Assembly: GCA_965219385.1 (NCBI GenBank)
Contig: CBDCNM010000002.1
Span: 1,978,936-2,042,935 of the forward strand
From: Candidatus Latescibacterota bacterium
Lineage (GTDB): Bacteria > Latescibacterota > UBA2968 > UBA8231
DNA length: 64,000 bases
Reading direction: 5' to 3'
In this document: positions 1 to 64,000 of the stretch, piece after piece
How the letters are laid out: each line of letters opens with the position of its first letter
Numbering within the stretch: the stretch's first letter is position 1
Notes under the pieces: model-generated
Told to the model about the DNA's origin: nothing
What the model saw: only the letters and a program-made list of their open reading frames with translations
Databases searched by the model: none
Program-made: the position numbers and the translations under genes

Positions 1-272
1 GGCCAGCGCCACTCCACCTCCACCTGGTCCAGAGGCGGCTCGTGGTTGGCGACCACAACGCGCGCCCCCACCTCGCGCAGAACAGCGCCCACCTCTTCCC
101 AGGCCCCCTCCAGGTCATCTGTCCGCCGCACCTCGCCTTTGCCCCCTTGCAGCGCCTCTGAAAAGCGTGCCTCCAGGTCCGGGAAATCGCGCCTTGACGT
201 CCACGCCGGGGGCAGCACTTCCCGCCTGGCCACGCTTCGCAGCTGCTGCAAAATCTCCTCGCGCGCGCTCAT
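1..272 (-). CDS. lutC: Lactate utilization protein C (LutC/YkgG), partial; runs off the window start
   Basis: ATG at 272 overlaps the lutB stop (ATGA). Manual translation MSAREEILQQLRSVARREVLPPAW... stays open to base 1 and has a LutC-type N-terminus; third gene of lutABC. Confidence 0.8.
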   Translation of the reverse strand, partial: MSAREEILQQLRSVARREVLPPAWTSRRDFPDLEARFSEALQGGKGEVRRTDDLEGAWEEVGAVLREVGARVVVANHEPPLDQVEVEWRW

Positions 273-1681
273 CGCTCATCCTCCAGCGCGCCGGCGGCCC
301 ACAACTGGCGAAAGGAACGCTTTGCCAGGCCGGGGAGCCGGCGGTCGCCGGCAGGATTGAAAGGCGCGGGGATTTTGAGGGTGCCCCCGGACACAAAGGG
401 CCGCTGCGCCAGGCGCGCCGCCCCGCTCAAAAAACCCATCAACTTCTCGTTCTTCAGCACAAAGGCCGCGGCTTTCTCCACCTTGCGCTGGGGCCAGGAC
501 AGCACCTTCTGCTCCACCTCGTCGACGCGCAACTCGATCAGCATCCGTGGCAAGTCGATGCGCACCGGGCAGACCTCCCTGCAAGCGCCGCACAGCGAGC
601 TGGCGTGCGGCAGGGCTTCGTAGTCCTCCAGACCGAACAACAAAGGGCTCACCACCGCTCCGATCGGACCGCTGTAGGGGCTGCCGTAGGCGTGCCCTCC
701 GGCCTCGCGGTAGACCGGACACACATTCAGGCAGGCGCCGCAGCGGATGCACTGCAGCACCTCCTCGTACGGGGTGCCCAGCAGGCGGCTGCGACCGTTG
801 TCCAGCAGGACGATGTGCATCTCCTGGGGGCCGTCGATATCATCGCCGTGCGCCGGGCCGGTGAGGACGCTGGTGTAGACCGATAGGGGCTGGCCCGCGG
901 CACTGCGCCCCAGCAGCGCCAGCCACACCGCAGCCTCGGCCCAGGTCGGCGCCACCTTTTCGATGCCGATGACGGCCACGTGCACCGGCGGCACCGAGGT
1001 GGCCATGCGGCCGTTGCCTTCGTTGGTCACCAGCACCAGGCTGCCGGTCTCGGCCACCGCGATATTGCCGCCGGAAATCCCCATCCCGGCCGTCAAAAAG
1101 CGCTGGCGCATCAGCTCCCGGGCCGCGGCCGTGAGGGCGGGGATATCGTCGGCGGGCAAGGGTCGGCCGGTCTCGCGGCTCAACAGGGTGGCCACCTGCT
1201 GTCGCGTCTTGTGGATGGCCGGAGCGATGATGTGCGAGGGTACCTCCCCGGCCAGCTGCACCAGATAGTCCCCCATATCCGTCTCCACCGCCTCCACCCC
1301 CGCCTCTTCCAGGGCCTCGTTCAGGTGAATCTCCTCGGTGGCCATGGACTTGCCCTTGACCGCCAGTTTCACCCCGTGGCGACGGGCGATCCGAACCACC
1401 GCGGCGCACGCCTCGGTCCCGTCGCGCGCCCAGTGCACCTGCGCCCCCGCTGCCCTGGCATTGGTTTCGAATGTCTCCAGGTGGTGAGCCAGGTGTCCCA
1501 GGGTGGCCTGGCGCAGGGCTTTGAAGTGGTCGCGCAGGGCCTCGGCGTCGGGCAATTCCGCAAAGGCCTGGTCGCGCGCCCGGCGAAAATTGTCCGTGGC
1601 TGTGTCCAGGGCCCCCTGCAAACGCTCGTCCTCGATGGCCAGGGCGGCCCGCTGGCGAAACTGGGTCGTGGTCGAGGTCAC
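269..1681 (-). CDS. lutB: L-lactate utilization iron-sulfur protein LutB/LldF
   Basis: KGKSMATEEI, PSHIIAPAIH, TNEGNGR, CIRCGACLNVCPVY and SSLCGACREVCPVRI ferredoxin motifs. Confidence 0.95.
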   Translation of the reverse strand: MTSTTTQFRQRAALAIEDERLQGALDTATDNFRRARDQAFAELPDAEALRDHFKALRQATLGHLAHHLETFETNARAAGAQVHWARDGTEACAAVVRIARRHGVKLAVKGKSMATEEIHLNEALEEAGVEAVETDMGDYLVQLAGEVPSHIIAPAIHKTRQQVATLLSRETGRPLPADDIPALTAAARELMRQRFLTAGMGISGGNIAVAETGSLVLVTNEGNGRMATSVPPVHVAVIGIEKVAPTWAEAAVWLALLGRSAAGQPLSVYTSVLTGPAHGDDIDGPQEMHIVLLDNGRSRLLGTPYEEVLQCIRCGACLNVCPVYREAGGHAYGSPYSGPIGAVVSPLLFGLEDYEALPHASSLCGACREVCPVRIDLPRMLIELRVDEVEQKVLSWPQRKVEKAAAFVLKNEKLMGFLSGAARLAQRPFVSGGTLKIPAPFNPAGDRRLPGLAKRSFRQLWAAGALEDER

Positions 1682-2406
1682 CGCGTCGCCGCCTCCAGCA
1701 CCGTGGCCAGGTGCTCCACCCTCAGGGTGCTATTCTGGGCCAGTCCCCGCATCTGCATCAGGCAGCCCGGATCGGCCGTGACCAGGACCTCGGCCCCGCT
1801 CTGGGCGGCCTGGCGCAGCTTTTCGGCGGTCATGGAGTTGGAAACCTCGGGCAAACGCAGGGAAAACAACCCGCCAAAACCGCAGCAGCGATCCGCCTCG
1901 CTCATTTCGCTCAAACCGCACCCGGCCTCTTGCAACAGGCGGCGCGGCTCTTCCCGCACCTCGAGCAAGCGGCACAGGTGACAGGAGTCGTGGTAGGTGA
2001 CTCCAGGGACCTGGGCCGAGGCCGTGGGTTTCCAGCGGGTCTGGTGGCTCAGGAACTGGCTCAACTCGTAGGTCTTGGCCGCCAGGGCGCAGGCGCGCTC
2101 GTGCCACTCCGGCCAGGGCTCCAGAAGGTGGGGGTACTCCACCCGAATCATGGTGGTGCAGGAACCGCTCGGCAGCACCACGGCCTCGTAGTCCGCGAAG
2201 ATTTCCACCACCCTTTTGGCCAGATCAATGGCCTCCTGGCGGAACCCGCTGTTGAAAAAGGGCTGGCCGCAACATGTCTGCGCCTCGGGGAAGTCCACCT
2301 CGTACCCGGCCCGGCGCAACAGCCGCACCGTAGCTACCCCTATCTCGGGGAGGACCTGGTCCACCAGACAGGTCACACACAAAGCCACTCGTTGCGTTGA
2401 TTTCAT
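1678..2406 (-). CDS. lutA: Lactate utilization (Fe-S)-binding protein LutA/YkgE (CCG domains)
   Basis: TCLVD, QTCCGQP, SGSC, YHDSCH, CCGFGG, DPGCLMQ; overlaps the lutB start. Confidence 0.95.
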   Translation of the reverse strand: MKSTQRVALCVTCLVDQVLPEIGVATVRLLRRAGYEVDFPEAQTCCGQPFFNSGFRQEAIDLAKRVVEIFADYEAVVLPSGSCTTMIRVEYPHLLEPWPEWHERACALAAKTYELSQFLSHQTRWKPTASAQVPGVTYHDSCHLCRLLEVREEPRRLLQEAGCGLSEMSEADRCCGFGGLFSLRLPEVSNSMTAEKLRQAAQSGAEVLVTADPGCLMQMRGLAQNSTLRVEHLATVLEAATR

Positions 2407-2532
2407 AGCTTAACTGTCCATGGCTGCTTGTTTCATCGGCAGGGAAAACCGCTGCAAAAGAATAAAATCCCACCGTCTTTTACACCAGGGCATGGTGTAT
2501 ATGGTTTCTCACCAAGAACTCTCCGGCTTGAT

Positions 2533-3762
2533 TTACAGCGCACTATCCTCCGGCAGTCTGCACATCTCTCCCATCGGCCCAAAAATACCCCAGGCCCGAG
2601 CGCTGAACACCCTTCCACTCAGTATATCCACGATCCCCTGCTTGCACTCCGGAAACCGCTGCAGGAACTGCGCGAAACTAAAATTCCGGGTGTAGAAGGC
2701 GTACACCAGCTTGCGCACCGCCTCCATGCCCCGCACGAACTCAGGCCCGAAACCACCCAGCTGCGCCGCCGAAACATCGTCCTTTGCCAGGGCCTGGTTG
2801 ATGGCGTCCGCGGCCCACTCCCCGGACTTGAGGGCCAGGAATACCCCCGACGAATAGATGGGATCCAGAAACCCGAAGGCATCCCCCACCAGCACCCAGC
2901 CCTCCCCGGCGATGCGGTCGGCGCGATAGGAAAAGTCCTGGGTGACTTTGACCGGAAAGCATTGCCGGCCCCGTGCCAGCCGCACCATCAGGGGCCGGCA
3001 CTTTTCGAGTTCCTGCTGGAATATCTCCTGCGCATCCCCCGGGCGGCTCCGCAGCAGGTAGTCCAGGCCGCCCACCACGCCCACGCTGACCCGGTCCCCG
3101 GGCAAGGGGATGTACCAGAACCAGGAGTCCTTGTTGTGGGTGTGGAGGATCAGGGTGGCGCCCTCGTCGATGCCCTCGTCGCGAAGGCCGCCCTCGTAGT
3201 GGGTGAAAATGGAGGCCTTCTTCAGCTCGGGTTCGGGCTTTTTGATCTTTAGTTTGCGCGCCAGCAAAGCGCTCTGGCCGCTGGCGTCCACCACCACCTT
3301 GGCCGGCAACTCTTCTACCCGACCGTCCGCCCGCCGGGCCCGCACCCCGACTGCCTTATCGCCTTCGAACAAAACCTCGTGGACGCTGGTCCCCAGCCAC
3401 ACCTGAGCGCCTTTTTCCCGAGCGTTCTGGCGCAGCATCTGGTCGAACTCGCTGCGCAGGACCTGCCAGGTGATGGAGCGTTCGTGGGGGTCGTTCTCGG
3501 AAAAGTAGAACGGCGCCGAGGCCTTGCCGGAGCGGGCGAAAAACTGGACGCTGTACTTTTTGGGGAAGTGGCTCTGCTTGAGCTTGTCGAGCACGCCCAG
3601 ACGCTCGAAGGTCGAATAGGTGGCGGGCATCAGGGACTCGCCGATCTTGAATCCGTTGCCCTGGTCCCGCTCCAGAAGAAGGACCTGGTGGCCTTTTTCG
3701 GCCACCAGGGCGGCCGTGGTGCTGCCGGCCGGACCCCCGCCGATGACGATTGCGTCGTTCAT
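2533..3762 (-). CDS. Flavin-dependent halogenase-family oxidoreductase
   Basis: Start MNDAIVIGGGPAGS (GxGxxG), GESL, FPKKYS (Lys at the catalytic position), WFWYIP (WxWxIP) and GDAFGFLDPIYSSG. Confidence 0.85.
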   Translation of the reverse strand: MNDAIVIGGGPAGSTTAALVAEKGHQVLLLERDQGNGFKIGESLMPATYSTFERLGVLDKLKQSHFPKKYSVQFFARSGKASAPFYFSENDPHERSITWQVLRSEFDQMLRQNAREKGAQVWLGTSVHEVLFEGDKAVGVRARRADGRVEELPAKVVVDASGQSALLARKLKIKKPEPELKKASIFTHYEGGLRDEGIDEGATLILHTHNKDSWFWYIPLPGDRVSVGVVGGLDYLLRSRPGDAQEIFQQELEKCRPLMVRLARGRQCFPVKVTQDFSYRADRIAGEGWVLVGDAFGFLDPIYSSGVFLALKSGEWAADAINQALAKDDVSAAQLGGFGPEFVRGMEAVRKLVYAFYTRNFSFAQFLQRFPECKQGIVDILSGRVFSARAWGIFGPMGEMCRLPEDSAL

Positions 3763-3766
3763 GTCC

Positions 3767-5080
3767 TCAGCCTCGATGGTCGGTGAAGCGCCGCGCCTTG
3801 AGTTCAAAGCGCGGCAGGACATTGGGGGGCACCACCGCCACCGCGGCGCGCAGGCCCAGGGCATTGCGGATGGCCCGGCCCACCGCGGCGGCGATCCTAT
3901 CACCCTGGTTGCCTTCCACCTCCAGCCTCACCTCCACCTCGTCGAGGGCCTGCTGGCGGCGCACGTCCACGGCAAACTCGACCACGGTGGGAAAGTGGCG
4001 CACGATGTTCTCGATCACGCTGGGAAAGACCGTGACCCCGCGGATGATCAGGGCGTCGTCGATGCGGCCGATGATCCCGCCTTGCTGGCGCCGGAAAAGG
4101 CGGCCGCAGACGCAGGGTTCCTCCTCAAGTCTCACCCGGTCGCCGGTGCGGTAGCGCACCACCGGCATGCCCGCCCGCCCCAAATTGGTGATGACCAGTT
4201 CCCCCTCCGCGGCCGGCTCCAGGGTATCCGGGTCCACCACCTCGCAGATGAACTCGCCTTCGTTGAGGTGCAGACCGGCCTGTGCCTGGCACTCGAACCC
4301 CCAGGCCCCCACCTCGGTGGCGCCGGCGTGGTCGTAGCAACGGGCCCCCCAGGCCTCCTGGATCCGCTGCCGGGTGGAGGGCAGGCCCGCCCCGGGCTCG
4401 CCGGCGTGAATGGTGGCGCGGACCGCGGCTCCGGCCAGGTCGATCCCCTGCGCCGCGGCCACCGCGGCCAGGTGCAGGGCGTAGGTGGGGGTGCAGATCA
4501 ACACCGTGACCTGGTTGGCCACGATGGCTTCCACCCGCTGCTCGGAGGACATGCCGCCCCCCGGAATGGCCAGGGCGCCGATGTGGCGGGCCCCTTCGTG
4601 GGCGCTCCAGAAGCCGATGAAGGGGCCAAAGGAAAAGGCGAAGAAGATGCGGTCCGGCGTACTCACACCGGCGCCGGTGTAGACCGCTGCCCAGCAGCGG
4701 CCCCACCACGTCCAGCTCTCTTCGGTGTCGAGCCAGCGCAGCCGCTCGCCCGTGGTGCCCGAGGTCTGGTGGACGCGGATGTAGTGCTGGCGCGGCAGGG
4801 TGAGATTGGTGCCGTAGGGCGGGTGCGCCACCTGGTCGGACGAGAGTTCCTGCTTGGTGGTAAAGGGAAGCTGTCGGTAGTCCTCCAGGCTCTGCACCTC
4901 CTCGGCCGCCCGGATCCCCGCCCGTCCCAGTTTCTCCCGGTAAAACTCGTTGCTCCGCAGCACCGGCTCGAGCACTTTGCGCAATTTTTCCAGCTGGATC
5001 CGGGTCAACCTCTCCCGGTCCAAAGCCTCGATGGAATCATCCTGCCCCGGCGCCGGATCCGCTCTGCTCAAAACATCCAT
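3767..5080 (-). CDS. Phenylacetate-CoA ligase (PaaK-like) family adenylating enzyme
   Basis: LPFTTKQEL, HQTSGTTG, AGEPG, DHAGATE, RYRTGD, GRIDD, LPRFELKARR. Confidence 0.9.
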   Translation of the reverse strand: MDVLSRADPAPGQDDSIEALDRERLTRIQLEKLRKVLEPVLRSNEFYREKLGRAGIRAAEEVQSLEDYRQLPFTTKQELSSDQVAHPPYGTNLTLPRQHYIRVHQTSGTTGERLRWLDTEESWTWWGRCWAAVYTGAGVSTPDRIFFAFSFGPFIGFWSAHEGARHIGALAIPGGGMSSEQRVEAIVANQVTVLICTPTYALHLAAVAAAQGIDLAGAAVRATIHAGEPGAGLPSTRQRIQEAWGARCYDHAGATEVGAWGFECQAQAGLHLNEGEFICEVVDPDTLEPAAEGELVITNLGRAGMPVVRYRTGDRVRLEEEPCVCGRLFRRQQGGIIGRIDDALIIRGVTVFPSVIENIVRHFPTVVEFAVDVRRQQALDEVEVRLEVEGNQGDRIAAAVGRAIRNALGLRAAVAVVPPNVLPRFELKARRFTDHRG

Positions 5081-7206
5081 TCCATCGTCCCATGCACCGA
5101 GAGAGGATCCGCCGGAATCACCGAAGTGGATCCAAAGCCGCGGGTCTCGTACTCGTGGTTGGTCAAGTTCTCGAAGTTTACCCGCAGCCGTCGGGGGCCC
5201 GTAAAAAAATAAAGAGAGGCGTCGAATTTCAAGACTTCGTCTATTTTAAAGGCATTGTCCGGCGCGATGAACTGGCTGTCCACGTAGCGCGCTCCAAAGC
5301 CCGCGCCCACGCCCTTCCACACCTGCCAGGTGGTCCACACATTCAGCAGGTGCTCAGGCGCAAAGTCTGGTTTTTTCCCGGAGCGGTCGAAGACCTGCTC
5401 GAAGAAGCCGCCGGCCGGGGTCGGCAACCTGAACAACTCTTCGTAGTCCTTCAACGCGGCCACGGAATAGCCATAGGAAGCAAAGACCTGCCAGTTGGGA
5501 GCCGGTTGGGCCGCCACCTCCACCTCCACTCCTCTGGAGCGCTGCTCGCCCGTCCTCCGGGTCGCGCCATCGTCACTGGCCACATCCTTGCTCAGCTGGT
5601 ACAGGGCCAGCCCCGCCTTCAACCTGCCGCTGAAGAGGTGCTTGCGGGCGCCTGCTTCCAACTGGGTGCTCTCTTCGGCCTTGCGCTCGCCCCGGCCCAG
5701 CGTGGAAGGGGGGGCAAAGGCCCGGCCCGCATTGCCGTAGAAAGAAAGGTCGGACACAGGTGCGTAGACCACGCCGAGCATGGGACTGAGCTTGTTGAAG
5801 GTCTGACCGACCTGGTTGGGTTTGTCCTCGTAGTTGATGGCGTCGAAGCGGCCCCCGGCAAACACCTGGTACTGCTCGGCAAAGAAGATGCGGTTGACGA
5901 AGTAGGGCGCAAGGGTCCGGCTGCGCGTATCCCCTTCCCGATGTTGACCCGGAATGAGGAAGAGGGGTTCGGCGGCGAACTCCACCGGAGCGAGGACATC
6001 CATATTGGGAAGAAAGGCCACATTCAGGGTGTATTCATCTTCGAGGCGGCTGAGTTCGAAGCCTACCAGCAGGGCGTGCCGCACCCTTCCGGTGGCAAAA
6101 TCCAGCAGGACTTCGAGCTGGTTGCCGACCAGCTTCTGGCGGTCGTCCAGAAGCGTCAGGGAGCGACCGAGCTGACCCGGTACGGACGCGCCCAGTTGGT
6201 CGCGCCCTGGACCTGTAATCAGGGTGCCCCTGGAAACCCACTTGAAGTCGGTGTAGTAAAACTTGTCGCGCACCTCCAGGGCTGAGTTGAGGCGGGTATG
6301 GAAATCGACCCGGACGCGGTAGGTGTCCTGGTCGGAAACATCGAAGGGGGACTGGTAGGAGCGCTGGCGCGGCACGTCGGGCAGGCCGTTGTCGAGCATG
6401 GGCACCCCGGAGTTGGCGCCAAGAATCGGCAGGCCGGAGTCCGCTTTGTACTCGCTGTTGCTGTACTCGAAGTTGACCTGCAGGGCGCTGCTGGGGTTCA
6501 AGTGCCACTTGAGGGCCGGGTTGATACCGAAGCCGGAATTGTCTTTGTCTTCCCGGTAGTTGTCCGCGGCCTGGTACAGGGCATTGAGGCGGAAGGCCAG
6601 CCCCCTGTCCAGATCGGCCAGGCCCAGGTCCACCGTCGTGCGATAGCTTTGAAAGCGGCCGTAGGCCCCGGTGACGTGGGCGAAATTCCGCAACACCGGC
6701 TGCACCCGCACCAGGTTGACCGTGCCAGAGAGGGGATTGCCGCCGTACAAAAAGGCGCCGGGACCCTTCAACACCTCGACCTGTTCGACGTTGTAGAGGT
6801 TGTAAAAGGAAACCTCGGGCTCGGCCGCCCCGTCCGTGAGCACCAGGCCGTTGCTCAGGGAGTCGAAGCCGCGAATCGAGAAAAAGTCGTGGACCCCGAA
6901 CCCGGTCTGGACATTGACCCCGCTGACATTCTCGAGCGCATCCCCGAGGACGGTGCCGGCCTGGCTCTCCACCAGATCATTGGTCACCACCCCCACACTG
7001 GCCGGGATCGAGAGCAGCGGGACGGAGAGTTTGGTGGCTATGGAACTGGACGATGGTATGGCCCTGCCGGTGACCATCACCTCCTCGGCGGTATAGGCCG
7101 GCGGTTCCTCTTCCTCCCCGCGAGCGGCCTGGCCCCCCAGAGTCAGAGCAATCAGCAAAACAGTCCAGCCGCGCAGTGAACGCGGTGAAATGGGGTTTAT
7201 TCGCAT
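5068..7206 (-). CDS. TonB-dependent outer membrane receptor (siderophore-type)
   Basis: Signal peptide, EEVMVTG TonB box, IRGF, EQVEVLKGPGAFLYG plug motif, ENLTN, C-terminal Phe; start could be 7245. Confidence 0.92.
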   Translation of the reverse strand: MRINPISPRSLRGWTVLLIALTLGGQAARGEEEEPPAYTAEEVMVTGRAIPSSSSIATKLSVPLLSIPASVGVVTNDLVESQAGTVLGDALENVSGVNVQTGFGVHDFFSIRGFDSLSNGLVLTDGAAEPEVSFYNLYNVEQVEVLKGPGAFLYGGNPLSGTVNLVRVQPVLRNFAHVTGAYGRFQSYRTTVDLGLADLDRGLAFRLNALYQAADNYREDKDNSGFGINPALKWHLNPSSALQVNFEYSNSEYKADSGLPILGANSGVPMLDNGLPDVPRQRSYQSPFDVSDQDTYRVRVDFHTRLNSALEVRDKFYYTDFKWVSRGTLITGPGRDQLGASVPGQLGRSLTLLDDRQKLVGNQLEVLLDFATGRVRHALLVGFELSRLEDEYTLNVAFLPNMDVLAPVEFAAEPLFLIPGQHREGDTRSRTLAPYFVNRIFFAEQYQVFAGGRFDAINYEDKPNQVGQTFNKLSPMLGVVYAPVSDLSFYGNAGRAFAPPSTLGRGERKAEESTQLEAGARKHLFSGRLKAGLALYQLSKDVASDDGATRRTGEQRSRGVEVEVAAQPAPNWQVFASYGYSVAALKDYEELFRLPTPAGGFFEQVFDRSGKKPDFAPEHLLNVWTTWQVWKGVGAGFGARYVDSQFIAPDNAFKIDEVLKFDASLYFFTGPRRLRVNFENLTNHEYETRGFGSTSVIPADPLSVHGTMEWMF

Positions 7207-7270
7207 ATCGGTCTCAGGCCGGATCAGTCCATTACGTCCAGGCAAATTACCCTCCTCTTTTAGACGGCTT

Positions 7271-8242
7271 CTAAGCTAAAACCACCTGCCGGTCCTCCTG
7301 CACCGACTTTTCGGCGGCCAGGCCGATCTGCACGGCCTCGAAGGCCCGCTGCAGGTCCGTGCGCCAGCCGTTCTTTTCCCCTCTGACCTCCTCCAGGAAC
7401 AACTCCTCGAGGGAGGGCCCCTCCCTGGCGGCCGGCTGAATCTCCTCCAGTCCCCCGGAGGTGGAGCGACACCAGCGCCCGTCCTGGTGCACCAGACTGC
7501 CCTTGCTCAGCACCAGCCGCTGGACCTGTTCGGCCTCCTGGATCTCGATCCCGCCCGCCCAGGTCCACTGGTGCAAACCGCCGCGCGCAAAACCTACGGT
7601 CACCGCGTTGACGAAGCGCTGGTACCCCCCGTCGTGGTTCATACCCACGTACCTGGCGTGGGCCTCCACCCAGGCCGCCGGCCCGAACAGGTCCACGAGG
7701 GGATAGACCTGGTACACGAAAAACAGCGCCGGCGGTCCTGAAATCTCCAGGTTGAACAGAATCTCCGGCCGGGCCCCGCGGCCCGGCGTCAGCCGCACGA
7801 AGAGCCCCGTGAGCAAGGGGCCCAACGCGGCGACTTCCTGTTTGAGCTGCTGGTGCAGGGCCGAGAGCGGCTCGCCGTGGGTCGTCCGCAGGACGCATTC
7901 CGAGGTTTTGGCCAGCTCCACCAGGCGCTCGCCCTCCTCCAGCCGGCGGGCCAGGGGGTACTCGGCAAACACGTGTTTGCCTGCTTCTAAGGCTGCTAGG
8001 GCAATGGGCCCGTGACTCTCGTTGTGGGTGAGGACCAGCACCACGTCCACATCCTCGCGCCCCACCAGCTCCTGCCAGTCCGCGTGCAGGTCGATTTCGT
8101 AACGCCGGGCCAGGGGTGGGCCGGTCCGCGGGTTGCGCGCGGCCAGGGCCACCAACTGGCAGCCCTCCAGTTTGGCAAACGCCTCCATCCGGCCCGTGGC
8201 CATGCCGCCGGAGCCCACTATCCCGAGTCGAATCTTGTCCAT
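7271..8242 (-). CDS. Gfo/Idh/MocA family oxidoreductase
   Basis: MDKIRLGIVGSGGMA Rossmann motif, GKHVFAEYPLA; GGAG SD before ATG 8242. Confidence 0.9.
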   Translation of the reverse strand: MDKIRLGIVGSGGMATGRMEAFAKLEGCQLVALAARNPRTGPPLARRYEIDLHADWQELVGREDVDVVLVLTHNESHGPIALAALEAGKHVFAEYPLARRLEEGERLVELAKTSECVLRTTHGEPLSALHQQLKQEVAALGPLLTGLFVRLTPGRGARPEILFNLEISGPPALFFVYQVYPLVDLFGPAAWVEAHARYVGMNHDGGYQRFVNAVTVGFARGGLHQWTWAGGIEIQEAEQVQRLVLSKGSLVHQDGRWCRSTSGGLEEIQPAAREGPSLEELFLEEVRGEKNGWRTDLQRAFEAVQIGLAAEKSVQEDRQVVLA

Positions 8243-8261
8243 AGCTCCTGGTCTTCCTGGT

Positions 8262-8311
8262 TCGGCGTCTCCATCCACTGACATACTCGGCGTCTCCATC
8301 CACTGACATAC
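8262..8311. repeat. Perfect 25-bp tandem duplication (TCGGCGTCTCCATCCACTGACATAC x2)
   Basis: Copies at 8262-8286 and 8287-8311, read directly. Confidence 0.95.
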
Positions 8312-8342
8312 AATATAAATCACGGCTTTATCCCTGGGAGTG

Positions 8343-9689
8343 TCAACGCGCAATCCCACAGACCCGGCACGCGATCTCGAACAGAACCCGGGTGGCAAAG
8401 AGCAGATTGTCCACCGAAGTGCGCTCGTCGTGCCCGTGGATCAGCCGCATCTCCTCCTCGCCGGGGGCCTGGCGGTAGGGCATGAAACCGTAGATTGAGG
8501 TATGGGGACGGCGCGGCAGAATATGCTTGGCGTCGGTCCCCCCGTTGGAGATCACCGGCACCACTGGAACCCCCGGCTCCATCTGGCCCATCACCGCTTC
8601 GATGGTCCGGTACAGCTCCGTGTCCACCCGCCCCTCGATGGGAGGAGTGTACTGGTCCACCACCAGATCCACGTCCGTCCCGATATAGCGCCGCAATTCC
8701 GCGGTAAAACTGGCGGCCGTCTGCCCCGGGGCCAAGCGGCCGTCGATCCAGGCCGTGGCCTCGGCCGGAATGACGTTGATCTTGGAGCCGGCCTGCAGCA
8801 TGGTGACCGAAGCCGTATTGCGCAGGAGCGCCTGCAATTCCTCCCGCAAAGCGTCCTCCACCGGCAGGGCTTCCAGGGCCGCTGCCCCAGCCTCCGGCGC
8901 CAGCACGGCCCGCAGCCGTTGCCCCATTGTCTCGTCCTGATGGGCCGCGATCCCCTCAATACAAGCGGCCACCCCCGCGGAAGGATGCAGCGGCAGTTGC
9001 ACCCCTTTCAGGCCGCCCAAGGCCCGAGCCAGGCACAAAATGGCGCTCTCGTCGTGCGGCATGGATCCGTGCCCGGGCCGTCCCCGGGCAATGAGCCGCA
9101 GCCGGCACAGGCCCTTCTGGCCGATCTGGCAGGTGTAGTACCGCTGCCCGCCCACCATCAGATCCGCGCCTCCGCCCTCGGTGATGATCAGCGGGGCGTC
9201 AATCTGCTCGGGGTGGTGGTCCAGCAGCCAGCCCGGGCCGTGGTCGCCCTTGCCGGCTTCCTCGTCCGCGGTGGCGGCCCACAGCAGATCGCGGTCGGGG
9301 CGCAGCCCCAGCCGCTTGAACAGCAGGAAGACCATCAACTCCGCGGCCACCATATTCTTCATGTCCAGAGCCCCCCGACCCCATATGTACTCGTTGATCA
9401 GGACCCCGCCAAAGGGCGGGTGGCGCCACTTGTCCGGCTCGGCGGCCACCACATCCGTATGTCCTAACAGCAGCAGGGCGGGCCGGTCGCCCCCTTCCAG
9501 CCGGGCCGTCACATTGCCCCGACCCGGCGCCGACTCGGTGATGCGGGCCGCCACCCCCTCGGCCTTGAGCACTCCGGCCAGATAGCGGGCCGCCTCAATC
9601 TCGTGGCCCGGCGGATTGGTGGTATCAATGCGGATCAGGGCCTGCAAGTGCCGGGAGACTTCGTCCCGCACGGCTTCCCAGTTGATCAT
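8343..9689 (-). CDS. M20/M25/M40 family metallopeptidase/deacylase
   Basis: DTTNPPGHE, GHTDVV, GRGALDMK, ADEEAG, GHGSMP, GGTDAK, IHGHDER. Confidence 0.93.
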   Translation of the reverse strand: MINWEAVRDEVSRHLQALIRIDTTNPPGHEIEAARYLAGVLKAEGVAARITESAPGRGNVTARLEGGDRPALLLLGHTDVVAAEPDKWRHPPFGGVLINEYIWGRGALDMKNMVAAELMVFLLFKRLGLRPDRDLLWAATADEEAGKGDHGPGWLLDHHPEQIDAPLIITEGGGADLMVGGQRYYTCQIGQKGLCRLRLIARGRPGHGSMPHDESAILCLARALGGLKGVQLPLHPSAGVAACIEGIAAHQDETMGQRLRAVLAPEAGAAALEALPVEDALREELQALLRNTASVTMLQAGSKINVIPAEATAWIDGRLAPGQTAASFTAELRRYIGTDVDLVVDQYTPPIEGRVDTELYRTIEAVMGQMEPGVPVVPVISNGGTDAKHILPRRPHTSIYGFMPYRQAPGEEEMRLIHGHDERTSVDNLLFATRVLFEIACRVCGIAR

Positions 9690-9771
9690 GGTGCGCTCCT
9701 TGGTGTATTATCGCGGGCAACGCCCTCTCGACAAGGGCCTGAAAACAGGCCCCAAGAGGCCGAGTAGCCAC

Positions 9772-9800
9772 TTGCCATATTGGGCGTGGCTTATTACATT
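9772..9800 (+). promoter_or_regulatory. Putative sigma70 promoter giving a near-leaderless transcript of the RAPP leader ORF
   Basis: TTGCCA (9772-9777), 17 bp, TACATT (9795-9800); ATG at 9811 with no SD. Confidence 0.45.
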
Positions 9801-9810
9801 TCCTACAATC

Positions 9811-10122
9811 ATGCGACGCCGACTCTCCATAGATGCGCCCTGCCTCGCCCCGCTCGTCGGCCTGGTCCTGGTGGCCCTGCTCGTGAGCCTCTTTACGGCC
9901 CTGCCCCTGGGACACCTGCTCTTCCACGGAGGGGCAACCGAACCCCAGACCTGTCCGGTGCACTTGCTGGAGGGCAGTCTGTTGCTGCTCTTTGTGGCTA
10001 TCCTGTGGTTCGTCTTTTTGTTCGCGCGTGCCCAGGGGCGCATCCCCGTCGTCCGATTCATCCCTCTGCCGCTGTTTTTCTGCGGCTTCTTCTGCCACAA
10101 CCGCGCCCCACCGCATTCCTGA
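9811..10122 (+). CDS. DUF2946/CruR-like membrane leader peptide ending in a RAPP ribosome-arrest motif
   Basis: 103 aa: hydrophobic helix, HLLFH...CPVH, second hydrophobic helix, C-terminal NRAPPHS*; lies upstream of metal-uptake genes. Confidence 0.75.
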   Translation: MRRRLSIDAPCLAPLVGLVLVALLVSLFTALPLGHLLFHGGATEPQTCPVHLLEGSLLLLFVAILWFVFLFARAQGRIPVVRFIPLPLFFCGFFCHNRAPPHS

Positions 10123-10167
10123 GCATCCGCCGAGCCGGCGGTATCCACTGCCCGGCTGTGCGGATGC
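10123..10167 (+). promoter_or_regulatory. Stem-loop immediately after the RAPP leader stop
   Basis: GCATCCGC (10123-10130) pairs with GCGGATGC (10160-10167); inner AGCCGG/CCGGCT. Confidence 0.55.
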
Positions 10168-10327
10168 GTTCTCCAGCCAGATCTCGTCGGCTTTGACGGC
10201 AAACAGTTCATTGGTGTGCCCTGTAGGGCCCATCCGTACACCATTCTGTCTGAGCCGCATTGCATTCCAAACCCTCTGCGCACCTGCACTCAGGTCCGCG
10301 GCCATACACCGATTGGAGAACCAGATC

Positions 10328-10849
10328 ATGCTCAGGAAAATCTCTACCCTCCGTCTGCTCGCTTTCGCCCTTATTATCGCCGCCTGCGGCGACGATGACA
10401 ACCCCGTTGACCCCGATCCCCACGACGAAGAACACGCCGAAGCCCTCGGCTTGATTATCCGCAGCAGCGGCGAGGAGATCGTACGCTACGAAAACGGCGA
10501 GGTCGAAGGCGAAATTGAAGTGGGCCACGGCCTGGAAACGGCCCTGCTGTCCGTGCGCTTCATCGCCGAAGACGGCGACCTGTTTGTCCCGGACGCGGAC
10601 GACGGCTTCTCCCTCGGTTGGGAGATCGGCGACGAGAGCATCGCCGAAGTCGAGCAGCACGAATTAGACGGCCCCTGGGCCTTCCACATCGTCGGCCTCG
10701 GAGAGGGGCAGACCACTCTTGTGCTCAAACTCAACCACGCCGGCCACGCCGACTTTGTCTCCAAGGGGATCGAAATTCACGTCGAAGAAGGCGGTCCGGG
10801 CGAGGATCCCGACCAGGACCACGACCACGACGACGAGGAGGAAGGCTAG
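10328..10849 (+). CDS. His/Asp-rich lipoprotein, putative metal-binding partner of the TonB receptor
   Basis: GGAG SD, lipobox IAAC, HDEEHAE, HAGHADF, C-terminal DHDHDDEEEG. Confidence 0.8.
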   Translation: MLRKISTLRLLAFALIIAACGDDDNPVDPDPHDEEHAEALGLIIRSSGEEIVRYENGEVEGEIEVGHGLETALLSVRFIAEDGDLFVPDADDGFSLGWEIGDESIAEVEQHELDGPWAFHIVGLGEGQTTLVLKLNHAGHADFVSKGIEIHVEEGGPGEDPDQDHDHDDEEEG

Positions 10850-10852
10850 GGT

Positions 10853-13063
10853 TTGCGCCTCCGCTTGCTGATCTTCTTCCTCCTCGGCCTGGCGGCGGGA
10901 CCCGCCTCCGCCGGCCAGACCGGCGCCCTCGCCGGCCACGTGATCGACACCGAAAGCGGCGCAGCCGTCGGCTGGACCACCGTGGTCATCGAGGGCCTTG
11001 AACGGGCGCGCATCAGCGACGCCGGGGGGTACTTCATCTTTGCCAATGTACCCCCCGGCGCCTACGTCCTGCACAGCCTGCGCATCGGCTACCATGAAGC
11101 CCGCTTCGAGGTCGAGGTGGTCGCCGGCGACACCACTCACGTGGATCTGGCCATCGGCCACCATCCCCTGGAACTGGAGACCATCCTCATAGAAGGCGAG
11201 AGCGGTCGCCCTCTTTCCCCCCTGGAGACACCTGAAGTGGTCTTCAGCGGCAGCACCCTGAGGCAGAATTTGAGCCGCACCATCGCCGAGACCATCGACT
11301 ACGAGCCGGGCATCGCCCAGCGCTCCATGGGCCCGGCGCCGGCGCGGCCGGTACTGCGCGGCCTGGGCGGCGACCGCCTGCTGGTACTCGAAGACGGCGA
11401 GCGCACCGGCGATTTGTCGGCCTCCTCCTCGGACCACGCCGTGGCCATCGAGCCCCTGGCCACCGAGCGCATCGAGGTGGTGCGCGGTCCCCGCACCCTG
11501 CTCTACGGCGCCAATGCCCTGGCCGGGGTGGTCAACGTGGTGCGCGGCTACGTGCCCTCGGAGCGCCCCGAAGGCCTGGGGGGCTCTTTCACCTATCAGG
11601 GGGAGAGCATCAACCGCGCCCTCGCCGGCGGCCTGACCCTCGAACGAGCGCTCGGTCCGCTGGCCCTGCGCGTCGACGGCAGTCTGCGCGGCGCCGGCGA
11701 TATCGCCACCCCGCGAGGGATGCTCGCCAATACCCAGATCCGCACGGGCAATGCCTCGGCCGGCTTGAGCCTGGTGCGCTCCTGGGGCCACGCGGGCGCG
11801 TCCGGCAGTCTGTACGACTCCGATTACGGCATTCCCCCCGACCCGCAGGGCGGCCACCCGGACGGCGTGTCCATCGAGCTCCGGCGCCAGCACCTCGAAG
11901 GGCGCGGCGAATTCTTCTCCGGGCCGGCCTGGCTGCAGCGCCTGGAACTGCACCATGCGTTTTCGCGCTACCAGCACGGCGAATTCGAAGCCAGTGGCGA
12001 CTTGGGGATGGAGTTCGGCGTGCTCAGCCACCACAGCGGTGCCTTGGCCCACCTGGACCGCACGGGTCCTTTTGCAAACGGCGCGGTCGGCCTGTGGTAC
12101 GAGTACCGCAACTATGCCGCGGCTGGGCTCAACTTTACGCCGCCGGCCGAAGAATACGCCGGCGCCCTGTTTACCTACCAGGAGTGGGAGAAGGATCCCT
12201 GGGCCGTCAACGCGGCCCTGCGCATTGACGCCCGCCGCGTCGAGCCGCGCGAGGAGCGCGTTTCGCGCACGGTCGGCCGCATCCGGACGCGGGACTTTGC
12301 CGGCTTCTCCGCCGGTCTGTCCAGCCACTACCGCGCCAGCCCGGATCTGACCCTGGGCGCGACCTCGATGCGCACCTTTCGCGCTCCCGGCATCGAAGAG
12401 CTGTTCATCGAAGGACCGCATCTGGCCGCCTATTCCTACGAGGTGGGCAATGGGGCCCTCGGCAGCGAACGCGGTCTGGGACTGGAGCTGTTCGCCGACT
12501 ACCACCACGAACACGGCCATCTGAACCTGGCTTTCTTCCGCAATGACATAGAGGGCTATATCTTCCCCAAGAACAGCGGCGTGCGCAGCCGGCGGCGCGC
12601 CGATCTCTTCCTCTACCAGATGGTGGGGGAGCGCGTCCTCATGCACGGCGCCGAAGCCACCTTCGATTGGCACGTGGCGCGGCCCTGGAAGGTGGCTGGA
12701 ACCCTCAGCTATGTGCGCGGCCACCTCGCCGACCGCGACGACGAACCCCTGCCGCGTCTGCCGCCCCTGCACGGGCGCCTGAGCCTGACCTGCGAACCCA
12801 CCGAGGCCCTGAGTGCCACCATTGCCCTGCGCCTGGCCGCGGCTCAGAATCGTCACGGCCTCTTCGAAGAGCCCACCGAGGGCTACGCGGTCCTGGATTT
12901 TTCGGGCCAGTATTTCGTGCACTGGCGGGGGCATTTGCACACCTTTGCCCTGACCTTGGAAAACGCCACCGACGCGGTGTACCGCAACCACCTCAACCGC
13001 GTCAAGGACATCCTGCCCGAGCCGGGCCGCAACCTGCGCTTGCTGCACAAGGTATTCTTCTGA
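10853..13063 (+). CDS. TonB-dependent receptor with N-terminal carboxypeptidase-regulatory-like domain (ZnuD-like metal receptor)
   Basis: RPVLRGLGGDR, DHAVAIEP, ERIEVVRGPRTLLYG, GPHLA, YRNHL, PGRN, C-terminal Phe; TTG start. Confidence 0.9.
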   Translation: MRLRLLIFFLLGLAAGPASAGQTGALAGHVIDTESGAAVGWTTVVIEGLERARISDAGGYFIFANVPPGAYVLHSLRIGYHEARFEVEVVAGDTTHVDLAIGHHPLELETILIEGESGRPLSPLETPEVVFSGSTLRQNLSRTIAETIDYEPGIAQRSMGPAPARPVLRGLGGDRLLVLEDGERTGDLSASSSDHAVAIEPLATERIEVVRGPRTLLYGANALAGVVNVVRGYVPSERPEGLGGSFTYQGESINRALAGGLTLERALGPLALRVDGSLRGAGDIATPRGMLANTQIRTGNASAGLSLVRSWGHAGASGSLYDSDYGIPPDPQGGHPDGVSIELRRQHLEGRGEFFSGPAWLQRLELHHAFSRYQHGEFEASGDLGMEFGVLSHHSGALAHLDRTGPFANGAVGLWYEYRNYAAAGLNFTPPAEEYAGALFTYQEWEKDPWAVNAALRIDARRVEPREERVSRTVGRIRTRDFAGFSAGLSSHYRASPDLTLGATSMRTFRAPGIEELFIEGPHLAAYSYEVGNGALGSERGLGLELFADYHHEHGHLNLAFFRNDIEGYIFPKNSGVRSRRRADLFLYQMVGERVLMHGAEATFDWHVARPWKVAGTLSYVRGHLADRDDEPLPRLPPLHGRLSLTCEPTEALSATIALRLAAAQNRHGLFEEPTEGYAVLDFSGQYFVHWRGHLHTFALTLENATDAVYRNHLNRVKDILPEPGRNLRLLHKVFF

Positions 13064-13119
13064 GAATTCGTCTGGACCCCCCCCATCGGCACGATAGGGT
13101 TGCACCAAACAGAGGTTTT

Positions 13120-13350
13120 ATGCTTGCCAAACTGACGTTGACGTCCAAAAACCAGTTGACCCTCCCCAAAGCAGTGATTTCCGCCTTCCAGGGCACGGAG
13201 TATTTCGATGTGACCAAGGAAAACGGTCGCATCGTGCTGACCCCCGTGCGCCTCACGCGAGCCGATGCAGTGCGGGCCAAACTGGTTGATCTGGGGTTGT
13301 CCGAAGCCGATGTGGCCGAAGCCGTGGCTTGGGCCCGCCAGGCTAAATGA
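13120..13350 (+). CDS. AbrB/MazE/SpoVT family antitoxin
   Basis: MLAKLTLTSKNQLTLPKAV...GRIVLTPV, 76 aa, GAGG SD. Confidence 0.85.
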   Translation: MLAKLTLTSKNQLTLPKAVISAFQGTEYFDVTKENGRIVLTPVRLTRADAVRAKLVDLGLSEADVAEAVAWARQAK

Positions 13351-13404
13351 CCCCAGTGCGCTTTATTGTATAAAATCAAGTTCGGCAGAAGGATTACACC
13401 TCAG

Positions 13405-13992
13405 ATGGCCGACAACTTTCATGTACATTTCCAAGGGCCTTTTGGCTGGTTTGACGATGCTGGCATTCCCCCTTTAGATCAAGCCTCGGCCGGCCGTGGA
13501 AGGGGAGTTTACTTGTGGACTATTCCCACTGAGCTTGGCGAACTGGTTTACTACGTCGGAGAGACAAAAAGGAGCTTCGCTAAAAGAATGAAAGAGCATC
13601 TCGAGAAGCAGCTTTCGGGCATGTACCACATCTACGAACCTACTCTATTCGCATCGGGCGTTAAGCGTGTCCTGTGGAACGGAATGTACAGACCGGACCC
13701 AGAGAAAGGATTGGGGGAATTCGTAAATCGATTGCCAACGCTGGTTGATAGTCTGGTTAGCTTTGTCCATCTCATGCGTTTTCGAGTTGCCTCACTTGAC
13801 TGCGAGGATCGAATCAGAAAACGGATCGAAGCGGCACTTTCGCAGCACCTCAGAAAACAGCCAGAACCTATTGGCCTGTTTCAGGATGACGGAATCCGCT
13901 ATGAGCTACGGAAACGAGACGAAGAACCTATTTTGATCAGATGCAGTCCGACGGGAGAGATTCGCGGACTGCCTGCAACTATCGAAGTGTGA
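13405..13992 (+). CDS. GIY-YIG nuclease family protein
   Basis: GVYLWTI...YYVGET...FAKRMKEH; AGAAGGA upstream; lower GC than flanks; start could be 13366. Confidence 0.75.
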   Translation: MADNFHVHFQGPFGWFDDAGIPPLDQASAGRGRGVYLWTIPTELGELVYYVGETKRSFAKRMKEHLEKQLSGMYHIYEPTLFASGVKRVLWNGMYRPDPEKGLGEFVNRLPTLVDSLVSFVHLMRFRVASLDCEDRIRKRIEAALSQHLRKQPEPIGLFQDDGIRYELRKRDEEPILIRCSPTGEIRGLPATIEV

Positions 13993-14203
13993 ATGACGAG
14001 CTGCTGAATACAAAGTTCGGCTACAGTAGAACATGAAGGAGGTGTTTATTAGACTTGTCGCGCAATAGTGAAATTCGTATTCTATTTCTCAAAGTTGCTC
14101 CCCCTCTATCGATTGAGAGGACCGATGCTTCGTATTGATCATGCCTTGCGCTCTGCCCGTGTTGTCAAAGCCCTTACGGGGTTGAGTATCCTCAAATTTA
14201 TTG

Positions 14204-14343
14204 ACCTAACCGATCGTTTTGCCCAGACGCTTGCCCACCACCGCGGGGCGGCTCAAAGCAAGACGCGCCAACGGCAACCGGGGGGGCGGAACGTCCTGTG
14301 CCGCCCGAAGACCACGGGGCGCTGGTACCCGAATCTGTAGGGC
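14204..14343 (+). mobile_element. Degenerate integron attC-like site
   Basis: R'' ACCTAAC (RYYYAAC); CCAG-A-CGC pairs with GCGCTGG leaving one bulged base; R' GTAGGGC (one mismatch to GTTRRRY); next ATG 10 bp later. Confidence 0.5.
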
Positions 14344-14352
14344 ACTCTAGAA

Positions 14353-15092
14353 ATGAAGAAGCACTTAGCTGACTACACACAAAATGGTTACTACGTGATT
14401 CCCGGACTACTCACATCGGAAGAGGTCGGGGAGATCAACACGGCAATCGACACCGACTTCAAGGGAAACCGCCGGCTATGGCGTCGCGGGAATTATCCAG
14501 GTTGGAGCAACACCCTTGTGTTGTTGTCTCATCCCGAGTTTGATGTAACCATGCGCCCACCGAGGTTGCTTCCTCTGATGGAGGAGATCATGGGACCGGA
14601 CCTTTGTGCCGACCAGCATGAAGTTGTCATTCGGCCACCGAACCCAGATGGACCCACCCAGTGCAAATGGCACCGCGATGGCACCAGAATCATGGATCCT
14701 CCATACTAACGTATATACTACATCTCATCTTCTATCTGACAGAGGTCAGGGATGACACGCATTGTTTCAGCATTATCCCCCGAAGCTCACAAGGCACTGA
14801 GTTTCCTCCAGTCGAGGACTATGATCTCAATTCGGCAGTCCACATCACGGGAGAACCGGGCACTGCAATTCTATGTAACGGTACGATTCTTCACGCATTG
14901 AACTTTCGGAAAACAACTGAGGAGCGTCGTACGGTACACAGCTGGATCGGGCGAAGTTCACAACCTGCCATGGCTAACTACACTGTTTTTCCTCTCCGTC
15001 TCTGCCGTTCAGAGGAAAGGGAAGTTGCGAAGTATTACGCCCGCGCAAATGAAATCACGCGACTAATGCTTAGTAGCTTTGGGAGGGAATGA
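14353..15092 (+). pseudogene. Phytanoyl-CoA dioxygenase (PhyH) family, frameshifted near 14700
   Basis: 5' ORF has NGYYVIPGLL and WHRDG. The 3' ORF, in another frame, continues LIFYLTEV...PGTAIL...LHA...RRTVH. Confidence 0.8.
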
Positions 15093-15120
15093 CCTGGCCT
15101 TGCCATGATGGCCAGGCCAC

Positions 15121-15232
15121 ACCCAACCACCCCAAGCTGACCAGACGCTTAACACGAGCACCCACGGCTTCGGTGCTTTCGCAGCTCCGCCCAACCCGCT
15201 GCTCGGGTTCGTGGGTGTCGAGAAGGTTGGGC
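15121..15232 (+). mobile_element. Degenerate integron attC-like site downstream of the PhyH gene
   Basis: ACCCAAC ... GTTGGGC core sites 112 bp end to end; shares CCAGACGCTT with the site at 14204; internal CACCCACG/CGTGGGTG stem. Confidence 0.5.
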
Positions 15233-15347
15233 CGCCATTGTTCCAATGAATGCAGGTCTTTTACGTTTTGTCGCGTACTGTGGCCATTGACAATACCGTG
15301 GACAATAATTGCGTCCTGCGGAGTTCGTGGAGCGGAGGTGCCCCAAG

Positions 15348-16535
15348 ATGCGCTGGATAAACGTACAGGAGATCTACGCCGACGGCAAACACAACGCCTG
15401 GCCCGACATCTGCCGCTGGCGGGACAAGTACTACGTCATCTTCAACTCCGGCGGCAAAGGCCATGCCAACGGCCACCGCATCTGCCTCCTCTCCTCGGCC
15501 GACGCAAAGCACTGGGAGAAAGAATTCGAAACCACCCCGGACGAATGGGCCCCCTCGGACGATGCCACCCGGGGCGCCACCTGCCCCAAATTGCTGCCCA
15601 CCCAGGATCGCCTCATCGCGATGTTCTACTATTACGCCAGAGGCGTCCCGGATATCACCGAGGCCGAAAAAACCCGGCTGAAAAACCACTGGCTGACCCT
15701 CGACGGCTCGGAGCCAAGCTTCGAGCGCTGGGTCGGCCACCACCAAACCTTGTTCCGTACCGCCCTGGCCTTTTCGGAAGACGGCCACACCTTCTCACCA
15801 CCGCAGCCCCTGCTCGAGCCGGGCTGGCGGGTCTGGCGCCCCCACACCTTTGCCGGCCGGCACTACGTCGTGGGGTATCGCTGCCATGGCCAGTCCTGGT
15901 CGATCGGCCCGGAACTGGAAGCCATGATCCCCAAGGCCGATTCCAGCGAGATGTTCGAGAGCGCCTCCCTCTTCACCTCCGAGGACGGCCTGGCGTGGAG
16001 CAAAATCAGCGCTATCGCCACGGACGACAACGACGAGCCCGACCTGGACTTCGACCAGGAAGGCCGCATCCTGGTGGTCAGCCGCACCGGCGCCTCCATG
16101 AGCCCGGATCGACCAGCCATGGCCTACCTGAGCCATCCCCCCTACACCGAGTGGCAAAGCCTGAAGTTGAGCGCGCCCCTCAACGCCCCGGCGGTCCGCC
16201 GCGTGGGCCAGCGCTGGGTGGTGGGAGGCCGCGCCCGGGTCGCGGGTTTCCAGGTGCCTTCCCGCTTTGCCCCCGACAGGGAAGTCGACCTCTTTGGTCC
16301 CACCCGGCTGTGGCTGCTCAACGATGAGACCGGCGAGCTGGAGGAGGGAACCACCCTGCCCAGCTGGGGCGACAGCGCCTACCCAGGCATCGAGCTGACG
16401 TCCGGGGGGGGTCTCCTGGTGGTGTACTACTCCTGCTCCCAGACCATCGACGAAAACCTCCTCATGGGACCGGGGCCGCTGCCCGGGAAGTACGCGCCGG
16501 CCTCCATCTATCTGGCCCGCGTCGTCATGGAATAA
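15348..16535 (+). CDS. BNR/Asp-box beta-propeller protein (sialidase-like)
   Basis: HNAWPD, SSADAKHW, FSEDGHTF and TSEDGLAW Asp boxes, GDSAYPG; GGAGGTG SD. Confidence 0.75.
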   Translation: MRWINVQEIYADGKHNAWPDICRWRDKYYVIFNSGGKGHANGHRICLLSSADAKHWEKEFETTPDEWAPSDDATRGATCPKLLPTQDRLIAMFYYYARGVPDITEAEKTRLKNHWLTLDGSEPSFERWVGHHQTLFRTALAFSEDGHTFSPPQPLLEPGWRVWRPHTFAGRHYVVGYRCHGQSWSIGPELEAMIPKADSSEMFESASLFTSEDGLAWSKISAIATDDNDEPDLDFDQEGRILVVSRTGASMSPDRPAMAYLSHPPYTEWQSLKLSAPLNAPAVRRVGQRWVVGGRARVAGFQVPSRFAPDREVDLFGPTRLWLLNDETGELEEGTTLPSWGDSAYPGIELTSGGGLLVVYYSCSQTIDENLLMGPGPLPGKYAPASIYLARVVME

Positions 16536-16605
16536 CCGCCGTTTGACAGGAGGCAAAATATACACCTTAGTTTTTATCCCCTAGTCAAAACCCCAGGAGA
16601 CCTGC

Positions 16606-18405
16606 ATGTCTACCATCCAGAGCCACACCCCCACCCCGGCGCCCGCCTGGGCCGTGCTGGAGCGCCGGCTGTTCGACACCATGGATCAGGCCGCCCCCCT
16701 CTTCATCGACAAGTACACCCGCCCCGGCGGATCCCTGGTCTGGACGGAGAGCTATCCCGGCGACGGGGTCTGGGCCGACGATCTGTACGAGGCCTTCTTC
16801 AACTGGCCGGTGTTCTACGCCCTGGGCGGCAGCGAGTACACCAGTGAGATGGCCGTGCACGAGTGGAACGCCCTCACCCGCCAGATCACCTACGACTACG
16901 GCCGCGCTTCGCGGGAATTCATCAACGACGACGACTGGTTCCACAACAGCGAAAACTACATTTACTTCTACGCCCTGGGCCTGTCCGATCCCACCAACGC
17001 CGAGATGATGCGGCGGGCCCGGCGCTTTGCCGGGTTTTACCTGGCCGAGGATCCCCAGGTGCCCAACTACGACCCCGAGCACCGCATTATCCGCTCGCCC
17101 TTCAGCGGCAGCAAGGGGCCGCTCTTCCACGCCCGCTTCGACGATGTGCGCTACAACCTCGAACACGGCCATACCACCCTGGGCCCCGGGTTCGAGCTAT
17201 CGGCAAACTGGTATGAAGACGAGGCCACCCGCGCAAAGGTCCACGCCAAATTCGACAGGGTGGTCATGAACGGCGACATCCCGGTCAACCTGGGGGTGGT
17301 GCCCATGGTGGCCCATGCTTACCTGCTCACCCACGAGGACAAGTACCGCGACTGGGTGGTCGAATACCTCGAGGCCTGGATGGAACGGATCGAGGAAAAC
17401 AACGGCATCATCCCGGACAACATCGGTCCCAATGGCCTCATCGGCGAGAACCGCCAGGGCCAGTGGTGGGGCGGGTTCTATGGCTGGTCCGCCACCTTTT
17501 CCCAGCAGATGATCGGCTCGGCCCTGACCGTGGCTTCCGAAAGCGCCTATCTGATCACCGGAGAGGCCCGCTACCTGGACCTGATCCGCTCGCAGCTGGA
17601 CATGCTTCTGGAGCACGCCCGGGAAGAAAACGGCCAGTTGTACATACCGCACCGCTACAAAGACGGAGCAGGGTGGACCGACTACGGTCCCCCGCGCAGC
17701 CAGGAAGCCGTCCATTTGTGGGCCGCCTCCATGGAGCAGAAAGACTGGGATCGGCTGGAGAGGCTGCGCCGGGGCGACCCGCACGAATGGGCCACCGTCA
17801 CCTCGCGCGGTCCCCGCGGCGAGGACGATCGGGCCTGGATCCGCTACCTGGCCGGGGAGTGTCCCGAATACCCCGAGGCCATCCTCCAGGCCAACTACCA
17901 GGAAATCCGCCGGCGGGTGGAAGCGATCCAGGAGGACGAGGCCGATCTTACGAAGGTGGACGAGCACCACTGGCAGCAGCGCAATCCGGTCGTGCCCGAA
18001 GGCCTGGTACAGCTGACCACGGGCGGCCCCCAGCCCATCTACTGGGGCGGGCTTGCGCGCGGCCGCCTGCGCTACTTCGACCCCCAGCAACAGCGGCCGG
18101 GCCTGCCCCAGGATGTCGCCGCTCTGGTCAGCCGCCTGGACGCGGAGAGGGTGGACTTGAAGCTGGTGAATTTGAGCGTGCACGCGGCGCGCGATCTCAT
18201 CGTGCAGGCCGGGACCTACGGCGAGCATCGCTTCGGCCGGGTGGAACTGGCAGGCGAGGAGACGCCGGTCGAAGTAAACGATAAAACCTTCCAGGTCCGC
18301 CTGCTTCCCGGCACCGAGCTGGAACTGCACATCGACATGGAACTCTACTGCAACAAACCCGGCTGCGCCTTTCCCTGGCACGGCGACCGGATCCCCTTTC
18401 GGTAG
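16606..18405 (+). CDS. Hypothetical protein, 599 aa (possible alpha/alpha-barrel enzyme)
   Basis: Long ORF with host-like codon bias and AGGAG SD; DDLYEAFFNWP, DWFHNSE, GQWWGGFYGW; function not recognised. Confidence 0.75.
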   Translation: MSTIQSHTPTPAPAWAVLERRLFDTMDQAAPLFIDKYTRPGGSLVWTESYPGDGVWADDLYEAFFNWPVFYALGGSEYTSEMAVHEWNALTRQITYDYGRASREFINDDDWFHNSENYIYFYALGLSDPTNAEMMRRARRFAGFYLAEDPQVPNYDPEHRIIRSPFSGSKGPLFHARFDDVRYNLEHGHTTLGPGFELSANWYEDEATRAKVHAKFDRVVMNGDIPVNLGVVPMVAHAYLLTHEDKYRDWVVEYLEAWMERIEENNGIIPDNIGPNGLIGENRQGQWWGGFYGWSATFSQQMIGSALTVASESAYLITGEARYLDLIRSQLDMLLEHAREENGQLYIPHRYKDGAGWTDYGPPRSQEAVHLWAASMEQKDWDRLERLRRGDPHEWATVTSRGPRGEDDRAWIRYLAGECPEYPEAILQANYQEIRRRVEAIQEDEADLTKVDEHHWQQRNPVVPEGLVQLTTGGPQPIYWGGLARGRLRYFDPQQQRPGLPQDVAALVSRLDAERVDLKLVNLSVHAARDLIVQAGTYGEHRFGRVELAGEETPVEVNDKTFQVRLLPGTELELHIDMELYCNKPGCAFPWHGDRIPFR

Positions 18406-18516
18406 ACAGGGGGAAGTCCTGTGAAGCCCTTGAATACGCTCCAGAGCTACGGGGGTAGCCGGCCGGACGCACCTGAAGGCCGAATGCCAAGCATTCAGGC
18501 GCGGGACGCCGGGGGT

Positions 18517-19359
18517 TCAGGTCGCAAGCTGTGCCCAGGCGGTTACATGGGGGGGCAGGCGCAGCGGGCGTTTCGACATCACCACTTCCTGCCGAACCCG
18601 CTCAGCCAGGGTTTCCACGCCGACCTCTTCCGCAGTCGCGATTCCGAACTCCTCGAGGAGCGGGAGCAGGCTGCGAAAGCTGTTGGCAATGAATGAATAC
18701 CCGGCCCAGCCCTCCGGACCGCCGACCGGAGACTCGAAATGCATGTACGGCTCGGGCAGACCCGCCTCGACGAAAGTGCGGTACAGGTCGAAGCCCATGT
18801 CGATATGCGCCCCGGAACGCTCGAACACTCCGAGACCCCAATCGATCAGCTTGTTCATCAGGGGCGTATCCTGATGATACGTCTGCCGGTAGGGGGTGAA
18901 ATCGACCTCCTGAAAGGCCGCGATGCCCCCTGGGCGCAGGCGGGTCGCCAGCTGCTTCAGGGCCTCGGCGGGATCGGCCATGTACATGAGGACCAGCCGG
19001 CCGATCAGGGCGTCGAAGTCGTTTCCCAGATCCAGGGTGCGGGCGTCCCCCGCGATGAATTCGAGGTTGGCGAATCTGGCTTCCTGCGCCCGGGCCCGGA
19101 CCCGGGCCGTTTCGAGAATCGCCGCATTTACATCCACGCCCACGACAGCCCCTTCCGGACCGACTAACTCGGTGGCTGTCATGGCCACGTCCCCGGTGCC
19201 GCTACCGATATCGAGCACCTTCATCCCGCTGCCCAGACCCGCCTCCTTGAGAAAGCGCCGCGTCACGGCGTCGTACAGTTGCGACTGCTGAATCAGACGC
19301 TCCTCCTCCTCTTGGCTGCGTCCCATCGTATATCTCGCATCGCTGTTCGGCTCGTTCAT
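18517..19359 (-). CDS. Class I SAM-dependent methyltransferase
   Basis: VLDIGSGTGD, VGVD, GDA, FDALIGRLVL, LRPGG; AGGAGG SD. Confidence 0.92.
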   Translation of the reverse strand: MNEPNSDARYTMGRSQEEEERLIQQSQLYDAVTRRFLKEAGLGSGMKVLDIGSGTGDVAMTATELVGPEGAVVGVDVNAAILETARVRARAQEARFANLEFIAGDARTLDLGNDFDALIGRLVLMYMADPAEALKQLATRLRPGGIAAFQEVDFTPYRQTYHQDTPLMNKLIDWGLGVFERSGAHIDMGFDLYRTFVEAGLPEPYMHFESPVGGPEGWAGYSFIANSFRSLLPLLEEFGIATAEEVGVETLAERVRQEVVMSKRPLRLPPHVTAWAQLAT

Positions 19360-19883
19360 GGGGCTCAATCCTCCTTCTTGGCTAGCTTTTTGGCGATTAT
19401 CTACTGACAAGGATCGCGCTGGCGCTGGTGATTTCCCACATGTCTCCACGATAGCCACCCTATAAGTACTGTGTCAAGTAGATAATCACCAATCCAAACC
19501 ACGTACCCCAGCGTCCCGCATAGTTCAGGAGACTGGCGTCGCCCCTGCTTATTATAGCGGGTGAGCGCCGCACTGTCGGCGATGCCCGCCCGCCATGGCC
19601 GCGCCGGTCAGGTGCCGGCCGGAGCGCTCATCGGCCGCCGCGACCATCCATCCGCAGCTCTGCCAAGGTATCCCAACTGGAGTAGAATTGTTGCTCCGCC
19701 CGTACCCTCGACGCTCACATCCATGCCCAGGTACCAGCTCAGAAGACCGCCCCCAGCATCAATGCCACGCCAGGAAGCGCAGTGGCTCGTTTTAATCACG
19801 TATGGGTAGTCTTCTTCACAGCAATTTTCACTTTTGACCATCTTTCCGTATCTTTTTCCGGACATAATAATCAGGAGGAAAAC

Positions 19884-20840
19884 ATGAAAGTGGTTTTGGG
19901 CCAGGATCTGGGCGAAGAATTCCTGGACGACCTGCGCGCCACCTTCCCCCAGATCGACATCCAGCCGGCCTACACCAGCGACGATCAGCTGCGAGAAATA
20001 CCCGACGCCGAAGTCCTGATCGGCACCATGTCCCAGGACGTATTCCTGGCCGCTGGACAACTGCAATGGTTCCAGTTTATCGGCATAGGCTTCGACCCCT
20101 TCGTGCGCGGCATCCCCGGATTCGTGGAAAGCGGTCTCGTGCTCACCAACTGCAGGGAGACCCATGTCGTTTCCATGGCCGACCACGTCCTGGCCATGAT
20201 CCTGGCCTTTGCCCACTACCTCCCCGAGCTGCTGGAAGACCAGCGCGCTCATACCTGGGATGCCCCCCGCTACAAGGGCCGCATGGTGGAACTGGCCGGC
20301 ACCACCATGGGCATTCTCGCCCTGGGCGATATCGGCCGGGCCGTGGCGCAACGGGCCCGAGGGTTCGACATGGAGATCTACGCCGCGGACATCGCAGACA
20401 TCGAACCGCCCCCCGGAGTGCGGGCGGTGTGGGGCCTCGACAGGCTGGATGAAATGCTGGCGCTTTCCGACTGGCTGGTGATCACCGCCCCACTCACCGG
20501 ACTGTCCCACAACCTGATCGACCACAAACGCCTGGAACACCTCAAACCCGGGGCCCATATCATCGTGGTATCGAGAGGCCATATCGTCGACCAGGAAGCC
20601 CTGATTCAGGGCCTCGGATCCGGCCGCATCGGCGGGGCCGCCCTGGATGCACTGGACCAGGAACCACTGCCCCCGGACAACCCGCTATGGGACTTGCCCA
20701 ACGTGATTATATCGCCCCACACCTCGGCCGATTCTACGCCGATGTGGGAACGCCGCAAACAAATAGCCAAAGAAAACCTGCGCCGCTACCTGGTGGGCGA
20801 ATCCCTTATGTACGTGTGCGACAAAAAAGCTGGGTACTAA
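19884..20840 (+). CDS. D-2-hydroxyacid dehydrogenase family
   Basis: GILALGDIG, APLT, VSRG, AALDALDQEPLP, ISPHTS; AGGAGG SD. Confidence 0.93.
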   Translation: MKVVLGQDLGEEFLDDLRATFPQIDIQPAYTSDDQLREIPDAEVLIGTMSQDVFLAAGQLQWFQFIGIGFDPFVRGIPGFVESGLVLTNCRETHVVSMADHVLAMILAFAHYLPELLEDQRAHTWDAPRYKGRMVELAGTTMGILALGDIGRAVAQRARGFDMEIYAADIADIEPPPGVRAVWGLDRLDEMLALSDWLVITAPLTGLSHNLIDHKRLEHLKPGAHIIVVSRGHIVDQEALIQGLGSGRIGGAALDALDQEPLPPDNPLWDLPNVIISPHTSADSTPMWERRKQIAKENLRRYLVGESLMYVCDKKAGY

Positions 20841-20864
20841 AATGGCTAAAATGGGAGGAGGCGA

Positions 20865-21791
20865 ATGAACCGGGTACCACCCGAAGAATACGGCACCTGC
20901 ATGGTGCGCCCCGACGATTTCGACCCATTCTGGGACGATATCCTGGCCCAGGCCGCTCAGATTCCGCTCAACCCCTCGGTCGAGCCCCTGCCCTTGCGCT
21001 CCACCCCGGAGGTCGAGGTCTACGAAGTCCACTACGACAGCCTGGACGGGATACGGATCGCCGGCTGGTACTGCCTGCCGGTTTCGCGCCGGGAAAAACT
21101 GCCGGCCATCCTGCACGTGCCCGGCTACAACCAGGACCCCCCCATTCCCAAGGACAGCGCCCGCCTCGGCTATGCCGCCTTCAGCGCTGCACCCCGCGGC
21201 AAAATCCGCAGCAACGCGCAGTTTAATCCAGGCTACCCGGGCCTCCTGACCCACAACATCGTCGACCGCAACACCTATTCCTACCGGGGTTTTTACATCG
21301 ATGCGGTGCGGGCCTTTGACTTCTTGCTGGACCGCGCCGAAGTCGACCCCGAACGCATCGGCGTGACCGGCAGCAGCCAGGGCGGCGCCCTGACCCTGGT
21401 GGTATCCGGGTTGCGCCCGCAGGTCAGGGCCGCGGCTGCCGGCGCACCCTATCTGTGCGGTTTCATGGATGCAATCGAGTTGACCCACACCTACCCCTAC
21501 CAGGAGATCCGCGACTATGTGCGGCTCTACCCCGAGCGCCGGGAAAGGGTGGGCCGGACCCTGGCCTACTTCGACGGCATCCACTTCGGTCCGCGGATCA
21601 AGTCTCCGATCATCGTCAATATCGGCCTGCGGGACAATGTCTGCCCGCCCGAGACCGGGTACGCGGCCTTCAAAACCATCGCCTCCCAGGACAAGACCCT
21701 CTACCCCTACGATCAGAGCGGTCACGACGCCGGCGGTCCGGCCCACAAACCCATCCTCGACGCCTTCTTCGCCAAACACCTCAATCCCTGA
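20865..21791 (+). CDS. Acetylxylan esterase / cephalosporin-C deacetylase (CE7)
   Basis: RPDDFDPFW, GSSQGG nucleophile, GLRDNVCPP (Asp), SGHD (His). Confidence 0.92.
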   Translation: MNRVPPEEYGTCMVRPDDFDPFWDDILAQAAQIPLNPSVEPLPLRSTPEVEVYEVHYDSLDGIRIAGWYCLPVSRREKLPAILHVPGYNQDPPIPKDSARLGYAAFSAAPRGKIRSNAQFNPGYPGLLTHNIVDRNTYSYRGFYIDAVRAFDFLLDRAEVDPERIGVTGSSQGGALTLVVSGLRPQVRAAAAGAPYLCGFMDAIELTHTYPYQEIRDYVRLYPERRERVGRTLAYFDGIHFGPRIKSPIIVNIGLRDNVCPPETGYAAFKTIASQDKTLYPYDQSGHDAGGPAHKPILDAFFAKHLNP

Positions 21792-21808
21792 AACAAGGGG
21801 CAACCAAA

Positions 21809-22717
21809 ATGCCGGACTCATTCCACCACACCACCCTGCGCCCCCCCGACTTCGATGCCTACTGGCAACGCCTACTCCGGGAGCTGGACGCCGTCCCGCT
21901 CGCGCCCGAAGAAGAGGAAATCCCGCTCCGCTCCACTGAGTTCTGCACCACCTATGGGGTGCGCTTCACCGGCATCGGCCCCTACCGGCTCTTCGGCTAC
22001 CTGAGTATACCTCAAGGCGAAGGTCCTTTTCCCGCCCTGATCTACCTGAAGCCCTACCGCAGCGTGGTGGAAGTGATCCCGCAGGGCGCGGCCAATGAGA
22101 ATCGGCAGCGCTTTGTCGTCTTTTCCCCGGCGACCCGGGGTCAGCGCAACGCCGACCGGCCCTACGCCGCCTCGTTTCCCGGGGTTTTAACCGCTGGCAT
22201 CGAGGATCCCCGCACCTACGTGTACCGGGGTGTAACAGCGGACTGCTGCCGCGCCGTGGACTACCTGCTGACGCGGCCCGAGGTGGACCGCGGTCGGGTC
22301 GCCGCAGTGGGGGATGGCGACATGCCGCTGCTGGCGGCGGCCCTGCGGCCCGGCCTGACCCACGCCGTGGCCCAGCCGGCGTTTTTCTACGCCGCCGTGG
22401 CCCGGGCGCCCCGCGCTCAGGCCTATCCCCTGGCGGAAATCAACGACTACCTGCGCAGCTTCCCCGCGCGCCGCCAGGACATGGCCCGCACCCTAGCTTA
22501 TTTCGATCCGCTCTTCTTCGCCCCCTCCATCCGCATACCGACCCTGATGTGGGGCGACCCCGCCGTCCTCGCGCCCCTGTCCACGGCCATGGTAGGAGAG
22601 GTGCAGGTGCGGGAGACAGAGCATTCGAGCTACAAAGACGGACGCTTTGAAGAACACTGGCTGGCCCGGCAAATGGGCTTTGCCGAGCCCATCTTGCCGG
22701 GCCACTGGCAGGATTGA
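21809..22717 (+). CDS. CE7 esterase paralogue lacking the catalytic GxSxG serine
   Basis: RPPDFDAYW, RGQ, YRG..ADCCRAVDYL and LAYFD conserved; nucleophile elbow reads VGDGDMP. Confidence 0.85.
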   Translation: MPDSFHHTTLRPPDFDAYWQRLLRELDAVPLAPEEEEIPLRSTEFCTTYGVRFTGIGPYRLFGYLSIPQGEGPFPALIYLKPYRSVVEVIPQGAANENRQRFVVFSPATRGQRNADRPYAASFPGVLTAGIEDPRTYVYRGVTADCCRAVDYLLTRPEVDRGRVAAVGDGDMPLLAAALRPGLTHAVAQPAFFYAAVARAPRAQAYPLAEINDYLRSFPARRQDMARTLAYFDPLFFAPSIRIPTLMWGDPAVLAPLSTAMVGEVQVRETEHSSYKDGRFEEHWLARQMGFAEPILPGHWQD

Positions 22718-22734
22718 ATCCGGAGGGGACAAAA

Positions 22735-23460
22735 ATGACCCAGCCCCTGCGCATCGGCATCCTCTACCCCCTGCACTCGGCCGAGGATGACTACCCCCGC
22801 CTGGCCGAAGCCCTAACTCCGCCGGTCGAAGTAGACGTGGTCCACACCAAAAGCCCCAACCTGCACCAGATCGAGCAAAGCCTCGTGACCGGCAGCAAGG
22901 AGTATCTCCTCGACGGCGCCCGCCAGCTGCAGTCCCGCTCCGTGGCGGTCTGCATGTGGGCCTGCACCAGCGGCTCCTTCGCCTTTGGCCTGGAGGGCGC
23001 GCGGCAGCAGGTCCAGGACATCGCCGACGCGCTCGGGGTGCCCGCTTCCAGCACCTCGCTGGCCTTTCTCAGCGCGGTCCGGGCCCTGGGCCGCGAACGG
23101 GTGGCCGTGGCCGCGACCTACCCCGAGGACCTGTCCAATGCCTTCCGCGCCTTTCTGGCCACCGCCGGGATCGAGGTCGTGCACCTGGGCTGCCTGGGCA
23201 TCTGGACCGGCGACGAAGTCGGCCTGGTAGAGCGCGACGAGATCCTCGACTTTGTCCGGGCCAACGACCACCCCGAGGCCCAGGCCGTGCTGGTGCCGGA
23301 CACTGCCCTGCACACCGCGGCCTTTCTCCCCGAACTCGAAGCCCACGTGGGCAAGACCGTGCTGACCGCCAACCAGGTAACCATGTGGGAGGCCCTGCGC
23401 CTAACCGGCGCCCTGACCCCCCAGAAGGATCTGGGGCACTTGATGACGCTTGCGCCCTAG
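22735..23460 (+). CDS. Asp/Glu racemase / maleate isomerase / arylmalonate decarboxylase family
   Basis: RIGILYP, WACTSGSF, VAATYP, VPDTALH, VLTANQVTMW. Confidence 0.9.
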   Translation: MTQPLRIGILYPLHSAEDDYPRLAEALTPPVEVDVVHTKSPNLHQIEQSLVTGSKEYLLDGARQLQSRSVAVCMWACTSGSFAFGLEGARQQVQDIADALGVPASSTSLAFLSAVRALGRERVAVAATYPEDLSNAFRAFLATAGIEVVHLGCLGIWTGDEVGLVERDEILDFVRANDHPEAQAVLVPDTALHTAAFLPELEAHVGKTVLTANQVTMWEALRLTGALTPQKDLGHLMTLAP

Positions 23461-23472
23461 AAAGACAACGAC

Positions 23473-23946
23473 ATGGCTCGATACATCGAGGTGAAACTCC
23501 TCAAGCGCAATATCAGCTGCATCGCCCTTTTGCTCGACGACCTGGCCCCGCGCACCTGCGAGGCCCTGTGGCAGGCCCTGCCCCAGGGCGACGATGCCTT
23601 CCACGCCAAATACGCCAGCAACGAGGTCTACACCCTGGTCCCCCCTTTCGCCGCGGACGAACCCGGCCTCGAAAACCCCACCCTCACCCCGATCACCGGC
23701 GATCTGGTCTACTTCTTTTTTCCGTCCGGTCTGATCACCCGCCCGGACGCGAGGGGCAAGGCCGTGGTGGACCTGGCCATCTTCTACGGCCGCGACAACC
23801 TCCTCCTGTCGCCCACCATGGGTCCGATCCCCGGCAACCGCTTTGGTGAAATCACCGAGAACCTGGAGGAGATGGTGCAGGCTTGCGACAATATCTGGCG
23901 CGAGGGCTTTGCCGGCGAGAAGCTGATCTTCAGTCGGGTGGAATGA
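23473..23946 (+). CDS. DUF3830 family (cyclophilin-like fold) protein
   Basis: APRTC, FHAKYASNEVY, ENPT..P..GD, DLAIFYGR. Confidence 0.85.
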   Translation: MARYIEVKLLKRNISCIALLLDDLAPRTCEALWQALPQGDDAFHAKYASNEVYTLVPPFAADEPGLENPTLTPITGDLVYFFFPSGLITRPDARGKAVVDLAIFYGRDNLLLSPTMGPIPGNRFGEITENLEEMVQACDNIWREGFAGEKLIFSRVE

Positions 23947-24022
23947 GGCGATCCATCAGACAGCAAGGCCAGCAACGCCTCGCTCAACCGTCATTCGGCG
24001 GCGAGAGCAACGCAGGAGTGTT

Positions 24023-26575
24023 ATGACCGGTAAGCGTCCATTTCCCACGGTGTGGATGCTGCTCTTTTTGGGCGTCTTGTCCGTCTGTATGCAGTACGTC
24101 ACGGTAGAAAAATTCTCGGTGTTCCCGCCGGGTAGAAGCCACGTCACTTGGGCGAACTTCGTCCGCGCTGTCGAGAAGCAGATCACTTTCGGCCCGCTCG
24201 ATGTCCTGCTCGTCGCCCTGTTCCTCGTTTCCACCGCGTTCGTCTTGTACAAAGAGGTGCGCCACCGGGTGCTCACCGACTTTTTGCAGGACTGTTTTGC
24301 CAGCCAGCGCAAGACCTTGTGGCTGCTCGCGGGCTGTTTGCTGGTCTGCGTCCGCTTTTACCTTGCCCGCGGCGAGTTGAGTTGGGTCGCCGACGCCTCC
24401 CACCAAATTGCCACATCCTGGGCGGCCGCTTCAGCCATCGCCGACGGCCAGGTGCCTGTCTGGACGTTCTTCTTGGGCACAGGCTCTCCCTACCTGCAAA
24501 ACTATGGCTTCGCCTTCTTCTGCCTGGTCGGGCTCGTCGATCTGATCGTTGGCGACCTCTCTGTGTCGTTGAAACTGGCCATGGCCGCCGCGCGCGTGCT
24601 GTCCGGGATCGGCATGTACTATCTGGCGGCCAGCCTGTGCCGCTCGCGCCGCGCCGGGTTTATCGCCGGGCTGGGCTACGCCCTGTGTTTTTGGCATACC
24701 CAGCACGTGCTCATTATGGGCCGCTTGGCGCTGTCGCTTTTTTACGCGCTCTTGCCGTGGGCCTTCTACGGGGTAGAGCGCGTCGTCTCCTCGCCGTACA
24801 AGGTGCGGGCGGCTCTTTTGGGCGGGCTCAGCATGGCCCTGCTCAATTTCACGCACCCAGGCTATGGGACCTACGCGATGGTGCTGTTGGGCTGCTACAG
24901 TGTGGTGCGATTGTGGTCTTGTTGGGGCCGCCCGGACACAGGGGCAATTTTTCGCGCCGGCGTCTTGCTTTTTGTCCTGGGCGTCGCCTTTGGGTCCTAC
25001 ATGAACGTCGGGATGTGGTTCGAGCGCGCATACACCATGATACACGGCCTCAGCATGGACATGTCGAAAGGCCCCGATCCCACCTGGCGACATGTGCTGG
25101 GCTGGTCGAACTTCCGCTTTTGGCTGATTCCCCCCGAGCCGTTTCACTGGTCCGGCGGGTACTTGGGCGTCTCTTTGGGTGTAGTGGCGTTGGCCGGTGG
25201 CGTGGTGGCACTACGACGGCGCGACAAGCGCGGCGCGGCGTGTTGGGTCTGTCTGATCCTGACCATCTTGGCCGTGTTTGCCTACCGGTTGCCGCCGGTT
25301 AGTATGCTACCGATGATCCATGCCTTCAACGCAGCGCGCTATTTGGTCTTTTTGTCCTTTTTCCTCGCGCTAGCCGCGGGTATCGGCGCCTATATGCTCT
25401 TGCAGCATGGTCCCCGGTTGTTTGCGCGGAGCCGCCCCCATACACGGCGGAAGGTGAGAAAGAGGTCGAAGAAGAAGGCCCTGCAACACCATCCCAGAGG
25501 GCTTTCGCGGAGCCGCTGGGGTACCCTCTTGCTCCTCGTGGTATGGGTTGATCTGTTCCCCACGACGTTTGTTCATCTCTATTATCCAGAAAATTATTCA
25601 CCTACGGGTTGGCCGCCGGAGACCTTTGCGGACGTTAGGGAGGCGGCCACGCCCTTTATCGAGCGGGACGAATTACCCAATTACCGGGCGCATTGGATCG
25701 GCGAGGGCGTCTACGTCTTCAAGCGGCGGGCGCGTATGCTCTATATGGGCGCGACGCCGATTGCGGAGGCGTTCCATCCGGGGGAATTGCGCACCCTCAA
25801 CACCTTTATCTATCCCTTCACCGATTGGGCGCACTCGCTGTTGCCGGAGATGGAATCGCTCGAACAGTTCCTCCAAGCCCACCCGTACCGCGACCAGCTA
25901 ATGGCGGGTTTTTATCTCCTCAATACGCGCTGGGTGATCGCGACCTCAAATCAGCACAAGTCCGGCTTTATCTTTTCTCTAGAAGATTACAGCCCCATCG
26001 TCGTCTCCGGGCGCCTGGCCGGCTACGACGAAAAGGCCGTTGACCTTGCCGACATCACCGAGCGATTCCATCTCCGGCAACAGCCTGTAATCCCAACACG
26101 ATTCGGCGCGGACTCGGCTGGGAAGGATTCGGTCGCGGTCGAGCAAGCCTTGTGGATCATCCTTCAGACGGGCCTCCACCAACCAACAGGGACCCTTTCC
26201 TGTGAGCGCATCCTCGTCCGGGACAGGGAGGGGGAGCACGACCTGGGGACAACCCCCACGGCGCAGGTCCTCTCCCATGTGGTGGACCACAAGCGGGTAG
26301 AACTGCGGGTGGCGGTCTCCGCCGACTGCTATGCGCGGCTGGCCTACGCCTATTTTCCCTATCTGCAGGTCACCGTCGACGGGACGCCCGTTCAGCCGAT
26401 GGAAACGGCCGGTCGTTTTGTGGCGCTACCCCTAGAGGCCGGCGAACACGACATTGTGCTCCAGGCGCGGCTTTCCCCGTTGCGGAGGGGCCTTCTCGTG
26501 CTCAGTGGAGTTTTGCTGGTAGGGGCTTTGGCTCTGGTACTCAGGGAGCAGAGGCGCAGTAAAAAGAAAACGTGA
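24023..26575 (+). CDS. Polytopic membrane protein, YfhO/GT-C glycosyltransferase-like
   Basis: Many TM segments; DASHQ, GSPYLQNYG, YLGV; C-terminal AYFP...VTVDG...LEAGEHDI. Confidence 0.75.
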   Translation: MTGKRPFPTVWMLLFLGVLSVCMQYVTVEKFSVFPPGRSHVTWANFVRAVEKQITFGPLDVLLVALFLVSTAFVLYKEVRHRVLTDFLQDCFASQRKTLWLLAGCLLVCVRFYLARGELSWVADASHQIATSWAAASAIADGQVPVWTFFLGTGSPYLQNYGFAFFCLVGLVDLIVGDLSVSLKLAMAAARVLSGIGMYYLAASLCRSRRAGFIAGLGYALCFWHTQHVLIMGRLALSLFYALLPWAFYGVERVVSSPYKVRAALLGGLSMALLNFTHPGYGTYAMVLLGCYSVVRLWSCWGRPDTGAIFRAGVLLFVLGVAFGSYMNVGMWFERAYTMIHGLSMDMSKGPDPTWRHVLGWSNFRFWLIPPEPFHWSGGYLGVSLGVVALAGGVVALRRRDKRGAACWVCLILTILAVFAYRLPPVSMLPMIHAFNAARYLVFLSFFLALAAGIGAYMLLQHGPRLFARSRPHTRRKVRKRSKKKALQHHPRGLSRSRWGTLLLLVVWVDLFPTTFVHLYYPENYSPTGWPPETFADVREAATPFIERDELPNYRAHWIGEGVYVFKRRARMLYMGATPIAEAFHPGELRTLNTFIYPFTDWAHSLLPEMESLEQFLQAHPYRDQLMAGFYLLNTRWVIATSNQHKSGFIFSLEDYSPIVVSGRLAGYDEKAVDLADITERFHLRQQPVIPTRFGADSAGKDSVAVEQALWIILQTGLHQPTGTLSCERILVRDREGEHDLGTTPTAQVLSHVVDHKRVELRVAVSADCYARLAYAYFPYLQVTVDGTPVQPMETAGRFVALPLEAGEHDIVLQARLSPLRRGLLVLSGVLLVGALALVLREQRRSKKKT

Positions 26576-26850
26576 CGCGCGTTTTGGGAGTTTTTCCAAT
26601 GCGGGTCAACCCGTCTCAGGCCAGCGGCTCGGGGCCGCAGGGTGCCCGGGGCCGCTTGGGTAACGCGAAATGCAGCGCAGGTCGAGGGTCAATTCCCCGA
26701 CGGAGCCGAACGATCGGCAACCCGCTGTTCACGTAAGCCGCGATCATGAGCGCCGCCAACAACGCCTGTGAGAAGCTACACAATGCCCAAAATCCAACGG
26801 CAGAAGTGTCGGGAAGGTTGTCTAAAACCAATTAACCACGGAGTTGAGCC

Positions 26851-27384
26851 ATGAAACGACTGTTGGCCGCGAGCATTGCCCTCATCTTGGCATCGGGGAT
26901 AATCGCCTGTGATACTGGACCTACCGGACCCGAGGCCGACCTCGTTGGCACATGGACGTTTGAGGGGACGGATCTCATCGAGGTTTTCTCCCAGCGCTTC
27001 GAAGCCTTCCTCGTCAATCAGGGATGGAGCCGAACTGGCGCTAAGGCGTTTGTTGATGTCGCGTTCGCCGATGCCGAAGAGTATGTTAGAAATCTAAGAT
27101 CAATGGAGCGCTACAATGCGGACAGTACGTGGGAGGACAACCATGGCAACAAAGGAACATGGCGCATTGAGGACGACGATCTCATCATCACCAATGAAGA
27201 TGGTGCCATCACGAGAGCAAGGTACTTCCTGGACGGAGATGACCTGACGATCATATTCACCAAGGCACAATTCCTGGCGATTCTCAGACAAGCGGAAGAT
27301 TTCGATGCGGCGGTTTACGAAATGTATAAAGAGATTCTGGACGAAAACGACGTCGTGAGATCCTTCTACAAGAGGAAATCCTGA
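26851..27384 (+). CDS. Hypothetical lipoprotein (lipocalin-like)
   Basis: Lipobox IIAC, LVGTW, GTWRIEDDDLII. Confidence 0.75.
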   Translation: MKRLLAASIALILASGIIACDTGPTGPEADLVGTWTFEGTDLIEVFSQRFEAFLVNQGWSRTGAKAFVDVAFADAEEYVRNLRSMERYNADSTWEDNHGNKGTWRIEDDDLIITNEDGAITRARYFLDGDDLTIIFTKAQFLAILRQAEDFDAAVYEMYKEILDENDVVRSFYKRKS

Positions 27385-27440
27385 GCCGTTCCAACCGACA
27401 TGAGATTGCCCAGGGCATTCACCGGCCCGTCTGCGGGAAA

Positions 27441-27878
27441 TCACGCCTGGGTGGCCTTTTGCTTTCGAGGCCGGCCCCGGGGATGCCCTTCTCGCCACCT
27501 TTCGACAGCCGCCAAGTCTTTTTCCGAGTACATCGTCCCGGCCATATCGGGACGGATGCCCACCTCCTGGCCGGCGGCGCGCATGGCCTGAATGACCATC
27601 TGCAGCGCCCGGAGGCCAATCCCCACTTGCTCGGCGAGTTCAGCCGCAGTGAAGATCTCACCTTCAGTAGGCGTCTCGTCGACGATGGCCTGGGGCTCTT
27701 TGCGGATGAGTTCGAGGTTGACTCGCTCACTGGCGTCCTCAATCTCAATGCGCACGAGTCTGCCTTCGGCATCAAAATCAAAGACAAAGCCTTCGCATAC
27801 CTCCTCTGACGCAACGCTCCTGGCATTCGACAGCTTGATGTTGAGCATGTCCAGTGTAGGGTAGAACTGGAGTTCCAT
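27441..27878 (-). CDS. DUF2283 antitoxin-like domain fused to a C-terminal HTH
   Basis: FYPTLDMLNIKL...FDFDAEGRLVRIEIEDAS, then FTAAELAEQVGI...YSEKDL...RGRPRK. Confidence 0.8.
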   Translation of the reverse strand: MELQFYPTLDMLNIKLSNARSVASEEVCEGFVFDFDAEGRLVRIEIEDASERVNLELIRKEPQAIVDETPTEGEIFTAAELAEQVGIGLRALQMVIQAMRAAGQEVGIRPDMAGTMYSEKDLAAVERWREGHPRGRPRKQKATQA

Positions 27879-27890
27879 CGAACCTTCCTT

Positions 27891-27980
27891 TTACTGCGGC
27901 TGGTAATTTCGGTCGAAGAATGCAGTGTGAACCGTTTTGCCGTCGGGCATCACGACGACCCGCAGATAGCGATTTCGTTC
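27891..27980 (-). pseudogene. C-terminal remnant of a DUF4258/RelE-like toxin
   Basis: Manual translation ERNRYLRVVVMPDGKTVHTAFFDRNYQPQ*; preceded in frame by TGA, no start codon. Confidence 0.7.
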
Positions 27981-28260
27981 TCACCGGTGTTTAATAGTAA
28001 TATATTGCGAATAATAAATCAAATAATATTCGCGAAAGTGGAATATAATAAAGCCTCAGTCCGCACCGATGCGTGCGAGCAGCTCGTCGACGCTGGTCGC
28101 TGCGCGATGGCGAGCCGGTGATTCTCAACGATGAAGAAAACCTTTACCAGCGTTCGACCGCTGATGTATGTGAGCGATGGGATAACGAGCGTTTCTTCCT
28201 CCAGCGATCGGGCCATAAAAGCCGGTAGTGCCAATGTCTCGATGGTGCACTCTCCCGGTA

Positions 28261-28342
28261 TGCTGGCGGCCAAGAGGCGAAAAGACGGCCCAAGACGCCG
28301 CCCCGGCTTGACCAACCCCAAAAGGCTCTTTATAATTCCTAA
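28261..28342 (+). mobile_element. IS91/ISCR-like oriIS end (82 bp, copy 1) with outward TTGACC-17-TATAAT promoter
   Basis: Identical to 35939-36020, which adjoins an IS91 transposase remnant. Confidence 0.8.
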
Positions 28343-28485
28343 AACCAGATAGACATACAGCATACGTAATTCGTGAAATTATCCGCCGCTTCAAATGTCA
28401 CTTTTTCCTTGTAAAAACAAATACTTATATCAATACATCAGATTTCACATCTCATTTAGGATTGATATAGAATTGAGGATATGAT

Positions 28486-31400
28486 ATGCCCGACGAAAAG
28501 ACACACAGTACGGAGAGCCTCCAGGGCCAGGATACTCGGTGGAGTAGTTTGATTGAGGAATTGCGTCAGTGGCCTTCCGATGCTCCAGAATGGGAAGTGG
28601 TCCAAGCGTTTATTGACCAAGTCCAGCTCGTGGCCAAGCAGAAGTGCCAAGAACGGGAAGAGGCGGGGCGACTTCAACTCCAGCAGGCTCTCGATCAATT
28701 GCGGGAGAATCACGAGGCCGATCTAGCGGGTTTCGGCTTCCGTATATCAGAATTAGCCAACTGGCAAGCGACTCGCTGTCCCATTGCTCGAACCGACGAA
28801 TGGACGGAGACCGCCAACGACCTATTGGAGCAACTGGCCCAATTCCGCCTCCTGAACCAGCAGGTTCCCCAAAATCTAAATTTCCAGGAGAGGCGCCAGC
28901 TCCGGGCGGACTCGGCGGCCGTGGATGATCGGATCAGCGCACTGTTGAAACAACTCAACGAAAATTTTTCCGTGACCGCCCCGGAGCCTTCACAGACTTT
29001 GGATGAGGATACCGAAGAGGATGACCAACCTTCCCCGGAACCGCCTAGTCCCAGACAAGGCCCTTCTAGTGAGCCCCCTGATTCCGACCAAGAGCAAAAA
29101 ACCGAAGAAGCCGTCAGCCCATCCGCAGAGATTCCCCAAAAGGAGTCCAGTCCCCCCGAGGAAGAAGCCAAGACTGAGTCCTTACCCCGGTCAGAAGAGC
29201 ACGAGCCAACGCACATCCAGACCGCCCCGCTTGAATCTCAGCCCCCTGCTGAAAAACCGCCGCATTTGCGCTTGGTCCGGGATGTGGCGGTCCTGTTGCA
29301 AGAAGACGACTCCGACGAACATTGGGTATCGTTGGGATGGAGCCTCTTGGCCGAAGGGGATTGGGCCGGGGCCTACTGGCTGGCTCGCTCTTTGACAGCA
29401 GCAGGCCGCGACGTACCGGTCGCCCCCGAATTGCTTGCCGTGCTTCAGGGCTCGCGCTGGTTGAAAGACGATACCGACAGTTGGGTCTCCGACATACGGC
29501 AAATTGCTTCGGAGTGGGCCCCACAGAATACTACTTCTGAGTCCGAACGGTTGCTGGGGTTGGCCGCGGCCCTGCGTCCTAGCTTGGTTGCCCCGTACAC
29601 CGGTCTGGTGGGCTGGCTCCCTCAAAAGGATGAAATCAATCCCGCGCTGGGTACCCTAGCCGATGCCATCCGCGCCTTTGCCTCATGGGGCTATTTCTTG
29701 CGACACGAAGATGTGGAGGGAGTAGAAGGCGATGCAACTCGCGAGCAGACCATTGAAGACACTGTTACACATGCCCGCCGCCTCTTGGATACTAATCAGG
29801 ACCGTAGGCTAAAAATGCTAAGGGCGACAAACGTACTGCGTCACTTGGTGGGCCAGAACGGCGATTTAAGCCTCCTACTCAAGCCGGTAATTGAAAATCG
29901 GGCCGACAAAATCAATCAGGTCCGACAGCGCATGAACAGTCTCAAGGAGCGCAGACAGATTGAAGAACGCATTCACCAGATTGATCATGAGCTGAAAAGT
30001 AGCTCCCCGGCCAATCAAATCACAGGATCTCCCCGTGACCAATTGATACGCAGTGTCGAAAAGGCGGTTGCTCTTGCCCGCGACTGGTGTTCCCTGATTG
30101 AGCAGGAACAGGCCATCCACCGCGAGGCCGACTGGTGGGTCGGTCATGTGGAAAATCTGCGCCGCCAAGTAGAGGATGTCCTCCCCAGCGTTTATACCGA
30201 ACTCAAGCGGATGCAGGCACAGGACCAATCCCAAGAAATAGCCGCTATAGGCCGCGTTCTGCAGCGGGTCATAGACCAGGTAAGAGGTATGCTGAACCTG
30301 GAGAAGGATCTGAAGAAGCAGTCCGATATTGAATATCTCGAGACATTGATGAAAGGTGGGAGTGCCTCGTTAGAGGAGGCTTTAACCCGTCGCTTATTGT
30401 GGATCCCCGAAATCCCCCTCAACGAGAATGGCCATCCTGAAGAGGCTCATGAGGCTGATATTGCCGGGGGCTTGAGTAAATCCCTGGCTGAGGAACGCTC
30501 GCTTAGAACAGCTTGTAATATGCGTATCGACGGACAGGATTTTCGCTTCACCGATCTAATCAGGGATGCGTTGGAAGAAGATGAAAGTCGCGGAGAGATC
30601 GAAAAGTTAAACGACAAGAATCTCGAAGGTGCCCGGGCGGCGCTAGCGGACGAGGTCGACGATGTGGGGAATGCCATCGAACAGGGGATGGTGGATGGGC
30701 TGCTCGTTGAAGAGGAACGCACCAATCTCAGTGGTGAATTGGAACTAGCGGCCACTGAAGATCCCTTGTACTTCAAACCGCTGTTCGCCCGGTTAGAGGC
30801 TATTTTAAAACAATTAGATGAAAAACGCACTACCCGGCTGCGAGAGTTGAAGGGGCAATGGAAGGAAATGCGGCAAAGCCTAGGGCAGGAGATACAAGGC
30901 GATAAAATCAAAATCGTGGATGTTTTTTTTCAAAAAGCATTGCGTCAGGAAGATACTAGACTGGTGGAAGAAGGCTTGGCCCACTTGCGGGAAGTTCGAG
31001 ATGGCGGGAGCGAATTGAAGAGTGAGTGGTTCACCCCACCCGAGGAGCGCGACATCTTCAAGGAGTTCCAAGAAGCTTTCCCTAGTATCGAATCAGGGCT
31101 TAGTAGCTTGGGGAATGTTGATCAACTAGCAGCCAAGGTGATTGAGCAAGGCCAAACCTGGGAGGGTGTGCAGTTTGGTACATTGTCCCAAACGCGGCGG
31201 GACGAGGCCGCCAAGGCACTTCGCTCTTGGCACCAGCTCAAACGCCGCCATGGACAGCAGGCCGAAAACCGTAGGCACGTCAAAGTCCTTTTCGAATACC
31301 TAGGGTTCCATCTGCCGCGGGGATCCGCCGTGAGTATAAAAAATAACGGCCGGGATTGGCTCCACTGCCAGGTGGATGCCTCGGCCAGCGACTTGGCTCG

Positions 31401-33822
31401 ACCTATCCCGCAGTTGGGCGCGCAAGCCAGCGGCTGCTACAATGTGGTGTGTTTCTGGGAACGGCCTGGAGCCGCCTCCATTGGAGCGTTCTTGCGCGAC
31501 TTGGGACTGGATACTCAAACGGTTATTATTTTCTTTCTTGGGCGATTGTCCGACCGTCGGCGGCTCGACTTAGCCGCCCGTGCCAGAGAACGGAAATTGG
31601 CTCTGGTGGTGCTAGATGAAATCCTGCTGGTATTTTTGGCCAGGTGTGATGATACCCGCCTTCCGGCTTTCCTCCGTTGTAGTCTGCCCTACGCTGCCCT
31701 CAATCCCTATACGCCGTTCCAGGCGGGAAATGTACCCCCCGAAATGTTCTACGGCCGAGACAGGATGGTCCGTCAGCTACAAGACGAGGGTAGCTGCATC
31801 GTATTCGGTGGGCGACAGTTGGGCAAATCCGCGCTGTTGCGCCAAGTGGAGCGCGAATTTCACCAGTCTGATCGCGAGCAATTCGCTTGGGTCGAGGACA
31901 TCAAGTTGTTGGGAGATCCCCTCACAGGTGAACAGCCCGCTCAACTTTGGATCAAGTTGCGCGAGGCCTTTAAGAAACACTCTCTAATAAAAGACACTGC
32001 AATGGGGAACACTCCTAACTATATCATCAAACACATTCAGGACGCAATGAATGTGTCGCCTAACCGGCGAGTTCTGGTCCTGTTCGACGAAGCCGACCAC
32101 TTTCTCGACGCCGATGCGCTGAGAAATTTCGAAGTGGTCGATAAATTGCGAACCTTGATGTATGATACTCGGTTGCGCTTCAGGGTGGTCTTTACCGGTC
32201 TGCATGGCGTCCAGCGCTTTAATAATATCGTCAACCAGCCTCTAGCCCATTTTGGCCAGAATTTACTGGTGGGACCCCTTGAAGCTGGGCCGGCCCGAAA
32301 ATTAGTGCGGGAGCCTCTGGAGACCTTGGGCTATCGGTTTGTCGACGAGACCACGGTGCTCAAAATCCTGTCCTACACCAATTATCATCCAGGTTTGATA
32401 CAGTACTTCTGCCACGAACTCGTGCGTCGGCTTCAAGGCAAAAAGCCCTTGTCAAGACCGCCCTATGAAGTAAGATCGGACGATGTGGAGGCGGTATATC
32501 GCTCCCACAAAGCTCGACAGGTCATTCGGGATCGGTTCGATTGGACCCTGGCACTGGATTCCCGGTACCAGTGCATCACTTGGGCCATGATCTACGAGCA
32601 AAGAGAAACACGTGATAGCTATGTCCGTTCATTCAGCGTAGTCAAACTGCTCGAACTGGCGAAAGGGTGGTGGTGTCAAGGCTTCAAGGAAGTCGATGTC
32701 CGATGGCTTGAGGGGTTGCTGGGAGAGATGGTTGGTCTGGGCATATTAGTGCGCAATTCAGAAAACCAGTACTTGCTGCGCAGTCCCAATCTGGTCCGCC
32801 TCATGGGTACCGAGGAACATATAGCGAACTGTCTGTTGGAGCTATCAGAGAAACCTCCGCCGACCCAATCCCAACCCGCCAGTCAGCATGTACTGCTAAA
32901 TGCCCCGAGAGATGCCCCGAACGTGTACAGTCCCTTGACGTTGGATCAGGAAAACCGTCTGCAACAAACTCGGCCGTCCGGAGTGAGTTTAGTATTTGGT
33001 TCCCAAGCATTGGGGCTGGATCTGTTGGATCAAGCCTTAAAGCGTATGGATGGCAGTGAACCTATTCCCCTACCCCAATTGATCCAAGCCGATCAGACTG
33101 TCTCATGGTTAGATTCCTACGCCGCTCGGAAGCAACGAGGGGTCGAGCAGTTATTGAGCTATGGCCGGCTCAGGGGCACAGGGGGCGATATGGCCCAATG
33201 CGTCTGGAAAGTATTGGAGATGTGCAAAGACTTTAACCAAAAGCGACGACGGCGTCTGCAGGTGGTTTTCATCCTCAACCCGGAGGCTGCCTGGTCCTGG
33301 CTGAGGGCGGATCGGCGTACCCATCTGGAAGACCGGGCTGACCTCATTTACCTGCGTCGCTGGGATGAAGTGGGAATCCAGCAACGGTTGAACCAAGCCG
33401 ATAAGGTGGATTCGTCCAATATCTGCCAGAAGGTGCTCAAAGCTACTGGAGGATGGCCCCTCATGCTGGACGAGCTTTTACGTCTGTGCAGCGACCAAGA
33501 CGATCCCGAGACTTATGGGGCTAACCCGTTGGCCAATGAGCTGGGCCGTCCGAGCTCGAAGACGGGACATAAGCTGTTACATCAGGCCGGACTGGATTCT
33601 CAGGCGGAGCCTTTCCGGGTATTAAAGACATTAGGGGAGTACGACAAAGTCTCAGAGGCGGATTTAGAGACTTTGGGGGATTTGATAGAAGGAGATCCGC
33701 CTCTTACTCCAGAGGACTGCAAAGTGGCTGTGGAGTTTCTGAACCGATTGGGATGTATTGAGAAGAGGAATGGGGAGTACCGCGTTGAGTCCGTCTTGGG
33801 TCGAGTAGCTGGCCTTCTATGA
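28486..33822 (+). CDS. Large STAND-like P-loop ATPase, 1778 aa; candidate defence sensor
   Basis: NPYTP...EMFYGR, Walker A GGRQLGKS, Walker B VLFDEAD, TNYHPGLIQ; degenerate second NTPase near the C-terminus (VFGSQALG, TGGWP); lower GC than flanks. Confidence 0.8.
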   Translation: MPDEKTHSTESLQGQDTRWSSLIEELRQWPSDAPEWEVVQAFIDQVQLVAKQKCQEREEAGRLQLQQALDQLRENHEADLAGFGFRISELANWQATRCPIARTDEWTETANDLLEQLAQFRLLNQQVPQNLNFQERRQLRADSAAVDDRISALLKQLNENFSVTAPEPSQTLDEDTEEDDQPSPEPPSPRQGPSSEPPDSDQEQKTEEAVSPSAEIPQKESSPPEEEAKTESLPRSEEHEPTHIQTAPLESQPPAEKPPHLRLVRDVAVLLQEDDSDEHWVSLGWSLLAEGDWAGAYWLARSLTAAGRDVPVAPELLAVLQGSRWLKDDTDSWVSDIRQIASEWAPQNTTSESERLLGLAAALRPSLVAPYTGLVGWLPQKDEINPALGTLADAIRAFASWGYFLRHEDVEGVEGDATREQTIEDTVTHARRLLDTNQDRRLKMLRATNVLRHLVGQNGDLSLLLKPVIENRADKINQVRQRMNSLKERRQIEERIHQIDHELKSSSPANQITGSPRDQLIRSVEKAVALARDWCSLIEQEQAIHREADWWVGHVENLRRQVEDVLPSVYTELKRMQAQDQSQEIAAIGRVLQRVIDQVRGMLNLEKDLKKQSDIEYLETLMKGGSASLEEALTRRLLWIPEIPLNENGHPEEAHEADIAGGLSKSLAEERSLRTACNMRIDGQDFRFTDLIRDALEEDESRGEIEKLNDKNLEGARAALADEVDDVGNAIEQGMVDGLLVEEERTNLSGELELAATEDPLYFKPLFARLEAILKQLDEKRTTRLRELKGQWKEMRQSLGQEIQGDKIKIVDVFFQKALRQEDTRLVEEGLAHLREVRDGGSELKSEWFTPPEERDIFKEFQEAFPSIESGLSSLGNVDQLAAKVIEQGQTWEGVQFGTLSQTRRDEAAKALRSWHQLKRRHGQQAENRRHVKVLFEYLGFHLPRGSAVSIKNNGRDWLHCQVDASASDLARPIPQLGAQASGCYNVVCFWERPGAASIGAFLRDLGLDTQTVIIFFLGRLSDRRRLDLAARARERKLALVVLDEILLVFLARCDDTRLPAFLRCSLPYAALNPYTPFQAGNVPPEMFYGRDRMVRQLQDEGSCIVFGGRQLGKSALLRQVEREFHQSDREQFAWVEDIKLLGDPLTGEQPAQLWIKLREAFKKHSLIKDTAMGNTPNYIIKHIQDAMNVSPNRRVLVLFDEADHFLDADALRNFEVVDKLRTLMYDTRLRFRVVFTGLHGVQRFNNIVNQPLAHFGQNLLVGPLEAGPARKLVREPLETLGYRFVDETTVLKILSYTNYHPGLIQYFCHELVRRLQGKKPLSRPPYEVRSDDVEAVYRSHKARQVIRDRFDWTLALDSRYQCITWAMIYEQRETRDSYVRSFSVVKLLELAKGWWCQGFKEVDVRWLEGLLGEMVGLGILVRNSENQYLLRSPNLVRLMGTEEHIANCLLELSEKPPPTQSQPASQHVLLNAPRDAPNVYSPLTLDQENRLQQTRPSGVSLVFGSQALGLDLLDQALKRMDGSEPIPLPQLIQADQTVSWLDSYAARKQRGVEQLLSYGRLRGTGGDMAQCVWKVLEMCKDFNQKRRRRLQVVFILNPEAAWSWLRADRRTHLEDRADLIYLRRWDEVGIQQRLNQADKVDSSNICQKVLKATGGWPLMLDELLRLCSDQDDPETYGANPLANELGRPSSKTGHKLLHQAGLDSQAEPFRVLKTLGEYDKVSEADLETLGDLIEGDPPLTPEDCKVAVEFLNRLGCIEKRNGEYRVESVLGRVAGLL

Positions 33823-35117
33823 GCTTGGGACTGGCTACCTCCCTGATGCAGATGCCCACTGCCCGGCAGCTATTGGACCAACTGCTGGACGACTTGCGGC
33901 TCGGCCGCAGTGTGTTGGGCTTGCTACCCGAAGGAGTTGATCCAAGCCTGCTACGGTCGGCTCTGTGGGACGGTCTGGGACACTGGCACTTGCATACCCA
34001 GGAGGTCTTCATGTCCCAGTTAGACGCCCAAATACCCGCGGCAGCTTTAGGACAAGCTCTGGGAGTGGATTGGGGTGCTTCCACCGTACCGCGCACAGTA
34101 GAGAATCTCCTAAGACAAGCGGACTTGCCCGAAATTCTGTTTCTCGATGGTTTTGATGAACTGACTAAAGAAGCCCGAGTTCAGTGGCTGCAATTTATGG
34201 TGCAGTGGGCTCAGGTATGCCAAGGCAGGTACTCCACCGACGAAGGTGGACCCGAGATCCCCCCGGCACTGTGTCTGCTGGCCCAAGCATCGAAGGTGCC
34301 TCACCCACCTCCCTTAACGAATGTGAAGCTGTCTATCCTGGTCTGGCGGGGTATCCCCACGACCTTGGAAATGCGGCTGTTGTGCCGATTGGCCTCCGAG
34401 CAGGATACTGCTCCCTTGAGCCGCTGGAAAGAGCATACGATTCCGGCCATTGCGGGTTCTGATTTGGACTTGAGCGATTACCTGTGGGCTCAGGAGTATC
34501 GTACTGGAGCCGAATTGGCACACATGCTGCGGGCCTTTGCTCAGGACCGCGGCTGGGACCAGGCCGAGATGGAGGCTTGGCTGGTGCGTAGCCTTCCCCG
34601 GGAAGCGAGGTCTTGGCTGGAGGGCTGGCCGTTGTCACCTGCTTTGTACCAAGCCTGGGCCCGGGGGATGGTACATTGGACCCCGGAATACGGTCTGGAA
34701 TGCCATAGTGCGGTCTTGGCCTTGTTGAATCGACAAGAAGCCTTAGACCATCGCTTGTGGCGAGGTCAGGCTGGGTTTCTCCTGCCCAAAATTGACGAAA
34801 CGCGATTGGCTTTGTGTGACCACCTGAACCGGTCCTATGGACAGGATTGGCCTTATAAGTGGCAAAAACCGGAGACAGACATAGAATGTCAGGAGGTAAA
34901 AGATACGCCCTTTGCCTGTCAGTGGGGGCATCTGGAATATCTGCTGCGGAAATGCCCGAATCTACAGATAGAACAGCGGTGGCTTTCCCTAGTGTGCCAG
35001 TCGCGGCAGCTCCGCAATGCCCTAGCCCATTACCGGCCTATAGCCCTGAGAGACTACGAAAAGTTCTGCGGGGCAGTAGAGCAGGCTATTATGGCAGGCT
35101 TGATGACCGCTTTGTGA
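33819..35117 (+). CDS. Degenerate P-loop-like protein with C-terminal HEPN-type RxxxxH motif
   Basis: ATGA overlap with the ATPase; ILFLDGFDEL Walker-B-like strand; LRNALAHY (RxxxxH at 35013-35030). Confidence 0.7.
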   Translation: MSLGLATSLMQMPTARQLLDQLLDDLRLGRSVLGLLPEGVDPSLLRSALWDGLGHWHLHTQEVFMSQLDAQIPAAALGQALGVDWGASTVPRTVENLLRQADLPEILFLDGFDELTKEARVQWLQFMVQWAQVCQGRYSTDEGGPEIPPALCLLAQASKVPHPPPLTNVKLSILVWRGIPTTLEMRLLCRLASEQDTAPLSRWKEHTIPAIAGSDLDLSDYLWAQEYRTGAELAHMLRAFAQDRGWDQAEMEAWLVRSLPREARSWLEGWPLSPALYQAWARGMVHWTPEYGLECHSAVLALLNRQEALDHRLWRGQAGFLLPKIDETRLALCDHLNRSYGQDWPYKWQKPETDIECQEVKDTPFACQWGHLEYLLRKCPNLQIEQRWLSLVCQSRQLRNALAHYRPIALRDYEKFCGAVEQAIMAGLMTAL

Positions 35118-35279
35118 TTGGGTAGCCTTGTTCGCCCTACTTCCTTCGATAATTGGGACCGAATTTTCCTCTTATTCTTCTTATTCCTCTTAGTCCACGA
35201 GGTCGCCGAGATACACAAGCTAAATTGAGCCAATCAGGGATGGAACGCCTACGCAACCTAATGCGGTACAACGACGCGG

Positions 35280-35415
35280 GCATCGCCTTATCGGCGGTGT
35301 TGTGGGTCTCGCGGATGGGCTCGGCGCAACCGGCGACGGGCAAGGACTGGCTGATAACCAGCTTTGCGGTGGTGGCCATTGTCGGCGGGACCGGGCTATC
35401 ATTTGCTGGGGGCGG
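35280..35415 (+). pseudogene. Fragment of a sugar ABC transporter permease (RbsC-like C-terminus)
   Basis: ALSAVLWVSRMGSAQPATGKDWLITSFAVVAIVGGTGL matches the SRxxSAQPxxGxxxxLxxIAAVVIGGT motif; boundaries approximate. Confidence 0.7.
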
Positions 35416-35455
35416 TCATCATCGTCCTTAGCGAGAAAGCCACCCCCTATAGCCC

Positions 35456-35940
35456 GGCATCTACGTCGACGGGGACGACGATCCGGTCTTCGTGCCCGCT
35501 CCGGCGCTCTCAGAAGAGGATGTCAAGCGAATCGTAGAGCCCACGGCACGCCGAATCATCCGACTCTGTGAGAAACGCAGACTCCTCAAGGACGGCCACA
35601 CCGATCCGCTCAGCGCCGAAGCACTCCTGCTCGCTACCATCGCGGCCGCCTCCATGCGTGGCCTCGTGGGCACACCGGAGAAAGAGTTGGTCAGCGGCTC
35701 AGGCGCGTGCTCAAAGACCCGGCCACAGGGATGCACACCGCGCCCCTGTGCTTTGCTTCGAGGGAATTCTCCCTCCACGCCGCCACCCAGATCAACGCCC
35801 GCAACTCCGCCGGCCTCGAACAACTCTGCCGCTAGGCAGCCCGGCTGCCGCTGGCTGTGGGGCGTCTCCAGCCCATCAACGACCAGCGTCTGTCCTTCGC
35901 CCTGCAAACACCTTAGTCGAACGACACCACCCACCTCCTG
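35456..35940 (+). pseudogene. IS91/ISCR family (rolling-circle) transposase remnant
   Basis: GIYVDG..PVFVPAPALSEEDVKRIVE; after a frameshift FSLHAATQINARNSAGLEQLCR*AARLPLA...LSFALQTP*SNDTTHLL (the LCRY Tyr and a Trp are mutated to TAG). Confidence 0.85.
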
Positions 35941-36020
35941 CTGGCGGCCAAGAGGCGAAAAGACGGCCCAAGACGCCGCCCCGGCTTGACCAACCCCAAA
36001 AGGCTCTTTATAATTCCTAA
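35939..36020 (+). mobile_element. IS91/ISCR-like oriIS end (82 bp, copy 2) with outward promoter
   Basis: Identical to 28261-28342; ends TTTATAATTCCTAA, resembling ISCR oriIS ends; 27 bp before the next ATG. Confidence 0.8.
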
Positions 36021-36047
36021 TACATCTGGGCCGGATGAATTGCAGCC

Positions 36048-37481
36048 ATGAATTTTGACAACTACGATCTTGATCCTTCTATCTATGACGAGATGTTCCT
36101 GCCGGACAGTGCTCCCCGGGAGCATTGCCGGCAACTCTACGAGACCCTGATCCGGCTCTCCACCGAGGAACTGAGCAACATCCAGGATCGTGTTACGCGC
36201 TCGTTTTCGAACGAGGGCATCACCTTCACGGTTTACGGGGACGACGAGGCCGACGAGCAGATCATCCCCATCGACTGCCTGCCCCGGGTGATGTCCGGCG
36301 GCGACTGGCGGCAGCTCGAGAGCGGCCTGACCCAGCGCCTCAAGGCCCTGAACCGCTTCCTGGAGGACGTCTACGGCGAGGCTCGCATCATCGAGGACGG
36401 CGTGATCCCCGTGGATATGGTGCGCGGCTGTCCTCAATACCGGACCGAGATGCGCGGCTTCTCGGCACCCCATGGGACCTGGGTCTCCATTTGCGGCACC
36501 GACCTGGTGCGCACCAGCGACGGCTTCCGTGTGCTCGAGGACAACCTGCGGGTCCCTTCGGGCGTATCCTACATGCTCGCAAACCGGAAGGCGGTCAAGG
36601 CGAGCCTGCGACGCCTCTATCGCAACTCCCGCGTGCAGGAGGTGGAGCACTACGGGAGAGTGTTGTTGGAAACCCTGCGGGACCTGGCCCCGAGGGGGCG
36701 CTCAGCCCCCTCCATCGCGCTGCTAACCCCCGGCGTGTACAACTCCGCCTTCTACGAGCACATGTTCCTGGCCCGCGAGATCGGCGCGGAGCTCGTGGAG
36801 GGCCGCGACCTGCTGGTCAACGACGGATTCGTCTACAGGCGCACCACCACGGGCCTGCGACGCGTCGACGTGGTGTACAGGCGCGTGGATGACGACTTCA
36901 TCGACCCGCTGGTCTTCCGTCCTGACTCCCTGCTCGGCGTACCAGGCCTGATGCACGCCTACAAGCTCGGAAACGTAGCCCTCGTGAACGCACCTGGAAC
37001 GGGCGTCGCGGACGACAAGAGCGTCTATGCCTACGTGCCGGACATGATCCGGTACTATCTGGCCGAGGAGCCGATCCTGGCCAACGTCGAGACCCGCCTC
37101 TGCCGCCGGCCGGAGGACCTGGAGTACACTCTGGACAACCTTCAGGACCTGGTGGTCAAGCGCGTGGGCGAATCCGGAGGGTACGGGATGCTGATCGGCC
37201 CCCACTCGTCGCCCGAAGAGCGCGAGGAGTACGCAACGCAAGTGCGCGCCAATCCGGCCGACTTCGTCTCGCAGCCGGTGCTCGCTCTATCCCGCACGCC
37301 CTGTCTGATTAAAGGGCGCTTCGAGCCCCGACACGTGGACCTTCGACCCTTCGTCCTCCACGGACGCCAGACCCGCATCGTGCCTGGGGCATTCTGCCGC
37401 GTCGCCCTGCGTCGAGGCAGCCTGGTGGTGAACTCCAGCCAGGGCGGGGGCGGCAAGGACTTCTGGGTACTGGAGGAGTGA
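36048..37481 (+). CDS. Circularly permuted type 2 ATP-grasp protein
   Basis: YDEM, GITFTVY, VLEDNLRVPSGVSYM, YRRVDDDFIDP, GVADDK, RHVDLRPF, VVNSSQGGGGKDFWV. Confidence 0.95.
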   Translation: MNFDNYDLDPSIYDEMFLPDSAPREHCRQLYETLIRLSTEELSNIQDRVTRSFSNEGITFTVYGDDEADEQIIPIDCLPRVMSGGDWRQLESGLTQRLKALNRFLEDVYGEARIIEDGVIPVDMVRGCPQYRTEMRGFSAPHGTWVSICGTDLVRTSDGFRVLEDNLRVPSGVSYMLANRKAVKASLRRLYRNSRVQEVEHYGRVLLETLRDLAPRGRSAPSIALLTPGVYNSAFYEHMFLAREIGAELVEGRDLLVNDGFVYRRTTTGLRRVDVVYRRVDDDFIDPLVFRPDSLLGVPGLMHAYKLGNVALVNAPGTGVADDKSVYAYVPDMIRYYLAEEPILANVETRLCRRPEDLEYTLDNLQDLVVKRVGESGGYGMLIGPHSSPEEREEYATQVRANPADFVSQPVLALSRTPCLIKGRFEPRHVDLRPFVLHGRQTRIVPGAFCRVALRRGSLVVNSSQGGGGKDFWVLEE

Positions 37482-38452
37482 ACAAAATGCTCTCACGCAG
37501 CGCGCAGGGCCTCTACTGGATGGGCCGCTACCTGGAGCGGGCCGAGCACCTATGCTGCCTCCTGCGATTGCAGACGGAAGCTTTGGTGGACCGCCCGGTC
37601 CGGGAGATCCACTTCGGTTGGAAGCGCATCTACGGCAGCATGAACCGACAGCCTCCCTTCGGCAGGCTCGAGCTCGACAGCGACGACTATACCCTGGCCG
37701 ACTCCTACACCCTTGCGGACGACCTCACGTTCGAGCGCTCGAACCCCGATTCCGTATGGAACTGCTTCGCGCTCGGCCGCGAGAACGCCCGGCAGGTGCG
37801 TCACTGCATCAGCGCAGAAATGTGGACCCGCCTGAACCTGGCCTACCTGCGGATACAAAAGCTGGACATCCAGGACATCTGGAGGATTTCCCCCGAGAGC
37901 TTCTACTCGGAAACGGCGGCGGAAATCGACACCTTCGCAGGCGTGGCCGAGTCCACCATGTACCGCGACGACGGCTGGAGCTTCATGCAGTTCGGGCGCC
38001 TCATCGAACGTGCCCAGCTCTTGGTCGCACTCCTCCTCTTTCAACTCACCACCGCCACAACGACCAAGGAGGACTCCGATGCCGACTGGGCGATCCTGCT
38101 GCGCATCTACCACGCTTTCGAAGCATACAGCCGCAGATACAGCGTCGAAGTGCAGCCGGGCCAGGTGCTGGACCTGCTCGTCACCGACCCTCTCTTGCCC
38201 AGCTCGCTCTGCCGGTCGTTCGATATGGCGGCAGCGAATCTCGCTTCCATCGGCCCCGGTTTGGACGCACTTTCCAGCGACGGGACGCAGAGACTGGTCG
38301 GCCGCCTGGGCGCCCTGGTCCATTACGACTGGCCGGACAGTGAAGACTACGAGAATCTCCTGAGACAAGCGGGGGAGTACTGCCGTGAGTTACACCGTGT
38401 CGTAACCTCAGCCTATTTCAATTACCCCATCGAAGACTCCCCCGGGCGTTGA
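37478..38452 (+). CDS. Alpha-E domain protein
   Basis: MLSRSAQGLYWMGRYLERAE, RENARQVR, GRLIERA. Confidence 0.93.
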   Translation: MNKMLSRSAQGLYWMGRYLERAEHLCCLLRLQTEALVDRPVREIHFGWKRIYGSMNRQPPFGRLELDSDDYTLADSYTLADDLTFERSNPDSVWNCFALGRENARQVRHCISAEMWTRLNLAYLRIQKLDIQDIWRISPESFYSETAAEIDTFAGVAESTMYRDDGWSFMQFGRLIERAQLLVALLLFQLTTATTTKEDSDADWAILLRIYHAFEAYSRRYSVEVQPGQVLDLLVTDPLLPSSLCRSFDMAAANLASIGPGLDALSSDGTQRLVGRLGALVHYDWPDSEDYENLLRQAGEYCRELHRVVTSAYFNYPIEDSPGR

Positions 38453-38456
38453 CATC

Positions 38457-39320
38457 GTGCACGATACAACCCGCTACGAGATCGAGCATATCTCCCGCTA
38501 CCTCTACGCATCACCGGTTCGGCACTGCGTGATGTCGCTCTGCATGAAGCCGCGCGACGACTCTGGCCAGCGGCTCCTGCGCTTTGAAGTCACGACGGAT
38601 CCCCCGGCCTCTCTGAACGGCGAGACGGACAGCTTCGGCAACACCAAGCACGTCCTCAACATCCACCGGGAGCACGTGGCCCTGGAGATCACTGCACGCT
38701 CCACAGTCGAAACGACCCCCTCCGTCCCGCCACCCGACTCATTGGGTACCGGTGCATGGGAAGAGATCGGCTCATGGATGGAGACTTTCACCCACTGGGA
38801 CTTCACACACGCCAGCGCGTTCGCCCGGCCCTCCCCCGCCCTCACCGCCTTCATCGAGCGGCTGGGCATCAGACAGGGAAACGATCCGCTGGAGACCCTG
38901 TTGCGGCTTTCCGACTCGCTCCACCACAGCTTCGAGTATGTCCCGGGGAGCACGTCGGCGGTCTCCCCCATCGACCATATCCTGGAGTCCGGCCGGGGGG
39001 TCTGCCAGGACTACGCCCACGTCATGATCGCCATTGCGCGCTCCTGGGGCGTGCCCGCCCGATACGTTTCAGGCTACGTGTTCGTCAACAAGGCCGGCGA
39101 GCATGCACCGGAGTCGGCTACCCACGCCTGGGTCGAATGCCTCCTGCCCGACCTGGGCTGGACCAGCTTCGACCCCACCAACTACAGCCTCCCCAACGAG
39201 CAGCACGTGCGCGTCGCGGTGGGCCGCGACTACCAAGACGTGTCCCCAACCCGCGGCGTCTTCATGGGTGGTGAAAAGAGTTCGCTCGAGGTCAACGTGC
39301 GGATGCGCTCAACGGAATAG
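38457..39320 (+). CDS. Transglutaminase family protein
   Basis: DSFGN, GVCQDYAH, ARYVSGY, THAWVE, FDPTN, GRDYQDVSP. Confidence 0.95.
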   Translation: MHDTTRYEIEHISRYLYASPVRHCVMSLCMKPRDDSGQRLLRFEVTTDPPASLNGETDSFGNTKHVLNIHREHVALEITARSTVETTPSVPPPDSLGTGAWEEIGSWMETFTHWDFTHASAFARPSPALTAFIERLGIRQGNDPLETLLRLSDSLHHSFEYVPGSTSAVSPIDHILESGRGVCQDYAHVMIAIARSWGVPARYVSGYVFVNKAGEHAPESATHAWVECLLPDLGWTSFDPTNYSLPNEQHVRVAVGRDYQDVSPTRGVFMGGEKSSLEVNVRMRSTE

Positions 39321-39396
39321 GCTTGACAAGGCCCCTCTTCTCGCGGTACGGCACTAGCCGCGAGATCGCGCCACCGACCCGGCCGAAACGTCGGGT

Positions 39397-40254
39397 TCAA
39401 AACGCGTAGCGCAAGGATACCCAAAGTCCATGGCCCGACAGATTTGTCCTTGTTTCGGCGAGATCGATCTCCAGCGGATCGCGGCTCCCGTCGCGCCAGA
39501 CGATCCGGCCCCTGGCCTTTCCGGTTTCGACGGCGCCGGAATCCGTATAACGCCAGGCAAGATCGAGCGCCATCTTCTTCCACGGAGACGTCGCAACTCC
39601 TGCCGTCAGCATCAAGGTGAAATTGACCCGTTGTCCGCCCGGAACGATGGTCGTCGTCTTCGGGAACTCCATGCGGGTGTCATCGATATTGATGCGGGCC
39701 AGGCCGCCGCCGCTCCCAAGGAACGGGTTGAGGGGACCGAGCCCGGGCAGGTCCAGATAAGCGGCAAGCACGCCGGACAGGGAGGACAGATCTGCCGAGA
39801 CCGCCTGCCTATCTGTGGTTTGTAAAAAATTGGCGCGACCTTCGAAGAAAAACTTCGGGCGGTACTGAAGGACGGCTTCGAGACGCAGGACAGGCGCCGC
39901 GACATAGCCGACCCCGAGTTCGAAACCGGCCATTGTGCCGAAATCGCCCAGCGAACTCCGGGGAGCGCCGTCGATACCCTTTCCGCAGCCATAGAGGGCC
40001 GCCGGAGAGATACTCGCACAGTCCTTATCCGTGAACCGCGTTTCTTCCGACCAGTCGAGAACAACCCCACCCCGAAGATAGAAATCATCCAAGGTTACGG
40101 CGGAGGCAGGCGACATGGTGGGTGGATCGGTTGGCGCGGACCCGCTTCCAATGATGATGTTGGCCGTCTGCGCGAACGCCATGGTCGGAATGGTCGTCGC
40201 CACGACGGCCACGACGAGTGCTGCACTAATCCATAATGCGCGGAAACGGATCAT
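39397..40254 (-). CDS. Outer-membrane beta-barrel protein (opacity/OmpA-like)
   Basis: Signal peptide, amphipathic strands, LDLAWRYTDSG, C-terminal LRYAF. Confidence 0.8.
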   Translation of the reverse strand: MIRFRALWISAALVVAVVATTIPTMAFAQTANIIIGSGSAPTDPPTMSPASAVTLDDFYLRGGVVLDWSEETRFTDKDCASISPAALYGCGKGIDGAPRSSLGDFGTMAGFELGVGYVAAPVLRLEAVLQYRPKFFFEGRANFLQTTDRQAVSADLSSLSGVLAAYLDLPGLGPLNPFLGSGGGLARINIDDTRMEFPKTTTIVPGGQRVNFTLMLTAGVATSPWKKMALDLAWRYTDSGAVETGKARGRIVWRDGSRDPLEIDLAETRTNLSGHGLWVSLRYAF

Positions 40255-40300
40255 TCGTTTGTCCCTCCTTCGTGCCGTTCAAGGCACCCTTTCCATCTAA

Positions 40301-40448
40301 CAATAGTTCGGACACTTTTTCGATTTTGAGCGGATTTCCATGGCATCAAAACTCGTAAGTGCTTATTTATCAACAAGTTGCGAATTTCAGTGCCGATTTT
40401 CCTAAGTCTTTATTTATCAACGACTTACAAAAAGTGTCCACAGTATTG
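40301..40448. mobile_element. 148-bp MITE with 20-bp imperfect terminal inverted repeats and 6-bp target duplication
   Basis: CAATAGTTCGGACACTTTTT ... AAAAAGTGTCCACAGTATTG (17/20 match); ATCTAA on both flanks (40295-40300 and 40449-40454). Confidence 0.85.
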
Positions 40449-40778
40449 ATCTAATGGAAGTGATACACGCGCAAAGCCGTCCAATCCCGCCTCGGCGAGA
40501 CGAGCTAGCCGGGCCATGCGCCACCTCCTGGACCGTAAGCGGGTTCGTCCTTCCCCTGGGGCGAATTCTCGCCTCTGCACACCCAGGCGAGAAGGGCGGC
40601 AGCGGCAGGGGATTCGGTAAATATGTTCACGGACATATCCAGGTTCCACCGGTTTCGAGATGCTGTCGGCGTGCCAGAGTCGAAGCGATGTTGCGACCGT
40701 GCGCGACACTTCGGCCAAGGCCATCCGGCCAGGCCAGGGCGGCGTCCTCTACAGCGGCTTCGGTCAATCGGAAGGGAG

Positions 40779-42296
40779 TCATTCGTCTTCCTGGTTGTCG
40801 AGATCTCGCAACCCCTGCTCCGCCGAGGCTACGAGACTGTCATCGCCGGCCTGGCGCGCCAAGTCGCGCGCTTTCTCAAAATCCTGCCGCGCTTCGTCTA
40901 TTAGATCCAACACGGCCTTCGCAACGCCCCGGTTGTTGTAAGCGTTGGCATTATCCGGCTTTAGGCGGACTACTTGGTCATAATCGGCGATGGCGTCACC
41001 GTGCCGCCCCAACGCGGCCTTCGCGGCACCTCGGTTGCTGTAGGCTTCGGTAAGGTCCGGTTTCAGGCGCACTGCCTCGTCATAATCGGCGATGGCGTCA
41101 TCATATCGCTCCAACGAAGCCTTCGCGGCGCCCCGGTTACAGTAGGTGGCGTAGTCCGGTTGCAGGCGGATCACTGCGTCATAATCGGCGATGGCGGCTT
41201 CGTAGCGGCCCAATACAGCGTTAGCGTCGCCCCGGTTGGTATAGGCTTCAACCAAGTCCGGTTGCAGGCGGATCACTGCGTCATAATCGGCGATGGCGGC
41301 TTCGTAGCGGCCCAGTGCGCTCTTCGCATAGCTCCGATTGAAATAGGCCTCGGCAAAGTCCGGTTGCAGGCGCAACGCCTGGTCAAAATCGCCGATGGCG
41401 GCTTCGTAGCGACCCAGTTCTCCCTTCGCAACGCCCCGGTTGTTGTAGGCTTTGGCGTCATCCGGTTGCAGGCGGATCACTGCGTCATAATCGGCGATAG
41501 CGGCTTCGTAGCGACCCAGTGCGCTCTTCACATGGCCCCGGTTGGTATAGGCTTCAACCAGGTCCGGTTGCAGGCGCAACGCCTGGTCAAAATCGCCGAT
41601 GGCGGCTTCGTAGCGACCCAGTTCGCTCTTCGCGTAGCCCCGGTTGTTGTAGGCTTTGGCGTCATCCGGTTGCAGACGGATCGCTTGGTCGTATAGGTCG
41701 AGGGCAATCTCCTTGTCTGTCGAGTATGCCTTGGAATTTTCACGAACACCCTCAATGACCTGCTTCGCTTTGGTGGGGTCATCGGCAACGGTCTGGGCGT
41801 TTATGTTCTGAAGAAAACTTTTGGCTTCATCTCGGTGCTTCTCAATCTCTTCGATGTAGCCCTTAGCGGCTTCCTCATGCTCCTTAGCCGTCGCTTCGAT
41901 TGCCCTAAACCTGCTGAAGCCTATGTAACCGCCGATGATTACAATAACGCTGAAAAACGTAAGGAATATAGCCGTGGCGATGAGCCAGCGGTCGATATAC
42001 GCGGCCCGGTCGTCCAGAAGCTCCCGCCGGAGTTCATTGAAGCGGCGCTGGATTTCGACCTCGCCGGCGGCAGGTATCGCCGGCTTGGCAGTCGGTTCGA
42101 TGGGCGTGGACACATCAGCGCCCGTCAATTGCTCGTCGTGCGTCGGGCCGGCATTGCCGGTCGCCGTCTCGGCCGCCGCCGGCGCGCTTTCCACGACGGG
42201 TTCGCTCGTCTGCGCGGACGTAATCGTTGGAACGGCTGCCGCCATTGCAGCCGCGACAAGCGTGGCCCGAACCCACGCCTTGATAAACCGGATCAT
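40779..42296 (-). CDS. Membrane-anchored tetratricopeptide repeat protein (8 TPRs)
   Basis: Signal peptide MIRFIKAW...AQT, TM helix, repeats AYxNRGxAKxxLGRYEAAIxDxDxxxRLQPD. Confidence 0.9.
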   Translation of the reverse strand: MIRFIKAWVRATLVAAAMAAAVPTITSAQTSEPVVESAPAAAETATGNAGPTHDEQLTGADVSTPIEPTAKPAIPAAGEVEIQRRFNELRRELLDDRAAYIDRWLIATAIFLTFFSVIVIIGGYIGFSRFRAIEATAKEHEEAAKGYIEEIEKHRDEAKSFLQNINAQTVADDPTKAKQVIEGVRENSKAYSTDKEIALDLYDQAIRLQPDDAKAYNNRGYAKSELGRYEAAIGDFDQALRLQPDLVEAYTNRGHVKSALGRYEAAIADYDAVIRLQPDDAKAYNNRGVAKGELGRYEAAIGDFDQALRLQPDFAEAYFNRSYAKSALGRYEAAIADYDAVIRLQPDLVEAYTNRGDANAVLGRYEAAIADYDAVIRLQPDYATYCNRGAAKASLERYDDAIADYDEAVRLKPDLTEAYSNRGAAKAALGRHGDAIADYDQVVRLKPDNANAYNNRGVAKAVLDLIDEARQDFEKARDLARQAGDDSLVASAEQGLRDLDNQEDE

Positions 42297-42350
42297 CACG
42301 TTCTCCCTTCTGCCGAGCCGTTCAATGCGCTTGAAGTTGCGGATGGTGAG

Positions 42351-42398
42351 TTTCGTCAGTTCGGATACCACGTTGGTGTATAGGAGATAGCGGCTCAT
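42351..42398 (-). pseudogene. N-terminal stub of a VapC/PIN toxin
   Basis: MSRYLLYTNVVSELTK matches the PIN start YLLDTNVVSEL with D->Y; ATGA overlap with the Phd antitoxin. Confidence 0.75.
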
Positions 42399-42673
42399 TC
42401 GGCCTCCTGCTCATTCAATGGAATCTCCCGTCGGGACGCTCTATCCCCAGGAATCTCGAGATTCACGCCACGCGGCATGTGGTCGATCAACCACTGGCCA
42501 AGGGGTTTGCGCGGTGACAATTGAGCCTGCCACACGCGCTCCGGCACTACGACGAAAGACTTCCGCGCGCCAATGCGCTGCGGCCCTTCCTCTTCGGCAA
42601 GCCGCAGGATTTCAGACAGCCGCGCCTTGGCCTCGGCGACGGTCCAGACGCGGTGGGGCTTGGAATGGCCCAT
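42395..42673 (-). CDS. Phd/YefM family antitoxin
   Basis: WTVAEAKARLSEILRLAEEEGPQRIG; GGAGG SD. Confidence 0.88.
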   Translation of the reverse strand: MGHSKPHRVWTVAEAKARLSEILRLAEEEGPQRIGARKSFVVVPERVWQAQLSPRKPLGQWLIDHMPRGVNLEIPGDRASRREIPLNEQEAE

Positions 42674-43041
42674 GATCAAAGCCTCCATATAAATAAGAGT
42701 TGGTCCAAGACCACATTCTGAGCGGTGTTGCGATTCGGTCGGTTGATTGTCTGGATGATGCGCTCCGGCTTTTCGCAACGCAGCACTAGCCGGTACAACT
42801 CGACACCCACGGTGAGGCAGACGTCATCAACCATGCGCCGTTGCCTGCGCGAGAGCCGTCCGCGAATGGATTGCATCCGCAGCCAACCCAACACTTCGCC
42901 GTGGTCGGTGCGACGTAACATTATCGAGTATGACATTCAAATAAGTATTGCACGAGCGTCGCGGCAGAGCCGACGGCTAGCTTCGCGTGATGATAGAATT
43001 CTTAATTTGGAAATGGAGGATGACAAAGTCAAGCTCCCCCC

Positions 43042-43094
43042 CGCAACTCCCCCGACACAACTTCGGCAATAGCGCGTCCCGCTGAGTGGCGAGG
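43042..43094 (-). repeat. Duplicated hsdS 3' tail (near-identical to 44539-44592)
   Basis: CGCAACTCCCCCGACACAACTTCGGCAATAGCGCGTCCCGC vs CGCAACTCCCCCGACACCAACTTCGGCAACAGCGCGTCCCGC; encodes LATQRDALLPKL. Confidence 0.85.
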
Positions 43095-43216
43095 CTGGTG
43101 GCCTCTCTACGGTAGCCAACACTCCTTAAAGGTGAGAGCGGCGTCTTCTCGGTGGATTCGGTAAGGGGGGTCATGGCACCTCCTAGGGGGATGTACCAAT
43201 TCTCAGAGAAATCAGA

Positions 43217-44383
43217 TTACGACCCAATGGCCGCCAGAATGCGCTTCGTCTCTACATAGAGATATAGCTCGTCATCTTGGGTGATAAGTCGGGCATGCAT
43301 CGTGCATATACGGATTGGATAGAGTCGCTGGAACGATTCTTGCACCGAATTCTTGCGACCAAAAATTTCCTTGAACACTTCCCGCCAGTTATCATTGCGC
43401 GTGATGATTTGCACGTAATCCGTAAAATTCGCATAAGCGATCAGGGGCCATTCTTGCTCGCCGTTGTCTTTGGCCTTTTGTCGCTTTTCCAACCATTGAT
43501 CCCTTATTGGGCCGGGAATTCGGTGCTTGGTCCAGTTCGTACCGAAAGCTGCATTCATCCGTTCGTCAATGAATTTTCGTATCTGAGTCTCGAATCGCTG
43601 GAGCAAGTCATGGGCCTTGTTGGTGCGCTTGAAGTCAGCTTCTCTTTCAGTTTTTTCTGATGTTGGTTTGAAATTATAGGCGTCGTCTGCGGGCACCGTT
43701 TCCTCTAGACCAGCGTCGGTGATGATCTGTTCAAACGCATTGTTAGGAAACGTAGTCAAGTCTGGATTGAGGCCGCGTTTCGTATAGAAGGAATTCCGTG
43801 TAAGGGGATCGGTAAAAATTTGAGGGGGCCAGATAATTCTCTTGCGCCAATCGCCCAAATCAATCCGCAACGCATCCGTCAGATGTGAATCAAACGCTGG
43901 CATTGTGCGGAGTGCATATCCGATACCTTGCAACCCTGCAAAGCCGTTGATGGAACTAAATTTGTTTACTGTATCAAGCCAAGGCATGTTTATAGACTTC
44001 ATAGCGGACTCTATACCACGCTGAAGCTCGGAGTTTTGTTTCCAGTATCGCTCTGCCATATTCGATGCCATCTCCATATTCGATGCCATGCTATTCGCGA
44101 ATTCGTGCAGTAGTTTTGTAGCTTCTGCGATTTCCGGCAAGCGAAATTGCTTCTCTGTTGCCAGTATCTGGTCCTGCATCTGGATGAATTCTCCACCGAG
44201 TTGCGATGCCTGGATCAAAGAGGCAGTCCGGCGCATATCTTCTAAAGGAGCCAAAGCAGTGCGCACTAATTCTTGGTGTCTATTGATATCTTCAATGACT
44301 TTCATTTCCCTCAAAAGTGGTTCGTATGGGCGACGAAGTTTCTCTTGTGTCTTCAGAATCTTATTTATGTGGTCACTCTGCAT
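43217..44383 (-). CDS. Swt1-like HEPN domain protein (putative RNase)
   Basis: FETQIRKFIDERM...YANFTDYVQII..DNWREVF...IRICTMHAR (RxxxxH at 43295-43312); low GC. Confidence 0.8.
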   Translation of the reverse strand: MQSDHINKILKTQEKLRRPYEPLLREMKVIEDINRHQELVRTALAPLEDMRRTASLIQASQLGGEFIQMQDQILATEKQFRLPEIAEATKLLHEFANSMASNMEMASNMAERYWKQNSELQRGIESAMKSINMPWLDTVNKFSSINGFAGLQGIGYALRTMPAFDSHLTDALRIDLGDWRKRIIWPPQIFTDPLTRNSFYTKRGLNPDLTTFPNNAFEQIITDAGLEETVPADDAYNFKPTSEKTEREADFKRTNKAHDLLQRFETQIRKFIDERMNAAFGTNWTKHRIPGPIRDQWLEKRQKAKDNGEQEWPLIAYANFTDYVQIITRNDNWREVFKEIFGRKNSVQESFQRLYPIRICTMHARLITQDDELYLYVETKRILAAIGS

Positions 44384-44388
44384 TCTTA

Positions 44389-44460
44389 TTACCTCGCTTT
44401 AAAGATCGGAACCCACCGCCGATGAGCTTGAGCAACAACGTGTCACGAAAGGCGGTCGGC
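44389..44460 (-). repeat. Diverged second hsdS 3' tail remnant
   Basis: Translates TAFRDTLLLKLIGGGFRSLKAR*; compare HsdS ALRDALLPKLVSGELR. Confidence 0.65.
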
Positions 44461-44498
44461 TCGCCAATCTCATGGTGGTTCGTAAATCTCCCGTCGCA

Positions 44499-46118
44499 TC
44501 AGTTTGTCGTCTCTAAGATAGGTTCCGCTTTCCCTACTCGCAACTCCCCCGACACCAACTTCGGCAACAGCGCGTCCCGCAAAGCGGCGAGGGTGCGGGA
44601 TTCTTCCTCCAGACGATGGCGACGTGTGAATATTGTACTGGCATAATGATTGAATTCGTCTACCACCAGTTTATCAGGGACAAGCTGCCTGTTCATATAT
44701 GCTAGGTTCCTATTGAGGCCCGGCACCGCCGAATCAGCCGAAACGGACGGGAGGTCTTGAGCGGTCAAGGCAAAGAACAGGAAGGGCAGCTCCCCGGTTG
44801 TATTTCTTGGAACGACGTAGAATGTCGTGTCGATTGGAAAGAAATCGCTATGCGTCCATGTGACGATGCCTGGATTGCCCTTCCTGCCAACAACAATGCC
44901 TGGACCGGCTGCTAATTTCTTGTCGTGCCAACCTACTTGTCCGTTTGAACCATACACCGGAATGGAGCCGCTCTTCCGGTCGGCTGCTTTCAGGGCTTTG
45001 CCGTAGGCTAGTTCGATAAGCTCCCCCAGCGCCTTCACCTCCCATCCTTCCGGTATCGGCCCCAATTCCGAGTCCACGAGCTGGTCGGGAAAGAGGTCGG
45101 CCAGCGGCTTGGGCAGCCCCGTATCGCGGCCCTCCATCTTGGCGCGGACAGGGTCGAAATCGACGAACCACGACTTGAACAGCGCCCGCGCCATCTCCTC
45201 CAGCGTCTCGTTCATGCGCCGGTTCAGCTCGATCTTGTCGTCCAGCGTGCCCAGAATGTGGGCGATGGCGCGTTGTTCGGGCAGAGGAGGATAGGGGACT
45301 ACAACATCACTGAGTATCTGAGTATTCAGCGATGGCATTGTTGCACCTACAGCGATTGACCGAATGTGTTCCTGAAATGATGCCCAACCAAAGAAATAGG
45401 AAAGATAACCGGGATCAATCTTATTCGGGTCTGGCCTTACTCGTAAACAACGCCCTGAGAATAACCAGCCGTCTTCCGCCTCACGTACCAGAGCACGCCG
45501 GTCCACGGACCCGACACGGCTGAACACTATGTCTCCCTTGCGAAGAGTGTATTTGGATAGTCGCTCTCTGTCATAATCCGATACGTGGGGCAAATCTTGA
45601 TGGATGATGCGGTTTTCACCTAGATGCTCTACAGTAAGAATGGGTGTCCCGACTGGTACGTAGTCTTTTTGATGGAGTTGGCTCCCAAAAGGCCCTGTTT
45701 GTACTCCATTGTCGTGATGGCAGAGATCCGCCAGAGAATTCTCAAAGAAGTCGGCTGACAACATGCCGTAGACAGTTTCTCGCCACGCACTGTCCACAAC
45801 CCGCTCTTCCTTCTCCACTAACACCACATGCTCCACTTCAATCCGCTTTCGGAACGACTCAGGAACATCGTCCCACACGAACAAATCCACCCGAAACGAC
45901 AGGTTGCTTTCCTCGAATGCTTCCCTGAGATCGGCAACCCGGCCGTTTTGCTCCAGAGTTGCGAATACCACCATGTCGAGATCGTATTGCGGCCGTGCGG
46001 TCCACTTGGCGCGGGAGCCATAGACCCAGGCGGCGGTGTTCGGCAGATGCTTTCCCAGCAACGCCAGAACGGTTTTGCGCTGGTCTGCGGTGATATCAAT
46101 GCCCCGGTTTATCCCCAT
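44499..46118 (-). CDS. hsdS: Type I R-M specificity subunit with N-terminal minimal nucleotidyltransferase (MNT) domain
   Basis: N-terminal VYGSRA...YDLDMVV...FEES...RVDLFVWDDVP; two TRDs (QTGPFGSQL; PVYGSNG...GRKG), PPLPEQRAIA, IPEGWEV, RDALLPKLVSGELRV. Confidence 0.92.
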   Translation of the reverse strand: MGINRGIDITADQRKTVLALLGKHLPNTAAWVYGSRAKWTARPQYDLDMVVFATLEQNGRVADLREAFEESNLSFRVDLFVWDDVPESFRKRIEVEHVVLVEKEERVVDSAWRETVYGMLSADFFENSLADLCHHDNGVQTGPFGSQLHQKDYVPVGTPILTVEHLGENRIIHQDLPHVSDYDRERLSKYTLRKGDIVFSRVGSVDRRALVREAEDGWLFSGRCLRVRPDPNKIDPGYLSYFFGWASFQEHIRSIAVGATMPSLNTQILSDVVVPYPPLPEQRAIAHILGTLDDKIELNRRMNETLEEMARALFKSWFVDFDPVRAKMEGRDTGLPKPLADLFPDQLVDSELGPIPEGWEVKALGELIELAYGKALKAADRKSGSIPVYGSNGQVGWHDKKLAAGPGIVVGRKGNPGIVTWTHSDFFPIDTTFYVVPRNTTGELPFLFFALTAQDLPSVSADSAVPGLNRNLAYMNRQLVPDKLVVDEFNHYASTIFTRRHRLEEESRTLAALRDALLPKLVSGELRVGKAEPILETTN

Positions 46119-46154
46119 GTTTCCCCGCTCATGGGTATCGTTATCCTCCGAAGC

Positions 46155-46747
46155 CTAACTTTCTCCAAACTTAAAAAGCGCCTCGATAAAGCGATTTGCA
46201 TAGGGCGACGCGTTCTTGACTTTCGCTGGATCCAGTTTCGCCAGGATCTCGAAGCTGTGCGCTCCCTTGTCATAGCGGCCTTTCGTAGTACTGCGGGTGG
46301 CCTGAACAAGACCATCTAGGACATCCTCTTTAGAAATCTGTTCGATCTGCTGATTCGGCGAGAGCGCATTCTCCTGGTAGCCCTGGCCATAAAACTCCCC
46401 GAGCGCCTTACGATCAGCTAGAAACCAGGATCCCATGACCTCCACCATGAGGTGGCATTGGTCGTCCGTCGCCCCGGCAGGGCAATTCCAGCCATCACGG
46501 GCTTTGAGGTGTTGCCACGGCCCTGCTTCCCCTACCGGCCCCTCCGCGTCCACGAGAAGAAAAGCGCTCCATCCTCATGTCTTTTCGCGAAGTCCTCGTA
46601 CGCGCTCTCGCGCCTACCGCAGGCCACAATGCTGGGCATTCTTCCCTCCAACCCCGCTTTCTCGATGAAAATCCGAAAGCCTTTGCGGTACGCCGTCTTC
46701 AGCGTCTTGCTATCGCCTCCGCCTTCCACATAGAGCTTGATGCTCAC
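46155..46747 (-). pseudogene. DUF4276 family (TOPRIM-like) protein, frameshifted near 46560-46580
   Basis: 5' part IKLYVEGGG...IVACGRRESAY; 3' part in another frame LVDAEGP...HLMVEVMGSWFLAD...YDKGAHS; GTGA overlap with the ATPase. Confidence 0.8.
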
Positions 46748-47931
46748 CACCGATTCCCCCCGATATCTCCACGTATCCAAAGCTCCCCAAGCCGGTATTT
46801 CTCAAGCCAAGGCTCGAGTTCCATTGCGTCGAGGCGCCGGAGTTGCGTCGCCCCGTTGGACTTCTCGCAGACAATCACGGCCTCCGGGGTGCTCGTGAGC
46901 GCATCTACGAGAATATCGGAGTGCGTCGTGACGAAGATCTGGCTACGCGACGACGCCTCGATCAGAAGTGCCGCCACCTCCGGGATCACGTCGGGGTGCA
47001 GGCCGATCTCGGGCTCCTCAATGCAGACGACCGGCGGCGGCTCGGGATGGCAGAGCACGGCGATCAGGCAGAGATAGCGCAGGCTCCCGTCGGAGAGCCG
47101 CGTGGCCGGCACGGGATGGTGCAAGCCTTCTTCGTGGAAGAATATCTGCACCGTGCCGCTGTTTATGGTGGTGATGATATCCTCGACCGACGGGTAGAAG
47201 GCCCTCAAGCGGTCCAGTATCTGGCGCTTTACAGGGGGTTGGTTCAGCAAACCGTTTAGCACCAAACCAAGATTCGAGGCGTCCTCCAGCAGGCTGTCCT
47301 GTGGAAGGTCGGCCTGCTGCGGCAGGCGGGACGGCGTGGAGCACCCGAGATTCCACTCGCGATAGAAGCGCATGCGCTCGAATGTCTCAGCCAGATAGGT
47401 CAACTCCGGATAGGAGTCGGGATCGCGGCGCTGCGAGAGAATCGACTGCTCGGGCTTTACGTCTTCCCGGGTGAGGTGCCGAGGCTTTTCCTGGGTGAAG
47501 ATGTTGAGCACCGGATGGCCTCCCTGATAGCGGTAGTAGAAATACGGCTCCTCTGTACCTGCCCTCGGTTTCTCGTTCTCGACGGCCTCGTCCCTGAGTT
47601 CGAACCGCGCCCCGGTCTCCGTGAACGATAGCCGATACCTGAGCGGCTGTCCCTTTGGGTATTCGATGGTAACGTCCACGGTTGCCGCGGCGAGTCGGGC
47701 GGCTCCCTTCCAGAGCCAATCGAGAACGCCTCCCCCTTCTCGAATCGGCGCTTGAAGATCCCGAGTAGGTGCTGCTGCGAGAAGCGACAGCACTTCGATC
47801 AAGTTCGACTTCCCGGAAGCGTTCGGCCCAATGAGAACGTTCAGCGGCTCCAGAGGAAACTCGGCGTCCCAAGAACCATAGGAGAGTATGTTGTCCAGAC
47901 GGATCGTGCGAATAAACCTCGTGCCTTCCAT
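46744..47931 (-). CDS. AAA_21/ABC-type ATPase
   Basis: Walker A GPNASGKSN, signature LSDGS, Walker B IEEPEIGLHP, TTHS, LGELW. Confidence 0.92.
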   Translation of the reverse strand: MEGTRFIRTIRLDNILSYGSWDAEFPLEPLNVLIGPNASGKSNLIEVLSLLAAAPTRDLQAPIREGGGVLDWLWKGAARLAAATVDVTIEYPKGQPLRYRLSFTETGARFELRDEAVENEKPRAGTEEPYFYYRYQGGHPVLNIFTQEKPRHLTREDVKPEQSILSQRRDPDSYPELTYLAETFERMRFYREWNLGCSTPSRLPQQADLPQDSLLEDASNLGLVLNGLLNQPPVKRQILDRLRAFYPSVEDIITTINSGTVQIFFHEEGLHHPVPATRLSDGSLRYLCLIAVLCHPEPPPVVCIEEPEIGLHPDVIPEVAALLIEASSRSQIFVTTHSDILVDALTSTPEAVIVCEKSNGATQLRRLDAMELEPWLEKYRLGELWIRGDIGGNRW

Positions 47932-48006
47932 AGTTTACTCAGATTCCTTCTCTGTAGAAACCAGACGCATTCACATGGTCTCGCGGCTCTACTTCAGTTG
48001 GTCGAA

Positions 48007-48363
48007 TCATCTTCTCCTCCGTTCATCTTGCCGCTCGGTGCCGACATAGCGGCCGGGGGTAAGGACGTGGCCGTGCTTGCGCACCTCTTCCAGCGCCGCG
48101 CTCTTGCAGAAGCCGGGGATGTCGGCGTACTTCGGCGCCTTGGGCGCGCTCCGCCTCGAGACAGGAGTGCATCTCCTCGAAGGCGTCGGAGATGTACTTG
48201 AGGAAGATGAGGCCGAGGACGACGTGCTTGTATTCGGCGGCATGTTGCCGCGCAGGGTGTCGGCCATGCGCCAGAGTTCGGCCTCATAGCCGGTCGTGGC
48301 CCCGCCGCCACCCAGCTTTACGTCCATGTTGGAGCGCTTTTTTCCCGCTTGTCCTCGTCCCAT
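48007..48363 (-). pseudogene. hsdM: Type I R-M methyltransferase with a large internal deletion
   Basis: N-terminal [17 protein letters not shown] / [21 protein letters not shown] joined directly to C-terminal [28 protein letters not shown]; catalytic core absent. Confidence 0.85.
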
Positions 48364-48541
48364 GCGTCTTCCTTCTGGCGGCACTACCTCTTTGGTATCC
48401 AGGTGAGATGAATTCGAACGCGAGATGGACGCCGAAATCACGGTGGTGGATGTCCTGGGACGACACGTGGCCTGGCTTCGGGACACCTGGACGCAGGACC
48501 GGAGTCATTGGGCGTCTTGCCGCCTTAGGGGGACAGGCCCG

Positions 48542-49324
48542 CTACCAGTTGTGCATCTGGAGCAATGAGAAAACGGCGCCTTCCGCGTCCGTTGCGACGG
48601 CAAAGCGGGCGATTTTGATGTCGCGCGGTTCAACAATGACAGTGCCACCGAGCTCTTGTACGCGGGCCACCGTCGCATCGACATCGGACACCCCGAAATA
48701 GATGGACCAATGGGGGGGCACATCGCCCCAGTCTTCGCCGATCTCGATAATACCGGCGACCGGTTGGTCGCCGACTTTGAGCAGCGTGTGCGGGAAGGGC
48801 GCGTCCGGGTCGGGTTTGGCCTCCACTTGCAACACCTGCGCGTAAAATTCCCTGGCTGCTTGCAAATCGGTGGTGGTAAGTTCAAACCAGGACAGGGCGC
48901 CCGGCTCATTGGTTACGCCGGCGCCGACGTGCTTGATGGGAAACCACAGACGCAGAAACGCACCTTGCGGATCCTGGATGATGGACATCCGCCCAACGTC
49001 GAACACATCAAAGGGTTCCGCGATCACTACTCCGCCGGCAGCCCGGGCGCGTTCCGTGGTGCCTTCCAGGTCATCAACCGTAATGTACACGCTCCAATGG
49101 GCCGGGAGGTCTTCCTGCTCCGAGCCGGGATACGCCACCACTGAAGCGCAGGCAGGTATTCCTCGGTGGGTATACATGGTGTACACCATGTTCTCGTCGA
49201 CCGGATTGTCTTCGCACTCCCAACCGAAGAGACCAGTGTAGAAGTCTTTGGCGCCCTGCCCGTCGTGAGACAGCAAGTCGGCCCAGGACGGGGTTCCGCT
49301 GGCATAATTTGCTACTTCAGGCAT
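48542..49324 (-). CDS. VOC/glyoxalase family protein (two-domain, Cfp32-like)
   Basis: GTPSWADL, FYTGLFGW, WSVYITVDD, DPQGA, ALSWFEL, WSIYFGVSDVD. Confidence 0.9.
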   Translation of the reverse strand: MPEVANYASGTPSWADLLSHDGQGAKDFYTGLFGWECEDNPVDENMVYTMYTHRGIPACASVVAYPGSEQEDLPAHWSVYITVDDLEGTTERARAAGGVVIAEPFDVFDVGRMSIIQDPQGAFLRLWFPIKHVGAGVTNEPGALSWFELTTTDLQAAREFYAQVLQVEAKPDPDAPFPHTLLKVGDQPVAGIIEIGEDWGDVPPHWSIYFGVSDVDATVARVQELGGTVIVEPRDIKIARFAVATDAEGAVFSLLQMHNW

Positions 49325-49397
49325 CGGTATCACTCCAAATTGCGGGACGTGTTAGGGGAATTCCAATTTGGGAATCCATTTTCAGGGTAATGTATTG

Positions 49398-49449
49398 TAG
49401 GAATTATAAAGGGCCCTGGGGGGTTGGTCAAGCCAGGGCCGGCGTCTTT
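49398..49449 (-). mobile_element. Third, diverged IS91-like end with TTGACC-17-TATAAT promoter facing the VOC gene
   Basis: Reverse complement AAAGACGCCGGCCCTGGCTTGACCAACCCCCCAGGGCCCTTTATAATTCCTA matches the 3' part of the 82-bp repeat. Confidence 0.75.
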
Positions 49450-49610
49450 GCCAGACCTTGTGTGATGAGGTTAGTGACGCTCGTCTTTGGCGACCAGGCC
49501 GGCGCTGCCTTTGAGGACGCTGTACACTTCGTAGAACACAGGTGGTGGGGGCAGGGCCGTCGGAGTAGTTGGCCGACAGGCAGATGAGACCGGCCGGGGT
49601 GAAAGGATGG

Positions 49611-51461
49611 TCAGTTCCGCAGGGGGCCACGGTTGTCGTCGTGGATGGGGACGGGCGCGGCCAATTCGATCAGATCGGGGATGTCGAAGGCTTCTAGCAG
49701 ACCAAAGCAAAAGAGGGGCGCGGCATTGGCGTAGGGCACGGGCCATTCGATGAGGTGGTCGAGCGAGGCCATCAGCACGGTGGTGGTCAGGCCATTGAAG
49801 CGCTCGGGGGCCAGGGCGGCACCGATGAGACCGACGATGGGCATGAGCTGCCCCTGGGTGTGCAAATACAGGTTCTGGGTGCGGTAGCGGCGGCAGGCCC
49901 ACTGGACCACGGCGAGCAATTGCCCTGCTTGCAGCCCCAAGGCGCGCTGGCCGGCGGTGGACAGCAGCATGTGATACTGCCACGAATGGGCCCATTCGCC
50001 GGTGCCGTACAGGTCTACAGCCAGGACGCGATGGCCCTGGTCCAGGGTGGTTTGTACTGCGCCCTGAGCTTGGGCGCGGCCCCCGTCGGCAATGACCAAG
50101 GCCAGTCCTTTGGGACGCGGCGGGGCGCATTCGGTGATGCCCAGGCTCCAGGTGTCGTCCAGGGTGAGGACGTGCTGGCGGATGGTGGCGCCCCGGCGGG
50201 TCAGGGCTTTGCCCACGGCGCGGATTTTCATTTGCTCGTAGGTCGGCAATTTGAGCAGGCCGTGCAATTGCCGACGCGCCTGGACCGCAGGGCGGGCGGG
50301 GCGTTGCCGACGCTGTTGGCGGATGTGCACCAGGGCTTTGTGCGCCAGGGTGAGCAGGGTGGCGTTGTCGGGCGGCAGGCCCACGGTCAATTCAGCTTCG
50401 GAGCGCAGCTCGTCCTGGTAAGGCAGGTCTTCAGGGGAGGTGCGGAGGCCGAAGTGCTGGTCGAGGAATTTGTATAGTTGGCTGCGGTTGTCGCTGGCGT
50501 AATTGTGCGTGCCCGGATCGACATTGTCGTGCAAGCCCAGCTTGTCGGCGGCGCCCAACAGGCCAAAGACGGGCTCGATGGGTTGGTAGATGGAGCGGCG
50601 GGTGCGGCGGGTCTGGAAACAGCAGTCGTCTTCGCGGTTGTAAATGAGCAGGGTGGGACGCGGGGCAAAGAGGGCCGATAGCTCGTCGAAGTCGGCTATG
50701 GTGCACAGGTCCGAGGGCACCTGCTCCAAATCGCCGATATCGTTGGTGCCGGTGGCCCGCTGCCACACGGGCGAGTGGCCGGCCACCGGCACGATGACTT
50801 TGACGCGCGGGTCCAGGGCCGACAGCAGGGCCGTCTGCCAGCCGCCGCCCGACAGGCCGGTCATGGCGACGCGCTCGGGGTCGGCGTGGGGGTGGTCGAG
50901 GAGGGCGTCGAGGCCGCGCTTCATGGCCAGGTAGAATACGGCCATGCCCGCTTGGCCGCACAGGTCGAGGTGCCCCAGGCGGTTGTGTTCGACATCGGCG
51001 CGCAATTCGGCCATGCCGATGAATTCGGTGCTGAGGGCCAGCATGCCGCGCTTGGCCAAGTTGATGCAGCGGGCCTGCTTGTAATCCATGAATTTGCCGC
51101 CGGCGTGGTGGCCGTTGGGATTGAGCACGGCCGGGACTTTGTCCTCGAGGTCGATAGGTTCGTACAAGAGGGCGGGGATCCACATGCCCGGATAGCCCTC
51201 GTAGCGCAATTTGCGGATGCGGTAGCCCCGGTCGGTTTCCAGGGTTTCAGTCCATTCGAGCCTGGCCGGCAGGTCGAGCAACCCTTTGGGATGGCCGCGG
51301 AAAAAACTGTCGAGCACCTGGTGGCGGACCTCGTCGGCGCGGCGCGCCCAATGCTCGACCGAGGTGGGTTGTTTGAAATGCGGCAGGCGGGCTTTGAAGT
51401 AGGCCTGGAGCTGTCGCTGGGGCAAAGTGCCGAGGAGTTTTCGGGCTAGGGCGCGTTGCAT
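49611..51461 (-). CDS. Alpha/beta hydrolase (acetylxylan esterase-like)
   Basis: PAVLNPNGH, TGLSGGGWQT, GDLEQ, FAPRP, DDCCF, GTHNY; start MQRALARK. Confidence 0.85.
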   Translation of the reverse strand: MQRALARKLLGTLPQRQLQAYFKARLPHFKQPTSVEHWARRADEVRHQVLDSFFRGHPKGLLDLPARLEWTETLETDRGYRIRKLRYEGYPGMWIPALLYEPIDLEDKVPAVLNPNGHHAGGKFMDYKQARCINLAKRGMLALSTEFIGMAELRADVEHNRLGHLDLCGQAGMAVFYLAMKRGLDALLDHPHADPERVAMTGLSGGGWQTALLSALDPRVKVIVPVAGHSPVWQRATGTNDIGDLEQVPSDLCTIADFDELSALFAPRPTLLIYNREDDCCFQTRRTRRSIYQPIEPVFGLLGAADKLGLHDNVDPGTHNYASDNRSQLYKFLDQHFGLRTSPEDLPYQDELRSEAELTVGLPPDNATLLTLAHKALVHIRQQRRQRPARPAVQARRQLHGLLKLPTYEQMKIRAVGKALTRRGATIRQHVLTLDDTWSLGITECAPPRPKGLALVIADGGRAQAQGAVQTTLDQGHRVLAVDLYGTGEWAHSWQYHMLLSTAGQRALGLQAGQLLAVVQWACRRYRTQNLYLHTQGQLMPIVGLIGAALAPERFNGLTTTVLMASLDHLIEWPVPYANAAPLFCFGLLEAFDIPDLIELAAPVPIHDDNRGPLRN

Positions 51462-51669
51462 GGGATGGGCTCCGTTGGGGTTACAGTTCCACCACCGCCG
51501 TGACAGAGTAATGAGCGCTGGGATAGCGGGGATGGAGCGGCCCGGCGGGCCAGCCGGGACCTGGTGGAGGTAGGGCGCTAAGGCCGACAGGGTTTTTGAG
51601 ATCGCCTCTATACAATACTGGCTAATGCCGCCCTTGGAAAGGAAGGGTGCGCCCTCGCCGACCGGTCGG

Positions 51670-51711
51670 CGGGCAAACGGCCCTCTATTCGACGGGGGAG
51701 CCGTTTGCCCG
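51670..51711. other. Perfect 12-bp inverted repeat in a divergent intergenic region
   Basis: CGGGCAAACGGC (51670-51681) / GCCGTTTGCCCG (51700-51711). Confidence 0.6.
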
Positions 51712-51933
51712 TACATTATGCCGCTACACCCTTTCGCAGCAGAAACGCCCATGGAACGAGGACAGCAGACGGCCGGTAATGGGGCAGGTACTCTCCTGCC
51801 GACCACCAACCCGGGCCTGGAGGAATTCGCCGCCCGCGCCGGCGCCCTGGAGGGACTTCACGGAAGAGCGAGTACGGATTCATGCACCAACGCCATTCGA
51901 CTGTATCACTCGCGGAGGACAAGCAAGTAAAAC

Positions 51934-53112
51934 ATGAGCCCCAAACCCATTGTCATCGGCCTGGTCGGCGCCGGCTTCGCCTCTTCCTTCCACCTCGAAA
52001 ACTACCGCCGCGTCCCCGGCCTCGACATCCGCGTCAAAGGCGTGACCTCCCAAAACCCCGAACGCGCCGGCGCCTTTGCGGAGAAACACCACCTCGAGCA
52101 AGCCTACGACGCGGTGGAAGATCTGCTGGCCGACCCGGAAATCACCTTGGTTGACCTGTGCGCCCCCAACTACCTGCACCACCCCCTCACCCTGCGGGCC
52201 GCCGCCGCCGGCAAAGACATCGTCTGCGAAAAACCCCTGACCGGCTGCTTCGCCGCCGGCGAGCAGACGCCCCGGCGGAAAATGTTCGAGGAGGCCCTCA
52301 AGAACGCCGACGAGATGGTGGAGGCGGTAGAGCGCAACCAGGTGAAATTCTGCTACGCCGAAAACTGGGTCTACGCCCCGAGCGTGCAAAAGGCCGACCG
52401 CATCCTGGCGCAAAGCGACAACACCATCCTGCGCATCGTCGCCGAGGAGTGCCACAGCGGCACCCACTCCCCTTATGCCAAGGAGTGGCGCTACTGCGGC
52501 GGCGGCGCCCTTTTCAACAAGGGTTGCCACCCGGTCGGCGCCGCCCTCTACCTCAAGTACAACGAAGGCCGGCGCAAATACGGCAAGCCCATCAAACCTT
52601 CGAGCGTCGTGGCCCAGGTGGCCAATTTGACCAAAGTGGAAAGTTTTGTCGCCGAGGACGAAAAGTGGATCCAGACCGGCTGGAAGGACTGCGAGGACTG
52701 GGGCTCGATGTTGCTTCAGTTCGAGGACGATTCCGTGGCCCAGCTCACCGCCGCGGACATCGTGCTCGGCGGCATCCAGAATCTTTTGACCGCGTACTCC
52801 AGCAAGGCCGTGGTCCAGTGCAACATAAACCCCAACACCGGCATGTTGACCTACGTGCCCGAAGATCGGGTGTTGGGCGACGAGTACATCCGCGAAAAGG
52901 TGGAGACCCGCGCCGGCTGGCAGCTCACCAACCCCGACGAGGACTGGATGAATGGCTTCCCCCACGAACTCCAGGACTTTTGCGAGGCCATTGCCCACGA
53001 CCGCGAGCCCCAAAGCACCATGGAACTGGCGCGCGCTGTCGTCGCGGTCTGCTACGGGGCCTATGTCGCCGCCGCGACCGGCCAGCGCTTCGACCTGTCC
53101 GCATGGATGTAA
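51934..53112 (+). CDS. Gfo/Idh/MocA family oxidoreductase
   Basis: IGLVGAGF, CEKPLTG, YAENW, GGGALFNKGCHP. Confidence 0.93.
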   Translation: MSPKPIVIGLVGAGFASSFHLENYRRVPGLDIRVKGVTSQNPERAGAFAEKHHLEQAYDAVEDLLADPEITLVDLCAPNYLHHPLTLRAAAAGKDIVCEKPLTGCFAAGEQTPRRKMFEEALKNADEMVEAVERNQVKFCYAENWVYAPSVQKADRILAQSDNTILRIVAEECHSGTHSPYAKEWRYCGGGALFNKGCHPVGAALYLKYNEGRRKYGKPIKPSSVVAQVANLTKVESFVAEDEKWIQTGWKDCEDWGSMLLQFEDDSVAQLTAADIVLGGIQNLLTAYSSKAVVQCNINPNTGMLTYVPEDRVLGDEYIREKVETRAGWQLTNPDEDWMNGFPHELQDFCEAIAHDREPQSTMELARAVVAVCYGAYVAAATGQRFDLSAWM

Positions 53113-53203
53113 TTTTCGGCTCTTCTGGAGGTGCGAGACTATCCGCACCGTCTCCGGACAAGCGATAAATTATAAATTGACAAAGGAAAATCTTCGTTAC
53201 ATG

Positions 53204-53239
53204 TTATGGGCTCTATGCGTTTTATGGGCTCTATGCGTT
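53204..53239. repeat. Perfect 18-bp tandem duplication (TTATGGGCTCTATGCGTT x2)
   Basis: 53204-53221 and 53222-53239, upstream of the cyclase gene. Confidence 0.9.
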
Positions 53240-53275
53240 CAACCCGTCACCATTTTGCTCGAAGGAGGTAGTAAC

Positions 53276-54253
53276 ATGAAACTACTCACCATCGCCGCAT
53301 TCACCCTTGTCCTGACCCTGCAGGTCGAAGCCCAGACCCGGGAAAAAGGCCCCTGGTGGCCCTCGCAGTGGGGCCCGGAAGACCAGGCCGGCGCTTCCAA
53401 CCGGATCACCGCGGCCAAGGTCTTGAAGTCGATCGAGCTGGTCGAGACCGGAAAGGTCTACGATATCGGCCAGGTCTACGAGCGCGGCATGCCCCTCTTC
53501 GGCCAGCGCACCTACTCCATGTTCATCCCCTCTTCTCCGACCGGCGGTCCCTTCGGCGAAAAAAATCAGTTGATCTACCACGATGAGTTCCTCTGTGCCG
53601 AGATCGGGCAAGTGGGCACCCAGTTCGACGGCCTAGCGCACATCGGCACCCGCATGAAAATGGCCGACGGCTCGACCCAGGACGTGTTTTACAACGGTAT
53701 TCCCGTAGAGGAAATGCGCGGTGCCTACGGGGTGCAAAAACTCGGCATCGAGCACATCAAATCCTTCATCACCCGCGGGGTCCTGATCGACATCGCCGGG
53801 TACAAGGGCGTGGAAACCCTCGACAACAGCTACGAGGTCACCGTGGCCGATGTCCAGGGCGCCCTCGCCAAGCAGGGCATAGCCGAAGACAGCATCGAGG
53901 AAGGGGATGCCCTGTTCTTCAGGTATGGCTGGTCGAAGCTGTGGACCGACCCCCAGGCCTACAACACCGACCCGCCGGGGATCGGCCTGGAAGTTGGCCA
54001 GTGGGTCGTCGACAAGAAGGCCTCCATGATCGGTTCGGACCAGTGGAACTCCGAGGTCACCCCCAGCCCGGGCGAGGGCATGGCCTTCCCGGTCCACCAG
54101 CTATTGATCACCGAAAACGGGATCTTCAACCTGGAAAACATGGTCTACGACGAACTGGTCGCCGACGAGGTCTACGAGTTCCTGTTCGTCTTCACCCCGA
54201 TCCGCTTCAAAGGCGGCACCGGATCGCCGGGCCGGCCCATAGCCATTCGGTAG
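53276..54253 (+). CDS. Exported cyclase / kynurenine formamidase-like metal hydrolase
   Basis: Signal peptide, WGPEDQAG, GTQFDGLAH, TRGVLID, GSD, PVHQ, LENM, GGTGSP; AAGGAGG SD. Confidence 0.9.
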   Translation: MKLLTIAAFTLVLTLQVEAQTREKGPWWPSQWGPEDQAGASNRITAAKVLKSIELVETGKVYDIGQVYERGMPLFGQRTYSMFIPSSPTGGPFGEKNQLIYHDEFLCAEIGQVGTQFDGLAHIGTRMKMADGSTQDVFYNGIPVEEMRGAYGVQKLGIEHIKSFITRGVLIDIAGYKGVETLDNSYEVTVADVQGALAKQGIAEDSIEEGDALFFRYGWSKLWTDPQAYNTDPPGIGLEVGQWVVDKKASMIGSDQWNSEVTPSPGEGMAFPVHQLLITENGIFNLENMVYDELVADEVYEFLFVFTPIRFKGGTGSPGRPIAIR

Positions 54254-54293
54254 AAACCCGATGAAGAACGCCTCGATGCCGGCAAGCTCAAAG

Positions 54294-54324
54294 CCGCCCG
54301 CCGGGCCAACAAGCCGGCGGGCGG
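54294..54324. terminator. GC-rich hairpin between convergent genes
   Basis: CCGCCCGCCGG, 9-nt loop, CCGGCGGGCGG; no U-tract. Confidence 0.45.
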
Positions 54325-54494
54325 GTCAACCTACAGTTCCATATTCGATGCGGAAGGCTACAAGCAGCAGATTGAGGCCGGTTTCCGCCTCTTCCTGGCC
54401 GGGCGGCGACGAACCCTTCCTGGCTTCGGCCTGCCGCCTCATCCTCGACAAGCTCTCTTCCGTGCGGGATTGAAGCCAGGAGACGACTGGTGAT

Positions 54495-56174
54495 TCAAAC
54501 CACTTCCCGCACCTGCAAGGGCCGGCGCAAGACCTCGTACCAGTCCAGCGCCTGCTGGTGCCCCCCTCTTTCCGCAATATTGTAGCACAGATAAGCGCAG
54601 GTCTCGCCCACTGTGGAGCCGGGCTGAATCGCCAGCTCTTTCCCCACGTGGAACACATCCCGGGCCCAGATCTGGTTGCCATAGGCCGTGGTCCCCATGG
54701 ACAAATGTTTGGGATCGTAGGCCCCGGGAAAGCCGCGTGCATCGTAAGCCAGCCGCAAAGAGACAAAAGCCTCCTTCGTCTCCTGGTTGAAAAAACCCAC
54801 CAGGGCCGGATGCTGCTCGAATGACACCCCTTCCGCGGCCGGGATTTCCCTTGTTTCACCCCCTTCCATGATGATCAGGGAGTGGCTAAAGGCCTGGCGG
54901 AAGAGCCACTCGTCGTTGCGCACCACCAGGATGTCCGCCTCCTCTTTCACATCCAGCCGGGACTCCATGACAAAGTAGGGCAATCCCTTGTAAAAGGTGT
55001 AGGTCACATCCAGGCGCACCGCTTCCTGGGGCCGCGCCGGATGGGTTGGGCACACAGGATACCCCCAGCGCCTGACCTGGGTGCACAGCGCCCCCTTCAC
55101 CACGCTGTAGTTGGGCGCCTGGGGCCAGTTGGTCATGCGGTAGCGCAGCTGGTTGCGGAAGTCCGGATTCCAGTGGATACAATCATCTTCCCCGTGCCAG
55201 GCAATATCCAGCTTGCTCAGGGGGTCATTCCCCCCATCTATGCTATTGATCGGGCTCGGGTCCTCCCAGCCCAGCTGGGTGCGGCCCCACTGCATGAACT
55301 CCAGGTTGCGCAAATGCCCCATGGAGGGAGAGAGCCGCGCCCGGTACGTGCTGTTCTCGATCTGCAGAGCATACCCCTCTCCCCGGGTTATCAGATCGGT
55401 CGGATAGAAGGGGGGCCAGCAGGCCGGAGCAGGATTGCCGTGCAGCAGGAGATAGGTCTTTTCCTCCCTTGCTTCTACATCCGCCAGAAAGACGATCCCG
55501 CCCTTCTTTGTCGTCCCTTCGACCCCTTCGCCATAGACCTGGCAGGGGATTTCCTCGGCCGACTCCTCGTCCACCAGGCGGATTTCCCTGGCCATATCGC
55601 GCACCTGGTCGGTTGCAAAGGAGGCTTCGAGGTGAACCGGCTCACCCCGCCGGGCAATACCGTCCTTCTCCTCCACCTTGAAGCGCTTGAAAAAACGCCA
55701 CCCGCCCCACCAGGCGCGAAACCTGTCCCTGGGCAGGTCGGCCACTTCCAGGGAATCTTTTCCCAGAGATAATTGCCGACGCTCGAAGGTGCGCTGATCC
55801 ACCGGTTCGGCATTCGCATCCGCCTTTTCCTGGGCCCGCACATGCATCCTCCCCTCGAGCGGATCGTCCTTTGCAAAACCCAGGGCCTCGCGGGCCTCCT
55901 CGGACAACCGGTCCGGGGTCCACTCCACCTCCCACAGACACTCCACCCTGACCTGGCCCACCCCCTCCATCCGCAGCACGTGCTGGCGGATCGGCGAGGC
56001 CGCAGCATCGACGTAGAGCCGTCCCCGGTTGAACATGATGATGGCGATGTCCACATCCGTGCCGCTGACCTCGACCTGGTAGATCAACCCCACGTCCACC
56101 ACGCTCAACGGCACCCCGAACGCCGGGTCCTTGAGCTCTTTCAGGTGATTCCAGACCGCCTCTTCGCTTATCAT
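54495..56174 (-). CDS. DUF59 (Fe-S assembly SufT/PaaD-like) domain fused to a large uncharacterised beta-rich domain
   Basis: ISEEAVWNHLKELKDP...SVVDVGLIYQV...WTPDRLSEEAREALG, then about 450 aa more; AAGGAGG SD. Confidence 0.8.
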   Translation of the reverse strand: MISEEAVWNHLKELKDPAFGVPLSVVDVGLIYQVEVSGTDVDIAIIMFNRGRLYVDAAASPIRQHVLRMEGVGQVRVECLWEVEWTPDRLSEEAREALGFAKDDPLEGRMHVRAQEKADANAEPVDQRTFERRQLSLGKDSLEVADLPRDRFRAWWGGWRFFKRFKVEEKDGIARRGEPVHLEASFATDQVRDMAREIRLVDEESAEEIPCQVYGEGVEGTTKKGGIVFLADVEAREEKTYLLLHGNPAPACWPPFYPTDLITRGEGYALQIENSTYRARLSPSMGHLRNLEFMQWGRTQLGWEDPSPINSIDGGNDPLSKLDIAWHGEDDCIHWNPDFRNQLRYRMTNWPQAPNYSVVKGALCTQVRRWGYPVCPTHPARPQEAVRLDVTYTFYKGLPYFVMESRLDVKEEADILVVRNDEWLFRQAFSHSLIIMEGGETREIPAAEGVSFEQHPALVGFFNQETKEAFVSLRLAYDARGFPGAYDPKHLSMGTTAYGNQIWARDVFHVGKELAIQPGSTVGETCAYLCYNIAERGGHQQALDWYEVLRRPLQVREVV

Positions 56175-56346
56175 AGTCAAGCCTCCTTGTGTCGGTATCC
56201 GGAAAAGTAGACCTTCGCCACCGCTCACACAAGCACGGCTGCTTCCGTCACCCTTGCGCCAGGCTTTTTTCGGCCAGACCTTGTCTGCGTCCAAAAATTG
56301 AATTATCGTTTCCCCTGTCTATCGCAACCCCACAACAGTGACAACC

Positions 56347-57363
56347 ATGACCAACCCCGCAAAAGAAAAAATCCGCTGGGGCATCCTCAGCACCGCCAAC
56401 ATCGCCACCAAAGTGGCGCGCGGCATCGACCTGGCGGAAAACGCCGAACTGATCGCCATTGCCAGCCGCGACCAGGAACGCGCCTCCTCCTGGGCCGCCG
56501 AACACGGCCCGGAACGCGCCTATGGAAGCTATGAGGCCCTCCTCGAAGACCCGGAAATAGACGCCGTGTACATCCCCCTCCCCCCATCCATGCACCGGGA
56601 ATGGACCATCAAAGCAGCACAACACTCCAAACACATCCTGTGCGAAAAACCCCTGGCCGTCAGCGCTGCACAAGCCCGCGAAATGGCCGCGGTCTGCAAG
56701 GAGAACAAGGTGCAGCTGATGGACGGAGTCATGTGGGTGCACCACGAACGCACCGAGGAGATGAAAAACCTCCTCGGCGCCGGCAGCCTCGGCGACCTGC
56801 GGCGGGTCACCTCTGCGTTTTCGTTCAACGGCAATCTGCAGGGCACGGACAATATCCGGGTGCAAAAGCAACTCGGCGCCGGCAGCCTGGGGGATCTGGG
56901 CTACTACTGCGTCCGCGCCAGCCTCTGGGCCTTCGACGAGATGCCGACCAGGGTCTACGCCACGGCCCGCTTTTACAACGAGGTGGTTTTCAACCTGTCG
57001 GGCCTGCTCTGGTTCACAGAGGAGCGCCTGGCCGCCTTCGACTGTGGTTTCGATACCGTCAGCCGCAAGTGGCTCGAAGTAGCCGGCACCACGGCCTCGC
57101 TGGTCTGCGACGATTTCGTCGTTCCCCACCTCGAAGCACTGGCGCGCTACTGGATCCACGGCAGTGGCGGTAAGGCCGACTCCAGCCACTCGGTCCAGGC
57201 CTGCATCCAGGAAGTGCGCATGATCGAACGCTTCTCGGACATGGTGCGCTCCGGAGAGCTGGAGGAAGACTGGCCCAGCGCGGCGCTCGCTACCATGCAG
57301 GTGTGCGATGCCCTGCTCGAATCCGCCCAGCAGGACAAAATAACACAACTCTCAACACCCTGA
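56347..57363 (+). CDS. Gfo/Idh/MocA family oxidoreductase
   Basis: IRWGILSTANIA, VYIPLP, HILCEKP, GSLGDLGYY. Confidence 0.93.
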   Translation: MTNPAKEKIRWGILSTANIATKVARGIDLAENAELIAIASRDQERASSWAAEHGPERAYGSYEALLEDPEIDAVYIPLPPSMHREWTIKAAQHSKHILCEKPLAVSAAQAREMAAVCKENKVQLMDGVMWVHHERTEEMKNLLGAGSLGDLRRVTSAFSFNGNLQGTDNIRVQKQLGAGSLGDLGYYCVRASLWAFDEMPTRVYATARFYNEVVFNLSGLLWFTEERLAAFDCGFDTVSRKWLEVAGTTASLVCDDFVVPHLEALARYWIHGSGGKADSSHSVQACIQEVRMIERFSDMVRSGELEEDWPSAALATMQVCDALLESAQQDKITQLSTP

Positions 57364-57370
57364 GGAAGAC

Positions 57371-58255
57371 ATGGCCATGTCCGCAGCCAACCAGACCTCT
57401 CCCCAACCCCTCATCTTCGAACAAAGCCGCGTGGGCTACGTGGATATCGACGCAATTGACCTGCCCCGGAACAACACCGAAGGCAAGCCCGTAATCAACC
57501 CCACCCCGGAACAAAAGTACCTCTTCGACACCCAGGGCTGGTTGCTGGTGCCGGGGCTGCTGAGCAAGGCTGAAGTCGAGGAGATGCGGGCCTTCTGCTA
57601 CCGTTTGCAGCGGGAACCCGAATCCCTGCCCGAGCCCCAGCGCTCCCCCATCGCCGGCCCTTTGGAGCGACTCACCGACCATCCCTTCATCGTCGGCTTC
57701 ATGAACGAGTTCCTGGCCCATCCCGACCTTTCCAGCCAGGACTGCTACGGCTTCCGCATGGAATCCAGTTCCCTGTGCATCCGCCCGGCCGGCGAAGGAG
57801 CATTCGCACCGCACAACGGCAATGGAATTTTGCGCCTGCCCGGCGATGGGCACAACTACCGCTGCATCCCCGGCAAGGCCCGCAGCAGCCTGACCTGCGT
57901 GGTCTGGGAGTTGAACCAGATCGACGGCGGGGGCGGTACCCTGCTCCTCAGCGGCAGCCACAAGGCCGCCTTCCCCCTGCCCGAATCCGCCCAAGACCCC
58001 GACTCGTCCCTGTGGACCCGGTACGAGTGCCCGGCCGGTTCCCTGCTCATCTTCGCCGAAAGTACCACCCACTCGGCCTCGCCCTGGGCCAGCGCGGAGC
58101 AAGATAGGGTCGCCATCTTCAGCCGCTACAACTACGTGGACAGCAAGTGGCACAAGTGGCAGCCCCATCCCGATCTGCTCGAATCCTTGCCGCCCAAGCG
58201 CCGCACCCTCTTCCGGCCCGTCCACGTCGAAGCCAACCTGGTTGATCCGGTCTGA
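57371..58255 (+). CDS. Phytanoyl-CoA dioxygenase (PhyH) family protein
   Basis: QKYLFDTQGWL, PHNG, VWEL, SGSHKA, AGSLLIFAESTTH. Confidence 0.85.
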   Translation: MAMSAANQTSPQPLIFEQSRVGYVDIDAIDLPRNNTEGKPVINPTPEQKYLFDTQGWLLVPGLLSKAEVEEMRAFCYRLQREPESLPEPQRSPIAGPLERLTDHPFIVGFMNEFLAHPDLSSQDCYGFRMESSSLCIRPAGEGAFAPHNGNGILRLPGDGHNYRCIPGKARSSLTCVVWELNQIDGGGGTLLLSGSHKAAFPLPESAQDPDSSLWTRYECPAGSLLIFAESTTHSASPWASAEQDRVAIFSRYNYVDSKWHKWQPHPDLLESLPPKRRTLFRPVHVEANLVDPV

Positions 58256-58269
58256 AAGGAGAGCCTGCC

Positions 58270-59631
58270 GTGGAATGCTGGATTTTCGCCCACATCCCCA
58301 TCGAAAACTGGATCGACCGCTGGATATCCAACTACAGGACCATCTTCGACGCCTGGGAGGACGGCGGGGTGCGCGGCCTGGTGGTGGGCCGCCTGCGGAT
58401 TGTGCGGGAAGACGGCTCCTATGCCCGCGCCTTTGCCCCCGATCCCAGGGTCTACAAAGCCTTAGGGGTGAGCCCGCCCGAGGATGGACCCGTCGATCCG
58501 AAAAAGGAAAAGAAGCTGCGCGAAATCCTCGACAACGCCGCCGCGCGCGGCTGGCCTATCACCACCTTCGACGCGCCCGGCGGCGGCTCCCGCCCCCCGG
58601 AGGAAGACCCCTACGGCGAGTTCCGCTTTGCCGCTGCGGTCCAGGACCTGGCCCGGGCTTTTCCCCAGGTGAACGGCGTCATCGTGGACGGCCCCCGGGA
58701 GCAGCACTACGAACTGGCCTGGCACCACGGCAGCGAACTGTTCCAGACCCGCGTCAAAGACGGTTTTGAGCACCTGGGATACGATCTCGACCGCCTGGAG
58801 CGCGGCATTGCCCATCTGCGCCAGCGCTTCCACCACCTCACCCCCGATATGGTGCGCTACCACGCTCCGGGCGGATTGCTGGCCGGCCTCATCCTCTTCG
58901 ACGTCAACGAGGACGCTCTCTACTGGCTGCGCGCCCGCCAGGAAGTGGGTCTGGGCATGGCCGCCAGTTTGCGCCAGGCCATTGACCGGGTGGATCGCAA
59001 AATGGAGCTGGGCCTCATCCCGCGCATCACCGCCTTTTCTTCGCTCACCGGCCAGAACTACCAGCAGATGGCGCCCCACCTCGACTACATCTTCCCCAAG
59101 CACTACTACTGGCACCGCGGCTTCGACGGCCTGTACGGCACCGTGCAACGCTGGGTCCAGAAGTTTGTGGAGTGGAACCCTTCCCTGACGGAAGAAGACG
59201 GCTTTGCCCTGGTCAAGTCCCTGTTCGGGCTGGAATTGCCGGGCATTCACTCCTTGCTGGATATGGAGATGGGGTTTCCGGACGAGTTCTTCTCCGAGGT
59301 GGTCCACAACCAGACCCGGCGCGCCCTGGACGCGGTCGGGGACGACGACAAGGTCATCTTCTGGGTGTCGGCCTCATCCCGCCGGCCCCACGATGGTGAT
59401 GCCATGCCGGCCCGCGATCTGCACGGCATCCTGCAGGCCACCAAAGACGCCGGCGGCAAACGCTTCCTCTTCCACCCGGAGCCCGACATCAATGCGCCCG
59501 CCTGGCACGTGATTTCCCGCGTGTGCGGCAATCCCTGGAACGAGGCTACAAGCCCCTACTGGCCGGCGGATACCTGGCGGGAAGACATCGAGGGCTACGG
59601 GACTTTTCGCTCGGCGCAAAGTAAAAAATGA
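58270..59631 (+). CDS. Hypothetical protein (possible TIM-barrel hydrolase), paralogue 1
   Basis: GTG start with GGAG SD; strongly similar to 59661-60941. Confidence 0.8.
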   Translation: MECWIFAHIPIENWIDRWISNYRTIFDAWEDGGVRGLVVGRLRIVREDGSYARAFAPDPRVYKALGVSPPEDGPVDPKKEKKLREILDNAAARGWPITTFDAPGGGSRPPEEDPYGEFRFAAAVQDLARAFPQVNGVIVDGPREQHYELAWHHGSELFQTRVKDGFEHLGYDLDRLERGIAHLRQRFHHLTPDMVRYHAPGGLLAGLILFDVNEDALYWLRARQEVGLGMAASLRQAIDRVDRKMELGLIPRITAFSSLTGQNYQQMAPHLDYIFPKHYYWHRGFDGLYGTVQRWVQKFVEWNPSLTEEDGFALVKSLFGLELPGIHSLLDMEMGFPDEFFSEVVHNQTRRALDAVGDDDKVIFWVSASSRRPHDGDAMPARDLHGILQATKDAGGKRFLFHPEPDINAPAWHVISRVCGNPWNEATSPYWPADTWREDIEGYGTFRSAQSKK

Positions 59632-59660
59632 CCACATAAATCCTTTCAAGGAGACCTATC

Positions 59661-60941
59661 ATGAATTGCTGGATTTTCGTCTTCAACCCGCTCGAACGCT
59701 ACATGGCCGATTACAAACACATCTTCGACGCCTGGGAGGACGGCGGGGTGCGCGGCATTGTGGTGGGCCGGATGTTCTTCACGCAGGACGACGGCACCCA
59801 GGTCCCGGCCTTTGCCCAGGATCCCAAGGCCTATGAGGCTCTGGGCCTGGAGCCGCCTGAGGAACAACCCCGCGCTCCAGAAAAGGAAAAGGCCCTCGGC
59901 GCCATGCTGGACGACGCTGCCGGACGTGGATGGCCCATCATGGTCTTCAATAGTGGCACCACGGCCCACGTGCAGAGCCTGGTCAACACCTACCCCCAGG
60001 TCGACGGCGTCATCGTGGACGGCCCCGGCGAAAACCACTACGAATTGGCCTGGCACCACGGCGGCGAGTTGTTCCAGATCCGCGCTGGCGAGCACGAGCA
60101 ATTCTCCAGCCTGGGTTTTGAGCTCGACCGTCTGGAGCGCGGCATCGCCCATCTGCGCCAGCGCTTCCACCACCTCACCCCCGATATGGTGCGCTACCAC
60201 GCCCCGGGCGGCATGCTGGCCGGCCTCATCCTTTTCGACATCGATGAAGACGCCCTCTACTGGCTGCGCGCCCGCCAGGAAAAATCCCTCAAATCCTGGC
60301 AACAGGCCCGCGCCGATCTCGACGAGGTGGATCGCTACGTGAAACTGGGCGGCATCCCGCGCATCACCTCCTTTTCTTCGCTCACCGGCCAGAACTACCA
60401 GCAGATGCCGCCCTATTTCGACTATATCTTCCCCAAGCACTACTACTGGCACCGCGGCTTCGACGGCCTGTACGGCACCGTGCAGCGCTGGGTCCAGAAA
60501 TTCATCGAGTGGAACCCCTCCCTGAGCGAAGAAGACAGCTTCGCCCTGGTCCAGTCCCTGTTCGGCCTCGAACTGCCAGGGGTGCGCTCGCTTTACGACC
60601 TGGAGATGGGGTTTCCGGACGAGTTTTTCTCCGAGTTGGTCTACAGCGAGACCCGGCGCGCCCTGGATGCCATCCAGGACGACGACAAGGTTATCTTCTG
60701 GGTGTCCACCGGACGCAGCCCCCACGCCGGCGATTCCATGACCGCCCGCGATCTGCAGGGCATCCTGCAGGCTACCAAAGACGCCGGCGGCAAACGCTTC
60801 CTCTTCCACCCGGACCCGAACCCGGGCGCGCCCGAGTGGAGCGTGATCACCCGGATATGCGGCAAACAGTGGAGCCAATCACGGGATGGCTACTGGCCTT
60901 CCGACACCCCCAAACCCGACGAGTATCTCAGAGACGGCTGA
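59661..60941 (+). CDS. Hypothetical protein (possible TIM-barrel hydrolase), paralogue 2
   Basis: AAGGAG SD; shares IFDAWEDGGVRG, VIVDGP, IFPKHYYWHRGFDGLYGTVQRW. Confidence 0.8.
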   Translation: MNCWIFVFNPLERYMADYKHIFDAWEDGGVRGIVVGRMFFTQDDGTQVPAFAQDPKAYEALGLEPPEEQPRAPEKEKALGAMLDDAAGRGWPIMVFNSGTTAHVQSLVNTYPQVDGVIVDGPGENHYELAWHHGGELFQIRAGEHEQFSSLGFELDRLERGIAHLRQRFHHLTPDMVRYHAPGGMLAGLILFDIDEDALYWLRARQEKSLKSWQQARADLDEVDRYVKLGGIPRITSFSSLTGQNYQQMPPYFDYIFPKHYYWHRGFDGLYGTVQRWVQKFIEWNPSLSEEDSFALVQSLFGLELPGVRSLYDLEMGFPDEFFSELVYSETRRALDAIQDDDKVIFWVSTGRSPHAGDSMTARDLQGILQATKDAGGKRFLFHPDPNPGAPEWSVITRICGKQWSQSRDGYWPSDTPKPDEYLRDG

Positions 60942-61022
60942 TTGTCACAGAGGATAGGGCTCCTTCAGGCAGGACGTATTCTATTCCCGGACCACATTTC
61001 CACCCGAATTCCGCTGCCGACC

Positions 61023-62663
61023 ATGACACCACTGAGAAAAATCCACCCTGCTGCCGAAGAGGCCCACAGCGCTCTGTGTCGGGACGGAATAAGCCGGCGC
61101 GAGTTCGTGCGCCTGGCCACCCTGCTCGGCGTCTCCGCGGCTGCCGCGCACACTCTGGCCGCATGCGGCGGCGAGGAGCCCGCCCGCCGGCCGGCCCCCT
61201 CGTCCGCCCTCAAGCGCGGCGGCACCATGAAGATCGGCTCCGCGGTCCAGCGCCTCGACCACCCCGCCCGTCTCTCCTGGGTGGAAGGCGCCAACCAGCT
61301 GCGCCAGGTGGCCGAGTACCTGACCGAAACCGGGTCCGACAACATCACCCGGCCCTGGCTCCTGGAGCGCTGGGAGGCCGACCAGGAGGTCAAAACCTGG
61401 ACCTTGTACCTGCGCCGGGGCATCCGCTTCAACAACGGCGACGAGCTGCAGGCCGACGATGTAATCTTCAACCTCAATCAATGGCTCGATCCCGCTACCG
61501 GATCTTCTGTGCTGGGGCTGATGTCCTACCTCGACCGCAACAACATCGAGAAGGTGGACGACTACACCATCCGCCTGCACCTGAACCAGCCGCAGATCGC
61601 CGTGCCCGAGCACCTCTTCCACTATCCGGCGCTGATTCTTCACCGCGGCTTTGAAGGGGACTTCCTCAAGCAACCCGTCGGCACCGGTCCATTTGAGCTG
61701 GTCGAATACACCGAGACCGAACGGGTCATCCTGCAGCGGCGTACAGAGTACTGGAAGTTGGGTGCCGACGGCCAGCCCTTGCCCTACCTCGACCGGCTCA
61801 TCTACCTGGACCTGGAGCCGGACGCCCGCGTCGCCGCCATGCAGTCCGGCCAGATCGACTCCATCTACCAGCCGCGCCCCTCCGACTGGCAGGCCCTCAA
61901 AGACATGCCCGGCCTCCAGGTCCGTCCCGTGAGCACGGCCCAGGCCTTTGTGGTGCGCATGCGGGTGGACCTGCCGCCGTGGAACGACGTGCGGGTGCGC
62001 ACTGCCCTCAAGCTGTGCCAGGACCGCGAAAAGATCCTGCGCCTCGCTTATTTCGGCCAGGGCGACCTGGGCCCGGACGCCCACGTGGCCCCGGTCCACC
62101 CGTCCTACTGCGAAAAGGACCTGCCCGGGTACGACCCCCAAAAAGCCCGGCTCCTGCTGACGGAAGCCGGTCACCCGGAAGGTCTCAAGGTGAAACTCTC
62201 CACCAAAAACGACATGGCCGAGCCGGAAATCGCCCAGGCCCTCAAGGAAATGGCCGCGCCCGGCGGCTTCGACATCCAGCTGGATATCGTCGAGCCCTCC
62301 AACTACTGGGAGCGCTGGACCGAGGTGGACCTGGGGATTACCGCCTGGACCCACCGGCCGCTGGGCACCATGGTCCTGGCCCTGGCCTACACCGCCGACA
62401 AAGACGGCACGCCCGTGCCCTGGAACGAAACCCGCTGGGTCAACGCCGAATTCGACCGGCTCTTGCGCCAGGCCGAGCGCACCCTCGACGTGGAGGCGCG
62501 CCGCCAGGTCATGTGCCGCATCGAAGACATCATGCAGGAGCGCGGCCCCATCGGCATCCCCTTCTGGCGTCGGGTCTGGAACATCACCCGCTCGGAGTTC
62601 GAGAACATCAGGGCGCACCCGACCAGCTACGACCTGTTCTGCGACGTCTGGAAAAACACCTGA
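61023..62663 (+). CDS. ABC transporter substrate-binding protein, family 5 (Tat lipoprotein)
   Basis: SRREFVR twin-arginine motif, LAAC lipobox, LRRGIRFNNG, PVGTGPF, PWNDVRVRTAL. Confidence 0.93.
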   Translation: MTPLRKIHPAAEEAHSALCRDGISRREFVRLATLLGVSAAAAHTLAACGGEEPARRPAPSSALKRGGTMKIGSAVQRLDHPARLSWVEGANQLRQVAEYLTETGSDNITRPWLLERWEADQEVKTWTLYLRRGIRFNNGDELQADDVIFNLNQWLDPATGSSVLGLMSYLDRNNIEKVDDYTIRLHLNQPQIAVPEHLFHYPALILHRGFEGDFLKQPVGTGPFELVEYTETERVILQRRTEYWKLGADGQPLPYLDRLIYLDLEPDARVAAMQSGQIDSIYQPRPSDWQALKDMPGLQVRPVSTAQAFVVRMRVDLPPWNDVRVRTALKLCQDREKILRLAYFGQGDLGPDAHVAPVHPSYCEKDLPGYDPQKARLLLTEAGHPEGLKVKLSTKNDMAEPEIAQALKEMAAPGGFDIQLDIVEPSNYWERWTEVDLGITAWTHRPLGTMVLALAYTADKDGTPVPWNETRWVNAEFDRLLRQAERTLDVEARRQVMCRIEDIMQERGPIGIPFWRRVWNITRSEFENIRAHPTSYDLFCDVWKNT

Positions 62664-62675
62664 TAGGAAGGCTTC

Positions 62676-63974
62676 ATGCCGGGTTTTGTGCTGCGCAATC
62701 TGGTGTCGATGCTGGGGACCATGGCGCTGGTCTCGCTGGCGCTCTTCGCGCTCCTCGAAGCGGGCAGCGGCGACGTCACCAAGAAGATCCTCGGCGCCTT
62801 TGCCACTCCCGAGCAAAGGGTCTCGTACCGGGCCCAGCTCGGCCTCGATCAGCCCCTGTGGCTGCGCTACGCGACCTGGCTGGCCGGCAACGACTGGTGG
62901 GTCCAGGACCGCGTCGGCCGGCCTTTGCGCCGGGTTTTAAATCCGCACACCCACGAGCCCGAGTGGTGGGCCGACGACGAGGGCCATCTGACCCGCTGGA
63001 AGATGGAAGAGGGGCGACTGATCGCCCTGCGTCGCCGGCCCGACGGCTCGACCCGGACGGATAGCGCCGACCACCTGTGGCGGCAGGGTGCGGATAACTC
63101 GCAGTTCTTCTGGGGGGTCGATCTCCACAACCGCGCCGTCAGGTGGGTGCGCGGCACCGGCGCCCAAACCTGGGTCCTGACCCCGGCCGGCTTCCGCCTA
63201 GAAGGCGACGGTCCCCAGGACTACATCCCCCTGCAAAAGGGCTTGCTGCGCGGCGACCCCGGACAATCCCTGCGCACCGGCCGCCCGGTCGAGGCGACCC
63301 TCTTTCCGCGCCTGCGCAACACCGCTATCCTGGCGGGCCTGGCCTTTGTCTCGATCATGCCGCTGGCCCTCTTGCTGGGCGTGGTCGCCGGCATCCTCGC
63401 CGGCCGTCTGCCCGACCGGATCCTGTCCATCGGCAGCCTGATCGCCACGGCCACCCCGGAATTCGTCACCGGGATTTTCCTGATTCTCATCTTCGGCATC
63501 TGGCTCCAGGCCCTGCCGGCAGTCTCGGTCTTCCTGGACAAGGACGCGGTCTTCCAGGATCCCCGGCTGCTGGTGCTGCCCGTGCTCACCCTCACCGCCG
63601 TCGAGCTGGGGTACATCATCCGCATGACCCGCTCCAGCATGATCCAGGTGATGCAGAGCCCCTATATCCGCACCGCCATCCTCAAAGGCCTGCCCCTGCG
63701 GCGCGTGGTCCTGCGCCACGCCCTGCGCCACGCCCTGATCGCTCCCATCACGGCGATCATGCTGCACGTCAACTGGCTGATCGGCGGGCTGGTGGTGGTC
63801 GAAGCGGTCTTCGGCTATCCGGGGTTGGGCCTGTACATCTACGACTCGGCCCTGTTCGGGGATTTCAACGCGGTCGAGGCCGCGGCCATGCTCCTGGTCG
63901 GCATTGCGGTCCTCACCCGCCTGATCGGCGATCTGGCCTACACCTATTTAAATCCGCGCATCCGCTTTGCCTAA
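62676..63974 (+). CDS. ABC transporter permease (DppB/OppB-like) with enlarged extracytoplasmic loop
   Basis: LGLDQPLWLRY, GDPGQS, TPEF, RMTRSSM...YIRTAILKGL...HALRHAL, VVVEAVFGYPGLG, NPRIR. Confidence 0.93.
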   Translation: MPGFVLRNLVSMLGTMALVSLALFALLEAGSGDVTKKILGAFATPEQRVSYRAQLGLDQPLWLRYATWLAGNDWWVQDRVGRPLRRVLNPHTHEPEWWADDEGHLTRWKMEEGRLIALRRRPDGSTRTDSADHLWRQGADNSQFFWGVDLHNRAVRWVRGTGAQTWVLTPAGFRLEGDGPQDYIPLQKGLLRGDPGQSLRTGRPVEATLFPRLRNTAILAGLAFVSIMPLALLLGVVAGILAGRLPDRILSIGSLIATATPEFVTGIFLILIFGIWLQALPAVSVFLDKDAVFQDPRLLVLPVLTLTAVELGYIIRMTRSSMIQVMQSPYIRTAILKGLPLRRVVLRHALRHALIAPITAIMLHVNWLIGGLVVVEAVFGYPGLGLYIYDSALFGDFNAVEAAAMLLVGIAVLTRLIGDLAYTYLNPRIRFA

Positions 63975-64000
63975 CCCCTTTTGCCAGGAGGTCGCCCATT

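What the first reader, a model, noticed from the sequence alone, without database searches (positions are those of the whole stretch)
28486..35117. Candidate new anti-phage system: giant STAND-type ATPase coupled to a degenerate P-loop/HEPN effector
Seen: two genes overlapping by ATGA, visibly lower in GC than the flanks, bracketed by identical 82-bp IS ends. Gene 1 (1778 aa) has a helical N-terminus, a P/S/E-rich linker, long helical regions, an alpha/beta segment and an intact NTPase (NPY..P, FYGR, GGRQLGKS, VLFDEAD). It then has a second, apparently inactive NTPase module (VFGSQALG ... TGGWP). Gene 2 has a Walker-B-like strand (LFLDGFDE), no Walker A lysine, and ends in LRNALAHY. Known: STAND ATPases are sensors in Avs/NLR-like immunity, and RxxxxH is the HEPN RNase signature. 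Inference: a split sensor/effector system in which the ATPase activates a HEPN RNase through the inactive P-loop domains. I do not recognise this architecture as a named system.
Basis: partly seen in the sequence, partly recalled or inferred. Interest (0 to 1): 0.85.

Follow-up and report, generated by a model that had tools for sequence, protein, structure and literature searches.

The report
Giant STAND ATPase with HEPN partner
Two overlapping genes encode a giant ATP-switch protein and a smaller partner made of a dead copy of such a switch plus a likely RNA-cutting (HEPN) domain. The pair is conserved, mobile and widespread, is probably an untested anti-phage system, and its type was already predicted on paper in 2021.

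Summary
The genes and motifs are real: gene 1 is 28486-33822 (1778 aa) and gene 2 is 33819-35117 (432 aa), with an ATGA overlap and lower GC than the flanks. Gene 1 has an invariant Walker A/B STAND/ORC-like NTPase followed by a second, degenerate module. Gene 2 is a third STAND-like module without a P-loop lysine, plus an all-helical C-terminus. Its R399 and H404 are kept in 215 of 215 relatives, and 40 of 115 relatives weakly match Pfam HEPN_Swt1.

The pair is adjacent and co-directional in 13 of 13 related loci from five phyla. It is patchy within the phylum (13 of 168 genomes) and often lies beside RM, BREX or SIR2-HerA genes. PADLOC, NCBIfam and the PDB give no named match.

The "IS ends" are not shown to be IS ends. 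They are an 85-nt direct repeat carrying a promoter, with only two full copies in the genome. An ABC-permease remnant and an IS91-type transposase remnant after gene 2 show the cassette was moved here.

The closest thing in print is the computationally predicted "nSTAND2" two-gene operon (Kaur et al. 2021, PMC8195603). This family is not in that paper's list and differs in architecture. No experiment was found. Verdict: a real, probably defensive, new variant of a predicted kind.

The parts
28261..28345 (+). Left copy of the 85-nt direct repeat. It carries TTGACC-17-TATAAT (28308-28336) and is the likely promoter for gene 1.
28486..33822 (+). Gene 1, 1778 aa (P0001): giant STAND-like NTPase.
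28486..28965 (+). W36, F42 and W93 are invariant in 30 relatives. Function unknown.
28972..29271 (+). Gene 1 residues about 163-262: P/S/E-rich low-complexity linker, poorly conserved.
29269..31260 (+). Gene 1 residues about 262-925: long region not modelled here, with no family match. Inferred sensor or scaffold.
31258..31680 (+). Gene 1 residues about 925-1065: alpha/beta domain of unknown family. Conserved PIPQ(F/L)GSQ, C989, WERPG and VLDE (D1044 invariant).
31708..32865 (+). Gene 1 residues 1075-1460: active STAND/ORC-Cdc6-like module (nucleotide-binding, helical and winged-helix parts).
31807..31830 (+). Walker A, GGRQLGKS (residues 1108-1115). Invariant in 30 relatives.
32071..32097 (+). 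Walker B, VLVLFDEAD (residues 1196-1204). D1201, E1202, A1203 and D1204 are invariant.
32968..33819 (+). Gene 1 residues about 1495-1778: second, degenerate NTPase-like module (VFGSQALG in place of a P-loop, then TGGWP) ending in a winged-helix-like hairpin.
33819..35117 (+). Gene 2, 432 aa (P0002). Its start overlaps the gene 1 stop by ATGA.
33819..34733 (+). Gene 2 residues 1-305: STAND/ORC-like module with no Walker A. P37 stands at the P-loop position in 198 of 215 relatives.
34734..35114 (+). Gene 2 residues 306-432: all-helical, HEPN-like (Swt1-type) domain.
35013..35030 (+). Rx4H motif, RNALAH (R399 to H404).
35118..35440 (+). Two remnants of an ABC-transporter permease gene. In relatives this gene follows gene 2 intact. 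They are carried-over flank DNA.
35453..35935 (+). Decayed, frameshifted fragment related to IS91-family (Y2) transposase remnants found elsewhere in the genome.
35939..36023 (+). Right copy of the 85-nt repeat with the same promoter (35986-36014). It lies just upstream of the CP_ATPgrasp / Alpha-E / transglutaminase operon (36048-39320).

Best explanation
This is a conserved, horizontally mobile two-gene cassette that most likely works as an NLR-like anti-phage (abortive-infection) system.

Shown:
- Gene 1 has one catalytically intact STAND/ORC-type NTPase site followed by a degenerate second module.
- Gene 2 is a third, P-loop-less STAND-like module fused to a helical domain with an invariant Rx4H.
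- The genes are adjacent and usually overlap by 4 nt wherever the family was found.

Inferred:
- The three STAND-like modules would assemble into a hetero-complex, as in ORC or clamp loaders, where inactive subunits sit beside active ones.
- The roughly 900-residue N-terminal region of gene 1 would sense a phage cue.
- ATP binding at the single active site would drive a conformational change or oligomerisation. That would bring HEPN domains of gene 2 together into a composite RNase site.
- RNA cleavage would then arrest the infected cell.
For: - Pair conservation. A gene 1 relative lies directly upstream on the same strand in 13 of 13 loci: Latescibacterota x9, Armatimonadota, Blastocatellia, Binatia and Anaerolineae. 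In my ORF listing 10 of the 13 show a 4-nt overlap. A local HMM of the gene 2 family also finds the partner after giant ATPases on Salinibacter, Methylocystis and Bradyrhizobium plasmids, at E 3.6e-32, 2.4e-14 and 5.8e-12.
- Accessory, mobile behaviour. The pair is in 13 of 168 genomes of the phylum. In Latescibacterota it sits at two different junctions of a sugar ABC-transporter operon, or next to hsdM/hsdS. Here it carries permease and transposase remnants.
- Defence context. BrxL upstream and SIR2+HerA downstream in L014. Type ISP RM and NACHT-FGE proteins in L017. HsdM/S in L005, L011 and L013. In the window, an HEPN_Swt1 protein and a type I RM S subunit lie 8-11 kb away.
- Gene 1 enzyme. 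Walker A and B are invariant in 30 sequences. The model of residues 920-1778 has pLDDT 81.9. Foldseek gives 2qen at E 6e-8 with target-normalised TM-score (TMt) 0.61, Avs3 (8dgc_B) at E 7.6e-8, ORC/Cdc6, and tandem AAA+ proteins spanning both modules. nSTAND1 scores over its cut-off in 4 of 25 relatives.
- HEPN. R399, H404 and R329 are kept in 215 of 215 relatives, and N400 in 191 of 215, with T in 20. HEPN_Swt1 is matched by 40 of 115 members, best E 2e-5, while the next family is matched by 5 of 115. hhalign of the C-terminal profile against HEPN_Swt1 domains gives P 1.5e-4 on the motif helices; controls give 0.26 and 0.53.
- The family is large: 1369 representatives at E <= 0.001.
Against: - No experiment on this family was found, and no phage-challenge or toxicity data.
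- The HEPN fold itself was not tested.
- P0002 itself scores only 11.5 bits against HEPN_Swt1 (E 1.29 for one genome). The hhalign match covers 35 columns at 51.5% probability.
- Binding between the two proteins is unshown.
- 3 of the 9 neighbourhoods examined (L015, L016, L006) have no recognisable defence gene nearby. L007, L010 and L012 hold only an nSTAND1-type gene, and L008 and L009 hold only ABC-transporter genes by tblastn with 14 labelled proteins. L008-L013 were never scanned with Pfam.
- No relative was found on viral contigs.
Confidence: 0.6

Rival explanations
1. The cassette serves a mobile element rather than the host. It could be an addiction or exclusion module, or an AAA+ target-selection factor like TniB/TnsC/MuB, that travels with IS or transposon DNA. 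The HEPN domain would then act as a toxin or as a nucleic-acid binder.
For: - The cassette moves between sites and here sits next to an IS91-type transposase remnant.
- TniB profile hits occur in 9 of 25 gene 1 relatives, best E 6.6e-5. TnsC and MuB appear among the fold matches of gene 2.
- Copies occur on plasmids.
Against: - No intact transposase or integrase accompanies the pair in the flanks I scanned.
- TniB/TnsC similarity is general to the ORC/STAND-type AAA+ fold. STAND, ORC and NLR matches score as well or better.
- A protein of 1778-2000 aa with an invariant Rx4H partner is not what known transposition regulators look like.
Confidence: 0.12
2. It is a defence system, but the HEPN-like domain is not the killing enzyme. 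The effector would lie in gene 1 (the alpha/beta domain at residues 925-1065 or the N-terminal region). Gene 2 would be a nucleic-acid-sensing or regulatory subunit, as Kaur et al. proposed for inactive STAND modules.
For: - Gene 1 holds a conserved alpha/beta domain of unknown function with invariant D1044 in VLDE.
- Kaur et al. 2021 propose that inactive STAND domains act as nucleic-acid receptors (PMC8195603, section 19 passage).
- The giant ATPase also pairs with other partners, a helicase or proteins of about 940 aa.
Against: - R399 and H404 are kept in 215 of 215 relatives, which argues for catalysis.
- The alpha/beta domain shows no conserved nuclease-type triad. The position equivalent to D986 is N in this protein.
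Confidence: 0.15
3. It is a housekeeping or regulatory RNA-processing complex unrelated to conflict.
For: In several Latescibacterota genomes it lies inside a sugar ABC-transporter operon. Here it sits upstream of a metabolic operon.
Against: - It is patchy: 13 of 168 genomes in the phylum and 8 of 31 in one genus.
- It has different insertion points in close relatives, lower GC than the flanks and carried-over flank remnants.
- All of this is typical of accessory, horizontally moved genes.
Confidence: 0.05

Closest known systems
Predicted 'nSTAND2' mobile two-gene counter-invader operon (Kaur, Iyer, Burroughs, Aravind, eLife 2021, PMC8195603). I read passages of sections 15 and 19, the Fig. 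6 legend, and parts 18-19 of fig6-data1.
   Same: - Two co-directional genes, each with a STAND module.
- The second protein's NTP-binding motifs are eroded, and its dead module is fused to a HEPN RNase (or GT4) effector.
- It is described as mobile and was predicted by computation only.
   Different: - The published partner is nSTAND2+wHTH+TPRs+HEPN of about 530-640 aa (or +GT4 of about 750 aa), and all but one of the roughly 50 entries are Proteobacteria.
- Here the partner is 432 aa, with the winged helix running straight into the HEPN-like domain.
- Gene 1 here has two tandem modules and about 900 N-terminal residues.
- The hosts are Latescibacterota, Acidobacteriota, Chloroflexota, Armatimonadota, Binatia and Rhodothermota, plus Alphaproteobacteria (Methylocystis and Bradyrhizobium plasmids).
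- None of the locus tags, accessions or the architecture string I searched for is in that list.
- Sequence membership in nSTAND2 could not be tested, because no model was on hand.
Avs / AVAST antiviral STAND proteins (for example Avs3, PDB 8dgc).
   Same: A STAND NTPase core of similar fold (8dgc_B at Foldseek E 7.6e-8), giant size, defence-island neighbours and a nuclease-type effector logic.
   Different: - Avs proteins are usually one polypeptide with an N-terminal effector and a C-terminal TPR sensor.
- Here the effector is on a separate protein behind a dead STAND module, and the long region without a family match is N-terminal.
- No PADLOC Avs model matches.
ORC/Cdc6 and clamp-loader assemblies with inactive AAA+ subunits.
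   Same: They are the best fold matches of both proteins. They also show the principle of catalytically dead modules working beside active ones.
   Different: Those are replication factors. This is a resemblance of fold and of the inferred way of working only, and no orthology is implied.
Swt1-like HEPN domains (Pfam PF18731), common next to RM systems.
   Same: The R-N-x-x-A-H signature on the same helix-loop-helix, and weak profile matches in 40 of 115 family members.
   Different: P0002 is below the family's cut-off (11.5 against 27.5 bits). Its domain context is not in Pfam.
iSTAND ternary systems (MoxR-vWA-iSTAND; Kaur et al., eLife 2020, PMC7159879; passages read).
   Same: They use a catalytically inactive STAND module in a conflict system.
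   Different: No MoxR or vWA gene accompanies this pair in any flank I scanned. The iSTAND Pfam hits fall on the active module of gene 1 relatives, at E 0.012-0.088.

Membership tests
STAND NTPase (gene 1) | Intact, conserved Walker A (GxxxxGK[ST]) and Walker B (hhhhDE). | tested here: met
   G1108 to S1115 and D1201 to D1204 are invariant in 30 sequences.
STAND NTPase (gene 1) | Match to a curated STAND profile above its cut-off. | tested here: inconclusive
   P0001 scores 21.1 bits on nSTAND6 against a cut-off of 27.7, and 33.4 bits on AAA_22, over its cut-off. nSTAND1 is over its cut-off in 4 of 25 relatives. AAA_16 is hit by 25 of 25 at E <= 0.1.
STAND NTPase (gene 1) | Nucleotide-binding, helical and winged-helix fold like solved STAND or ORC/Cdc6 proteins. 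| tested here: met
   Model pLDDT 81.9. Foldseek: 2qen E 6e-8 with TMt 0.61, 2fna TMt 0.57, Avs3 8dgc_B E 7.6e-8.
STAND NTPase (gene 1) | C-terminal repeat sensor (TPR, WD40 or LRR). | tested here: not met
   The C-terminus is a second degenerate NTPase-like module. No repeat family appears in Pfam.
HEPN RNase (gene 2 C-terminus) | Conserved Rx4-6H with a polar residue after R. | tested here: met
   R399 in 215 of 215 and H404 in 215 of 215. N400 in 191 of 215, with T in 20.
HEPN RNase (gene 2 C-terminus) | Profile match to a HEPN family. | tested here: inconclusive
   HEPN_Swt1 is hit by 40 of 115 relatives at E <= 1, best 2e-5. P0002 itself scores 11.5 bits, E 1.29 for one genome. hhalign gives P 1.5e-4 over 35 columns, with controls at 0.26 and 0.53.
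HEPN RNase (gene 2 C-terminus) | Four-helix HEPN fold. | tested here: inconclusive
   Residues 306-425 are all-helical in the model. The fold searches only covered residues 1-305, and the domain was not folded alone.
HEPN RNase (gene 2 C-terminus) | RNase activity. | not testable with these tools
   Needs biochemistry.
nSTAND2 two-gene operon (Kaur et al. 2021) | Two adjacent co-directional genes, each with a STAND module. | tested here: met
nSTAND2 two-gene operon (Kaur et al. 2021) | NTP-binding motifs eroded in the second protein. | tested here: met
   There is no GK[ST] at the P-loop position, where P37 stands in 198 of 215. The Walker B acidic position 110 is D or E in 102 of 215.
nSTAND2 two-gene operon (Kaur et al. 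2021) | Inactive module fused to a HEPN or GT4 effector, with TPRs before HEPN in the published HEPN forms. | tested here: inconclusive
   A HEPN-like domain is present. No TPR segment exists: the protein is 432 aa and the winged helix runs into the HEPN-like helices. Published forms are 530-640 aa.
nSTAND2 two-gene operon (Kaur et al. 2021) | Sequence membership in the nSTAND2 family, or a listing in the paper's source data. | tested here: inconclusive
   The architecture string, two locus-tag prefixes and three accessions are not found in fig6-data1. No nSTAND2 profile was on hand. tblastn of P0002 against plasmids found only Salinibacter.
Avs / AVAST | Match to Avs models, and a single-protein effector-STAND-TPR layout. 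| tested here: not met
   PADLOC gives no Avs hit for P0001 or P0002, for 115 gene 2 relatives, or for 25 gene 1 relatives. The layout differs.
iSTAND ternary system | MoxR and vWA genes in the operon. | tested here: not met
   None in the window flanks or in the 30 flanking proteins of six loci that I scanned.
Composite transposon / IS-bracketed element | The bracketing repeats are ends of a multicopy IS. | tested here: not met
   They are direct, not inverted. There are two full copies in 5.8 Mb. The repeat carries a promoter that recurs before other genes.

The most novel reading that the evidence does not exclude
A new class of bacterial NLR-like immune machine: one live ATPase site commands two dead STAND modules. 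One dead module is in the same chain and one is on a separate protein that carries a HEPN RNase. The assembly would be an asymmetric, ORC-like hetero-complex rather than a homo-oligomeric resistosome. The family is spread over at least seven phyla and about 1400 sequence clusters, and the same giant ATPase chassis can swap partners (HEPN protein, helicase, unknown proteins of about 940 aa).
Probability: 0.35. Interest if true: 0.75.

Novelty: new variant of a known kind. Interest (0 to 1): 0.5.

Why it matters
STAND/NLR proteins are central to immunity in bacteria, plants and animals. The known bacterial examples are mostly single proteins that form homo-oligomers.

This family would put the effector on a separate subunit that docks through a dead copy of the switch domain. 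That echoes sensor/helper NLR pairs and the active and inactive subunits of ORC.

The family is large (1369 representatives at 50% identity) and spans many little-studied phyla. I found no experimental test of it. A single heterologous phage-challenge experiment with three point mutants would show whether a predicted class of immune system is real.

Tried and rejected
- Complex prediction of gene 1 residues 1460-1778 with gene 2 was not available. The queue was full twice, so binding is untested.
- hhalign of the gene 2 family against the gene 1 family found no similarity (E 0.27). The dead module of gene 2 is therefore not detectably a copy of a gene 1 module at sequence level.
- Profile searches of both families against PDB sequences found nothing.
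- The Atlas gave only leads for gene 2, including a "putative Swt1-like HEPN" cluster. It gave nothing for gene 1 residues 262-925.
- PADLOC and NCBIfam gave no meaningful hit.
- A search with gene 2 residues 300-432 alone found only the same family and no other architecture. Longer or fused forms were not searched.
- The viral-contig scan found no relative. Its peptide patterns only reach close relatives.
- tblastn of the transposase-like remnant against plasmids gave no match. Pfam does not hit the remnant itself, so its identity rests on paralogous fragments.
- Literature searches found no named or tested system of this architecture. DARNA (outline read) is an unrelated single protein.
- I rejected the reading that the 85-nt repeats are IS ends.
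- The search for related loci with the 29-sequence alignment failed for lack of a conserved stretch. It worked with 14 closer sequences, so the locus sample is biased toward close relatives.


Full report
**Observation.** The window holds two + strand ORFs, 28486-33822 (1778 aa, P0001) and 33819-35117 (432 aa, P0002). The gene 2 ATG overlaps the gene 1 TGA as ATGA. GC is 0.51-0.58 over the pair and 0.61-0.67 on both sides.

The bracketing repeat is real but differs from the description. It is an 85-nt direct repeat (28261-28345 and 35939-36023) with one mismatch.

**The repeat and the insert.** The own genome (5.81 Mb, 2 contigs) has only these two full copies, plus a 54-nt partial copy inside the window and one weak match elsewhere. 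Each full copy carries the best sigma-70-like site of the region, TTGACC-17-TATAAT, 11 of 12. The partial copy at about 49390-49448 (-) has the same hexamers in front of another gene. The right copy lies directly upstream of a CP_ATPgrasp / Alpha-E / transglutaminase operon. So the repeat is a duplicated promoter-bearing segment, not a demonstrated IS end.

Between gene 2 and the right copy lie two kinds of debris.
- Two pieces (about 35118-35440) of an ABC-transporter permease gene. They align at 76-93% DNA identity with the intact permease gene that follows gene 2 in related genomes, with about 600 bp missing in between.
- A frameshifted fragment at 35453-35935. Its paralogues elsewhere in the genome adjoin a Pfam Y2_Tnp (IS91-family transposase) match, E 1e-5 and over the cut-off for one of them.

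Upstream, similarity to the related loci starts only about 25 nt before the gene 1 ATG. The cassette was therefore brought here together with its old downstream flank, plausibly by IS91-type mobilisation. How the promoter segment was duplicated is unexplained.

**Gene 1.**
- Pfam gives AAA_22 over its cut-off (residues 1100-1242, E 6.3e-8) and nSTAND6 under its cut-off.
- Among 25 relatives, AAA_16 is hit by 25, AAA_22 by 24, ATPase_2 by 16, TniB by 9, nSTAND6 by 6 and nSTAND1 by 4, the last over its cut-off.
- In a 30-sequence alignment (36-74% identity to P0001), the Walker A GGRQLGKS, the Walker B DEAD and the upstream P-Y-x-P ... G-R motif are invariant.
- A model of residues 920-1778 has pLDDT 81.9 and pTM 0.63. 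It matches the archaeal Walker-type ATPases 2qen (E 6e-8, TMt 0.61) and 2fna, Avs3 bound to terminase (8dgc_B, E 7.6e-8) and ORC/Cdc6.
- Over about 700 columns it also matches tandem AAA+ proteins such as p97 and ClpC, though at low TM-scores. This fits a second NTPase-like module at residues about 1495-1778.
- That second module has VFGSQALG in place of a P-loop and an invariant TGGW.
- Before the active module lies a conserved alpha/beta domain (residues about 925-1065; PIPQFGSQ, WERPG, VLDE) with no family match.
- Before that come about 900 residues that I did not model and a P/S/E-rich linker, with no match in Pfam, the PDB or the Atlas.

**Gene 2.**
- Pfam, PADLOC and NCBIfam give nothing for P0002.
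- The model is confident, with pLDDT 88.7 and pTM 0.85.
- The P-loop position has no GK[ST]; a proline stands there in 198 of 215 relatives. The Walker-B-like acidic positions vary, with position 110 D or E in 102 of 215.
- Residues 306-425 are all-helical.
- R399 and H404 of LRNALAHY, and R329, are kept in 215 of 215 relatives that go down to about 26% identity. N400 is N in 191 and T in 20.
- Scanning 115 family members one by one against Pfam, 40 hit HEPN_Swt1 (best E 2e-5). The next most frequent family is hit by 5. Four other HEPN-type families (by my recollection of the HEPN classification) get 1-2 hits each.
- P0002 itself aligns to positions 18-104 of the 115-position HEPN_Swt1 model at only 11.5 bits.
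- hhalign of the C-terminal profile against 16 HEPN_Swt1 domains taken from genomes of the same phylum aligns the motif helix and the next helix at P 1.5e-4 and probability 51.5%. The other two thirds of the protein give P 0.26 and 0.53.

The HEPN assignment is therefore well supported by sequence.

**Conservation and context.**
- The gene 2 family has 85 word-indexed relatives. It has 1369 representatives at 50% identity with E <= 0.001, of which 408 are at <= 1e-30. The best 150 are nearly all about 385-460 aa.
- Gene 1 has 347 listed relatives.
- In 13 of 13 loci recovered with gene 2 patterns, a gene 1 relative lies directly upstream on the same strand. These loci are 9 Latescibacterota and one each of Armatimonadota, Blastocatellia, Binatia and Anaerolineae. 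Three of them are broken or split: L013 by an insert of about 1.2 kb, L007 by a frame change, and L016 into two ORFs.
- The locus sample is biased toward close relatives by the search patterns.
- Within the phylum the pair is patchy: 13 of 168 genomes, 8 of 31 in one genus, 3 of 15 in another and 1 of 21 in a third.
- Neighbours, from a Pfam scan of 30 flanking proteins of six loci plus tblastn with 14 labelled proteins:
  - L014: BrxL upstream, SIR2 and HerA downstream.
  - L017: a type ISP RM enzyme upstream and two NACHT-FGE proteins downstream.
  - L005, L011, L013: hsdM/hsdS downstream.
  - L006 to L010 and L012: inside a sugar ABC-transporter operon at two different junctions, with an nSTAND1 gene as a further insert in L007, L010 and L012.
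  - L015, L016: no defence gene recognised.
  - The window itself: an HEPN_Swt1 protein and a type I RM specificity/nucleotidyltransferase protein at 43217-46118.
- On plasmids, a local HMM of the gene 2 family finds partners after giant ATPases in three hosts:
  - Salinibacter: 1927 aa + 377 aa, E 3.6e-32.
  - Methylocystis: a 378-aa frame, E 2.4e-14, of which the record annotates only the last 197 aa.
  - Bradyrhizobium: 3100 aa + 549 aa, E 5.8e-12.
- The same NTPase module occurs in 26 plasmid records. In three of those I inspected it has other downstream partners, a helicase in Brasilonema and ORFs of about 940 aa in Burkholderia and Cupriavidus.

**Mechanism.** Shown: a strictly linked, usually overlapping gene pair; one live NTPase site; two dead STAND-like modules; and an invariant Rx4H in a HEPN-like domain. 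The pair is accessory and mobile and is often found in defence neighbourhoods.

Inferred: the modules assemble into a hetero-complex; the N-terminal region of gene 1 senses a phage cue; ATP-dependent rearrangement or oligomerisation pairs HEPN domains into an active RNase; and RNA cleavage aborts infection. I put this at 0.6. The rivals are set out in their own section: a function for a mobile element, an effector located in gene 1 with gene 2 as sensor, and a housekeeping role.

**Comparison with what is known.**
- No named system matched.
- Earlier notes of this scan pointed to Kaur et al. 2021. I checked this in the paper. [quoted passage not shown] One has eroded NTP-binding motifs, and that inactive module is fused most commonly to GT4 or a HEPN RNase.
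- The paper's source data list about 50 entries. [quoted passage not shown]
- The architecture without TPRs, the two locus-tag prefixes and the three plasmid protein accessions of this family are not in that file.
- So the kind was predicted in print, while this family is an unlisted and differently built variant. Whether it belongs to nSTAND2 by sequence could not be tested.
- I found no experimental work.

**Verdict.** It is a new variant of a computationally predicted kind. It is untested and widespread, and this scan has met it before in other genomes.

Noticed in passing
window 35118-35440: Two remnants of an ABC-transporter permease gene directly after gene 2. They are 76-93% identical in DNA to the intact permease that follows gene 2 in L006, L009 and L010, with about 600 bp deleted between them. 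This shows the cassette was moved here from an ABC-operon context.
   Followed up: yes
window 35453-35935: A frameshifted fragment whose paralogues elsewhere in the genome (L057, L058) adjoin a Y2_Tnp (IS91-family transposase) Pfam match. It breaks off exactly where the right 85-nt repeat begins.
   Followed up: partly
window 28261-28345, 35939-36023 and about 49390-49448 (-): A recurring promoter-bearing element (GACGCC..GGCTTGACCAACCCC...TTTATAATTCCTA) that also holds a terminator-like hairpin on the minus strand. Why an 85-nt version is duplicated on both sides of the insert is unexplained.
   Followed up: partly
L006, L007, L008, L009, L010, L012 (about 2000-15500 in each): A sugar ABC-transporter operon (binding protein, ATPase, permease) of one Latescibacterota genus acts as an insertion hotspot. 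The pair sits at either of two gene junctions. A separate 395-aa nSTAND1/AAA_16 gene is inserted between ATPase and permease in L007 and L012, and lies beside the pair in L010.
   Followed up: partly
window 42395-46118 (-): A second conflict-type cluster: a PhdYeFM-like antitoxin ORF (weak hit), a 388-aa protein with a Swt1-like HEPN domain, and a 539-aa protein combining a nucleotidyltransferase domain with type I RM specificity domains.
   Followed up: no
L013 6134-7314; L007 about 6520: The gene 1 relative in L013 is interrupted by an insert of about 1.2 kb holding a 297-aa ORF. The one in L007 changes frame near 6520. Both are broken copies of the system.
   Followed up: no
L018, L023-L051 (match at about 1501-1842 of each): Proteins of about 1110-1135 aa with an N-terminal Swt1-like HEPN domain account for most HEPN_Swt1 matches, which occur in 41 of 168 genomes of the phylum. 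One is in the own genome (G000:C2:3310179-3310520). Their function was not examined.
   Followed up: no
L053, L055, L060, L061: The same NTPase module (27-39% identity over about 380 aa) sits in other giant plasmid proteins with other downstream partners. Examples are a 3100-aa 'RNaseH domain-containing protein' (Bradyrhizobium), a 2289-aa protein followed by a helicase (Brasilonema), and 2200-2300-aa ORFs followed by ORFs of about 940 aa (Burkholderia, Cupriavidus).
   Followed up: partly
L054 9989-11122: On Methylocystis plasmid pMpar-1 the partner gene seems annotated too short. The record lists 10532-11125 (197 aa), but an open frame of 378 aa from 9989 matches the gene 2 family HMM at both ends.
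   Followed up: partly
window 31258-31680 (gene 1 residues 925-1065): A conserved alpha/beta domain of unknown family just before the NTPase. Strand and helix order is beta-beta-alpha-beta-alpha-beta-alpha-beta. Its motifs are PIPQFGSQ, C989, WERPG and VLDE. Its fold was not searched on its own.
   Followed up: partly
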